The notes beneath the pieces were generated by a model, which worked only from the letters and a program-made list of their open reading frames with translations, did no database searches and had not been told where the DNA came from. This document shows, in pieces, positions 1-64,000 of a stretch of 64,000 nucleotides of DNA; positions within the stretch are counted from its first letter, which is position 1; every line of letters starts with the position of its first letter. A program made the position numbers and the translations under genes. This DNA comes from Gnetum montanum (Eukaryota > Plantae > Gnetophyta): the NCBI GenBank assembly GCA_015680685.1, contig MNCI01003248.1:1-64000 (forward strand), in the 5' to 3' direction.

Positions 1-2101
1 TCATCATGATCATCTCGTCCATGGCATCTATGATGCCTACATTGTCCCCTACTCTCCCTTCTTCTATGTCGTGACTCTCTAGAGTGCCCTTGTCCCCTTT
101 CCTGACTATTTCATCTATGACTTCCACTTTGCCTACCCTTATCCCCATGGTCTTTTTCTTTATGACCACGTCTAGATATTGAAGGAGAGGGTGAAGGAGA
201 TGATGAAGGTGAAAAAGAAGGAGAACCGTCACCATGACGATATCTGCTACCTTCTCTTCTATGGTCTCAACCTCAATTGTGATTGCAATCAGAATATCCA
301 CCTTTATGATGAGTTCGTATCTCTTTTTCTAATCCTTTGTGCCCATGGGTATCAAAACCTAGGTTATGAATAGTGGAATGAAGGTTCTGATACACAACCC
401 CTTGGCCAAAGTCAAGGGGAGGAACATCGTTATGTGGGCGACTGCCTGAGGTAGGTTCACCACCCTCATTTTCACTTAAAACATGTGGGGCATCCTGGGA
501 CCACTTATCCTTCAAAGACTTATGATGTCTCTCCTGTTGCAAGTCCCTTTGACGTTGTGCCTCTATGGGACAGTATTTTCTCAAGTTATGGTCTTGCACA
601 ACATATTCTACGTGTAAGTGTGACATGTCAATTCATGTGAAAGCATGAAGAAGCATGCTCAAGACTGAACGATCGGGAGGTAACACTATGTTACCTTCTA
701 AGTCTCGCCAACGCAATTGTTTGTCTTAATGGAGGATAAAGATGAAGTTTGGCATATACTAATCGGGATAAATATATACCCCTCGAACTTGTTGAGGGAC
801 TATGGATCAATGTCATGTGTATTACGTCGTCGACTGTTTCCTGTTTCAAACCTAGGCAGTGAGGCACTTTCGTACGAAGAAAGAGACATACTTATTTGTT
901 CAGTGTGCAATGTATTCTTGTTTATTATTTTCTCAACTAATCCTAAGGATTCTTGATGTGAATGATTTCCTATGTTCTAGTTAGTGCACAAACAACTAAG
1001 TCCCTAGCAACGGTGCCAATGATTAGCGGCAAGGTACTTGTACGCTAAACCATACAAATACGAGCATTTCACCCACGATCCGATCGAATTCCAAAGACTA
1101 AGTGCTTATGCGCCCTTATGGAACAAGGACAAGTTGGTTGATCATTATCTTCCTAAGCTTACCTGTATGTCACGATTGTATGGTTAAGTAAGCTTGAGGC
1201 ATATGATTTTTATAGCTTTTATGTTTTTATGTCCTGCGCTAGTAGGGAAAGAGAGAGATAACTAAGTGACTAATTTAACTTAACTACTGATTAACTAGGC
1301 TTTAACTAATCCTAACACTAGTATCTGTTCTCACTTGTCGTACACATCCTGAACCAGTGCAACACTACTGGAATTACCAAACGCTAGTCGTTACTAGGTT
1401 ACCAAGTGTTACACGCATGCTTGAAGTGATCGTACTGAGTTTATTTTAATGATTTTTTTAATTGATCAAAATGAATTGCTACGCTAATAATAGAAATGTA
1501 AAGTGCATAAAATAAAATAAAATAAAATAAATGCATAAGAAAATAAAATAAAAGAAATATGTAAAAAAAAATCTCAAGTGCTACAAGGATGAATTAAAGA
1601 GCTCGTCTTTATTGTCGTACACAAGGTGTGCTCAGGTACACAATGCTCGAATAAAGATCCGTCTACACTTCGATCTCCGAGCACCTGGAAACTACTATAA
1701 GTTCCAAATAGATTAGAAGAGTTTCACTACTTGCTCTAATAATTAGAATAACTGCTCCAATACTAACCACTCTAATTATTAAAATAACCACTCCAATAAT
1801 AAATGCTCTAATAATTAAAGTAACCACTCCAATAATAACCACTCTAATTATTAGAGTAACTGCTCCAATAATAACCTCTCTAATAATAACCCCTCTAATT
1901 ATTAGGGTAACCGCTTCAATAATAACCGCTCTAATTATTAGAGTAATTGCTCCAATAATAACCGCCCTTTAATAATACCCGCTCTAATTATTAGAGTAAC
2001 TGCTCCAATAATAACCGCCCTTTAATAATAACCACTCTAATTATTAGAGTAACCACTCTAATAATTAGAGTAATCACTCACCGCTCTAATAATTATCATC
2101 A
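1..2101 (-). mobile_element. Athila-like Ty3/Gypsy LTR retrotransposon, 5' part (5' LTR 1020-2101, PBS 1001-1018, decayed gag from ATG at 889 running off the window)
   Basis: On the minus strand the LTR starts TGATG (2101) and ends ..GCCGCTAATCA (1020). One base later comes TGGCACCGTTGCTAGGGA, close to the tRNA-Asp PBS TGGCGCCGTTGCCGGGGA. The gag start (ATGTCTCTTTCTTCGTACGAAAGTGCC) is homologous to 39346 ff. Confidence 0.85.
1733..2096. repeat. Tandem array of quasi-palindromic CTCTAAT(T/A)ATTAGAG / TAACC(A/G)CTCCAATAA units filling the U3 end of the LTR
   Basis: Directly visible repeats such as ccactctaattattagagtaactgctccaataataa, running to the LTR terminus CATCA (2097-2101). Confidence 0.9.
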
Positions 2102-3627
2102 GAGTCCAATAAAGTCCTGGTGGTTTACCTTTGTAAAAATTCAGCTATTTTATAATTCATCAAGAGCTTGCACTAGAATTTCAATTTATAAATTAAAATC
2201 GAGATTTTATGTAGAATTTAGTTTAAAGATTTTTTTTTTTGCAGCATCATCTTCATCATCATCGTATCTTTGTCCAAAAAGAAAAAAAGAAAGGTCGACT
2301 ACATTTCCTTGCAATATCCAGAATGTAACCACGGCTCTGCTTAGCTTATTTACCTACACCAATCCGTCTTTTTAACAACGTGAATTCCAATGTAATTTCC
2401 AAATGACACTTCAAAATGCTTGCATTTCACAACATGCAATCATAGTTCGATGAGCATGAGTTAGGAGCATGGCACAGAGAAAATGATGCTGATTTCGGGG
2501 CCACCATAGCATCAAGCAAATAATGCCAACTCTGGGGTCCGCCGTGAACACGTTTCTTGGCTTTTAGTTTATGTGAATTGAATCTTTGCAGGTGTACATC
2601 ATCTATTTCATCTCTTTAGATCGCCGGCAATTGAACGTTTGCACGTTCTCACCGAATTCAGCGTAATTTCATGGACACAGGCCATCCTTATTTAAATCAA
2701 AATAATTGCAGCACATGGAAATCTTTCTTTTCGAAAGAACCAGTTGATGCGCGAGCCACACGAAAAAGAGCATTGTTTCCACTATTATTAGCGTTATCAA
2801 ACGAAGCAGATACGATCCGCTGAAATTGAGAAAAAGAATTCAAAGGCTGAGTAAGCAAGCAGTGTATATTTATGTACAAGACTGCAATAATTTGAGGTCA
2901 AAAGCCAAGTGGAGGACAAAAACGGTAGGCGCCATCTGAAGCCGCCATGAATGATGATCCTTATCGCCACAGCGCAAATGCCACGTTTGCAGCATTCGCA
3001 TTTCCAATTTCCAAGGCTCCATATCTTGGCCCAAATCTACGGTTTAGCGCTTGAATCCGCGCATCGGACGGACGCGGCGCAGCCAAGAAACGACAAAGCT
3101 CTGCATCACCAAAACACAGCGCAGCAGGAGCAGCAATGCCGGACTGCCGGTTGTCTTCGATTTTATTTTTCCGCACTTGAAGCAGATTTAGCTTATCATT
3201 CTGTTTTGTTTCCGTCATCTGTGGATTCTTACGTTTGATTTCGTGCTTGTTCCTAAACTCTGAATATTTTACGTTATTGCTGTCTCGTTTTGCTCCGCTT
3301 TTCAGATAAAGCTGCATAGTTTGCGTCATTGTTTTCCCGTTTGGCTCCGATTTACATACAGCCGTTCATTTTTGTAGTGTGTTAGTATCTGTGATTTCTC
3401 TGTTCTGCGCGGCCCCGTCGGCCGTGGTGCCTTTTTGCCTACTTGCTGTTTGGAAGCTTTTGTTCTTGGCAAATACGTTGCGAGAATCTAGAGCATTGAA
3501 GTTGCTGGCTCGAGAGGTGGAAGTTTTCGAAAACGTTGCGAAAGGCATCGAAATCTGTGGTTTGTTGAGGAAATTTTGCAATGTTGCGGTTGTTGGCCTA
3601 ATTGCCGCTCGCGGATGGATGCTTTAG

Positions 3628-4377
3628 GTATGTTTGTTCGGTTTCGCGCTTGTTGCGTAGGATTTCCGCGTTTTATCAAGTTTGAGCAAGTGTCCTGTTT
3701 TAGTTGGTTAGTTTGCGTTGCTTTAGCCGCCTAAGTGCCGATAATGTAAAGCATTTGCTCTGGCGGTGGCCCTGCCTGAGGCTCTCTGCTTAGGAGCCGT
3801 CGGCATCCTGTGCTTTCCTTGTGAAATGTTTGTCTTGAAGTCGAAGGAATAGCTTTGGTGTTTCGTACAGCTGAGTTTTGCTGAAACATATACTTGGCTT
3901 TTTTCTCCGTCTGTTTTCTAGCGATGTGTTTTTGTTTTGTGGTCTTTCAGGTCTGAAAAGATTCGGCAAATTTAAATATACCGTAAGGCCTGGATCAGTT
4001 GTGTGACCGTTGGCGGCGATATTGTCAAAGGTAGCTGCGGAGTGGCCTTGAAGTCGCTTTATTTGAAAATTTCGCGAGCGATTTGTAGACAAAACCCTAG
4101 GAAAAGGATTTCTGCATTTCCTGCACATGATTTAAATGAGTTCTGTGAGAGATTGTATCCCAGCGTAAATTCTCCAGGGCACTGGGCGGTTTTAATTGGC
4201 TATATCACGGTGTAAGTACTGGCCAGAGCCAATCTGAGGAGAGCGTGCGATGAAAATTCCAGACTACCGACAGTCAAATATGTAAATTTGAAGCCGAGTT
4301 TTTCCTGTGACGGATCTGATTGCGATTAGAGATCTTTTTAATTTCTTGAACGGGCCGCACCAAGCTTGCTTTCGCAG
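3628..4377 (+). other. Two candidate 5'-UTR introns of the PLAC8 gene (3628-3950 and 4212-4377)
   Basis: TAG|GTATGT ... TCTTTCAG| and GGT|GTAAGT ... TTTCGCAG|, with T-rich interiors. No transcript evidence. Confidence 0.5.
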
Positions 4378-4422
4378 AGAATTTACAACACTTGAGTTGA
4401 ATATATCATTTCTTCTTGTAAA

Positions 4423-6731
4423 ATGGAGGAGCATTGCTGCAAGGGACCGCAGGAAATGGAACGCAAATGCGACAGCATAGTAATCAATGTCGACGGTCAG
4501 GATGGGATAAAAGATGGAAAGAAAGATTCGAATAGCTTGCACGATTCTGCAGCGGAAGTTGTTGCAGAAGGGTTTCCAGCAGTGCTTGATTTTGATCTTC
4601 TCTGTGCAACCGTAGCTATGCAAAATAATCACATGTCTTTTGAGGTCCGGAGCTTGTTGGATAGAGAAAGCGCAGGCGGAGGAGTGCAGAGAATGTGGGA
4701 AGGAGGGCTAATGGAATGCCACGACGAGCGCGATGTCTGTCTCAGAACAGCATTGTAAGTATTTTCTCTCTATGTGCGCAACTTCTTTACAAAAACTTTG
4801 TTTATGATGTCTGTTGATTGTTCTTAATTTTGCAAAGTTCATTACGCACATATTCATTAAAATCATTGCGCTCTCTGTTGCGACTTGTAGATGTTACTGA
4901 TATTTATTGTTAAGAGCGCAAGCTGGTTATAGGACACTAAGTTCAGAAGTTCGTACCAGTAGAAGTAGAATAATCTGACAAATCAAACGGACGAAATAAA
5001 ATCTCAGTTTCGGTTTCATAATCATGAACTCTGGATACTTTTCACTGTTGCGTTAAGTCACTAATTTTTGCTTGCACAGAATTAATAGTGACCTTGACCT
5101 TGAAGTGGTATTTTATGTGATTGAAGGACTTTGTTTTTTTTTTTTTGGATTATTCGAAGAACATAAAGCAGGGCTATGGTGCTCGTTTCTGAGGTCCAAG
5201 GACTGGATTTGAGTTGAACAAAGCTACTTAAAAAATAAAAAATAAAAACTTTCTTTCATTTAACGGCCCTTCTGAAACCCTGCGCCTTCGGTTGACCCTT
5301 ATCTAAACATGAACTGCAATGTAATTTGTTTTATGAATATGATTGAACTACAAGCACTGAAGTTCTTTCCAGTTGTTTTGCCATTTGTATTGACAGAGAA
5401 TGCTTTATTTTTCTCCCTCTCAGTTTGTTGATTTTGATATCTTTTCGTACGTTAGGTAATTCTTGCATTTGGATGCTAATATATAATAGTCAATGGCAAT
5501 GTTTTCTTTGCAATTAATAACAATCTGTCACCTTTTTCTTTCTTTGTTGCTGTAGTCTTCCTTTCATCACATTTGGCAAAAATATGGGAATGGCTGGTTT
5601 TGGGTCTTCAATTTGTCAGGTACTTCCTGCCTGTCGGGTAATTCTGGATTTAAGCTTTCCAGTATGAAAAATTTGTAGGGTATTAAGGATTTGTGTTTGA
5701 TGTTGCTTTTGTGCTGGTTAAACTCTCTGATTTTAGATTGAAGGGTCTCTCATATTCCCTCTGCCAATTATGGTGCAAATAAAGTTTTGGTGAAAAGTGG
5801 TATTGGTTAGGGTCAAGTGGTTTTGAAAACCGCCAGACCTTTAAAATACAATTATCCTGTTTTTGGCTGCAGAGAACTATTTTCACTTAAAAACAATTGC
5901 ATGAGCTGCATATTAATGTGATGTCATGAAATGTTGCTGTTATCCAGGGTATTGTTCACTTCGTGTTGTGTGTGTGCGCACTTATCTTTTTCATCATTTT
6001 CGGAGTTACTAGAACTTATAGCCTTTTGTATGTTGCCATTGCATTGATGCTTTTGATGGCTGCATATGCTGGGTATTTCAGATCACAGATGCGAGCCAGA
6101 TTTAATATCAAGGTATTTTTCTCGTTTAATAAAACGTTGAGCTTTTTAGTCATACTCTAAATTTCTTTGTTTCTTATGACATCAAATCGAAGTTGAAGTT
6201 TTTCTTTTTCTGATTTTTCCCCTTTTCTTTTTTCTTCTTTTTTTGCAAGGAAGAATACTGCATGCAATTTTCTGCTTTTTTTCTTTTTTTTTTTGTTCAC
6301 TTAGTTTTACTGATGCTTTTTGAAATGCCGTGTTTCCCATGCAGGGTAGTGACGGCCCCATTGATGATTGTTTGCATCACTTGTTCTGCTCTATGTGTGC
6401 CTTGTGTCAGGTACGTGATATTCCCCATAAGCTTTTAATGTATTGGATCGATTGTTTATTTGGTATGTCTTGATTTAATTTCTGTTCTTACTCTCTGCAG
6501 GAAGCAAGGACTTTGGAAATAAATAATGTTCAAGACGGTGTATGGCATGGCAGGGGTGACATATTGGTAAGGGGCTTCAGAGACCTTCAGAAGGGAACTG
6601 TGGAACTACAGGAGCCTTCTGTGTTGACGGTATCACCAGAGCCCTGTCAAATGGAGGGAAGAGAGCATTCATGGATCAAAGTTTCCGACCAAGCTGAACC
6701 TTTAGTTGGGTTCAAACATGGTGATATATGA
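4423..6731 (+). CDS. PLAC8 / cell-number-regulator (CNR/PCR/FWL) family protein, ~285 aa; join(4423-4754,5556-5619,5948-6112,6345-6410,6501-6731)
   Basis: All introns are GT-AG and phases are consistent (858 nt). Motifs: QRMWEGGLMEC, FGKNMGMAGFG, two hydrophobic segments, YFRSQMRARFNIKGSD, DDCLHHLFCSMCALCQEARTLEINNVQDGVWHGRGD (PLAC8 QE-x-R motif). Confidence 0.9.
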
Positions 6732-7409
6732 TACATCCGACTTTTAGAGGGTGCTTTCTTATATCTGCAGTAAACAGTTCTTTTACCCGAATCCCGTCTT
6801 TTTCATCCGTTTGAGCGCACGCTTGACAAAAATGAAGCTTGAAACCGAGTCTCAGTTAATTATGCATATGGTGAGCAATCACCCAGATCTGCAATACTAT
6901 TCCAATATCAATGGCAACGAGATTGAACTTCAAATAGAAATACTCGGGGAAAGTTTATTATTAGGCTTCTTAGGATTTACAGACTGCCTCTGAGGTTGAA
7001 ACTAAAAAGACATACGAGTCCTCTCTATCTTTAGAGGCCGAGTTAATTATTTCCTCTTTGTAGAGGCTGTTAATTCCTCCGTCGTTGACTCACATAGTAG
7101 CCTTAATCCCAAAGGGAGCGTTGTTGACAACAATGTGTGTAATGAGGAAATGTTTGTTTTATTCTTTTTGTACCCTGATTCATTGTACAGTTTATCGCTG
7201 TATCATCTTCGTGAAGTCTTATTTAGAAATGTAAGTTGGCTTTCTTGAACTTCAGAGCTTTCGTGTAGTCATATTAAAGATTATTTATAAAAGCAACATG
7301 CAAACTTTCGTTCAAGTTATCTTTTTGCAATATCTCGAGGATAAAAATGCTGAAAATGTAGGTATAACGGTGACTCTCTGATTACACAAGGGACGTTGGA
7401 ATTTAAAAC

Positions 7410-8705
7410 TATTTCACTATCGGTATCTAATAAGATACCGCGACATGATAATTTAAGCTAAAATAGAATTAAAACCATTAAATGCTGAAGGAGAGATATG
7501 AGAGGGATGTTGGCACTGAAAATCATTTCCCTATCAGTATCTTAGAAGATATAGAGGACATTATAATTTAAGCTAAATTAAAATAAAAATTCTTTAAGCA
7601 GTGAAGGAGCTATACGAGCCTACTGGTATTTATGAGAAAAAAAATTAATGAAGAAATGTTACGTAATCTCAACCCTTTGTGCCATCTCATCTCTCACCAT
7701 GGCTGCTGCACCATATCCATCATGGATGCTATGTATATGCTTTGTACGTATTTGCAAAAATTAACCCTCTGTGGCACCTCATGCCTTACCATGGCTGCTG
7801 CATCATGCCCATCACGGATGCCATGTATATGCTTTGTATATATCTAAGGCTTACAAATTAGTAAAAAGGAAAAAACACCACGCTTTGTGCTAAAAAAATT
7901 AGAAAGCACTAAATTCCGTTTTTTCTCCTAATTTGGTTTACAGCCAGCATCTCTTTTCTGATTTCCATTAGTTGCTGCATTGGGCTGCTGATGAAGGTTT
8001 TCTTATCACATGACACTAATGCTGCTGCCATTCTTACATTTCAATTGCTAACAAAATTAAAGATTAAAGAAATTATTGAAGCCAACAATATGTACTTTTT
8101 AGTTTTTATTTCGGTATTGAGCATCCTAAAACTTGCATTAAAATAGATGTTGTGAACTTCTATTCTTCATCCTAGATTCAATTTTCAGGCTGATTTTTTT
8201 TTTTCTGATTTTTATGGCACTGCTGCCTCCTTGTGCTGCTCTCAATGTGGTATTTCAATTGTGAACTAAATTAAAGATTTTTTAAATTGAAAATTTTAAT
8301 ATTGCTGTGTACTTTTTTATTTTTTAAACTGTATTAAAAGTTGCATTATACATTCATCATGTGACAAAGCTCTAAAAATGCAATGCAATAAAGCTCTAAA
8401 AATCATTCTTTTTTTCTAACTCTACAAGGGCCTTGCACAAATATTGACAAGTATCCATTTGGGATCATGCTTAATAGTCAATATGCACTACCAATGGATT
8501 TGGAAGAGACCAAAGCAACTTTATGTTTAACCCTTCTTTTTACAAAATCTGATAACTATATATCAATATTCTATATTATCAAAATGTTTATAAGATTTGG
8601 AGGAAGCTTGAATATGAATGGACAGAATACAAATGCTAAAAGATATAATTGAAAGTATGAATGGACTTTGAAGTGCATTACTAGAAGATATAATTGAAAG
8701 TATGC
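7410..8705. repeat. Run of small two-copy local tandem duplications (~115 bp at ~7410-7620, ~90 bp at ~7670-7845, longer at ~7950-8350, short ones at ~8365-8405 and ~8640-8705)
   Basis: Examples: ccatggctgctgca..gatgc(t/c)atgtatatgctttgta twice; ataatttaagctaaa twice; agatataattgaaagtatg twice. Confidence 0.75.
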
Positions 8706-9511
8706 TGGTTGAAAGTACCGTTAAAATAACTAATTATAAATTAAGCTTAAAAATGGTTTGGTACCATAAAAGGAATTATTGCAATTTTTTAATGTTTTAC
8801 ATTGGATGCTTATGATCCCTAAATCATTGAAGGTATCCTAAACATTGAAATGATCCCTGAAAGTTCAACTTCTGTTTATTTAGGAAGGCAACTATTGCAT
8901 TTTGTTCCAGGTTTTTGTTGTGGATAAGCGTAATTGAGAAGGTAACATAACCATGTTGAGTACCTCATTTTCCCGTACCCTGCGCTTGTTTTCAATGCCG
9001 TTGAAACTAGTGACGTACCTTTATCGTTTTAACCAACCTTCAGATGTTTGTGTTGCAGTTGACTGCAAGGAGAATCTGTTTCTTATTTGAAAAGGTCATG
9101 CAGAGATTGTTCATGGCATTTTTGCTGTGAGGGGCCCAACGCAAGAGAAAGAAACCAGAGGAGTAAAACTCAAGGTACAGAGGTTCCAAACACGAATATA
9201 TTTAATAGTATACCATTCTTTTCTTGGGCAGCTGCTGCAAAGAATGATGGATACTTGTATCAGAGGACAGAAAATGAAGCCATTCCCCAGTTCCATTGCC
9301 AAGTAACAGAAAAGTTGCCCGAGGTTGGTTATTATCACTTATCATCCAAGAATCCTTCTCAAATATTCTGCCTCCGGCAATTTCCCAAACCCCAACGAAA
9401 CATGCCAGAATGTCTCAGGCAACTCTGAAGCAGGTTGTGAACGTTGCTTGCATGCTTTGCAGAACCGGCTCCTTAAATTAACAGTTTGAACAGGAGACGC
9501 AGACAACATGG

Positions 9512-12206
9512 ATGTTCATAGCATTCATAGAGGCCGTTCGGTTCAGCCTATCTTCCATGGCAAAATCAAAATATTTGTATTGGGTGATTGTGCTTGCTCA
9601 TATTGTGTGTATCATTTTCTTCCTCTCTGAATTTTCTCCTGTCAAATGGCCCAACAGTGGAATGATGATTAAAAGGCAGACCTTTGAAAGTTCTGCTTCA
9701 CATCCTTTGGATGCTCACCATCAGAAGGAGAATGAAATGCTGGTAGACAGAAAGATCAGAATCAAAGGATTGAATCCTTCTAATGAGGATCATGCTGGGT
9801 CTGGTTCAGCTTGTACGGATGAATCATCAGTGGCAGCTTCTTCAGACGAGCAGAATCAAGAGGTGCAAGGAATCCAATGTGACGTTTTTGCTGGGAAATG
9901 GGTCAGAGATGATTCATACTCATACTATTCTGCTGGTTCATGTCCATTCATTGATGAATCCTTTGATTGCTTCAACAACAAAAGGCCTGACCACGGCTAT
10001 CAGAAATGGAGATGGCAACCTCATGGCTGCAACATTCCTAGGTGAAAAACCCAAATTCATTTCAACTATTTTTTTAGTCCTTTTGACATCATCATCATCG
10101 TGTATGGGTCTGATGTTATTTGATCAAGGCCAAATTTAGGCTCGTGGTTCAATCATTTATTTTACAACTCTGTCCCTTCGTACCCATTTCAATTCTGGGA
10201 AGTCCTAACTTGCAACACTATTTGATTTTTATCATTTAATATTTTTCATCATCTTCATGAGTTTGAAGGATTTAACTAGAACCTGAAAATTTTTATTACG
10301 TACAGGAAATCATAGATGATTTAACAAGGTAAAAAATATGCTTTTTTGTTAAGATAAATTTCCATGGACTTTTCTAGCAGGTTGAATTCCAGCCATATGT
10401 TGGAGGGACTGAAAAACAAAAGATTATCTTTTGTGGGGGATTCTTTAAACAGAAACATGTGGGAATCACTGGTCTGCATCCTTCGACAGGGCCTGAAGGA
10501 TAAGATGCGTGTTTGGGAGATTTCTGGCAAGCGTAACTATAAAACAGAGGGATTCTATGCTTTCAAATTCGAGGTAACTTTTCTGATGCTCATCAGTTAT
10601 CGTTAGTATAGCTTTAACCAATTGAGTTCATGACTTTTGCTACTAATTTCAACACAATGGCTACCGATTCCGTGCAAAACTCAATTTAAAAAAAAAAAAA
10701 AACTGTTACTAGCAATTTTATGAAAAACTCAAATCAATTTCATTTATACGTCGAATCAAATTTGATAGCTAACTAAAAATCAAATTCAGACTTATGCAAA
10801 TCAATTTTGCTATGTTTCAACCAACTTCTTCAAATTGAATAATCATTTTTATTTCAATTTTAAAAACAAGAAAGCGAACATGAAAGAAAATGAAACATGG
10901 AATATTACAAGAAGAAAGAAAACACATAAAAAAAAGAAATAAAGAGAGTAGCACAAAATTGATTAATCATTTTGACAAAATTATTTGCAACAAATGGTAA
11001 AATTGATTTACCATGTTGTGTGAACATTCTATGAATGTTTTACTAAAATGAATTTCAGTACAGTGAAATGGTTACATATTTTGTTGAAATTGGTTGCAAA
11101 AACTGTGAATTTAATTGGTTAAATGGCTACTATGGATGTGATCATCAACCTGGTTTCTAAGGAATAATGTTTTCTAGGGGAAAACAAATGAAAAGTACTG
11201 TAGAACTTTTTGTTTACTTTGAATTCACAATGTTTGGACAGGAATTTTCTAATTTATTTATTTCTATGTAGATGTTAACAAGGTTTCGTCTAAATTCAGG
11301 ATTATAATTGTACGATAGAATTTTTCCGGGCACCTTTCTTGGTTCAAGAGTGGAAAATGCCTTCTGAAAATGTATCATCGATGACAGAGACTCTGAGATT
11401 AGATTCAATGGATAGTTACGCTGCAAAGTACAGAGATTCTGATGTTCTTGTATTTAATACAGGCCATTGGTGGACTCATGAAAAAGCCGCCAAAGGGTAT
11501 TTATGATTTTCATTTATCTCGTTGAATAGAACATTATATTATTCATATTTGTGCACACAGTCAACTGGTAATCCTGTAATAAGTTTCACATTTGTATACC
11601 TTGTTTTGGGCATTGACAGGCTGAAGTTTTACCAAGAAGTTGATTATCTGTATCCTCACATGGATGTTTTGGAGGCATTCCAAAGGGCACTGAAGACATG
11701 GGCTGACTGGATTGATTTAAACATCGATTCACAGAAAACCCAAGTTTATTTTAAGGGTTACTCTGCTTCCCACTTCAGGTATAGCTTCAAACAAATTTCA
11801 ATAATGATGTAATATCATCTTTCTGGGTCCTTGGGATAGGTTTTTTGTAGAGTCACTATTAAATATAGCATGTCCTATGCCGTTGTGAAAACACAGAGGG
11901 GGCCCATGGAACTCAGGAGGGCAATGCCACAATGAATCTGAGCCAATACTGGATGACGAGCATGTTTCAAGTTACCCAAAACTGTTGAAAATATTAGAAG
12001 AGGTGATGAAGCAAATGAAGACTCCAGTGACGTACCTCAACATTACCAGAATGTCTGCTTATCGAAAGGATGCCCATCCATCCATCTACCGAAAGAACAA
12101 GTCCAAACCTCAATTACAGAGCAATCAAGATTGTAGCCATTGGTGTCTCCCTGGAGTACCTGATACATGGAATGAACTTCTCTATGCTTCCATGTTGAAA
12201 AAATAG
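9512..12206 (+). CDS. TBL: TRICHOME BIREFRINGENCE-LIKE polysaccharide O-acetyltransferase (PMR5N + PC-esterase), ~462 aa; join(9512-10041,10381-10573,11300-11496,11620-11778,11897-12206)
   Basis: N-terminal TM segment; [27 protein letters not shown]; [16 protein letters not shown] (GDS motif); FNTGHWW; [19 protein letters not shown] (DxxH motif). GT-AG introns in phase (1389 nt). The start could be the later Met (MAKSK). Confidence 0.93.
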
Positions 12207-13984
12207 ACTCGTCAATTTCTTTCTCTAATTAAGGATGGGGTTTTACCCCTCCTATATCATCATCATCATCTTAGCCTTGTTCTAACAACATGGAGCCTTG
12301 TTCTAACAACATGGATTGAGCTACATGAGTTCTCTTTTGCCATTTGCCTCTATGAAGAGCTAAACCGTTATTTATTTTTTTACCCCTCCTATATTAATCC
12401 CAGAATTATGAAGGAAATGAGTGAGATTTTCATATTTTTTTATTTGTAAATCTGTTTTGTACCCCCATGCTACTGGTCTGGTGAGTCCAAGGCTAATCCT
12501 TTCACTTGAACATTCATGTTATTCGAATAGCCGTTAAATTCAATATTACTCTAGATATATGATGTCTTGCAGCACTGTCTAGCAATCTTTTCGTTTTTTT
12601 GGAACAAAGAACTTGAAATATCCAAGCATTTCTAAGGCTTAACTGCTATGAATTTTAAGATGTTTCTCAACTAAAGTTGGGAAACATTTTGGATATCGTT
12701 GGAGGAATGTAGAGACATTGGATTTTAGAAAACATGGGTTGGAGCTTGGAAGCTGCTTTTGCATTAAACAAAATGTTATTAATCTGTTCACAAGCGTAAA
12801 ATGAACCTCTTTTTGTTATGTGCATTTAAAAAAAATAGTATTCCACATTTTGAGTTTAAAGTAATGATCTTCAAATTGATAAATTAAATCTAGGTCATAC
12901 CAAACTACTCATCTTCAAGGCAACAACTTGGCATTTGCTCCCTTTGCAAATATTGAAAAGGTCATGGTTGATAAGGGCAAGCAGCTATTATAATCAAAGC
13001 AGAGGACAATGTATGCAAACTGCTTTTAGGAGAAGACAAAATTGCAATTGCTAGGGTTCAGCATCAATTGGCTGTTCAAGCATGTGATTGTTCAGTTTTT
13101 CTGTTCACATCCCCAATAAAGAAAGGAATTAAAGCCCAACAAAGATATCTTTTGGAGACCATATATCAAATTCTTAACAAATTGGGCCATGTTGTTGGAG
13201 ACCATATGTTTTTTGTTTGAGTAAGATGCAAGATGACGCCACGTTCTCATTTATAAAGCACAATGTGCTCAGATATTTTCTTTTCTTAAATATCAGGTTA
13301 ATCTTCATAACCTTTTCAGTGCTTTTTTAATGTAATGATCTGAGGAATGTCTTGTTGGATGCTTATTCATCCTGTAAGCTAACCTTCTTTCCTTTTCCAG
13401 AATTTGCCAGTTGAAATTCCCTGTATGAAGTATAATTTGTCATTGAATTAGTATTAGCATTTCATTTTAGTAACCTTAAAAAGCATAGAGCCGTTTCTGG
13501 TTATCTATACTGTCTAGATGAGTAGCAAGCCAGAGTTTCGCAGAATCATAAATCAAAATAACAAATATAAACCAATTATCGATAAATTTAACATTTTAAA
13601 TTAATATACTGTCTACGATGTTATCAAGCTCTTACAAATAATTCTGTATGTGTTACAGGCCAGAAGACATCACACCGGAGGAACAACCAGAAGACATCAT
13701 CCCAGCGTTGGGGTTGTCGTGGTCGTCGATGACATGGTCCAGCAGCAGCAGGTTACGGACACGACGGAGGCATGCAGCAGCAGCTGCTTATCGTAGAGGC
13801 CGATGAAGCCAACGACACAGCTGAGTCGGCAGCGACGGATGTAAGTGGCCACTCATGATATTTGCTTACCTGTGTATAGAAACCTAATGTGCACGTGCAT
13901 TACAAATTGTCATGTATAAACTAAATTAAACTAAATTTTCTGTACATCTGGAATGTAATTTCCGAACATTGCAGTTTCCGAACA

Positions 13985-14091
13985 TTTCATTCAGTGTTTT
14001 CGTATTTTACCGACATGCTTAACTTTCTAGAAGAGGCGATAGCGTTGCAGCGGCCACAGCATGTCGGAAAACACGAAAACACTGAATGAAA
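13985..14091 (-). ncRNA. Candidate pre-miRNA hairpin (family not recognised)
   Basis: Arms 14058-14091 and 13985-14019 pair over 34 bp with one G:U and one 1-nt bulge; 38-nt loop region. It lies ~150 nt downstream of a minus-strand TATA box. Confidence 0.7.
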
Positions 14092-14110
14092 CTCTCGAGT
14101 CATTGTCGCC

Positions 14111-14191
14111 TTAACTCGCCTTATGTTGGTGGCCGCGAAAATCGCCTGAACAACCACCAAGATTAACGTAGCAGCTCGTCTCTCTGGCCAT
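14111..14191 (-). CDS. 26-aa small ORF upstream of the hairpin (candidate miPEP): MARETSCYVNLGGCSGDFRGHQHKAS
   Basis: First ATG after the TATA box, in strong context gagATGGC. Its TAA is ~20 nt before the hairpin. Translation is unproven. Confidence 0.35.
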   Translation of the reverse strand: MARETSCYVNLGGCSGDFRGHQHKAS

Positions 14192-14240
14192 CTCTGTCTT
14201 TTGAGGGAAGACTGCGGTGTCTTCTTCTTTGTAGCCACGG

Positions 14241-14250
14241 CTTTTTATAG
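14241..14250 (-). promoter_or_regulatory. TATA box (CTATAAAAAG) of the putative MIR transcription unit; ACGT-core elements further upstream (ACGTGTC 14361-14367, TGACGTC ~14598)
   Basis: The plus strand reads ctttttatag at 14241-14250; GC-richer promoter-like sequence extends to ~14700. Confidence 0.55.
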
Positions 14251-17030
14251 AGAGGCGAGGTGCAATTGCGCCCAGCCCACCCTGCTGCTACTGAAGTAAA
14301 TAATAAGCTGATCTTATGGAAAACGGTATACACCGTAAGACACCTGTTGCTCGGAAATAAACGTGTCATTGTCAATCACGTAAAGAGAGTAAATTTCACA
14401 TCTCGCCACCATATTGCAGCGGGTCGCGGGTCTTTTGGGCAGCACGGCGGAATTAGAGGGAATTATTGGCAGACGACAGACGAAAGCATCATGATTGTAA
14501 CCATATACAGTTTCTCTCAATAAAAGTAGCATTATTATCACAGATACATTGTCCCTGCTCCTGCCACACCTGCTCGCTGTCTGTGTTCTGCATTCCATGA
14601 CGTCTGTTACCTGCGACGCGCCGCCTTCTACACGCTTTGCCTCAAGTGTCCCGTGGCCATGAAAAAAGAAGAAGATCAAATTCAATGTCTCTCGGCTCTT
14701 TTCTCCTTTCAAAATTGCTGTGTCAGGAAAAGGCTGATTATACTGGTCCAGTATACTTCAAAGACACGTTCTATCTATATATAACATACACACTCAAAAA
14801 GAAATTAGGTTTTCGTTTTGATATTTCCCCTTTTTGATTTTATATCTTGTACGGGATTAATTCCTTTGAATTTTGAATAAATCAAATTTTGGAGTTGTAT
14901 ATGTCTGGAAATACAGGAGAACGCTTCTTCGCTTCTTCGCGGACATTCTTACCCCAGGAGAACCACCACCCTGGGACTGGCGAGGGTCAGCCATTGCAAA
15001 TTTGCCGTGACTTTTTGGTTAATGGGGCCTTTTCCAATGCAAAGTGCATGCCTTTTTGTCAAATCCCTTTGTTGAAGGTATATCTGTTCTGGCAATTAAT
15101 CTACTTTGCTCTTACAATTTCCTGAGTTGGTAGATACTGGCCATCGTTGGTACTAGTGGTTTAGTTATTTATTGTTTTGTTGACTCTCCATTCCAGTCAT
15201 TACGACTTGATTTAAAAAAAAAATACCTTTGCACCTTGCGTGTTACATGGGTTAGGTGTTATGGAATCGTGGTTGGTAATTATTACTATGGGTTTGTCTT
15301 TGGATGAGTTTATATGGTTCAGTTTCTTATAGCTATAAAGAGGAGATTCATAGTCATAAGGTTGGACAAAGAATTCAATAGTTTCTTCAGAGTTATTATT
15401 TTGCCTGAGAGTTTTGGGTTTGTACCTAGGAATAAGTTTAGAGAAAAAACTGGTAAACCGATATTCCTATGGTTAACAGGGACCAGTGCCCATCAATTTC
15501 ACACCCTCCTCACAGTACTGACTTTCATAACTTTTTTATAAAAATAATTGGAATGCATTTTGATGCATGGATTTTATGATTAGATGTATAATTTTCTCTT
15601 AAAAGTTGCACTACTTTGCATTTTCACTACTTTACAATTATAATGGCCTACATACGCATTGATTGTGGCCCTGCGCTTAGCATGGGCAATGTTGGCATCA
15701 ACACAAATAAGCTACAAATCTTTTGCATTTTAAACTAAAACCAACTTATTCATAAAGTGCATTATCATTATGGAAAATCATTTTGGTTTAGTAGTTAATA
15801 AAAATTCTAAATATGTGTAGGTTTTTATATCTTATCAATGGCTAGAAAATTGTTTAAAAGCTAATTTGAATTAGTAGCAAAATGCTATGATGAGAGTGGC
15901 AAAAGCCTATCAGATGACCATTGTGCCCTAGTACATAACATTTTGATACCATTGAGAAACGAAAGCAATTACTGCCAGTTTCTACGAATGTTCACCGAAT
16001 AGAGTCATTGACAGTTTCTGACAATGCTCACAAGATCCACTACAAGATGATCTCTAAACCACTACAAGATGATCTCAGATTCAAAGCAGATTTACAATCT
16101 AGTGAAAATCAATCACAGTTTGCAAAACAGGCCAATGCAATTGCTTTTACATATTCAAAAAATTAACAATCAAGAAAGAGTACTCTGACCTTGGATGACC
16201 ACAGAAGTGCGCAGTTGGCCAAAAAGGAGGTAAAATCCTATTATTTTAATTCGTAAATGCTACAAGCTCTTCTTTTGGTGTGTCACAGGTATTTGAGATA
16301 CATATGAATCATTAATGATGTTTTAATTATCCTCTCATTGTGAAACAATATTCAAAAAATGTTGCAAGAATGGCTGAAAAGTAATTTATTGTGTTTACAA
16401 ATTTGATGTGGTTTTAGTGCTTATGTAGCCATTTCCATCGTATCTTCCTCCTAACTTGAACAAAAACATTAACGAACCATTCAAAAAATTTCAAAGTATA
16501 TACAAGAATGGAAACTACCAAAATTGTACCAAACAATGTATTTTAACTGGGCACCATCATTGATTGCTATTGTTGTTGTTAGGTCTAATGATGATTGAAG
16601 GTCTTTCAGCCACCATGAAGTCATCTCTGTCATAGAAGAGCTTCCCTTTAAAACTGAAAATTTTGACCTAGTAAAAGGTTTTCCGTGTCTAGAAAAATTA
16701 ATGCAGAAACATGTAAGTTGTTAATTCATTTGTTAGTAGTTTTGGATTTTTTTCCCTGAAATTCTGATTATTGTATGGTTTTTTTCAAGCTTTTGTATTT
16801 TGTTCTAGATGCATTCTACAAAGTATGTACTAATTTTATTTATAGTCATCAATTATGCTTGTGCTAAGAAGCAAGTTTTCATACTACACTAGTATTGCAA
16901 AGATACATGTAGAAAATACTTTGTATTTAATCTGCTTAGGGCTATCTTTTTTACTCTTATTTACTCATTGTCATCTCCCTAGCCTAAATACATTGTGATT
17001 TTAAAATCTATTATATTGTAGTTATGTTGT

Positions 17031-17190
17031 AGTAGAGTGATGATAAGGTGTTTGTTTCTCAAGTCATAAGACTTGGGTTCAAACCTAGGCACAACTATGT
17101 AAAAGATGTTACGCTTTCACTCATTTATGAACTTTCCTAGATCCTACCTTGGCAAAATGAGCATTGAATCTCTAAGCAATGATCTTTTTT
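17031..17190 (+). mobile_element. tRNA-derived SINE with T-tail (Au-like layout), copy 1
   Basis: A-box-like tagagtgatgataagg, B box GGGTTCAAACC (17075-17085), ends gatcTTTTTT. Homologous to 59346-59517. Confidence 0.6.
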
Positions 17191-17329
17191 GTAATTGTCT
17201 TGTAACTGTTCCTTTTGTATATTTGTATTTGTGTTAGCCTTGAGAACTTCTATTAGGTCATACCATACTCATTTTTTTATGACTTTGATTTTCTAGGAAG
17301 GTTGACATAATAAGAATCATCGTCCTTGT

Positions 17330-17835
17330 TGAATCTTATGCAACTCTTCAACTTGAGGTGGTCCAATTGGAGTAGCCTCTCCTTGCATGTTCCTTTTCTT
17401 TACCATTGGAGATTGTTTGTGTAGAATGTTATACCTATTTACAATTTTTCAACCTTTGTGTATCTTTATGTTTTTAGAGTCTCTACTATTAGAGATTGCC
17501 CGTTTGGATTCTTAACAGATATTTTAAGCTTACCTATTGATATATTTTCATAGTATATAATTTTAGTTATTTTTTATTGTTGATACTACCATTGTAATTC
17601 TATTACCATTTTTAAAGTTAAAGTAGCCTCTCGTTGTATGTTCTTTATCCTTACCATTAAAGGTTGAGTATGTAGAATGATATCCCTATTTCTATTTTTG
17701 CAAACTTCGTGTATCTTTGAGTTTTGATAGTCTATGCTATTAGAGATTTATTGTTTGGATTCTACATATTTTAAGCTTGCATTTTGATTTATTTTCATAA
17801 TAAGCAATTTTAGTTGTATTTTATTGTTGATGTGG
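17330..17835. repeat. Diverged two-copy tandem duplication (~250-290 bp unit)
   Basis: agtagcctctc..tgttc..ttaccatt..gtagaatg..ctattagagatt..attttaagctt..tttattgttgat occurs twice. Confidence 0.75.
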
Positions 17836-18694
17836 CCAGTGAAGCTTGAATTTTTTTATTTATGCTTTCTAAGTATTTTACTTCCAACTTACTCTTAAGA
17901 TTTGGAAAAAGTGTATTTCTTAGTAGGCAGAAACTCCCATAGGAAATGAGCATTTTTAGATTTTGATGAGTGCTTTTTAGTTACTAGGAAGGTAGATTCA
18001 TATGATAACTTCCATCAATTGGACTTTTTTTGGTTAATAAGAAATTTCCCATGGCATTATTGCTTTGAAGTTAATGATGTATGTGGTCAAAGTTGGAACA
18101 TTTTGAAAGTGACAAGAAGGTTAAAAGTGATGTACATTTCTTTAATATTTTGAATATATTTTAAAGTTCATTGTAGCACTTTTGAAAAAATCTTGTTCAT
18201 TAACTTATTGATATATTTTAGACATAAAGGTTTCATGCCTTGAATATATTTTAAATTATTCTATTCTACTTGTCTTTTTGAAATGATATATTGCTTTTAG
18301 CCGGTTTACTAATGTTTTCTAAATCCGTACAATGCTTACATTATACTTCTTTTTCAATGCAGCCTTGCAGCAACCTTATTTGAGGTTGTGCATAGCATCT
18401 GTGATTTTTAAGGAAGCTAGTTTGTCATAAGGATATTCTTTAGAGATTATTGTGTAATCTAGGCATACACTTTGTTACAATGTAAAATGTTTTTTGTGCA
18501 TGGATTCAATATGAAAAAACTTTTGAAGCACATGGTAAATTCTTTAGGATCATACAATATAACATGAGTGAAATACTGAGAAGTAATGAGTAATCATGCA
18601 AAAAACTACTTTTTAGATTGATAACCTATACATGTGAATGGGTTCAAAGAATCTTATGTCTTGAATGAGATATTTGAAATGTTAGCTTTATTAT

Positions 18695-19533
18695 TGATGA
18701 GTGGCTAGGTACCCCTACACTCAACCATACAAATATGAGCGTGTACACGAGATCCGGTCGAACTTTGCAGATGGACTAGTTGTGGCACCTAGATAGTTAC
18801 ATGTTGATTGCAGTTTGTTGTCTTCCCACCTAGATTAGTATTTGCTTTATCATGTATGGTTTAGTCTAGAGTGAGGTATATGATGTGATTTCTAACACTA
18901 GGCTACTCTTAGAGACAATGGAAAATAATCTTGATTAAACTAATAAGCAATATGAAGTAAAATCTAAATTAGCTTAAGTGCGATGAGCATCCGTTCTTAA
19001 TCATCTGTACACATCTTGAACCTCGTGTACTACTTCTAGGCTTACCTAGTGCACATTACTTAAGCACTACTAGATATGCTACTAGGTTACCAAGTAGTTA
19101 CACTTAAACGTTCATGATTAAGAAGTACTTACTCTGCGTTAACAATAGAAAATGTAAAGGACAATAAAGGAAATATTGACTAGAAAAACAACAATAAATA
19201 ATTAACAACTAAAGCAAATAAAAGCTAAGTGAATGTTGCAATGATGGAGTAATTTTGATCTTTATTGTAATTGTGTGCATGTCCAAGTACGTCACACTTG
19301 AACAAAGGTTTTGTATAAGTACAATCATCACATTGCGAGCATGCACATGGGAAAGAACTAAAAACTAACTAAAAACAGACAAAATGACTCTACCCTAAGA
19401 CTTAACAAAATGACGATATCATGTATTCAATATCGTTATCCAGGCTACGATATCACGTACTCGATATCGGGGCTTGGTAAACCACTATTCATCATACCCC
19501 CACAACTAAATAACAACTTGTCCTCAAGTCAAG
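18695..19533 (-). mobile_element. 3' LTR (18695-19494) with PPT and a ~40-bp internal stub of an Athila-like element
   Basis: Plus strand TGATGAGTGG at 18695 ... CATCA at 19490-19494, followed by TACCCCCAC..TTGTCCTCAAG (minus strand: CTTGAGGACAA..GTGGGGGTA), the same PPT context as 30076 and 48121-48155. Confidence 0.8.
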
Positions 19534-19838
19534 TGATGGGACGCGATATCGCATGAGCCACGGTTGATCCCTTGCGATATCGCGGTTCGCCGCCATATCT
19601 ATAAATAAGAGGTGGCACTCTCTTTATTCCTTATCCTAGGCTTAAAGTAGGAAAACTCTGGCGGATTGATCACCCTAGAGATAGATTACTTTGCATGTGC
19701 CCGCAGTAGGAGTCCCCAAGTGAATGGATCTTTATTCGAGCAGCTTTGTACCTGAACGCAAGTTGTGTACGATAATAAAGATGAGCTTTGTGGATAAACC
19801 TTGCAGTACATGAAATAGGTTTATTACATGTTATTTTC
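19534..19838 (+). mobile_element. 3'-truncated LTR (U3-TATA-R part) of the same family, nested in the previous element
   Basis: Starts TGATGGGACGCGATATCGC; TATAAATA at 19600-19607; TCTTTATT..AATAAAGA stem at 19729-19781. Similarity to other LTRs stops near 19838. Confidence 0.8.
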
Positions 19839-19869
19839 CTCCGCCGACATTATGACCTTTTCCTGTGTC

Positions 19870-20436
19870 ATGGAATAGGCTCAACACATGGTCACAGCAT
19901 GCTTTCCTGACCCTATTTTTGGTCACAGCATGTTCCATGTTGCTGAGCCTATTCATGTCGATCATAATGGCCAGCACGTTGCTAAGCAGTACAGGGTCAC
20001 AATGGTTTATTATTATAAATCTTCTCCGCCGCCACCACCAACATATAAGTACATCTCTCCTCCACTTCCATACTACTACAAATCACCTCCTCCTCCCAAG
20101 CAGCATCATGAGAAACCTTACTACTATAAATCCCCTCCACCACCATACTTATACAAATCACGTCCCTCTCCTAAACACAAGCATGAAAAGCTTCACCACT
20201 ACAAATCTTCTCCTCCATCTCCAACCTACAAATACACATCACCTCCTCCTCCACCTTACCACTACAAATCTCTCCCACCTCCAACTTACAAACACAAATT
20301 TCCTCATCATCCATACCAGTACAAACCATACCCTATTCATAAGCCCAAACATCCTAAACATCCTCACCCATACCCATACCCATTCCCACACAAGCCTTAC
20401 AAGTATGCTTCTCCACCACTACCAAATCACTATTAA
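19870..20436 (+). pseudogene. EXT: Extensin (Ser-Pro3-5 / YxY HRGP), copy 1; repeat domain intact but N-terminus disrupted
   Basis: ORF 19888-20436 has SPPPP/YYYK/TYKY repeats and ends KPYKYASPPLPNHY. The upstream in-frame ATG at 19870 is followed by TAG. The hydrophobic signal-like sequence is in the +1 frame. It might still be translated from 19888. Confidence 0.7.
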
Positions 20437-22744
20437 ACCCATTACTACTTTGAGACATAACTATGAGTGGTAAGTGACCTGTTTTTTTTAAATTGTTTTT
20501 TAATCAAGTCTCGGCATTTATTTTCTGTAACCAACCTTGGATGGCTTTTGATTGGCTGAGGAAGACGCTCACTCTCATCATTCAAAATGGCATGATGGAG
20601 AATGTTGCTCTGGGAGTAGTCAATTAAATAACGAATCTTCATTTTATGTGCTTGATTTTTTGTTTTTTTTTTGAATATTGCTATTCATTATTTTTATGCG
20701 TGGGGGACTTTTTTCTGTACCAGAATAAAGACCTTTGTGGAGTTATGTACTGTCAGAAATGGCATAGGCATTCATTCCTATATATAAGAATGTGGAAATA
20801 AAACGTGTATTCTTTTGAATATGAATTGTGATCAACTTTCTATTTCAGTCTATCTGATAAGCTGCTGCATCTGGACAATGGCATATTTAATATCAACCGA
20901 CATCAAAACCTTAAATTTCTGCACAGAATGCAACAAGTTAATTTTACAATCGAGTCCCTGTTTGTCATGTCTGTCAATCTTCAAATTGAGGTACCTTTCG
21001 CACTATTTCAAATTTAAAAAATGCCAGATGTGTCAAAGAAAAGTGAAGGGCACGATCAACACTGACTGATGGGAAACAACAGAAAAAAAATGCGTCTGAA
21101 ACAATCGAGAAAAATTTGATAGCAAATCAGAAATTAAGAATACCTTAAACCGTCAAAATAAAGTATATGTTTCAATATCTTGTTTTAAATTTGTTAAGAC
21201 TTTGACTAATGGGTTAGGCCGAGATATACTGGGTTCAGTTTAGAAATTTGCAAGGGAAAAATGGTTAAAGAGGCCTGGCTGGGTGCTACTATCTTTAGTA
21301 TTTCTAGCAGATCAAATTAAATTATCAAATTACCAAGAACTGTGCAAAAATTATGGTTATGATTATGCTGACCAGTTTAATTTAATATTGGCAAGCATCT
21401 AATTTCGTGTAAATCGAATCCCATTATGCACACAATAAAAAATTTAAAAAAGGTAGAAGACAACTAAGTTAAATCTGGCTGAATGAGAAACAGATGAAAA
21501 TCTGAAGATATTATCTATGTACATCAATTTTTATATTTCCACCATGATAAGTCCTTTTCAAATTTCAGAAGATGGTCCAAGAAACAACAGGAGGTCAATG
21601 TAGGAGATGGAAATGCTGCACTGAGCTTTTCTTTTACTTGAGATTTTTTTCCTTGGTGGTGTTTTACTTATAAGCCGGTTAGTCAACGGAAGAATATGCT
21701 TATCTGGAAATAGAAATCAAATTCTGGAATCTCTAAAGGCTGATCTGATTTGCAAAGGGTAAAAGTTTTGTAAACAAAAGGTTTGTACAGTTCTCAGTAC
21801 CTTTCAGTTTACCACCTGCATTTCCAAACTGTTAAATATCAAGTCCGTATCTGCCGTGGAACTGAACATAACAAAACTGCATATATTCAATAAAACGTAT
21901 AATATAATAGACTTGCATAAAAGGCTTCAGTCTTTACATTGCTTTCATGACTTGTTAGATGAGCTGGTAACAACTTAAGTACCGGTCAAAAGCTAGAAAT
22001 AGTGGCATAATCTATTACGATATCTGAATCCTGATGAGTAATGTTCAATCCTAAACCAAGTTGGGTTGGAAAGACAACATTTTATGGCGGCAGCCAAACT
22101 TTTTGTCTCCTGTTATGGAAATGACATATTCCTAAACAATAATTTGAACCTGGGTTCCTTGTTTAAACAATAAGTTTGCTCTAGGCAACTTGAGCTTCCC
22201 TAGATACACAAACAAAAATCTTAAAGGGAAAAAAGTACTTTATTTGTAGCAATTAGGATTTATTTACATCTCAGTGACTCAGACATGAACAGTTTGTGAT
22301 GGTGTAATCTGAGATTAAAAGGCCTTGAAATGCGGTTATTTGAAAACATACTACATGAATGGACACTTAGGAGATGTTGACCCTTGATAGGATAATCATT
22401 AGGTATATACCAGGATCCCAAGATATGTTAAATCTTGACTAGTAAAAGATGCTTTTATCACTTACACAACGTGCTTGCCAGCTGGAACAGGCTTTTCCTG
22501 CTCTTGCTAACAAATAGGAAACAGAAGTGACTACCATGTTTATGATGGTGCACTCTGGTGACATTATTTTAAAGTTGTTCCCGATTCAGCTTGATGCATG
22601 TTCCAACGTACTTGATGATGTGCAAAGCATGTCAAGACCAAAGCACTTGCATTTCATCTTGGATAAGTCCAACACAAAACCTATATATTCACGCTCTCAC
22701 ATCATATAACATGACAAGCAAGTACTCTCCAACATTGTTGCTGC

Positions 22745-23508
22745 ATGGTGCAGCCAGAGCAGGGCTGTGACAACGGAGTTCTTCTTAGCATTGCTATGGG
22801 TTTTGGCATTAGGGGTTGCAGTGCATTCTCACAAGCCACTTCCACCTTCTGGCAAGTCACCACCCCCACCATCCCCTGCATATCATTATTCATCGCTTCC
22901 TCCACCTCCAACTTATAAGTACACATCTCCTTCTCTGCCTCCTTACCACTACAAGTTGCCTCCACCTACATCTCCGATGTACAAGTATATATCTTCTTCT
23001 CTGGCTCCTTACCACAAGTCCCCTCCACCTCCACCTCCACCTTCAACATGCAAGTATACATCTCTTCCTCCACCTCCTTACCACTACAAATCCCCTCCAC
23101 CTCCATCTCCAACCTAAAATACATATCCCTTCCTTTGCCTCCTTATCACTATAAGTCCCCTCCACCTCAACCTCCTACATACAAGTACACATCCCTTCCT
23201 CCACCTCTAATCTACAAGCACACATCCCTTTCTCCACCTCCTTACTAATACAAGTCTCCTCCACACCACCTCCCATTTACAAGTACACATCTCCTTCTCC
23301 ACTTCCTTACCACTCCAAATCTCCTTCTCCACTTCCTTACCACTCCGAATCTCCTTCTCCACCAACTTACAAATATACATCTCCTCCTTCACCCCCATAC
23401 TACTGCAAGTCCCTTCCACCTCCTAAATGCAAAATTCCTAAACATCCCTATGAGCACCTATACAAGCCTTGCAAATATGCATCCCCACCACCACCCAACC
23501 ACTGTTAA
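22745..23508 (+). pseudogene. EXT: Extensin, copy 2 (pseudogene)
   Basis: Signal peptide FFLALLWVLALGVAVHS has no in-frame ATG (ATG 22745 is out of frame; GTG at 22767). Stop plus frameshift at 23115-23117; in-frame TAA at 23246-23248. C-terminus KPCKYASPPPPNHC* parallels copy 1. TATA-like ctatatat at 22681. Confidence 0.8.
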
Positions 23509-25139
23509 TCCCAAGGAAGACCACTATTTCAGGTTGTTTAATTATTTCTCATTGTACTGCTACACTGCAAATTTTTCTCACAACAGAGTTTAATTATTTT
23601 CATTGATTTGCAGAGGACATGCAGCGCAGATCTCTGCCTCTCTCAATTCAGATGGTCAATGCAGAAGATGTCATTTGACAGTACTTCGTCAGCCAAATAA
23701 AGTAGCTTCTTTGTATGACCTTCAAATTTTGGAAACGCTTCGTAGATTCTTTGTATGCTTAATTAATTCGTCTTACCATTTTTATTATTAAATTCAATCT
23801 GTGGGCTCATGTACTGTCAGAGGGGCTTATTCTTACCGTGTTTATGACTTTTGGAATAAGATCTTCATTTTCTTTGGTATGGAACTTATTAGTGCTTTGT
23901 CCATTGTGCAGTACTGAGCTATCAAACTGTTATATCAGGATTTGCATTAGGACTGCAAGGAAGATATAATTATTAAGTCAATGGACCCTTGAGTTTACCC
24001 GAATTTTGATGTTAACAGTTATTTCTGCCTCCTGGAACAATATTCGTTTTAATTCATGCCGTTAAACAATGATGAAATTCTTCCAATTCAGCGTTGACAG
24101 AAAGTGCATATAAAAGACAATTTCTCCATACCACTGATGTTTTCCTAGAGAAATTTGTATGTTAGTTCGTGTGTTCTAGGCTTAAATATCTGAAATTCTA
24201 CCTGGATCATTGATTTGTCCGTTTCGCTAAACTTTATTACCGTATGTTTTTAGACCGATTTTTTTAAATAAAAAACGCTGAAAACGCTTTGGATCATGGT
24301 ATCCAAATGGCAAGAGCAATTTCTCATGTAGACATTCTACAACACAATTAAAATAATGGAAGTTATTTTCAAAACGTTAATGGGTTAACCATAGGATTCA
24401 CAAGGTATACTTTCAAAAACTTAGATGCATCAACCCTTTAGAAATTTGACCGTTCAAGATGCATCACTCCGCCCACGGCTAGAAATGGACTCCCATATGT
24501 TTTTGGTTTTTTCTTGATCCATAGAATAAGTTCAAAAATTTCAAACACGTATCTACTTAGGGTTTCTTTTAAAGTTACTTTATTCACAATGTATAAACAA
24601 GTTAATTTAAGATTGTTTCAAAGTTAACTTTGTTATTGCTATAATTTATAAATACATTTTTTCTAATTTAATGCATTTACACCTTTAGTATGCTAAAGAA
24701 TTGGGAGAGTTTTTGAATTATCGTAGATCTATTACTATAACTTTGTTTTCTTCTTTTCATCTTTTACTTTAATTTTTATTTTTTTCCTAGATTTTGTTAG
24801 CATACAACTTGATAAAATTAAGTTTGAAAGTTAACCAGTTAACGATTTTCCTTTTATAGTCATCCCTAACCATCAATTTGATGTAAATGTGAATACAATT
24901 ATGTCCAATAACGCCCTATGTCTAAGGGATAAATATAAAAGTATACCTCAAGTTATGCATATAAAAGCTTTAATACACATCTAAAGAAATAACCTAAAAT
25001 TTATTACAAAAACATATTTTTCATCTATCCCTCTCCCTCGCTCTTCATTCTTTACCTTAATAAAACCAACTTTTATGTAGTAATTAATGTGATGATAAAT
25101 ATATATTAAAAATAAAAATTCAAAGTACAAAAGTAGATG

Positions 25140-25900
25140 AGCATTGTAGAGAGGAGAAACTTCAAATCAACAAAATGGAAGGGCCCAACCATTTTAGGGA
25201 TGCCTTTTAGGTTATCATCCTTACAACCTATCTTGAAAACCTCTCCTCTAGGGTAGGAAAAGGATCAGACCTTGCCCTCGTTCAAAAGCACTCAATTGGG
25301 TTTTCACTTTGTACTAAAGGCTTCTTGTTAATAAAAAATAGAAACTAAATAGAAACATTTAAGAAGTTAACTAAAGCATCAACTATTGAATGATGTTAGT
25401 TTGAACTAACAAGGGAAGAAAATTTGCTAGGGAATCTTTGTGAAAAAACATAGTACATCAAAGCTCCTAAATAGCATAAAGAATGAGTGGACCAAAACAA
25501 ATCTAAGCATGAAGCAAAAATCCTTGAAGTTGAGTGTCACTAAATAAAACTTCATTTAAGCTTGGTTGAAAACCATGTAAATACTTGCTACACCAAGTCC
25601 AAGAGCTACAAGCAAAGGGACAAGTAAGAAAACAATAGATGAAAGAGTCTTCCATGTTGTGAACAAGAGATCTTGGATCATAAACACCATATAAAGCAAT
25701 AATAAAGTTTAAAATATCTAAGCTTTTGAGTAGAGGCATTTCATATCTTCTGAATTTGTTGCTTTTACAACTACACATTTTGATTAACCTTCCAAGGATA
25801 ATTGAATCTTGGCCACATATCAGTGTTAGAACTAATAATAGTATATATAATCTTGGACCGATATAGAAAAACATGAATTAATAGTATATACAATCTTGGA
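25140..25900 (-). mobile_element. Degenerate L1-type LINE, 3' part (zf-RVT-like remnant and 3' region)
   Basis: EDSFIYCFLTCPFACSSW resembles the E..H.F..C.FA...W zf-RVT motif. 25200-25350 is repeated at 58520-58660. Confidence 0.5.
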
Positions 25901-26180
25901 CTGATAACTTGTGTATGGAATTTGACTTGGTTTTACAATTGACTATCGACTTAACACTAGCCCTCCTCAACTTTCATTTGGGTTTAGGAGCACTAATGGA
26001 AAAGTTTAAAATGTTGATGATAACAGTTGGTTTATATTATTTAGACTATAAACTTTGATATTATTTTCAAATAGAATGACAACATTGCTAATCATCCATT
26101 ACCTCTCCAACTATTTGTATGGCCCTTCATTTAACATTTTCTTAATTATTTCGTATGTACTCAAAGGTACTAGGTTCAAA

Positions 26181-26330
26181 GTTAGAACCCGAAATAACTG
26201 TAATATAGATATACCCCGAAATATATAGTCCAATTAGAACTTTATAGCTTAGCATTACCCACTAGAATCGAACCCATGACTTAGAGCTTTTAAATCAAAA
26301 ATCTTACTACTAGGCAAACATTTCATTGTT
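26181..26330 (-). mobile_element. tRNA-Pro-related short interspersed repeat, near full-length copy
   Basis: Minus strand AACAATGAAATGTTTGCCTAGTAGTAAG..GGGTTCGATTCTAGTGGG (A and B boxes), followed by an AT-rich body. Many related copies in the window. Confidence 0.7.
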
Positions 26331-26600
26331 ATACTACCACTATTTGACATCTTATACCACTAACATAGATGCCTGTCCAAGGCACTACTAGTTAATACTA
26401 TCTGAAAATTTGTTTCATGTGAAGAAGAACATCTTAGTTTTAACATTGTAGTTGATTGTTTGATTTCCTTTTTTACTTTGTAAATATATCACTAAGTAAA
26501 TTAAGCTTCCAATGGTTGTTAGCTGCAACTTTAAATCGTAACAATTTTTGGCCTTGTGAACTCTATGGCACAAACATGAGATTGTAAAAATGATATAGTG

Positions 26601-26811
26601 TAATGAGATGTTAACCTAGTTGTATGACTCTTGATTTAGAATCTCTAAGTTATGGGTTCAATTCTAGTGGGCAATACTAAGTTATAAAGTTCTAGTTGGA
26701 CTATATGTATTGGTGGTAAATATGGTTTTGGGTTCAAACACCCTCCCTTCCTTCCTCACCCACCCCCACCCACCCCACCGCACCCCCGCACCCCCCCACC
26801 TCCCCCCCACC
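26601..26811 (+). mobile_element. tRNA-Pro-related repeat with a ~70-nt C-rich tail (26740-26811)
   Basis: GAGATGTTAACCTAGTTGTATGACTCTTGATTTAG..GGGTTCAATTCTAGTGGG..GGGTTCAAACA, then a CCCCA-rich tract. Head-to-head with the 26181 copy. Confidence 0.7.
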
Positions 26812-27182
26812 AAAACCTCTACACTCTTCCCCACTTAAAAGAAGTGTCATCCTCAAAGCTTAAATATTTATCCATGTAATTTTTCAAACATGGAAATCAA
26901 AGTGGATATCAAGGGTATCAAACAACTTAAAGCCCATCTCATAATTATAGACAAGAAGGTTCGATGGTTATGGTAATCAACCATAAAGCATGAATGTTAA
27001 ACTCAACTTGACATTCAATTTAGGTTTAGAGATTCTTGTGTAACCTAGATAAAGGAAGAAAAAGTTTGTCTTTTTTCATGCAAACTATACTAACCTTTCT
27101 ACCTAGAGCAAGGTCTCACTTAAAATGCAAACCAATCCTCTACACATTGTAGTGATACAAGTGTGTAGACATCTAGAGGCAC

Positions 27183-27340
27183 TCATTTCTCCTTTAAGAA
27201 CATTAGGACATTCCCTCCTCCTTTGAGAATGTTGGAGTATTCCCTCCCCTTTTGAGAACATTGGGGCATTCCCTCCCCTTTTTGAGAACCCTAGAACTTT
27301 CCTTTCCCTTTTAAAAATATTGGAGCATTTCTTCCCCTTA
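27183..27340. repeat. Minisatellite, ~5 diverged copies of a ~29-30 bp unit (CATTCCCTCCCCTTTTGAGAACATTGGRG)
   Basis: Directly visible; no unique spacers. Confidence 0.8.
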
Positions 27341-28639
27341 TTTTTTTTTATTTTTTAATTTTACCTAATGTATCAACCCATCAAAGAAGTCGCAACACCA
27401 AGCTAGCCATGATTCATTCTACTTGGCACATGCTACCATTTGAATGTTAGCTCCTTCACCTTCACTAAGGTGTTCAAGTCCTTATGAACTTATTGCATGA
27501 AATCCAAAAGTCTCATCTCTTTCTCTTGATCATCCCCATTAAAAATCATCAATGAAGTATAAGGATCATACTCAATTGCATTCATTGTACAATTGTCCTC
27601 TTTATTTTTTTCACCATTTGCATTCAAAGGACTATGAGGAAAATCCATAGCAAAGTGATTTCCAACATAAACATAGCACTTAATCCTTGGGCATCTCCAA
27701 AGATTTTAAGAAAAACACCACTCGCCCCACCTTCCCCCCCACCNTGGGAAGATTGATGTTTTCCATACCCTAGGTAAGAAGATTAATTACATAGTGTAGG
27801 GATAGCATATGAGTTATTGATTCCACCAGTACTATTTTGTCCACCACTTTCTAAGGCTTGTTACTCTCTTTCTTATTCTTGTGTGGTAATTTCACTACAC
27901 CCTTATCTTTCTTCCCTACCTCTAATCTACCAAACTACTAGCAACCTAAATTGCTTTCTTGTATCTTGTGATCTTTCAAGATTTTTGTTTACATTGAACC
28001 TAAGGTTTAGATTCTAACAAGTATGGGAAGGTTACACACCATTATGTTCTATTTCTATCCTACAAAAGTTTCATATTGTCTACATGTGGTAGTTTCAAAC
28101 CCCAAAAAGAAAGTTTTATTAATCAAAATAAAGCATCAAATACACATGTAGCATCTCACAAAATAGATAGAAAGGGTAAAAAATACATCAATAGCATTTC
28201 ATAGAATAGATAGAAATAATAAGAAAGGAAAGAATCAAAGGATTTGGAGATGCCTATTTAGAGTTTCATCCTTACAATCAGATCAATAATAAAAGAAAGA
28301 AGCACCCTTTTGGGAATTCGCTTCTCACCAACAACTAACTATAATCAATAATACAAGTAGAATAAAAAAAGAATCAAATGAAGTATATGATAACCAAAAT
28401 TTAAAAAAGGAACTCCCTTATAAAGAACTATGTTGAATAAGATTACTTACACTAGAGCTTCTACGATTCATAAATCTAAACCAAGGCTACAAAAGATGAA
28501 TTGACTAATTAATCTCTAACTGAACCTTTAGAAATTGGAGTATAATTTGGAAAGGGACAAGGCAAAAGATCTGCAATTTCTCCACAATAGTTAGATAATA
28601 AATATTTGAATATTCTATTTTCTTGAAAATGATATTACA

Positions 28640-29524
28640 ATTGTGTTTCAAATATGAAAGAGAATAATGGGCATGATAACATTCCAAAGAAATTTGAAAT
28701 TCATGGATGTAATAGGTAAAAAACCAAAAATAAAAAATAAAAACATCATCTTTAGATCACCGAAAATTTGGAATAACTTTGCATGCTCAAATCCAAGTGC
28801 ATTGAGCAAAAGGAAACTATTAAAAGGCATGAATAAAATCATCAATAGCTCCATAGAAAGGGCAAATAGAAGTATGAATCCAAGATGTTCAAGATGTTTG
28901 ATAATAGATAAACCCTAATGAAGGAGATGAGAAAGAAACTGTTGAATTATAGGTAGAGTAGGAAGATTTCATATTCACTTGAAAGTGGACATCCTACATT
29001 ATTCTCATTCCTATTTATGCCAAAACCTATTACAATAATTGACAGTGGTTGAAGAGTCATGCAAAAGCTAAAATGGAACATGCAACTTATAAGGTAAAAG
29101 TTTTAATCCATTAGTTCAACAAGGTCATGAAAAATACTTTGCATTGAAGCATCCAACTGTAAATAGTGGTAAATAAAATTATAAATTTGATCACAACAAT
29201 GATGCATGGTTGCAGAAACCCTATACAAATTATCAAAAATTTCCCAAGAAATCCATTAGTTGACAAGATGTAAATAGCTAAGAAAAATCACTTCCTTCTT
29301 AAACTAAGAAGCAACCACTCACAAATTTGTATCAATAAGAGGAGTAAGTGAAAGAGGTAACCACCATAGAAAAACCTTGGAAAGAAGACTAAGATTGATC
29401 TTAACCTTAGTTCAATCTATATAATCATGTAATATCTACCAATCCCTCCTAATGCTTTTGAAAACATGAAATCTAAGAATGATAATCATATGAGGAGAAA
29501 GAATCTAACTAATGAAGTGGATAC
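28640..29524 (-). mobile_element. Degenerate L1-type LINE reverse-transcriptase remnant; probably continues at 35716-~36350 beyond the inserted LTR element
   Basis: Minus-strand ..LLFALSMELLMILF.. and ..LFQIFGDLKMMF.. resemble the RT motifs SP.LF.L.ME.L and (L)FADD. Heavily decayed. Confidence 0.45.
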
Positions 29525-30240
29525 TGATGAGTGGCAAGGTACCCCTACACTCAACCATATGAATACGAGCGTTCTCACGCGCGATCCGGTCGAACTCCGC
29601 ATACGGACTAGTTGTGGCACCTAGATCGTTAACCGTAGGTCGCAGTTCGTTGTCTTCCCACCTGGACTAGTGTTATATTTGTCACGTATGGTTTAGTCCA
29701 GAGTGAGGTGTATGATATGTTTCCTAATCTAATGCTACTCCTGAAGGCAATAGAAAGAGAATATTAACTAAGCTAAGCTAGGGGAGAAAGGGTAAGAGAG
29801 TCTAATCTAGCCTAAGTGCGATGNTGTCCAAGTATGTCACACTCGAATAAAGGATGCTGTACAATTACATTCACCACACTGCGGGCAGACATGGGAAAAT
29901 AATCTATCTTTGGAGGGATCAAACTGCCAGAGTTTCACTACAATCTAACCTAATGATGTCAAACAAGGGAGAGCCACTTCTTATTTATAGACATTGCGAC
30001 GGACTGCGATATCGCGTAAGCGATATCGCAGGGGAAGATGTGATATCATGGTGGACGCGATATCGCGTCCCATCATACCCCCACGACTGGATAAAACCTC
30101 GTCCTCAAGTTACAGTGATTACACAGTGGATAGGTATGGGATTATTAATGGAAAAAGAAATGGAATGATGCCGCTGTGTGGGAAGAAACAAAATAAAAAC
30201 ACGACACACAGAATATGCTACAACTACAAAAATTTAGAAC

Positions 30241-30807
30241 TCATGTAGTTCCTGGTGGCGGTGGCTCCTCCATTGGTGCCTTCCCTTTGTCTTGTGCTCT
30301 AGACTTTGAGGCTTGATGGCATTGAAGTATGGCCTGGAGCTTTTCCTCTTGTAAGGCCTTGAGTGCCTTGGCGCACATGTAAGTTTGCACTGGTGCCATA
30401 GTTAGCCTTCTCGTTTGCTTCCGCCACCCTTTTATTCTCTATCAACAGTTTATTAAGTTGCTTGGTTTTGAAAGTGTCCAGTTGGTTCTGAGCAACCTTT
30501 GGCCCTGTATTCGGAAGGTTTAATACTTCTGAAATGGAACAGAGAAATCAACAGTCACACCACAATTTTTAACCGTGGTGCTTTCTTCTTTATTGTGCCA
30601 GAATTGGTGCGTTTCCCCTAAGTACCAGGCACCGCTTTTGGAGAGGGTAGGCCTTAATTGTCCAGCAGCAGGGTCTTCTTGGTGGATACTACATGATTGT
30701 TCCTCCTGCTCTACATGTTTTTCAGTAGGAACTTGTCCTTCACCTCTCCTAGGTTGTTTGATCACACCTTGAGCAGGACCTTCCTGTTGTCCGTGTTTCG
30801 TGGCCAT
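30241..30807 (-). pseudogene. Extra (env-like position) ORF of the LTR element, ~188 codons with two compensating frameshifts
   Basis: MATKHGQQEG..VKNCGVTVDFSV / ISEVLNLPNTG.. / ..DKGKAPMEEPPPPGTT*. The V.GV.VDFS...I...L.LP pattern resembles, from memory, Athila extra-ORF / putative plant transposon proteins. Confidence 0.55.
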
Positions 30808-31301
30808 TTGCAATCACACGAAACTAATTGTTAGTAAGGTTGTTACTAAAGTTAGGTTATACCTTACTGCTTACCTTAATTAATGATCGTATATTATCAT
30901 GTGTGATAGTGCTTGAAAGTTTGTAATAATGGGTCATGTGACTTAGGTGGTTTCCATGTTTAATTTCCCGGTATACCTAAGGGTTATATGATTTTTAGGC
31001 ACAATTATTCTAAGTGTTAAAGTTAATTATCCTAATTGATGTCCTTTGGGAGATGGTAAATTTCAAAAAAATTAGGCACTTTTTGGAAAGTGTCTCTCCC
31101 CCACGACTAAGCTGAACACTCCGAGTTCAAGTAGGTTCAAACGGAATTAAAATTGGAGTACCAGCAAGCGAGATATGAGTAGAAAAGCAAGGTTCACTCA
31201 ATCGCAAGTTGTAGAGAAAATTTTCAAAAACTCCCCCCCCCCGTGTGAATGACAAAATGATGCTAAGTGTTGCGGGGGGTGACCTATTTATAGGTGGCGG
31301 G

Positions 31302-31435
31302 NNNNNNNNNNNNNNNNNNNNNNNNNNNNNNNNNNNNNNNNNNNNNNNNNNNNNNNNNNNNNNNNNNNNNNNNNNNNNNNNNNNNNNNNNNNNNNNNNNN
31401 NNNNNNNNNNNNNNNNNNNNNNNNNNNNNNNNNNN
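31302..31435. other. Assembly gap (134 N)
   Basis: Run of n. Confidence 1.
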
Positions 31436-32779
31436 TTTTTAATGATTTTTTTGAAATTAACATTCGAAATTGAGGACATTAGCTATGATCAAAATGTGCT
31501 AGGAAAATTTCATTAAATAAAAAGGCACCATTAATGATAATGATGTGAATTTTATCAATAAAACCTTGGTTGGTAAGAAAAAGGGTATGTAATGGTATAG
31601 AGGAACATTAAAATTCAGAGGGATAATAATAGGGAAAGAAAATCAATTAAAAATTAAGCTGAGGATAAGAAATGGTGTGTGTGAGCAATGTCGTAAGTGA
31701 AGATCACAACAAAAGTTACACAAGTGGGTCCTCCCCAAAGCAGGTTCCAACCTATAATGCCCTTGTGTAATCACACTTAAAGTGTCTGTGGGCACTAGAA
31801 GGGTTAAATGTAATCCGCACTAACTCCACAAAACACACACATGTAAATATCACTGGAATGAGATGAAAATTCTATGCTACACGAGACATAAGCTACAATT
31901 ACCTGAATAGTGAGATGAGACGGAGTATAGAAGGGATCATAGAGATTGGGACATGAGATAACTGGCCCAAGGCACAATGAATGCTACGTGTAAGCATGAT
32001 TAAGGTGTCATTAACCCATCGTTCCAAGATCAAGACCAAGTCCATTCCTCCTAATCAGTGACATCACATTGTTTCATCCCATGATAAACAACTATGAGAG
32101 TACCATGGCAACAAGGCGTACGATCACTTGGCGTGTTATACAAGGGAGAAGTGATTTTTCTTTTATGACACTTTTTTTTTTTTGAATACTGAACACTGAA
32201 TCCAGAGAAATTGCCAACCTTCAGGCATGGGTGCATGTCTTTCTAGTGGGACCCCCTAGAACAGCGTTTGATTTCGAGTGCCCTTTTGATTACTCTTACT
32301 CCCATTTTTCATTAAATCTACAAGGATCTTAGTACAACCACGTTGCATGATAACTTCCACAAACGTCACCAAAGAGAATCCACAAGTCCCCTTGATGTCA
32401 CACCCTAATCATTCCCTCTTGGTCCATCCTTCTTCATTCTGGGTACAATGAACACAAAATTAATTTTAAGTCTTTAGAATTTCAAGAATATCACTGTACC
32501 CTCAAACAAAACCTCTTATTTGTAGAGTGGATGAGTGGGTACAATGGGCTCACTATTCCAAATAATTGATCACTCATGACTTAATAACATAAAACACACC
32601 TCAGCCAATGATCCACATGAGTGTTTTATTCGTAGATGAGATTACTTACAAATGCATAAAAAGACAAAAACACAAAAAGATAAAAAGATAAAACAAAAAG
32701 TTGAAAAATGAAAAACTGGAAAAAAAAAAGTTGTAAAATTAAAGAAAATAAAAAGTATTTATTAATCCTGCTTGTTATT

Positions 32780-34740
32780 AAAATTGGGGATATCCCCCAT
32801 AACTAAACGGTTGAGAATGGAAAGGATTAATAAATGGAAGATGAGGATCCTTGCATGTTGGAAGTATTAGGACTGGTCCATACTTACCCCATTGGGGTTC
32901 ACACACTTGATTATAATGAGCATAGTGGGGCACTTTATACGATGTAGTTCCCAGATAACGAGTTGACCCACTATGATGTTTGGGACCGTTAGATGGTATG
33001 CAAGGATTAGGTTGTTGCCTTCCATGACTGTGTTCATTAGGCCATATGGTTGTTGGAGCATGAGTTGGTGGCCTTGATGAATTTACAGGAGGCGTTGGGT
33101 TTGAAGATAAGGGTGCACCACAATGTGGGACTTGTGCTAGGTTGGAAGATGCAGTGGCCTCAAAATTGTGTTTTCCCTTCTTACGGCCGTGTTTAAAGAA
33201 AGCACGCTTTTGGTGTTGAGGAGGCTTTTCACTGCTATTAGAAGTAGTAGCACAAGTGTCGTTTGTGGGTTGTTGTGGTGGTGCAGACACCTTAGGAACA
33301 GTTGGTGGAAATGTAGAAGGAGGGAAAGGATGAGAATGATGAAAATGAGGAGAAGTGTAGGATACACAAGGTGGTGCTTGTGTTGGAGGCATGGGTTGAT
33401 AGTATTGAAGAGAATGGTACTGTGGTGAGATAAAGTGTGTTGGCCTAGTTGGAGAAACAGGATGTTGAACAAGATAAGCATTTGGATTCAGATTATATGA
33501 AGGGTGCCTCCAATTTGCCACTGTGATCGAACATAGTATCTCTGTACAAACTCTGGATGTAACGTGTTTCCCCAATGCTCATGTAAATGTAACAATATTG
33601 GGCATTGGCCCTTGGGGTGATCGTACAGGCATATGTTGAATTCATATGTATGATTAGCAGTTGAGCACTTATTCCCTTTATTTTTTTTTTCCGAATGTCT
33701 AATGTTTCGCCCTGCTTCTTGGGTTATCAAAACTCTATCTCCAATAATGTTGATAAATTCTCCATACTTTTGATACGTCCATTCCAACATCTTCTTGATC
33801 TTTGCCTCGGCTTCCTCTAATGATTGTTGTATCGATAAAGATGATTCTTCCACCTTGAGATTGGTTGATTTCTACTTCTTATGATCATGGACCTTTGTTA
33901 AGTTGAAATTCTGGTCCCGTTGATGTTTTTCAACACTCTCCCATCTACCTAATTCTCCTTCTTCTTTTGCTACCCACTTAATGAGCTCTTGGACTTGATG
34001 GGTTCGTAGTTTGTATAGTTGACCTTGGGCATAGATTCCTAATGTCTCTCTTGTTTCATTACATAGCCTGTTAATGATATGGTACATTAGCCTTTCCTTG
34101 GAAAACCCATGGCCTAAACAGTTGTTTAATAGTGCATAATATCTTTTTAAGGCCATGTCCAAGGGTTCATGTTGTGCTTGTTTCCATCCTTGGATTTTTT
34201 TCCTCAATTTTGACACTCTTGCATAGGTTTGATATTTTTCGTTAAAAACTTCTACCATTTTTGACCAACGTTGTACTAAATTTGGTTTTAACAATCTATA
34301 CCATACTTTGACTTGGTCATCGAGTGTCATGGGAAAGAGCTTAAGTTTTTGCCAACCATTATCAATGTTGTTCCATGTGCAAGCATCGTAGAAGGCTTGT
34401 AAATGTTGATGCAGATCTAAGTCATAGCCTTTGAAAAAAGTAGGGGAGTTGTTTAAATCGAGCCTGGGTAGATGGCTCTCTTTACGATGCCTACGTCCGA
34501 TTCGAATAACCTCTTGTATTTGCGTTAGGCTTATAGTGGCCAGTAGGGGTTCATCGTCATCAAGTAAGTTATGCTTTCATATGTTGCGATGACATTGTTT
34601 TTGTTCATGTTTATAAGAAACCCCTACTTCGGGTTGCATACTCCAATCTTCATCGTCATATAGTTCGTTGGTTTTCCAATAAACTTCCTCACTAAGTGTG
34701 GCATTATTGTAATCTTGTAGGAGAGGCATTGTTTTGCAGT
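32780..34740 (-). pseudogene. gag: gag (retrotransposon gag domain plus Pro/His-rich tail), with stops and frameshifts
   Basis: HLQAFYDAC..KLKLFPMTLDDQVKVWY..WSKMVEVFNEKY..IQGWKQAQHEPL, paralogous to 40949-41400. No protease, RT, RNase H or integrase motifs before the PPT-like TTATGGGGGA at ~32793-32802. Confidence 0.8.
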
Positions 34741-37107
34741 TGTATGTGAATTTATATGTGACTTTTTATAATTACTTATTTCGAAGAGATATATTGTTAA
34801 GTCCTATATAGCGACCTTGTATGATATAACAATCTAGATAACTAGCACCATTCCCGGCAACGGCACCAATGATGAGTGGCAAGGTACCCCTACACTCAAC
34901 CATACGAATATGAGTGTTCTCACACACAATCCGATCAAACTCAGTAGACAGACTAGTTGTGGCGCCTAGATCATTAACCTTAGGTCGCAGTTCGTCGTCT
35001 TCCCACCTGGACTAGTATTATATTTGTCACGTATGGTTTAGTCTCGAGTGAGGTGTATGATATGTTTCCTAATCTAATGCTACTCCTGAAGGCAATAGAA
35101 AGAGTATATTAACTAAGCTAAGCTAGGGGAGAAAGGGTAAGAGAGTCTAATCTAGCCTAAGTGCGATGAGCATCCATTCCTTGATCATCCGTATACATCT
35201 TGGACTTCGTGCATGACTACTACTAAGATTACCAAGCGTAGATCCTAGGTACGTAACTAGGTTACCAAGTAGTCACACTTAAATGCTCATAATCAAGTCG
35301 TACTCATTCCACGTTCTAAGAGTTTAAGGGAGAGAGAGAGTATTAACTATGAAAGCAGTAAATAACAATTAAATAAATAAATAACAAAGTGAATGCTACA
35401 ATGATGACTTAATCTCGATCTTTATTGCCAGTCATGTGCGTGTCCAAGTACATCACACTCAAATAAAGGATATCGTACGATTACGTTCACCACACTGTGG
35501 GTAGACACAGGAAAATAATCTATCGCTGGAGGGATCAAACTGCCAGAGTTTCGCTACAATCTAACCTAATGATGTCAAATAAGGGAGAGCCGCTTCTTAT
35601 TTATAGACATTACAGTGTAGGGCAAGACGCGATATCGTGGCGAACACGATATCGCAGGGGATGGGATATCGCGGCGAACACGATATCACGGCCCATGCGA
35701 TATCGCGTCCCATCAGATACCTTTACAAAATGGCTTTTTCTTAGGAAATGCTTATTGTAGCCTTAGCTAGAGGAGAGTTTCAATAATGTTAGAACTCTCT
35801 AAATGTTGAAACAACCATTTTTCCACTAGAGTAAGTCCTTATTTGAAAGAATTTAAAATACATGAACCAGCCTTTTTCTTAGGGAAGTGAAAATTTTTTG
35901 AGAATTTTTAGAAGATCATATGAAATCTTGAAATAATTGTTCCAACTTTTGATAAGCAGCTTGAGAGGAAGCCCAACACGAAGAACAATACACATGAGTA
36001 GATGCACAAATAGATTTGCAAACTACATACTTGCATACAAGAGTGACAGGTTTTGTCTTTCACTTATTAGTTTTCTTTTGAATTCAAGACATCACTGTAT
36101 CTTAGAGAGTCAATGTATATCCTTTAAAACAAAAGGAAATTCCCAAAATCTTAATGATACCTTGATCCTAGATTAGTTTCCAATTTTTATCCTACAAATA
36201 ATAGTAATTATTTTTAGAACCATAATTAAAGGATCTAGTCCAATTAATGGTAGAGCCAGAAATAGAGCAATATCAATCCATCCAAAATAAGAGGCAATGT
36301 AGATTAGTAGGTGTATTTTAAATAAGGAAAAAGGAGTCATTGATGAAATGTATATTAAGAAGCTAATATTGAGGAGTAGAAAGAAGAATCTAGGGATACA
36401 TATAATTCTCTCATTTTAATTTTGTATGTTAGAACTTGAAAGAAGTGAAACATAGATACACCCCAAGATTTATNCTTTCAAGTTCTAACATACAAAATTA
36501 AAATGAGAGAATTATATGTATNGTCTAACACCTCATTATTCTAGTTTAATTTTGACATCCTCTATCCCCAAACTATATGACTTCTTATATATAAATTTGA
36601 GATATTAAGAGAAGGGATGTTAATTCTTGAAACTTTTTTAGTCTTTTAGGGGGGTTGTTGGAACCCCAAAATAATTATAATATAGATATATCCTAAAATA
36701 TATAGTCCAATTAGAACATTTTTTTGTTGACTATATGTAAACCTAAGACATATAGCCAACACAAAACTTTCATAGGACTTATGTAGAACAACTGTATGTT
36801 TGCTTAGTTAGAATTTAAACTCTACCATATCATTCTTACAATCTTGTGTTTATGTCATAGGTTTTAGAAGGTCAACAATTGTTAAGATGTAAAGTTGTAT
36901 CAAACAAACAATAAAAGCTTAGCTTACTTAGTCATATATTCATTAAGTGAAAGAGGAAATCAAATAATTAACTATAGAAAAGCAATATATTATTTTTTCT
37001 TTTTATGAAAAATTGTTGAAGTTCTTCTACATATGAAGTATGTCATGGGATGTATCATGTTAGCTATATGCCATTAGAGGTGTTAAAACATAAAACTCTT
37101 TGAGTAT

Positions 37108-38001
37108 TGATGAGCGGTGGAGCAATCCAACATCCAACCATACATGTTACAAGTACTCATGCACAACCCAATCATAATCTGTAGATAGACAATGTTGATA
37201 TGCCAGTAGTTGATTTAGGTTCATGACCGTTGTCTTCCCACTTAAGCTAGTAAAGTCTAAGTGTATGGTTTAGCTTGTGTTGAGGCATAAGAGAAGTGAT
37301 GTTGATTGGTCCTTATGGCTCCTAAGTGTAAACATCATGGAAGTAGAATTGAACTCTCAGTCTAACTAATAACAGAAACGTAAGTCTAGTTTAGCCTAGT
37401 GCAATGGATAACTATTCCTAATTTTTTGAACACATCTTGGGCTTATGTAATCACCACCGGGATTACCAAGTATTATGCTGCAAAGCAAACCAAGCGATAA
37501 TACTATCGGGATTACCATATGATCACACTTAACACTTGAAATTAGTAGTATCCATTCCACATACTATCAACAAGTAAAAATAAGGTACTTTGGAAAGTAA
37601 AGTATTATGCTAGTAAAGCAATAAACATTAAGCTAAGTAAGCACTAAACATTATGCTAAGTAAAAATAATAAACTAAGAATGCTACAATGGTGGGAAATA
37701 GCTCGATCTTTATTTTTGTTCACAACTTGTGCCCAAATACAAACTATTCAAACAAAGATTCCATTCACTATGACATACCACATTTTGGGCATTCACTTTC
37801 ACTAACTCTAAGCTAGAAAATAAAATTTCAAGAGTCTAGTTACTATGGGAATGAAAGTTATGTGGATTGTGTGCCCAAGTGTCATATTTATAGGGGTACA
37901 CATCCCAAGATATTGTATCAACGATGACGTAGCATGCACTATGATTTCGTGTTAATGAAATCGTCAATCCAATATCGTTGTTACAATATTGTAATGCATC
38001 A
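37108..38001 (-). mobile_element. Old, diverged solo LTR of the same superfamily
   Basis: TGATGAGCGG at 37108; shared blocks (gtcttccca..gtatggtttag, cacatcttgg, gatctttatt); CATCA at 37997-38001. No matching TSD, so the right end is uncertain. Confidence 0.6.
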
Positions 38002-39345
38002 AAATTTGGATTTACCATGTATATATGTACCCCTAGAACATACTGTCAGTATAATACTTTGGTAGAACTCAAGTAGAATATGATCTCTTAAGTGTGACTT
38101 AAACTAGGAACTTTTTTCTCATAAATACTTACTAAATAATAAGATAACGAATTGACTCATCTCTCATTTGCATATTTTGGTAGCACATAGTTAGAACATA
38201 TGCAAAATATTTACAAATTAAAGTTACATTGGCTTGTAATAAAAGTGAGTGGAGAAAACTAACTCATATAGTTGACCCCATGTCGATAGGATAAAGTTAG
38301 GATGGTGCTAATTATGAGTTGATGTCTGATAATTGGCGAGGGTGTTGGAGCTACAACTAGATGACTACATGTACTTCCTAAATATATAATTAATGAGTCA
38401 CGATATCGAACCCCCAATATTGAATCCCTGATATCAGACCCTTGATATCAGATATGTGATATCAGAGGTACCAAAGTGATATCGGACATGCGATGTCGAA
38501 GCCTATCTTGTTGCCTATAAATAAGAGACAGAGAGACTTGGTTTGGTATTAGTTTTCTAGTCCCTTAGCCAAACTCTTGCATTTTTTCCCTTCCAAAGTT
38601 AGAATTATTTCTAAGTGCCCGTAGTAGGAGTCATAGAGTGAACAAATCTTTATTCGAGCATTGTGTACCTAAGCATACTTTGTGACTGGAAATAAAGACG
38701 AACTTTATGATAAACCTTGTAACATTTAGAATAGCTTAATTATTGCATTTCATGTTATTTACTATTATTCGATGCTTTCAATAGTTAATCAATGTTATTT
38801 CTATTGAATTGTTAATTATCAACGAATTAGCACACTTAGCACAACCACTTCAAGCATACATGGAACACTTGGTAACCCCAGTAGTGTTACACTGGTTTAA
38901 GATGTGTCTAGAGAGCGGGAATGGATGTTGGTGTTAGGATTAGTTAGAGAATAGTTAATTAGTTAAAGTAACTTAATTATTAAATTACTTTATTTCTCTC
39001 TTTTAAGCATAAAACAATAAAAATCACATACCTTGAGTTTACTTAACCATACCATTGTGCCTTACAAGTAAGCTTGGGAAGACAATGATCACATAAATCA
39101 TCCTTATTCTATGTAAGTGCATAAGCACTTAATCCTTGGAGTTCGACTGAATCACGCATGAATGCTTGTATTCGTCTGGTTGGGTGTAGGGGTACCTCGC
39201 CGCTCATCATTAGTGCTATTGTTGGGGACTTTATTATTTGTGCACTGATTAGAACTTAGGAAATCCTTCCATCGTTGAAACAAATCCTTAGGGTTAATTA
39301 TCCTAAAATCATTGAAAAAGAGTATTGCATACTAAATAATCAATC

Positions 39346-42300
39346 ATGTCTCCTTCTTCTTATGAGAGTTGATGAGACGCGGTCTGCGTCGGCCGCGATA
39401 TCGCATACGCGATATCACAGTCAGCCGTCATTTCTATAAATAAGAGGCGGCTCTCTCTTATTCCACATCCCAGTTTTAGTGTAGCGAAGCTCTGGCAGTT
39501 TGATCCCTCCAGAGTTAGAATTTTTCCCATGTCTGCCCGCAGTGTGGTGAATGTGATTGTACGGTGTCTTTATTCGAGTGTGTCGTACTTGGACACGCAC
39601 ATGACCGGCAATAAAGATCGAGATTGCTTCATCATTGCAGCATTCACTTAGTTTATTTATTTGTTATTTATTTAATGTTATTTATTGCTTTCATAGCGTG
39701 GTGTAAGTACGACTTGACTACGAGCATCGACGGGTGTGTACGGCTAGTTAAGGAATCGGTTGCTCATCGCACTTAGGCTAGATTAGATTTTCTTACTCTT
39801 TCCCTCATAGCTTAGCTTAGTTAGTATTATTTTCCACTGCCTTCAGGAGTAGCATTAGGTTAGGAACACATCATACACCTCATCTAGACTAAACCATACG
39901 TGACATATGCAAAACTAGTCTAGATGGGAAGATAGCGAACTGCGACCTAAGGCTAACTATCTAAATACCACAACTAGTCCATCTGCGGAGTTCGACCGGA
40001 TCGCGCGTGCGACGCTCGTTTCGTATGGTTGAGTGTAGGGGTACCTCGCCACTCATCAAGAGTGCTTCACCGCCTAGGTCTGACACCATGAACAATCGGA
40101 GGCAGAGTGCACAAGATAATCTACCAGTACCCCAATAGTTTCGCTTGGTATATGCTCATCCCAATGAGTATATACCAAACTTTACCTTTATCCTCCACTA
40201 GGATGAACAGTTGCAATGGTGTGATTTAGAAGCTAACATAGTGTTACTTCCTGATCACTCAATCCCAAGCACGCTTCTTCATGCTCTCACACGAATTGGT
40301 ATGTAGCACTTACAGTCAGAGTACATTGTGCATGAGCAAGATTCGAGAGATTATCAACCCATAGAGGCACAACACCAGAGGGATTTGCAATAGGAGAGAC
40401 ATTACAAGTCCATGAAGGGAAAGTGGTCTCAGGATGTCCTGTATGTCCTAAGTGAAAACAATTGTGGTGAACCTGCCTCGAGAGGTTTTCCACAAAACAA
40501 TGTTCCTCTCGTTGACTTCAGTCAAGGAGTTGGGTATTAGAATCTTCTTTCAACTATTCATAACCCAAGATCTGGTACCAACAGACATAAAGGGTCTAAA
40601 AAAGGAACATGAACGCATGACAATAACAGACATTTTGATCGTAACTGTGACTAAGGTCGCAACGACCAAAGAGAAGGTGACAGGCGCCATCATGGTGCCA
40701 GTCCTCCTTCCTCTTCACCTTCATCATATCTTTCCCCCTCTCTTTCGGGATCTGAACGCAGTTGCAAAGGGCAAGACCATGAGGACAAGGGTAAATGAAA
40801 TAGAGATCATAGATAAAACAATCAAGAAAAGGGACGAGAGCAATCCAGAGAGATACATCATGAAAGAAGGGAGAGTAGGGAACAACATAGACATCATAGA
40901 CGCCATAGACAATATGATCACGATGAACCCCTACTCGCCACCAGAAGTATGTTAGATATAAATAGTAGGATTAAAAGACTAGACATGAATAACATCCCAC
41001 AATTTGAAGGAAGATACAATGCCAATCCTCAAAACCATCTACAATCATTCCATGACGCATGTGCCTTGAAAAATATAGAAAACGAGTGGAAAAAGCTAAA
41101 GTTGTTTCAACAGATACTAATCAAGGAAGCGAAAAGCTGGTACTGGTCCTTAGAACCAAAATCCATTTGTCGATGGAGTACCATGTTAGAACTATTCAAC
41201 GATAAGTATCAAATGTACTCTCGGGTGTCCAACCTACATAAGCAAATCTAAGGATAAAAACAAGAAGGGCACGAATCCTTGGATGCTACCATGGGCCAGT
41301 ATTATTCATTATTACATCGTTGTCCTAGCCATGATTACTAGCAGAAGGAACAACTACGTCATCTCATAGATGGGCTTAGGTATGAAACGTGAAGAACCCT
41401 TGGGAGTTATGCCGAAGGAAGGCTATCTGAGCTAAGAGCCCATCAAATACAAAGATTATTGGGCAACTTGCCAAGGAGAAAGACAAGTTGAGAAAAAGAG
41501 AAAGTGTAGAGGAATACAACAGAGATCCTTCCCTCCAAAAGAAGGAAATTAGATTTTGTGAAGATGAGGAAGAGTCACCACTTGAAGACATGGTGAATAG
41601 AAAGACTTTACCCATCCAAAAATTTGCATCAGAAGTATTGGCAAAGGTCAATCAAATGTGGAACTCCCTAGATGATAAATTTAAGACTGTTCTAAAAATA
41701 GTAGAGGATTTTAGAAAACCAAGTAGTGACTAAGAGAGGAGGAAAAAGAAAGAAGCTGAGTATACACATAACAAAGGTAAGGGCAAGGTTGCCATCATTG
41801 AAGAGGTTGTGGATTCAGACATGAACAATGATGACAAATGTGAGATTTGCCAATATGACCATCCTAAGGGATGTTGCCTAGTGGTGTCACATCTAAAAGA
41901 GTCTGGGGGATATACACTAAGCCCACAATTAAACAAATAGCAAACACCCAAAACATTACCTTATCCCCAAGGTAACCCAAGGTAGTTCCACCAACCCTTG
42001 ACATATTATCTAAGTGGAGCTCCACCACAATCGAATGAACAATATCAACGGTGGCAACACCCACAACTATGGGGAATTTCACCATCACGTCAACAATATC
42101 CTTACCATCAACCTGACCCATACGAGTATTATGTTTAGCAACGGATCTCTCCACGTGACTCCACTAATCACGTTGCTCTTCAACCTCACTGCTAGATTCA
42201 CGAGTACTATAGAACTCCTTCTCCTAGGAATGATGTTCCACATACGTACTATCCTTCTAATCGGACTGCACCTCTTCCATCCTTAGCTCCATTACCACCT

Positions 42301-45300
42301 GCTCCAACTATGGAGGGTGAGCTTCCTACCCAGCCGTAGCAACGTAACGCTACAAGGGCTATCAATCCTCAACCTACTATTGGTTCAGACAACCAATCAA
42401 AGAAAAGACCTTTCTTTAGAATCAACAATCCAACCAAATCCTTACAACCACAAGCAGCTAATTCTCCAAATGCCTCAACATCATTCGAATCTTTAGAGCT
42501 TCCTTTGAACTAAAAATTGTGCTCCATGCACATTGTCATGTTAACTCACATCATCACTGATTGGATTAAAGCTGGTCATCTTCCTAGGAAATTCTCTGAT
42601 CTTGGAAATCTTCTTATATATTTGCAAATCGCTAGGAATGAGCCTTGCAAAGCTCTTTTGGATTTAAGTTCTGGTGTTAACTTAATCTCTCAAGAAATGT
42701 ACAAAGCCTGGAACCTACCTCCGCTAACATTCATTTAGAGTTGGCCAACCAATCCATCATTATTCCATTAGGACTAGTGGAGGACACTATCACCACTATT
42801 TGTGGGTGGTCGTATCCAGTTGATTTCCTAGTGATCCAACTTAACAAATGTAAGGGGGACTTCCCAACCATAATGGGAAGAGCATGGCTGAGTACGATTG
42901 ATGCGCACCTAGGAATATGTGATCTTTCCTTCGAAATATCAAAAGAAAATACGTTTGGAAAGATCAAGAAGAAGAAAGTTCCCTGTATTGCATACAGTGA
43001 CACAGGGTGTAAATGTGTGTAGAAGTCCAATGCTTAACATTACCTGCATGCAACCAGTGTGCACAATTAACTAATGTACAAAGATGTCTGTATGCATCAG
43101 CCACAAGATAGGAAGGCACCTAGTGGCTAATAGCTGACCGAGAGAGGAATTCAACTTTATGCATGGAACCAACTAAGAGCTTGAATTATGCCTATATCGA
43201 TAGCATAGATACATTAGAGCAAGTCCATTGCCAACTTCTGAGTCCTAACATTGAAAATATCAATTGGGGGAAGTTGAAAATCCTTAAAGAGTTTAAGCAA
43301 GAGCCCCTTGAGTTAAAACCGTTACCCACCAATATGGAGTATACATTTCTCAAGAATAGAAAATCGGTAATCATTAACGCTAAGCTTGCTCCTCAACAAA
43401 AAGAAAGACTGTTGAAGATGATAAATAAATGATTGAAAGCCTTTGCTTAGTCATATCTTGAATTAACTAGAATAGATCCTAGGATATGTCAACATAGAAT
43501 CTACACTGGCCCCTCTATGAAGCCTCGACGATAACCACAAAGATGACTAAACCCAAAGCTTAATCAAGTAGTTAAAGAAAAAATTGAACAACTTCTAAAG
43601 GCCAGGTTCATCTACCCCATTGCTGATAGTGAATGGATTAGTCCATTAGTCATTGTGCCTAAAAAGGGAGGTAAATGGAGGGTGTGTATAGAATTTAGGC
43701 TATTGAACATGGCAACATTTAAAGACCATTTCCCATTGCCATTCATTGACCAAGTCTTAGATACCATTGTAGGGCATTACTATTATAGTTTTTTGGATGG
43801 TTATAATGGGCACAACCAAATTTCAAATAGCACCAGAAGACCAAGCCAAGACTACATTCATAAGTCCTTAGGGGACATTTGCATATAGGTAGATGTCGTT
43901 TGGCTTATGTAATGCCCCAGAAACATTTCAACATCTAGTTCTTAGTATATTTCAGTAGCAAATAGGGAATGGTATGGAGGTTTTTATGGATGATTTCTCC
44001 ACCTACGGAGTGGACTTTGAATAAGCATTGGACCAACTAGAGAAAGTACTAAAATGAGGTGTTGAAACCAACCTAAGGCTCAATTGGCAAAAAAGCCACT
44101 TAATGGTCCAAGAGGGCATTGTATTAGGGCATAAAATTTCATAAATAGGGATGGAGGTAGATCCTGAAAAAATTAAAGTCATCCAAGGAATCACTCGTCA
44201 GCTTGAAAAGATAAAAGACATATGAGCATTCCTTGGACATACAGGCTATTATAGATGCTTCATTGAGAACTTTTTGAAGGTCATAAAAATATTGGTAGAA
44301 TTAATACCAAAGGATGTACCCTTTGAATGTACCAAGGAATGTGAGCTAGCTTTCCAAACCTTGAAGTAGAAGCTAGTAGAAACACCCATTCTACAAGCTC
44401 CTGACTAGTCTAGACCGTTGCATATAATTATTGACGCATCCAATTTTGCTTTAGGAGCTATGCTTACATAGTTAAATGACCAAAAATGTCCCTATTACAT
44501 TCACTGTGCAATTCAAAGGATTGCTGGTGCACAACTCAACTACACCACAACAAAAAAAGAATTAATGGCTGTGGTGTTTGCACTAGAAAAATTTAGGCAC
44601 TATGTATTATGCTATAAAATATTTGTACACATGGATCATAGTGTAATTCAGTTCCTTATGAATAAACCAATGGTGAGCCCTCACATCATACGATGGCTCG
44701 TGATCTTGCAAGAGTTTGATCTTTTGATGATCGATCGTAAAGGCATCGAGAATGTTGTTGCCGATCATTTATCTCAGTTGCGTTGGGACAACAAAGAGGA
44801 CGAATACCCAATTTTTGATCGCTTCCCTGATGAACTCTTCTTTGCAAGTGTAATAAACAATCAATCACCCATAGATACAAATTGTTATAGTAGCATTCTT
44901 ACCTATCTTCTTACATAAGAAACACCACAAGGCCTAGACATTGAAAAGAAACAATGATTTCTCCACCAAGTCAGACATTTCATGGAAATTAAGGGACACC
45001 TTGACAAGGTATGTTCTGATGGCTTGGTTTGATGGTGTGTTCCTAATGTAGATCAATTGTGAATTCTCCAAGATGCTCATGAGGGCCCTTGTGGGGGTCA
45101 TTACATTGGGAGACGAACAGCCATTAAAATCTTGCTTGCAAGATATTATTGGCCTACATTATTTTGGGACACCCATCATTTTGTCCAATCTTGTGAGCAC
45201 TGCCAACGCGATGGGGGAGTGACTACTAGAATGGAGGGTCCACAACAATGGATTCAACCCTTAGAACCCTTCGACATATGGAGTATTAATTTTATGGGGC

Positions 45301-46200
45301 CTATTACACTAATGTCCAATGGAAAAGCATACATTGTTGTTATTGTTGACTATTTTACAAAGTGAGTAGAAGTAGTCACTGTTACTGACTATACATCATC
45401 TACCGCTGTAAGATTTGTTCAACAACAAATCGTAAACAAGTTTAGCATGCCTTATGCACTTATTTCTGATAATGATACACATTTTATAGGTGCGACTTTT
45501 CAGAAGTTGATGCAATGCTTAGGAGTTGAGCATAAACTGACTACACCATATCATCCTCAAGAAAATGGTCAAGCCGAAGTCACGAAAAGGGAAATCACAA
45601 AAATCTTGACACGAACCATTAGCAAATATAGGTGAGATTGGAGCACCAAACTAAATGATGATCTTTGGGCATATCACTCCACATGGAAACTCCCTATATG
45701 CTAATCTCCCTATGAGTTAGTGTACGGTAAACTTCCAATAGTTCCTATCCAAGCAAAGCTCCATACACTATCTACAGCATGTGACCTTCACCTTGACCTC
45801 AGTCTAGCACAAAAAGAATAGTTAATGAATCTTAACTTGCTAGATGAAAATCAATTAGTTGCCCTATCATCCAATGAGCTGCACAAGGCCTTCAACAAAC
45901 AAGGTCATGACCTGAAAATTAGAAAAGTCAAATACCAACCAAGAGATAGGGTTCTTTATTAGAATCCCACACATGTGCTACAAAGAACTAAATTTCAAAC
46001 GCTATGGGAAGGACCTTATATCATTCATGAAAATTTTCCTTCAGGGGCCATGATGATTTATAAACTTGGAACCCTGGATAAGAAATTATTAGTCAACATC
46101 TAGCAAACCAAACCTTTCCACAAGCCTAAAACAGCCAATACTAGCACTACCTCTATTAATGGACAGCCTTGCTCATTACTTTGGATCTCCTCCTTCTCAC
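39346..46200 (+). pseudogene. gag-pol: gag-pol polyprotein pseudogene
   Basis: gag HLQSFHDAC..AKSWY; AP KALLDLSSGVNL (~42650); RT WISPLVIVPKKGGKWRVC, FPLPFIDQVLD, MEVFMDDF (43974-43997); RNase H IDASNFALGA, NVVADHLS; INT H..GGH..CEHCQ, SDNDTHF, GQAE, WEGPY. Many in-frame stops. Confidence 0.92.
39370..40058 (+). mobile_element. Solo LTR nested in the start of gag, TSD AGAGT
   Basis: TGATGAGACGC..CCACTCATCA flanked by AGAGT (39365-39369, 40059-40063). Removing it restores MSPSSYESASPPRS, which matches the gag start at 889(-). Confidence 0.92.
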
Positions 46201-49200
46201 TTTGTCATGGGGGAGATGGCCACCAATGCTAGTCATTCTAAGCCCTTAGTTTCTTTTGTCTTTTTTATTTTTACACATTTTTATTTTACACATTTTTCAT
46301 ATTTACTTGTTTTTGTTTTACACCATCATTAACATTTTTACTATTTCTTTCTCTATTACATTTTGTTTGATTTACTCTCACTCATCATATAATAAGTGCT
46401 TATGATGGTAGATTGTACTATAATAGTGTTGATTGCTAATGTTTGGTTCTTACCTTTGACTTTCAATGTGATGCTAAGATATGGTTTCTTTTGATAAAAT
46501 AGCCAATGAGTCCATGTCATTCGTTCATCCACTCAACTCTATGATCTCCCTTGGTTTTAGAACTATATTATCCCTTTTTCTAAGCAAACTTATTAATGAA
46601 TTTGTGGCTTAGTATTCTTCAAACCAAGGAAAGATTCAAATGGATTGAAAACGGTGTGACTTCAAGGGGGATTCAATGCATTTATGTTGGCCACTCTCTT
46701 GAGTACTTGGATGTTTTTCATGGGTCTCCCCCATTCTGCTATTGACCAATATTAGGAAGTTGACTAAATTAAATAAGTCTTTGCATGGTGTGATTCTCAG
46801 TCAAAAATGAAAAAAAAAACACCTAGTGGGAATTCAAAGCATACCCCTTAGACATAATAAAGAAACATGGGCTACAAGCACTGGTTATGGCATTGGAAAG
46901 ACATGTTACCCATGCCTGAAGATTTCCTCTAACTAACACCCTTTCTCGCTTCCTGCTTCTCTGTTCTTCGCTTGTTGGAATGTTAGTTGCTCTGTAAAAG
47001 CATTCTTGCTGCTTCAGGAGGATGGGTAGGTCAAGTGTGTCAATGCGAGGTCACTGGATGTGGTTAGTTTTAATCTAGATTTGGAATGAATTTTATTAAG
47101 TCACCGTAACCACATAATACATAAGGGACTTTACACAAGCTTGATTTTGGGATCTCATTCCATTCTCTCTTCTTTTTCCATATTTCTTCCCAATATTCCA
47201 CCTCATTGCTGATTTTATGATTAGTATATATTTTGGTTGATGCATTATTATTCTTTGGTAAATTCTTGTCGGTGAATTCTTAATAATTGTCTCAATATGT
47301 CATTCCAAGAGCCTACAGACTCTTCAGTTTGTGGGTTTGTCAAGGCATAAAGGGCATGAGCCTACTTTGGGAAGGACCCACTGACATTTCTTTTTGGTGC
47401 AATTGTTAAGTTTTTTTCCTTAAAACATTTCTTGCAATCAACTATTTCTCATTTTATCCCATCCATGACATCCATTTTTATTTTTGTTTTATTGGCTTCA
47501 CCATTGTTATTTCTCTCATCGTTCTTGTTCTTTCGTTTTCCATCTTATTGCTATCAGAGGTTTGCTCTTGGTCATGGGGGCCTGTCGCAAGTTTTTCCAT
47601 TTCGTTACTTATCTCATCCCTACACCTTGGGTAGTTATCAGTTACAAACCTCTAACCCAATATCTACCATACCCACAACCTAGCCAGTGTGCTTCATATC
47701 AAGGCAAGGTATCAATTACATTATATCTTATCTATCCTTGCTAATTCATGACTGTGTTGTGTGTGTAGATGGCAATCACATGAACAATGGACTGGGATAG
47801 GAGGAAGCACACAGGATGGACTGGAGCTGGAGTGTTTACGCAAGGAACACGCTTAATCATGTGGCCATGGATGAACAATGGTGTGCACAATTTTGACATC
47901 GGTAGCAACGCACCTCATTTTCTTTCTTCTCTCTCTCTTTAAGCTATCAAAAGAGGGTTTGGATGTCATCCATGTACAGTGTTCACCATAGTGGTTATGA
48001 ACACCAATGTTGTAATATGTTTGTCGATCCGTTCACCAAGCACTTTGAGTCTGTCATTCCATGTCATCATCAGTTGTCATTCAGTCAATAATCCGATACC
48101 TTCCTAATATTTTGTAAGGAGCTTGAGGACGAATTTTCATTCAATCATGGGGGTATGATGAGTCACTATATCGGATCCCCGATATCGGATATGCAATATC
48201 AGAGGTACCGAAGCAATATCGGACATGCGATATCGGAGCCTGTCTCATTGCCTATAAATAAGAGACCGAGACACTTGGTTTGGTNTCACTATATCGGATC
48301 CCCGATATCGGATACGCGATATCAGAGGTATCGAAGAAATATCGGACATGCAATATCAGAGCTTATCTTATTACCTATAAATAAGAGACCGAGACACTTG
48401 GTTTGGTATTAGTTTTTTAGTCCCTTAGCCGAACTCTTGTAGTTTTCCCTTCCAAAGTTAGAATTATTTCTGAGTGCCCGCAATAGGAGTCATAGAGTGA
48501 ACGGATCTTTATTCGAGCATTGTGTACCTAAGCACACCTTGTGACTGGAAATAAAGACAAACTTTATGATAAACCTTGCAACATTCAGAATAGCTTAATT
48601 ATTGCATTTCATGTTATTTACAGTTATTTGATGCTTTCAATAGTTAATCAATGTTATTTCTATTGAATTGTTAATTATCAATGAATTAGCACACTTAGCA
48701 TGACCACTTCGAGCATACGTGGAACACTTGGTAACCTAGTAACGACTAGCATTTGGTAACCCCAGTAGTGTTACACTAGTTCAAGATGTGTCCAGAGAGT
48801 GGGAACGGATGTTGGTGTTAGGATTAGTTAGAGAATAGTTAATTAGTTAAAGTAACTTAGTTATTAAATTACTTCATTTCTCTCTTTTAAGCATAAAACA
48901 ATAAAAATCACATACCTTGAGTTTACTTAACCATACCATTGTGCCTTACAAGTAAGCTTGGGAAGACAATGATCACATAACTCATCCTAGTTCTATGTAA
49001 GTGCATAAGCACTTAATCCTTAGAGTTCAACCGAATCGTGCGTGAACGCTCGTATTCATATGGTTAGGCATAGGGGTATCTCACTGCTCATTAATAACTA
49101 ACACAAAACTTTTGTGGAACTGAATAGTATGTTGGATCTAATTTTTATCTTTTCAATTTCTCTTCAATGGATTTGATATTTCTAGAATTCCCCTATAGGG

Positions 49201-49586
49201 GATTTTAAATTACCTCTAATTTTTGCAATTGATGCCAAAAATTTTGTTTCTTTTATCAACAAGGAAATTTTTGTCAATTTTGAAAATGCAAAATTACAAG
49301 CTATGAGCAAAAAGTTGAGACACCTTCCTCTCGTGATGTTGAAGCAACTAAGACACTTAATTGATCTCCTTAATGATAAATATGAGTCACTAGTAGCTAA
49401 TCTTACATCACAATATGTGTTCATTTTAAAATTTTGTTACTTGTCTCATAATTAATGTTTTGCTTCATTGTTACAAGATCTGATACAAAAACATGACATT
49501 CAAGTAGTTCATGCCAAGTAACATTCTCATTTTTTTCTGCATGCTAGGTAATACTTCCATGGTGTAGCATATCCTAGATTTAGGGT

Positions 49587-50365
49587 TGATGAGTGGCGAG
49601 GTACCCCTACACTCAACCATACGAATACGAGTGTAACACACGTGATCCAGTCGAACTCCGCAGACTAAGTGCCTACACGTCTCATGGAACACTTAAGGTT
49701 AATTATTTGTTGTCTTCCTAGACTTACTTGTATTTGTCACGGTGTATGGTTAAGTAAGTCTGAGGCATATGATTTTTATAGGTTTTTCTGTTTTATCTCC
49801 TATGCTGAGAGGTGAAGGGTTGACGAGACTAATTACTAACTCTAACTAACTAACTAAGTCTGAATTAACCTAGCATCAGCATCCGTTCCCACTTACCATT
49901 CACACCCTTAACCAATGCAACCGTGGTTACCAAACACTAGTCGTTACTGGGATCACCACGCGTAACACACATGCTCGAAGCGGTCGTACTGAGGCACTTA
50001 ACTAGGAGAGAAGGGTTGAGAGAGATTTGATGACTAATAAAGCATTTAAATGGTAAACAGTAAATAACAATAAATAAAGTCCTAATTAGCCTATTCCATG
50101 CACTGCAAGGTTTATCCAGGAAGTTTGTCTTTATTTCCATACACAAACTTGTGTTCAGGTACAATGTCTGCTCGAATAAAGATCCGTTCACTTTGGAGTT
50201 CCTACTACGGGCACATGGAAAATATTCTATCTCTGGAGGGATCAAACTGCCAAAGTTTCACTACGGTCTAAGCCTAGGATGAGAAACAAGGGAGAGCTGC
50301 CTCTTATTTATAGATATGACGGTGCACCCGCGATATTGCAGCCCCTGCGATATCGCCTCCCGTCG
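49587..50365 (-). mobile_element. Solo LTR, TSD AGGGT
   Basis: AGGGT at 49582-49586 and 50366-50370; family LTR body; right terminus reads CGTCG instead of CATCA. Confidence 0.9.
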
Positions 50366-50940
50366 AGGGTCTTTTATACATAAGCATGTAGTGTTGATCA
50401 TTCATGAGTGAACTCTAGATTTTGATGTTCAAGCTACAAAATATTATAAATTTTCATGTATTATGAAGCTATTTAATATTCTACTAATTTTAAAAAAACC
50501 GTAGTAGGAAATTATTAATCTTCTTAGTCCTATTAAGCATATGAAATTTATTTCTACAACATTTGATTTTGGTAAACGTTTTTTTTTTGTTGAAATTAAT
50601 CTTCTTAACTATAAAAAGGAATTACTATTACAAGAAAGTAGGAAGACTTACATTTAGCCAATTACATATTATAATCTTTCTAATTCTTATAACTTTTACC
50701 ATCATGAAGAACATTTATTTGATGCTTGTCATTTTCTACTCAAGAAACAAGATATCGAAAAAAAACATGTTGAATATAAAGATAGAAAAAATCAATCTAA
50801 AATTGAAGATAGAAAAAATCAAGTTAATGTCAATGATAAAATTAATCAAATTGCAATAAAGAAACTAAAGAGGATAGAAGCTTTTGTGAATTTTTTTATT
50901 TGTACTAGATGAAGTATTAATCAATCTAGATAAATAGCTT

Positions 50941-53900
50941 AACATTTCTTACTAGAATCAAACCCATAACCTAAAGCTTCCAAATCAAGAATCTTAACAC
51001 TAGGCTAACACCTCATTGTTAATAGTGTATTAACCTATGACTTGCAAACCACAAGCTACATTCTCTAACTAACTAAATGATGTCTCACTAACACTACGAC
51101 CAATAGTTATCATCATCTTGGTGCCTTTATCCCATCATCATAGGCTAAACTCTTAGGATAAACAAAGATTTGAGGGTGATTTTTATGGCTAAATGTTGAC
51201 CTAACATCATAGTCTTGAAGAGTATTTTTTTCTCATGCCTCTATGTTCAAACTACATTCTCTAACTAAGTGAACTATGCATCACTAATAAAAAAGACCAA
51301 TAATTATGCTTATTACAGTATTATGTAAGTTCCACCAAAATATTATGCTATTGTGGGGTATATGAGCCTAGTTTTATTTCATGTTATAAGGCTCACTTAG
51401 TTAAAGTATGGAGTTTATGCTTTGCATGTCACAAGTTCAATTCCAAGGGATATGTTATTTCTCATCATATTACATATAGATAGCATATTTTACTTTTAGT
51501 ATAGGAAGTATTAATAAGTTTGGGTAGATAGTAGATACGGAAAATTTTTGCTTTTGTAAATAGATTATTGTATACCCAAAGATGAAATATTTTGTTGACA
51601 AATGGGGTTTAGAATATTATAAAGAGACTTAATGTAAGGTCAATCATAACGAACATTATGTGTCAGCATTTATTTTATAACTTCATCTCGTACAAAAGTT
51701 GGTATTTCAAGGGGGATGTTGAAACCCCAAAATAATTGTAATATAGGCATGCCTCCTCATATATATAGTCCAATTAAAACTTAAAAATTGACATTATCTA
51801 CTAGAATTGTACCACTAGGTTAACACTTCATTATTAAAAGATGGTATTTCGATAAAGTTTTCTATTACTACATCCAATTCTTTTACTATTTTTAAGTTCA
51901 AGTATAAATATTGAAAATTATATAAATATCATTAAGATTGAGACCATTCTCCCTACTAACAATTAAATGTCCTCTCTAGTTTTTTTAAGCATCTATTATA
52001 AGATTGTTCATGTGAGTGAACATCCCTAAATTAGAAAGTTATTCATTTCCATGTTGTTTTCATGGCTTTTTACTCAATGATTAAGCATGTGACATACTTT
52101 GAATTTTTTTTGCTTATTATTAATTATTTTGGGTCTAATACCTCCCCTCTCATTCCTTGTAATTTTACGTAAGTTCTTACTAGACATTATATACTATTAT
52201 GAGTATGAAATCCTAGTTTTAATTTCACCTTCCACTATTACCTTGACATGGAACTTGTAGTTTACAAGCCATAAGGTTTAATTCCAAGGAGTACACTAAC
52301 ATGACATCATTATGTTCTAGTTAGTTTTATAAAAGCATCCTATTAGTTATAATTAATAAGATACCTATAATCATAATTTTGATTTTCAATAGTGTCATGT
52401 GCTTAGTCTATTCGATGATGGGATGTGATGTTTTATCTAATTTTTTAAGCAAATCTTATATTTTTTTCAATGGATCTTATGTTTCTCTAGCAAGTTTGAT
52501 TTTTTAAAGTGGATCTAATATTTCTTAGCAAATCTAATTTTTTTTAGTAGATCTAATTCTTCTCTCTTTAGTTTTTCTCTAGAATTCCCCTACGGGGCAA
52601 TCTATATTACTCCCAATTTCTTCAACTAAAATTAAAATTTTACTTATTTTATTAATGTGAAATTTTTTGTTGATTCTCAAAATGCAGATTTACAAGATGG
52701 TAAGGAAAAAAGTTGGAATGCCTTCTTATAGTGATGTTGCTACAACTAAGACATTTGATTTTGTTATTCTTGATGATGTATATAAGTTATTAGTTGCTGA
52801 TCTTTCATCACAATATGTGTTTATTCAAATTTTGGGTTTCCTGCTCGTAATTGAGTGTTTTGTATCGCAATTAAATGATATAATGAAAAAACATGACATC
52901 GAAGTCCTTCATGTCATGTGGTATTCTTGTTGAGTTAGGCAATGCTTCCATGGCGCAATGTGTCCTAGATATATGGTCTTTTATACATAAGCATGCAATT
53001 TTTATGTCCAATTTGAAAAATGTGCTAAAGTTCCACATTTTGTGAAGTTATATAATCTTTAGTTGATTTTTTAGAAAGTTAAGTAAGAAATTGTTAGTTT
53101 TCTTAATCCCATTACATACATGCAGCCTATTTCTATAGCTTGTAGTTTTAGTATATGTTTTTTTTTTTTTTTGTTGAAATCAACCTTCTTAATCATAAAA
53201 AGGAATTGATATTACAAGTAGGAGTAAAGACTTACATTCTGCCAATTATATATTATGAAACTAAAATTTTTATACTTAGATCTACATAACAAGTTTCAAG
53301 ATTCCATTTACGAAATTTTTTTTAATTTAAAACTTAGTGTTGCATGGTAGAATCAAACTTGTGACATAAGGTTACTAGGTCATGGCCCTTACCACTAGGC
53401 TAATAGCTCATTGTTAATTCTTGCAAATTTTGCTATGGTAAGGACATTTGTTTAATGTTTGTCCTTTTCTACCCAAGAAAAAAGATTCTAAAGAAAAGAA
53501 AAAAGGCGCTAAAGTTGAAGATAGAAAAAAAATAATATGAAGTTGAAGACATGAAAAATCAAGTTAATATCAATGATAAGAATGATCAAATGGCAATAAA
53601 GAATCCGGGAGACAGAAGCTCCTATATATATTTTTGCTAACACTAAAGAAAGTATAAAGTAGTTCAGACAAATAGTTCATAAGGCAAAAATTTCCTTGTT
53701 TGACAAGAATACTATAAACTCAAGGACTAAGACTAGTGTTGACAAAAAAGGTATAGTCAATGATAAAGATTATTGATATAAGATCAATAACAAATGACTA
53801 GGTGAAGATTTTCCACCAATGGTGCCATTTTTTTTTTTGCTTTGAAACAAACATTAATATTAAGCCACAGCCATCTTAAATCCTTTTGCTATTTTAAGTC

Positions 53901-56900
53901 CAGCATGTATGTTCAACAATGATGTAAATTTTGCTTGGATTGAGACCTTCCTCCCTATTAACAATTAATTTTCTTTACTTATTTTTGCAAAGTTGTACAC
54001 CAATCCTATAACAAGAAAATTTTTCTCTTATATATATACATGACAATGTTTGATTTCTTTTATATATATATATACACACGACAATGTTTGCTCGGTATCA
54101 AGCTTATGATGTGATGTGCTGTGAATTTTTTTTCTCATTATGGATACTTTTTTTCCGGTCCAAACCCCAAGCCCTGATTTTGATTTCCATCACCATGCTA
54201 TTTCACAAGCCATAGTACAGCGTAACTAATTGTACCAGTACTGAACACTGCCTTTATGTTATAATAATAGGGAAAAAGTTGCCACTACCAAAATAGCCAG
54301 TACACTAGTGTAGGTGCCTAGGTCTCGGCCTCTTCTTCCACCCATTCTTCTTTTATGCACATTAGGGTTTAGCTTGAGCACTTACTATCCACGAATTAGA
54401 CCCTCCGCTAACGTTTCGACAAAGCCAGATCTTGAGCCATGATTAGGGTTTTAGATATGGTTCACAGGGGAATATGAAATGTAAATGGAAAGCTCGGAGA
54501 AACTATATGTAAATGTCCATTCGTTGGTCGTTTTGTTTATGTTGCTTCAGAGAAAATGTGATGTTGGCACTGTCTTAAAAGATGCACGACACACACACAG
54601 TTCGTGCTTTCTGAGACGTGCGGGCCACACAGAAAAAAGCTGCAGGAAGCCTTTGGACATGGAAAACTCCTGTTTCTCACTAACATTTTTCCATTTTCTC
54701 GGGGCTTCCACATTTATTGAGTTATTTGTTTGTTGGTTTTCTCTTTGATGGGGCTTCGACATTTATTTCTGTGTGTTTCGGTTTTGGGTCCTGGAAGGGC
54801 TGATTGATTTCGCAGCTCTATTTTTAGATGCAGGTCAAGAAAAACCACGTCTGAGAGAAGATAAACTATTGAAGGAGCAGATCCAGGGCAGACACGGGTA
54901 AATTATTGCTGCATGCAATGATTGAGGACAGCGAAGATATGGAAGAAATCTCAGGGAGTGACAGAAATAGAAGTGGATCAACAACCACATATATTGGGAA
55001 TAAACTTTTACGGGTGAGGAAATTGACGGATGTAGAGAGGATTTTATGTCATTGTATAAGTCATGGAAGACGCAGAGAGTCGATCCAAAACTTGCAGCCA
55101 GGGAAGGCAACAACACCGAATGGATTACAGAAGCCCGCCAGTGGTTTTACCATCCCGATATCCGGGAAATCACAATAGAATTATAAAAATTTTATGTACC
55201 GTCTGATGGCCTCCCGTCCACGGCCATATCTCACACTTTACTTGCTACAAGTGAGACTTGAAATCAAACTTTGCTATCGGCATTGATTTGCCAATGGAAA
55301 CACAAAGGGTGTGTTAAGAAACAAATTAATACAGGGTAACATTGAATTTTGTTTCAAGCTAAAAGCAATATATTTAGTAGCTGCATCGGCAAAAGTGATA
55401 TATGGTTTTTGATATCTACTCCAAGCTTGGAACATGCCTCAAACTTAGTATGGGGATGCTAATATAACCACAATCAAAATTAAATTGAACCTATAACTTT
55501 AGTGCTCAAATCCATTGAGGTTAACGATCTGTTGTTGGTACGTTCAATTGCCTTTCTTATTATTACATATTAAAGATAAGTATTCATCACACAATCTACT
55601 CCAAGCCTTATGGAAAGATTATATCAAAACAAGTAGCAAAATATAAGAGGAGGTATACATGGTGAGACAAAAAATCAACTCAAAGTAAACTAACCCGCCA
55701 TCCATTCAATTAGGAATGAGAAACTTAAAAAATTAACCCAATAGCAATTAACCCAATAGCAAACATTGAACTAGCAAGAGGAACTTTTTTTCTTTTTTCT
55801 TTTTTCTTTTGAGCCAACAACAAACCATACCTAATGCAACATTTGCACCTTCTAACATCTACCATGAAAAAACCACTTTTGCACTTTTTAACTTATACCA
55901 TGAAAATACCAAAAAATTGCACGAACAAAGTGCATGCACAACGTTTATCTAAGGGCTGTTGATCTAACTACATTTAACAATATTTACCCCTAAGTCGATT
56001 AGACTACATTTTTTAACAATATTTACCCCTTAGTAATAGGGTCAAATTAGAAATTTATAATTGAACATTGCTAGCTAGAATCAAACCCATATTTTAGAGT
56101 TTCTAATTCAAGAGTATTACTATTAGGCTAACACCTTAAAAAAATAAAAGGAAAAAAGGCTTTTAAATTATATTAAGAGAAGACTAAGGCCTAGCAAAGG
56201 TACAAGATCAAACATTGGACATTAGAGAACAATCCCCTCACGGGCAAGGATTACAAAGAAAACAAAATGAAAACCATAGGGAATAACTATAATTCTACCA
56301 CAATTAGACTGTATAACAAAATCCATTACATATGAGGGGACTGACTCATGTCTTGGTCAAATACTTATCCCACTAATTTTAGGGAAGAAGATGCTATACT
56401 AGAATGTAAAAAATCTAATTATTCTTTTTAAGCCACATCAACCACATTAGGAGAGGTGTAGGACCCCAAAATAAAGTACATCACATGCTTAGCATTGAGT
56501 ATATAACATTAGAAATAATATGGACAAAAAACATTCTAATTTTAGAAATGTCTACTTAGGTGTATAGCCTTACAATTGACGTTTTAAAAAATAAAGTAAA
56601 AAAAATTAATTGTTAATAGGAAGGAAGGTCTTGGTCCTAAAAACATTAACATCACTTTCAACTTCTATGCTTGAACTTAAAACAATAATAATATTCGAGA
56701 TAGAAAGTTATGGCTTAATACCAATATTTGTATCAAAGTAAGATTCACCAAAAAATGGTTGCACAACTACTAGATGACCTTCACCACAATGCTTGGTGTT
56801 AATTATACATCAAGAATCTTTACCATCAACTATAACCTTCTTGTTAACATTAGTTTTAATCTTTGAGTTAATAGTATTCTTGTTAGATAAGGAAAAATTT

Positions 56901-59264
56901 GCATTGCAAGCTATTTGGTGGGATTAATCAATACTCCTTATAGAAGTAAAAATATGCATAGTAGCTTTTGTTTTCTTTGGATTCTTTATTGTCATTTGAT
57001 CATCTTATAATTGAAATTAAGTTGATTTTTTCATATCTTCAACTTTAGATTATTCTTTTCTATCTTCAAATTTAATACATTTATTCTTTTCTTCAGCATC
57101 TTTTTTCTTGAGTAGAGAAGGAGAAGCATTAAATAGATTTTTTTCATAGTGATAAAATTTGCAAGAATTAAGAAGATTGTAATATGTAGTTGGTTGAATA
57201 TAAGTCTGTTTACTGACTAGGTTGTAAATCTACATTATTAGAATAAATAAAAATTCCCACATTGATAAAAGAAGAACATATTTCATTATTAATTAAGGAG
57301 GTTTGGACTAGCTTAGAATCCCCCATAGCAGAATTTTAGAGAAATTAGATCTGCTAGAGAAAATTCCAAGAGAAAAAATAAGATACATAGTAAAAACATC
57401 ATATCTACACAATATTTGAACTTTGGGGGGAGTTGAAACCTTAAAATAATTGTAATTTTTGAACATCATCCATGTGTGTAGGGAATAATGTACTCATTTT
57501 GTACCATAACATTGATGACAGAGCAAAATCCTTAGTCTCTCCATGCTTGCTTAATTTGCCTATGTATATTGACACTATTGGAATAGATGCATGATTGTTT
57601 CAACCTCCTTATGACAAAGGTAGCATTTAGAGAGAAGATAAGAACTCCTCTTTTGAAGAAAGTCATAATTGAGAACAACATTGTGTTCAACAAGCCATAG
57701 TACATGGTGGGTTGGGGGAGGGGAGGACTATTGTTAGAACCCCTAAATAATTATAATATAGATAGACTTAAAGATATATAGTCCAATGATAACTTTATAA
57801 TTCAACATTACCCATTAGAATTGAAGCCATGACTTGGAGCTTTCAAATTAATAGTCTTACTATTAGGCTAACACCTCATTATTTTCAACAAGGCATAGAG
57901 AAAAACAAACATTGGGATCATAAGGAGATAGCCAAAGATGAGCCTACCCTAACTCTCATGGAGAAAAGTTATATACTAGTTGTGGAATCCAATACTTTTG
58001 AGTAGCACAAGGAAATTGGAGAACATAATGGCAATATTACTGGGAGGGGTGTTGGGCAGAGGGTGGCAGGCACTTGGGAACCTAACACTACCAATTGAGA
58101 GATCAAATTACATGGTGTTAGACCCCTTGGTGATTTGATCTCTCAACTAGTTACCACACAAAAGATATAGTCAAATGAGAAATTTATAACTTAGCATTAT
58201 CCACTAGAATTGACCCCATAAGTTGAAGCTTCAAAATCAAGAGTCTTACCATTCATTGAGATATCAAATTATGACATTTGAAAGTTAAGCATGTGTTACA
58301 AGTTACATAATCCACTCACTATAAAAATGTGTTCCATGTGGCGCTGGGGAAGGAGGGTGTTGTACCCCAAAAAGAATAAATAGTAAATAATAGTTCAAGG
58401 GATGGTGGGGTATTAGATCCTTAAAAAATGAATAACAATATTAAAAAAAAGTTCAGACTACAGTAGAACATCAAAGAGAGAGTCTAAAGAAAAAGTCCAA
58501 TGGTTTTGGCAATGTCTTTTTAGGTTTTATCCTTACACCCAATCCTGAAAAAGCTCCCCTCTACAATAGGAAACAAATCAATGCTTGCCCTTATTTAGAA
58601 GCACCCTCATGGGTTTTAACTTCATACTGAAGTGTTTCTTGTAAAATAAAATAAAATAGATTAATAGATTAATCCATAAGTAGTGCAAATCATAGATCAA
58701 TGATAGATTAATAGTAATATTAATGGTTTGGTTAACAAATAAATAGTAAATAATAGTCTAATGCGTTGTTTAGGTATGAACCCATTACCCAATAAATATT
58801 CGAAGTCTAGTAACTAAAAGTGGAAAATAAAAATTGAAAAAGTTAAAGAAAATGTAATAATTGATATTGGAATTGTTTGAACCCCATAATCAATATTGGA
58901 ATTGTTTGAACCTCACATCCCAATGCTACTTTCTCTTGTAATAAGGAACATTAAAATTTTCAAAATTGATACAATTTTTTTCTTATTTTGAGCATGTACA
59001 TTTTCAACATTTTATGATATGTCACATATTTAATTTCAAAAGTTATCCAAAGACACTAATATATTTTATTTATAAAAGTAAAGAAAAAAAATTGTGAAAA
59101 CTAAAGATATAATACATAGATGTTGTAATCTTTTAAATATATTGTAGGGGATGTTGGAACTAGAACCAAATGTGTATATGTATCTTCAAAAGGTATAGCT
59201 TCCATGACACTTTTGTAGAACTTTATAACTCAAAGTTCTACCCATTGGAATTGAATCTCATTGT
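50941..59264 (-). mobile_element. Cluster of tRNA-Pro-related repeat copies and fragments: 50941-51020, 51711-51835, 53330-53415, 56040-56136, 57425-57457, 57710-57883, 58165-58258, 59146-59264 (also 36649-36717)
   Basis: Recurrent plus-strand blocks gttrgaacccc-aaaataattrtaat, tatatagtccaattagaacttta, ctagaatyraacccatrac, actaggctaacacctcattgtt. Confidence 0.7.
54360..54451 (+). promoter_or_regulatory. Two telo-boxes (ATTAGGGTTT at 54361 and 54442) after a pyrimidine patch
   Basis: Motifs are visible; the transcript they would serve is unidentified. Confidence 0.45.
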
Positions 59265-59345
59265 TGTGTTTTATATACATTGAATAAAAATATCATATTT
59301 CACTATATATAAACAAATCTTTTTGATGAAAGATATAAAAAATGC

Positions 59346-59517
59346 AAGGGACCACCACTTAGAGTAATGGTAAGGTGCTTGTTTCTCAAGTCATAAGACT
59401 TAGATGCAAGCCTATGTGCAACGACTTGAAAACATTAGGCTTTTGCTCCTTGAGTTACCCATCCATGACCCTAGTTAGTTAGAGAATGAGGATTCATCCT
59501 CTAGGTGATCCTTTTTT
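59346..59517 (+). mobile_element. tRNA-derived SINE with T-tail (Au-like layout), copy 2
   Basis: AAGGG..CTTAGAGTAATGGTAAGGTGCTTGTTTCTCAAGTCATAAGACTT.. ends GATCCTTTTTT; homologous to 17031-17190. Confidence 0.6.
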
Positions 59518-60807
59518 ATATAAAAAATGTAATGCATCTATATTATAACCATGTATACAAGCGAACACACTACAATGAACTTTTTCTTTCCATTGTTCGT
59601 GTTCTAACCACTATCTAGCGACCAATTTGCTAACCGATAAAGATACTAGAAATTTTTATATTGCAGCATTCCTTGCCCGCCAAAACAAAAATCATAGAAA
59701 CCTTATAAATCCTAATGTTTAGGATGCTTTAATTATAGACATAATTACCATTCAAACAGCATTGGCTAACCTAGCCTTGGCTGACCTTTCTACCCGGAAA
59801 AAAGTTCACCAAATCCAACTTACATCACCCTTCCATCATCCCTCATGCATGGTTGGTTCCCAGGATAGAATCATTCGTTGCGCTGATGCCTTAACACACT
59901 GACAAAAGTCTTGCAAACCTCAAGCATCTAAAACAAAGTGATTAAATTACTAAACAACATTAAATCCCATGGGTGAGTCAACCTAGAAGCTCTTGCAAAC
60001 TTTTGTCCTTGTCCAAAAGTTTAATTAACCGGACAAATATTGGAGTTACACATGGATGGGAGCAACAAAGGAAGAAAGAAAATAAAAAAAGGGGAGGGAC
60101 AAGCACACAAAGCATGCGTGTGGAAAAGAGACGACCAACGTGACATAGCTGCTTCTCATCATTGAATCACTGACAATTCCAAATCTCCAAAGTCACACCT
60201 TTTTCAAACACACTACCTCCCACAAAACAAACAAGCAACATATAAAGTAACCCATAAAATAAAAAGAAAAAAAAAACCCGCCCCCTCTTTTAATTTATTC
60301 GTTTTTTGATCCTTCGATTCGCCACCTAAAAAATATCTCTGTTGAGACATTAAAAATGGCAAAAGGCCGCAGCAACAGAAGGCTGGCCTGCCGTCGATGC
60401 GCTGCTATCCGACGTGGCCTCACGACAGCCGTCCATCTCCGCCATGCCGGCCACATTCAATGTCCGAGAGCGGGGTCGTTACGCGCGGTTTTGGAAAACC
60501 GGAAACCGCCCGACCGCCTGCGTGAAAATGGGTGAAAAGAAAATTAGAAAAACAACAAACGAAATCCGGCCTTTTTTTTCCCGGTGCAGTGGATTCCCGG
60601 GAAGAAAAACAAAACCCAAGAAAAAAAAAAGGGCAGGCATTTCTGTGCGGGAAAACATGGATGACTGAGCAGCAGATTCCTCTTCGCGGAAAAGGCCAGT
60701 GAGCAAGCGAGCAGGTTGCTGCTCCTCTGTGGAGAGGAACTCTCATTGACAGTGAAAAATTGACAAAAAAAAAAAAAAAGAGATTTAGAAAACAGAGCAA
60801 AAAAGAC

Positions 60808-60842
<35 letters not shown>
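60808..60842 (+). repeat. (GA)n microsatellite in the promoter/5' leader of the CCCH gene
   Basis: Directly visible. Confidence 0.9.
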
Positions 60843-61061
60843 TTTGAGACAAGGGAAGCGTGAATTTTTGATATTTGTTTTGATTTTTCCGGGAATTCTG
60901 GGTCGTTTTCAGGTGGAATTCAGGGTGGGTTTGGCCGATTAGATCGACTTCCAAGGTTTCGGCTACCGAAACAGGCACGCATGGGCGGTTTGTGAGGGTG
61001 AAATTGCGAGTGCGATTGACGAAAAATCGTTGCGGCTACGGGTTTGGCTCCGCCTTTTTGA

Positions 61062-63838
61062 ATGGAATATAATGCGGCAGCGGCAGCGGCAGCGGCAGCA
61101 GCAGCAGCAGCGGCTTCCAGTGGTGGGTTTGGCAGGCAGCGGCTGGTGCTCGATCGGGATGTGTGGCAGCAGACCCGGCCCAGCCCTGAATTTGCCCAGG
61201 TCGAAGGTAGTAAAATGGAAGAAATGAAATTATAGCTTTTGCAGTCTCTTTCTTCGCTGTGTGTGTGTGTGTTCGTTTTTTGGCTGTGGATTTTGCATTG
61301 TTTCCCGTTCTGCGATCGTGGGTCGGGCTCTGTTGCTTGCATTGGCCTTTTTCTGGGCCTCTGGGCTGCGAAATTTGTGCTTTTGGGCTGTGGGTCACTG
61401 CTGGAATGGCGGAATTCGGTCGATTTGAATGTGGGCTCTCGTTCTGGGAACCAAAATCCGGGCATTGCTGCTGTGATTTGTGATGGCATTCTTGGAATTC
61501 GGGGAGAGGAGGATGGAGATTTTGGGTTTTGGGGATTTGGCAGGAGTGGGGAAGGGTGAGTGTTTGTGTGAGTTTCGTGGAATCAAGGCAGGAATTTGGG
61601 GTAGATGATATATCTGGTTTTTGATGGGAATCTGTTTTGGGGTCCGAATTAGGAAAATTTTGGTTTCTTGGAGTTGGATTGAAATAGTCGTTGTGCTGGG
61701 ATTGTGGGGGTCAGGTTTGCCAATCTTGGGGCCTTGTAGTTTGGGCAAGGTGGGATCATGTTTTGATCCGGCTATGAGTACGATTGTGGAAATTCAGTGG
61801 ATTGCAAGATTGTTAATTTCACATGGGGTTTGTAGATTAATTGCCGTGATTGAAATGTCACCTGCATTTCCTTTGAAGGCTTTTCAGTAACTTTCACAAT
61901 GCTGTTCCCAGAAGTACTGGGGCATTGGAGGTTTAATTATGGGTTCGACGATGAATCTAGGGAAGACTCAAGTCTAGTATGGCTTCGTATTGTAAGAAGC
62001 AGAAATGGTCAAAATTAATCTTTGTTCGAAAGAATATAATGTATACAGTCCTGCTAACAATCCTTAACTTGCTTAACTGAAACCGGTCCCGGGTGTTTTC
62101 AGGGGAGGAAGGTTATTAGATCTTGCACAGACTGCTGTTTTTTCCACATCATTTCACCTGCTGTTTCATTTGCGACAGTGACAGGTTAGATAACTAGGCA
62201 TGTTTTCAGCATGGCCGGAATTTTTGGAATTCATCTGAGCCAACTGCACATAGAAGCAGGGGAGTTTCAATTTGTTGTTTACGATCGGATAAATGATATA
62301 AGCCATTTAACTCATCTTATTTCTTTCTATAAAGGCCGGCTAAATGTGTATGAATGACACTGAGATGGGTTGTATATGAAAATTGCAATCAATTTTAATA
62401 TCGGATTTAATAATCGATGGAGGTGATGTATATTTCATGGCTTTTGGTGAAAGCCATGTTCCATGGAATGCATATATTGTGTTAGCTAAAGGAAAAAGGA
62501 GTCTGCATTATTCAACCGTTGACACTGTTTTTTGAAATGTTGTACAGAAGCTTTCTGGCCGATGGACCTGCAACATAATGAAGGCATGGATCCAGGAAGT
62601 GGACCTTTCCCAGAGAGACCTGGAGAGCCTGATTGTACATATTATATGCGCACAGGTCATTGCGGCTATGGTGTGAATTGCCGCTATAATCACCCTCCTA
62701 ATAGGAAGCAGGTTCTTCATTTCCCATCCTAAACATCTTTGATGCGTTATGTAAAGTGGCTCGTTCTTTGGCCTTTTTTAATGTTTTAGCTGTATCTTAG
62801 TATGAGGATCGATAATTATTTTTTAGCTTTGAGAATTTGGTATTCTGGGATTTTGTGGGGAATGCACTGCAAGTGTAATACATTCCTGTAGCTTTGTATA
62901 TTACAGCTTAAACTTTTCTGTGCCTTAACACATCTATTTGGGCTATAGCTTGTTTTTATCTGATTGGTGGTTGTCTGTTCCAAGGTGAAGTCTTGGTTAC
63001 TCTCAATCCGTTATGTGTCCATTGTTCTTTTCCTACGTAATTGTTTGGTTTACCTCAACTTCCCTGTATGTCATTGGTGACTTGGACACTTTGTATATCC
63101 ACATTGATGAATTTTGATCTCCGCTACCTATCTGGACTATTTTTTTATCCAAATGCACGTTCTCTTCTTATGCATGCAATTGTTTTGTGTGCACTGATGA
63201 GCACCCACATTTAGTAGTGTTATTATGCAAAAAAAGAAAAAAGGGGGAAAACGCAATCTATATGCAGTACAATGTTATCATGCTTTTAAGTTTCAAGGGT
63301 CAATTTGTTGCGCTGAGTTTCTTTTTTCTTAAATTTACAGGCTGCAGCAGCTTCTAGGAATAGAGGTGACTATCCCGAGAGAGTCGGTCAACCTGAATGT
63401 CAGGTATCTGTTAGAAATGTCTATTTGAGATTTGCAAGCCGGTTCCCCTTATGTGAGATCAAAATCAACAAGTCATAAATTTTTGATGCAAGAAAAAGAT
63501 GTCTTCTCTCTTTCTTACAGGTTATATAATTTGATAAAAATCAACAAGTTATATAATTTGATATATTGTTATTGCTATGTTTTAACGTTTTCTTTTTTTA
63601 AAAATCCTTTTGGCATATTTTTATGCATAGCAGGCCATTTAAAAGCATTATTAATTTTATTTGAACTCTTAATATTTCTGAATACTTACCATAATATCCA
63701 TGGACATGATTTATGCAGTATTACCTGAAGACTGGAACTTGCAAATTTGGTGCTACGTGCAAGTTTCATCACCCGAGAGACAAAGCAGGCACTGCAGGAA
63801 AGGTTCCTGTGAATGTTCTTGGCTATCCAATACGCCCG
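61062..63838 (+). CDS. CCCH (C-x8-C-x5-C-x3-H) zinc-finger protein, ZFN-like, 5' part; join(61062-61206,62548-62711,63341-63403,63719-63838,...) continues beyond the window
   Basis: In-phase GT-AG introns; [67 protein letters not shown]. Exon 1 is MEYN-A14-SSGGFG... Confidence 0.9.
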
Positions 63839-64000
63839 GTTTGTGATTGATTTTGTTTACATGATTGTTCAAATAGAACAATTTTGTACATATTTGTTAT
63901 TACAGAATTTTTATTCTTAAACTGTGAGATTGAACCTCAAAGGTCAAATCTCAGCGTTCTCAATATTTGATATTTTTCTTTGAGTTATGCATTTCAAGTG

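What the first reader, a model, noticed from the sequence alone, without database searches (positions are those of the whole stretch)
13960..14250. Candidate novel MIRNA gene: TATA, short leader and near-perfect 34-bp hairpin
Seen (minus strand): CTATAAAAAG, then 5' arm UUUCAUUCAGUGUUUUCGUGUUUUCCGACAUGCU and 3' arm AGCAUGUCGGUAAAAUACGAAAACACUGAAUGAAA around a 38-nt loop region, with an imperfect lower stem (UCGAGAG / UGUUCGG). The single substitution is a G:U pair on the TATA strand but an A.C mismatch on the other strand, which favours the TATA orientation. There is no TSD, no second copy in the window and no N nearby. It matches none of the conserved plant miRNA families I can recall. Inference: a lineage-specific pri-miRNA transcribed toward the 3' end of TBL.
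Basis: partly seen in the sequence, partly recalled or inferred. Interest (0 to 1): 0.8.

Follow-up and report, generated by a model that had tools for sequence, protein, structure and literature searches.

The report
Lineage-specific gymnosperm microRNA gene family
A short, nearly perfect RNA hairpin in a gymnosperm-like plant sits in the first exon of a spliced transcript seen in a close relative and is likely one member of a small microRNA gene family not found in the catalogues searched, an ordinary kind of gene whose small RNA product and target are still untested.

Summary
A contig from a close relative follows the locus from the TATA region to 12873 and lacks a 215-nt intron that reads GT..AG only on the minus strand, so strand and direction are supported; the hairpin lies in exon 1, 40 nt before a GT donor. 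That run holds three different hairpin-exon contigs that overlap only over a 24-nt basal segment (14068-14091), with variable loops and flanks and one compensatory pair: a small family. No Rfam family or searched gymnosperm/fern catalogue matches. Limits: no small-RNA data, no target, conservation contrast not significant (p=0.22), the best contig's exon 1 is probably a paralog's, and it reaches into the TATA box. Host is gymnosperm-like, probably a gnetophyte (inferred). Verdict: likely lineage-specific MIRNA gene (0.62); new member of a common kind; interest 0.35.

The parts
14241..14250 (-). TATA-like box; use as the promoter is not shown
   Evidence: position; a relative's contig extends to about 14245, upstream of the start this box would predict
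13946..14245 (-). Exon 1 (hairpin exon) of the inferred primary transcript
   Evidence: contig A of run X3 aligns 14232-13946 (20 substitutions, 12 gap letters) and leaves the window exactly at the GT at 13945
14058..14091 (-). 5' arm of the hairpin; 14068-14091 is the segment common to all three related contigs and the likely source of the guide (21-mers starting with U at 14091, 14090 or 14089; inferred)
   Evidence: (0 of 24 changes in contig A)
14020..14057 (-). 38-nt terminal loop; length and sequence vary among related contigs
   Evidence: (loose ends)
13985..14019 (-). 3' arm, with bulged U at 14009 and the G:U partner at 14004; likely star strand (inferred)
13978..13984 (-). 3' side of short lower stem (pairs with 14092-14098); part of a 16-nt tandem duplication 13954-13985
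13821..13945 (-). Inferred intron 1: GT at 13945, CAG ending at 13821; contig A has 27 letters here that are absent from the window
13636..13820 (-). Exon 2; lies in a dispersed repeat shared with abundant transcripts of relatives
   Evidence: 13649-13821, 6 substitutions, 5 gap letters; the 11 'between' letters equal window 13636-13646
13421..13635 (-). Intron 2, 215 nt, GTAAGA..CAG on minus (CT..AC on plus): fixes the strand and shows the contig is RNA
   Evidence: joint; splice sites
12873..13420 (-). Exon 3 as far as the contig reaches; 3 substitutions in 548 nt; ends 667 nt from the TBL stop
13660..13948 (.). Dispersed transcribed repeat directly behind the hairpin; carries the first donor and exon 2; nature unknown
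   Evidence: other copies in X2, X3, X6, one in a 1429-nt contig whose other 1220 nt are unlike the stretch laid
9482..12206 (+). Neighbour: trichome birefringence-like (TBL) gene, convergent
   Evidence: PMR5N E 1.8e-23
14672..14800 (.). Neighbour: end of another transcript (contigs of 1015 and 2093 nt begin here and run right); probably a divergent + strand gene (inferred), unidentified

Best explanation
This is a 34-bp hairpin in the first exon of a spliced minus-strand transcript (seen in a close relative) and is likely a lineage-specific MIRNA gene, whose hairpin would be cut by DCL1 into one ~21-nt duplex from the 24-bp basal segment, the U-starting 5' strand being the predicted guide. 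Shown: the hairpin; a GT..AG-spliced minus-strand transcript over this locus in a close relative; three related hairpin-exon contigs; no ORF over 52 codons in the exon model. Inferred: Pol II transcription from the TATA region, DCL1 processing, AGO1 loading, cleavage of an unknown mRNA in trans, and help from the 5' splice site 40 nt behind the hairpin, as reported for exonic Arabidopsis miRNAs (PMC5389571, passages).
For: Structure meets the Axtell-Meyers structural criteria in all 16 21-nt registers tested (0-1 G:U, 0-1 bulged base). Spliced, multi-exon, minus-strand contig with hairpin in exon 1. Three different contigs in one run overlap only over 14068-14091; alignments of two of them stop exactly at the edges of this segment, with loops of other length and diverged but homologous 5' flanks: the pattern of a MIRNA family. 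In contig A the 5' basal arm has 0 of 24 changes, the 3' basal arm 1 of 24 (G:U to G-C), and pair 14064-14013 changes on both sides (A-U to G-C). Longest ORF in the exon model 52 codons; the 26-codon upstream ORF is frameshifted by an 11-nt deletion in contig A.
Against: No small-RNA, degradome or target data. The conservation contrast is not significant (basal duplex 1 of 48 vs rest 19 of 228, Fisher p=0.22) and one upper-stem pair (14066-14011) is broken in contig A. Differences of contigs B and C near their ends are not listed (4 and 5 substitutions unplaced), so invariance of the core is shown only for contig A; their 3' arms were not seen. Contig A's exon 1 differs by 20 of 276 but exon 3 by 3 of 548 (p=1e-7), and its 27 extra letters are not in the window, so its hairpin exon is probably a paralog's or the contig is chimeric; transcription of this very hairpin is therefore indirect. 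The contig reaches into the TATA box. The lower stem is short (about 6-7 bp) for base-to-loop processing (recalled rule of about 15 nt). All hairpin contigs come from one run.
Confidence: 0.62

Rival explanations
1. A spliced long non-coding RNA family with a short inverted repeat that is diced imprecisely or not at all (proto-MIRNA or hairpin lncRNA), possibly driven divergently from the neighbouring promoter 420 nt away.
For: No sRNA evidence; contig extends upstream of the TATA-predicted start; another transcript begins 423 nt from the TATA; conservation contrast not significant.
Against: Hairpin kept in copies whose loops and flanks have diverged, with a compensatory pair; stem is just long enough for one duplex.
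Confidence: 0.2
2. The hairpin is part of a transposon-derived unit (MITE remnant or LTR-like segment) and the related contigs are transcribed element copies.
For: A dispersed transcribed repeat abuts the hairpin (13660-13948); copies differ by about 7-15%; MITEs mimic miRNA hairpins (10.1101/213314 passage).
Against: No TSD at the arms; sequence outside the arms is homologous among copies, so the arms are not the ends of independent insertions; only 3 contigs in X3 and none in X2 or X6 cover the hairpin exon; one copy in 64 kb.
Confidence: 0.1
3. The family is a MIRNA family but the window's copy is a decaying or silent member.
For: At 14022, 14033, 14064, 14092 and 14114-14117 the window differs from states shared by two or three of the related contigs (tables 3 and 7); no contig shown to be RNA matches the window's hairpin exactly.
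Against: Its stem is more perfect than contig A's; splice signals are intact; exon 3 is 99.5% identical to a spliced contig; run X1 holds two 100% identical pieces (13595-13767, 13854-14007), though these include intron sequence and may be DNA.
Confidence: 0.06
4. A small secreted-peptide gene or pseudogene (frame 14244-13990 has a hydrophobic, signal-peptide-like stretch).
For: 85-codon stop-free frame behind a TATA box.
Against: The frame has no upstream ATG; the first ATG gives 26 codons in another frame; an 11-nt deletion in contig A breaks both; no Pfam match.
Confidence: 0.02

Closest known systems
Exonic, intron-containing plant MIRNA genes such as Arabidopsis MIR161, MIR163, MIR172a (PMC5389571, passages read)
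   Same: Hairpin in exon 1 of a spliced non-coding transcript with a 5' splice site shortly downstream.
   Different: No sequence relation; processing and splice-site effect untested here.
Lineage-specific gymnosperm miRNAs (Norway spruce, Ginkgo, Araucaria catalogues; PMC4651229, PMC6448024)
   Same: Same gene class, host group and U-starting 21-nt candidates.
   Different: None of six 11-12 nt arm motifs occurs in the supplements searched (positive controls 47, 48).
Rfam MIR2606, MIR7504, MIR7996, MIR391, MIR396
   Same: Generic long-stem fold; MIR396 shows a partial letter resemblance over the upper stem on the + strand.
   Different: Scores 30.6, 29.8, 25.1, 21.3, 16.7 bits against gathering 139.7, 83, 119, 70, 80; not members.
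MITE-derived hairpins
   Same: Near-perfect inverted repeat with a short spacer.
   Different: No TSD; flanks homologous among copies; low copy number in the transcriptome seen.

Membership tests
Plant MIRNA locus (Axtell and Meyers criteria, 10.1101/213314) | Foldback under 300 nt without secondary stems or loops over 5 nt in the duplex | tested here: met
   107-127 nt foldback, uninterrupted 34-bp stem (criteria)
Plant MIRNA locus (Axtell and Meyers criteria, 10.1101/213314) | At most 5 mismatches, at most 3 asymmetric, in the duplex | tested here: met
   0-1 G:U and 0-1 bulged base in 16 of 16 registers (criteria)
Plant MIRNA locus (Axtell and Meyers criteria, 10.1101/213314) | miRNA and miRNA* seen by sRNA-seq, 20-24 nt, at least 75% precision, in two libraries | not testable with these tools
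   no small-RNA library among the 15 runs listed
Plant MIRNA locus (supporting trait) | Single-stranded spliced primary transcript containing the hairpin | tested here: inconclusive
   met for a relative's contig, whose hairpin exon is probably a paralog's
Plant MIRNA family (supporting trait) | Duplex region more conserved than loop and flanks, with covariation | tested here: inconclusive
   1 of 48 vs 19 of 228, p=0.22; one compensatory, one consistent, one broken pair
Known MIRNA families in Rfam 15 | Score at or above the family's gathering threshold | tested here: not met
   0 hits at gathering in 64 kb; best 30.6 bits vs 139.7
miRBase / PmiREN families | Mature sequence within a few mismatches of a listed miRNA | not testable with these tools
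   databases not held; only exact short motifs were sought in paper texts and five papers' supplements
MITE | Target-site duplication flanking the inverted repeats | tested here: not met
MITE | Copies inserted in unrelated flanks, high copy number | tested here: not met
   5' flanks and loops of three related contigs are homologous; genome-wide copy number not testable
MIRNA born by inverted duplication of its target gene | Arm homology to a protein-coding gene beyond the duplex | not testable with these tools
   no genome or transcriptome file; no Pfam match for the open frame across the hairpin; no site in the window

The most novel reading that the evidence does not exclude
A gnetophyte-restricted MIRNA family whose hairpin exon is exchanged or copied between loci as a module and which borrowed its first splice donor and second exon from an adjacent dispersed repeat, giving a traceable case of a MIRNA gene acquiring the exon-intron layout that boosts its processing.
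Probability: 0.15. Interest if true: 0.55.

Novelty: new member of a known kind. Interest (0 to 1): 0.35.

Why it matters
If confirmed it is an undescribed miRNA family in a seed-plant lineage for which my searches found almost no small-RNA catalogue (one EST-homology paper on Gnetum gnemon; a Welwitschia genome paper that ran smRNA-seq). It gives a precise, cheap prediction (guide within 14068-14091). It does not change how plant miRNAs are understood; such families are common.

Tried and rejected
No whole genome is held, so copy number and targets could not be searched. Run search: no holder on record as RNA, no small-RNA library listed. Raw RNA runs X9, X12, X13 (organism B): 0 reads on 13940-14400, but no control stretch was laid for them, so no test. 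X2 and X6 list no contig on the hairpin exon; contigs show presence only. Metagenome scans: 0 hits for the 21-nt arm pattern; 3 hits for a gapped hairpin pattern, all without flank homology, chance. Literature full text: 0 papers for 12 arm motifs; supplements of PMC8275611 (5 files, one PDF unreadable; no positive control), PMC4651229 (4 files, one not searchable), PMC6448024, PMC5632664 (no positive control), PMC5569507 (one chance hit in a coding sequence): no miRNA match (controls 47-49). Cis target scan of 33 21-mers against both strands of the window: no site with penalty 5 or less, so no support for targeting TBL or its neighbours. Peptide reading rejected. MIR396 descent considered from the Rfam alignment, E 0.59, rejected. 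Solo-LTR reading of 13649-13946 (TG..CA-like ends): no TSD by eye, left open. Protein atlas gave no answer; homolog search with the TBL first exon found nothing at E 1e-22. Earlier scan notes: none.

Full report
Observation. On the minus strand a TATA-like motif (14250-14241) precedes a hairpin with 5' arm 14091-14058, 38-nt loop and 3' arm 14019-13985. The 321-nt region folds at z -4.91, 0 of 100 shuffles as stable. Of 3142 160-nt slices on both strands it has the longest stem (35 pairs; best elsewhere 25), while by energy index it ties for fourth. There is no second copy in the window, no TSD and no N nearer than 27744.

Host and neighbourhood. The TBL gene (9482-12206, +) is confirmed; its last exon is at most 68% identical to the 120 best of 1148 hits. 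The first exon of a PLAC8 gene at 4.4 kb finds 7 proteins, best Ginkgo (58%), then Araucaria and Cryptomeria. The host is thus gymnosperm-like but far from the conifers and Ginkgo in the database; a gnetophyte is my inference by exclusion. No genome is held.

Transcription. The run search listed 15 runs, 8 holding part of the stretch, from four organism labels. I laid 4 of them on 11800-14800. Run X3 (organism C; about 99% identical to the window in the TBL exon, 2 of 226, and at 14672-14800, 1 of 129) holds a 1052-nt contig A in three pieces: 14232-13946, 13821-13649 and 13420-12873. The 11 letters between the last two equal window 13636-13646, so the skipped part is 13635-13421, which reads GTAAGA..CAG on the minus strand and CT..AC on the plus. 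The first joint leaves the window at a GT (13945), 40 nt behind the 3' arm, and returns at a CAG (13821), with 27 letters between that are not in the window. The contig ends 667 nt short of the TBL stop, so the units converge but are not shown to overlap. The exon model has no ORF over 52 codons. Run X1 (organism A) has two pieces identical to the window (13595-13767, 13854-14007) that include intron sequence and may be DNA.

A family. On 13940-14400, X3 gives three different contigs: A (13946-14232; 20 substitutions, 11-nt deletion, 1 insertion), B (14034-14091; 5 substitutions, 1 insertion; longer loop, diverged 5' flank) and C (14068-14165; 12 substitutions, 4 gap letters; shorter loop). 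They overlap only over 14068-14091, the basal 24 nt of the 5' arm. In A this segment has 0 of 24 changes; the opposite basal arm 1 of 24 (G:U becomes G-C); in the upper stem one pair changes on both sides (A-U to G-C) and one breaks; loop 3 of 38; 5' flank 11 of 141 plus both indels (18 of 20 substitutions placed). The contrast is in the expected direction but not significant (p=0.22), and 7 of the flank changes cluster in 14114-14123 and may be one event. For B and C, 4 and 5 substitutions are not placed and the 3' arms were not seen. A's exon 1 is far more diverged than its exon 3 (20 of 276 vs 3 of 548, p=1e-7), so its hairpin exon is probably a paralog's, joined by assembly or by gene conversion; the window's own hairpin is therefore shown transcribed only indirectly.

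Mechanism. Most likely (0.62) a Pol II primary transcript folds in exon 1, DCL1 releases one duplex from the basal 24 bp, and the invariant, U-starting 5' strand (starts 14091, 14090 or 14089) guides cleavage of an unknown mRNA. Processing, guide choice and target are inferred. The layout matches exonic Arabidopsis MIRNA genes whose downstream 5' splice site stimulates biogenesis (PMC5389571, abstract and passages). No target site lies in the window, TBL included. Rivals: imprecisely processed hairpin lncRNA (0.2), transposon-derived unit (0.1), silent copy of a true family (0.06), peptide gene (0.02).

Comparison with known families. Structural criteria of Axtell and Meyers (10.1101/213314, passages) are met; the defining small-RNA criteria could not be tested, so this works like a MIRNA gene but cannot be filed as one. 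No Rfam family reaches its threshold. Arm motifs are absent from the full-text library, from the Gnetum gnemon EST paper (PMC9645573, passages) and from the supplements searched for spruce/Ginkgo, Araucaria, white spruce, fern/lycophyte and Welwitschia papers; positive controls worked for three of these five. These were exact-motif searches; miRBase and PmiREN were not searched, and two supplementary files could not be read, so a diverged known relative is not excluded.

Verdict. Real, probably functional, probably undescribed, but of a common kind: spruce alone has 585 MIRNA genes, many lineage-specific (PMC4651229, passages). New member of a known kind; interest 0.35.

Noticed in passing
window 13660-13948: Dispersed repeat shared with abundant transcripts of relatives (contig depths about 1005 and 97 in X3, 175 and 60 in X6, 17 in X2); TG..CA-like ends near 13649 and 13946, no TSD seen; nature unknown.
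   Followed up: partly
window 12255-12377: A short high-copy repeat in the TBL 3' region occurs in dozens of unrelated contigs of X2, X3 and X6.
   Followed up: no
window 14672-15125: Another expressed transcript starts 423 nt from the TATA box, probably divergent; 82-codon frame 14877-15125 has no Pfam match.
   Followed up: partly
window 14123-14163: Second small hairpin (10-bp arms, 21-nt spacer) in the leader; two changes in contig C read as C-to-U opposite G on the minus strand and would keep pairing.
   Followed up: partly
window 19856-20473 and 22710-23593: Extensin-like SPPPP/YY repeat genes, the second with stops and frame changes.
   Followed up: no
window 4423-6731: PLAC8-family gene; nearest relatives are gymnosperm proteins at 49-58%.
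   Followed up: partly
window 33872-34576 and 40817-45635: Decayed retrotransposon gag/pol-like frames (read by eye).
   Followed up: no
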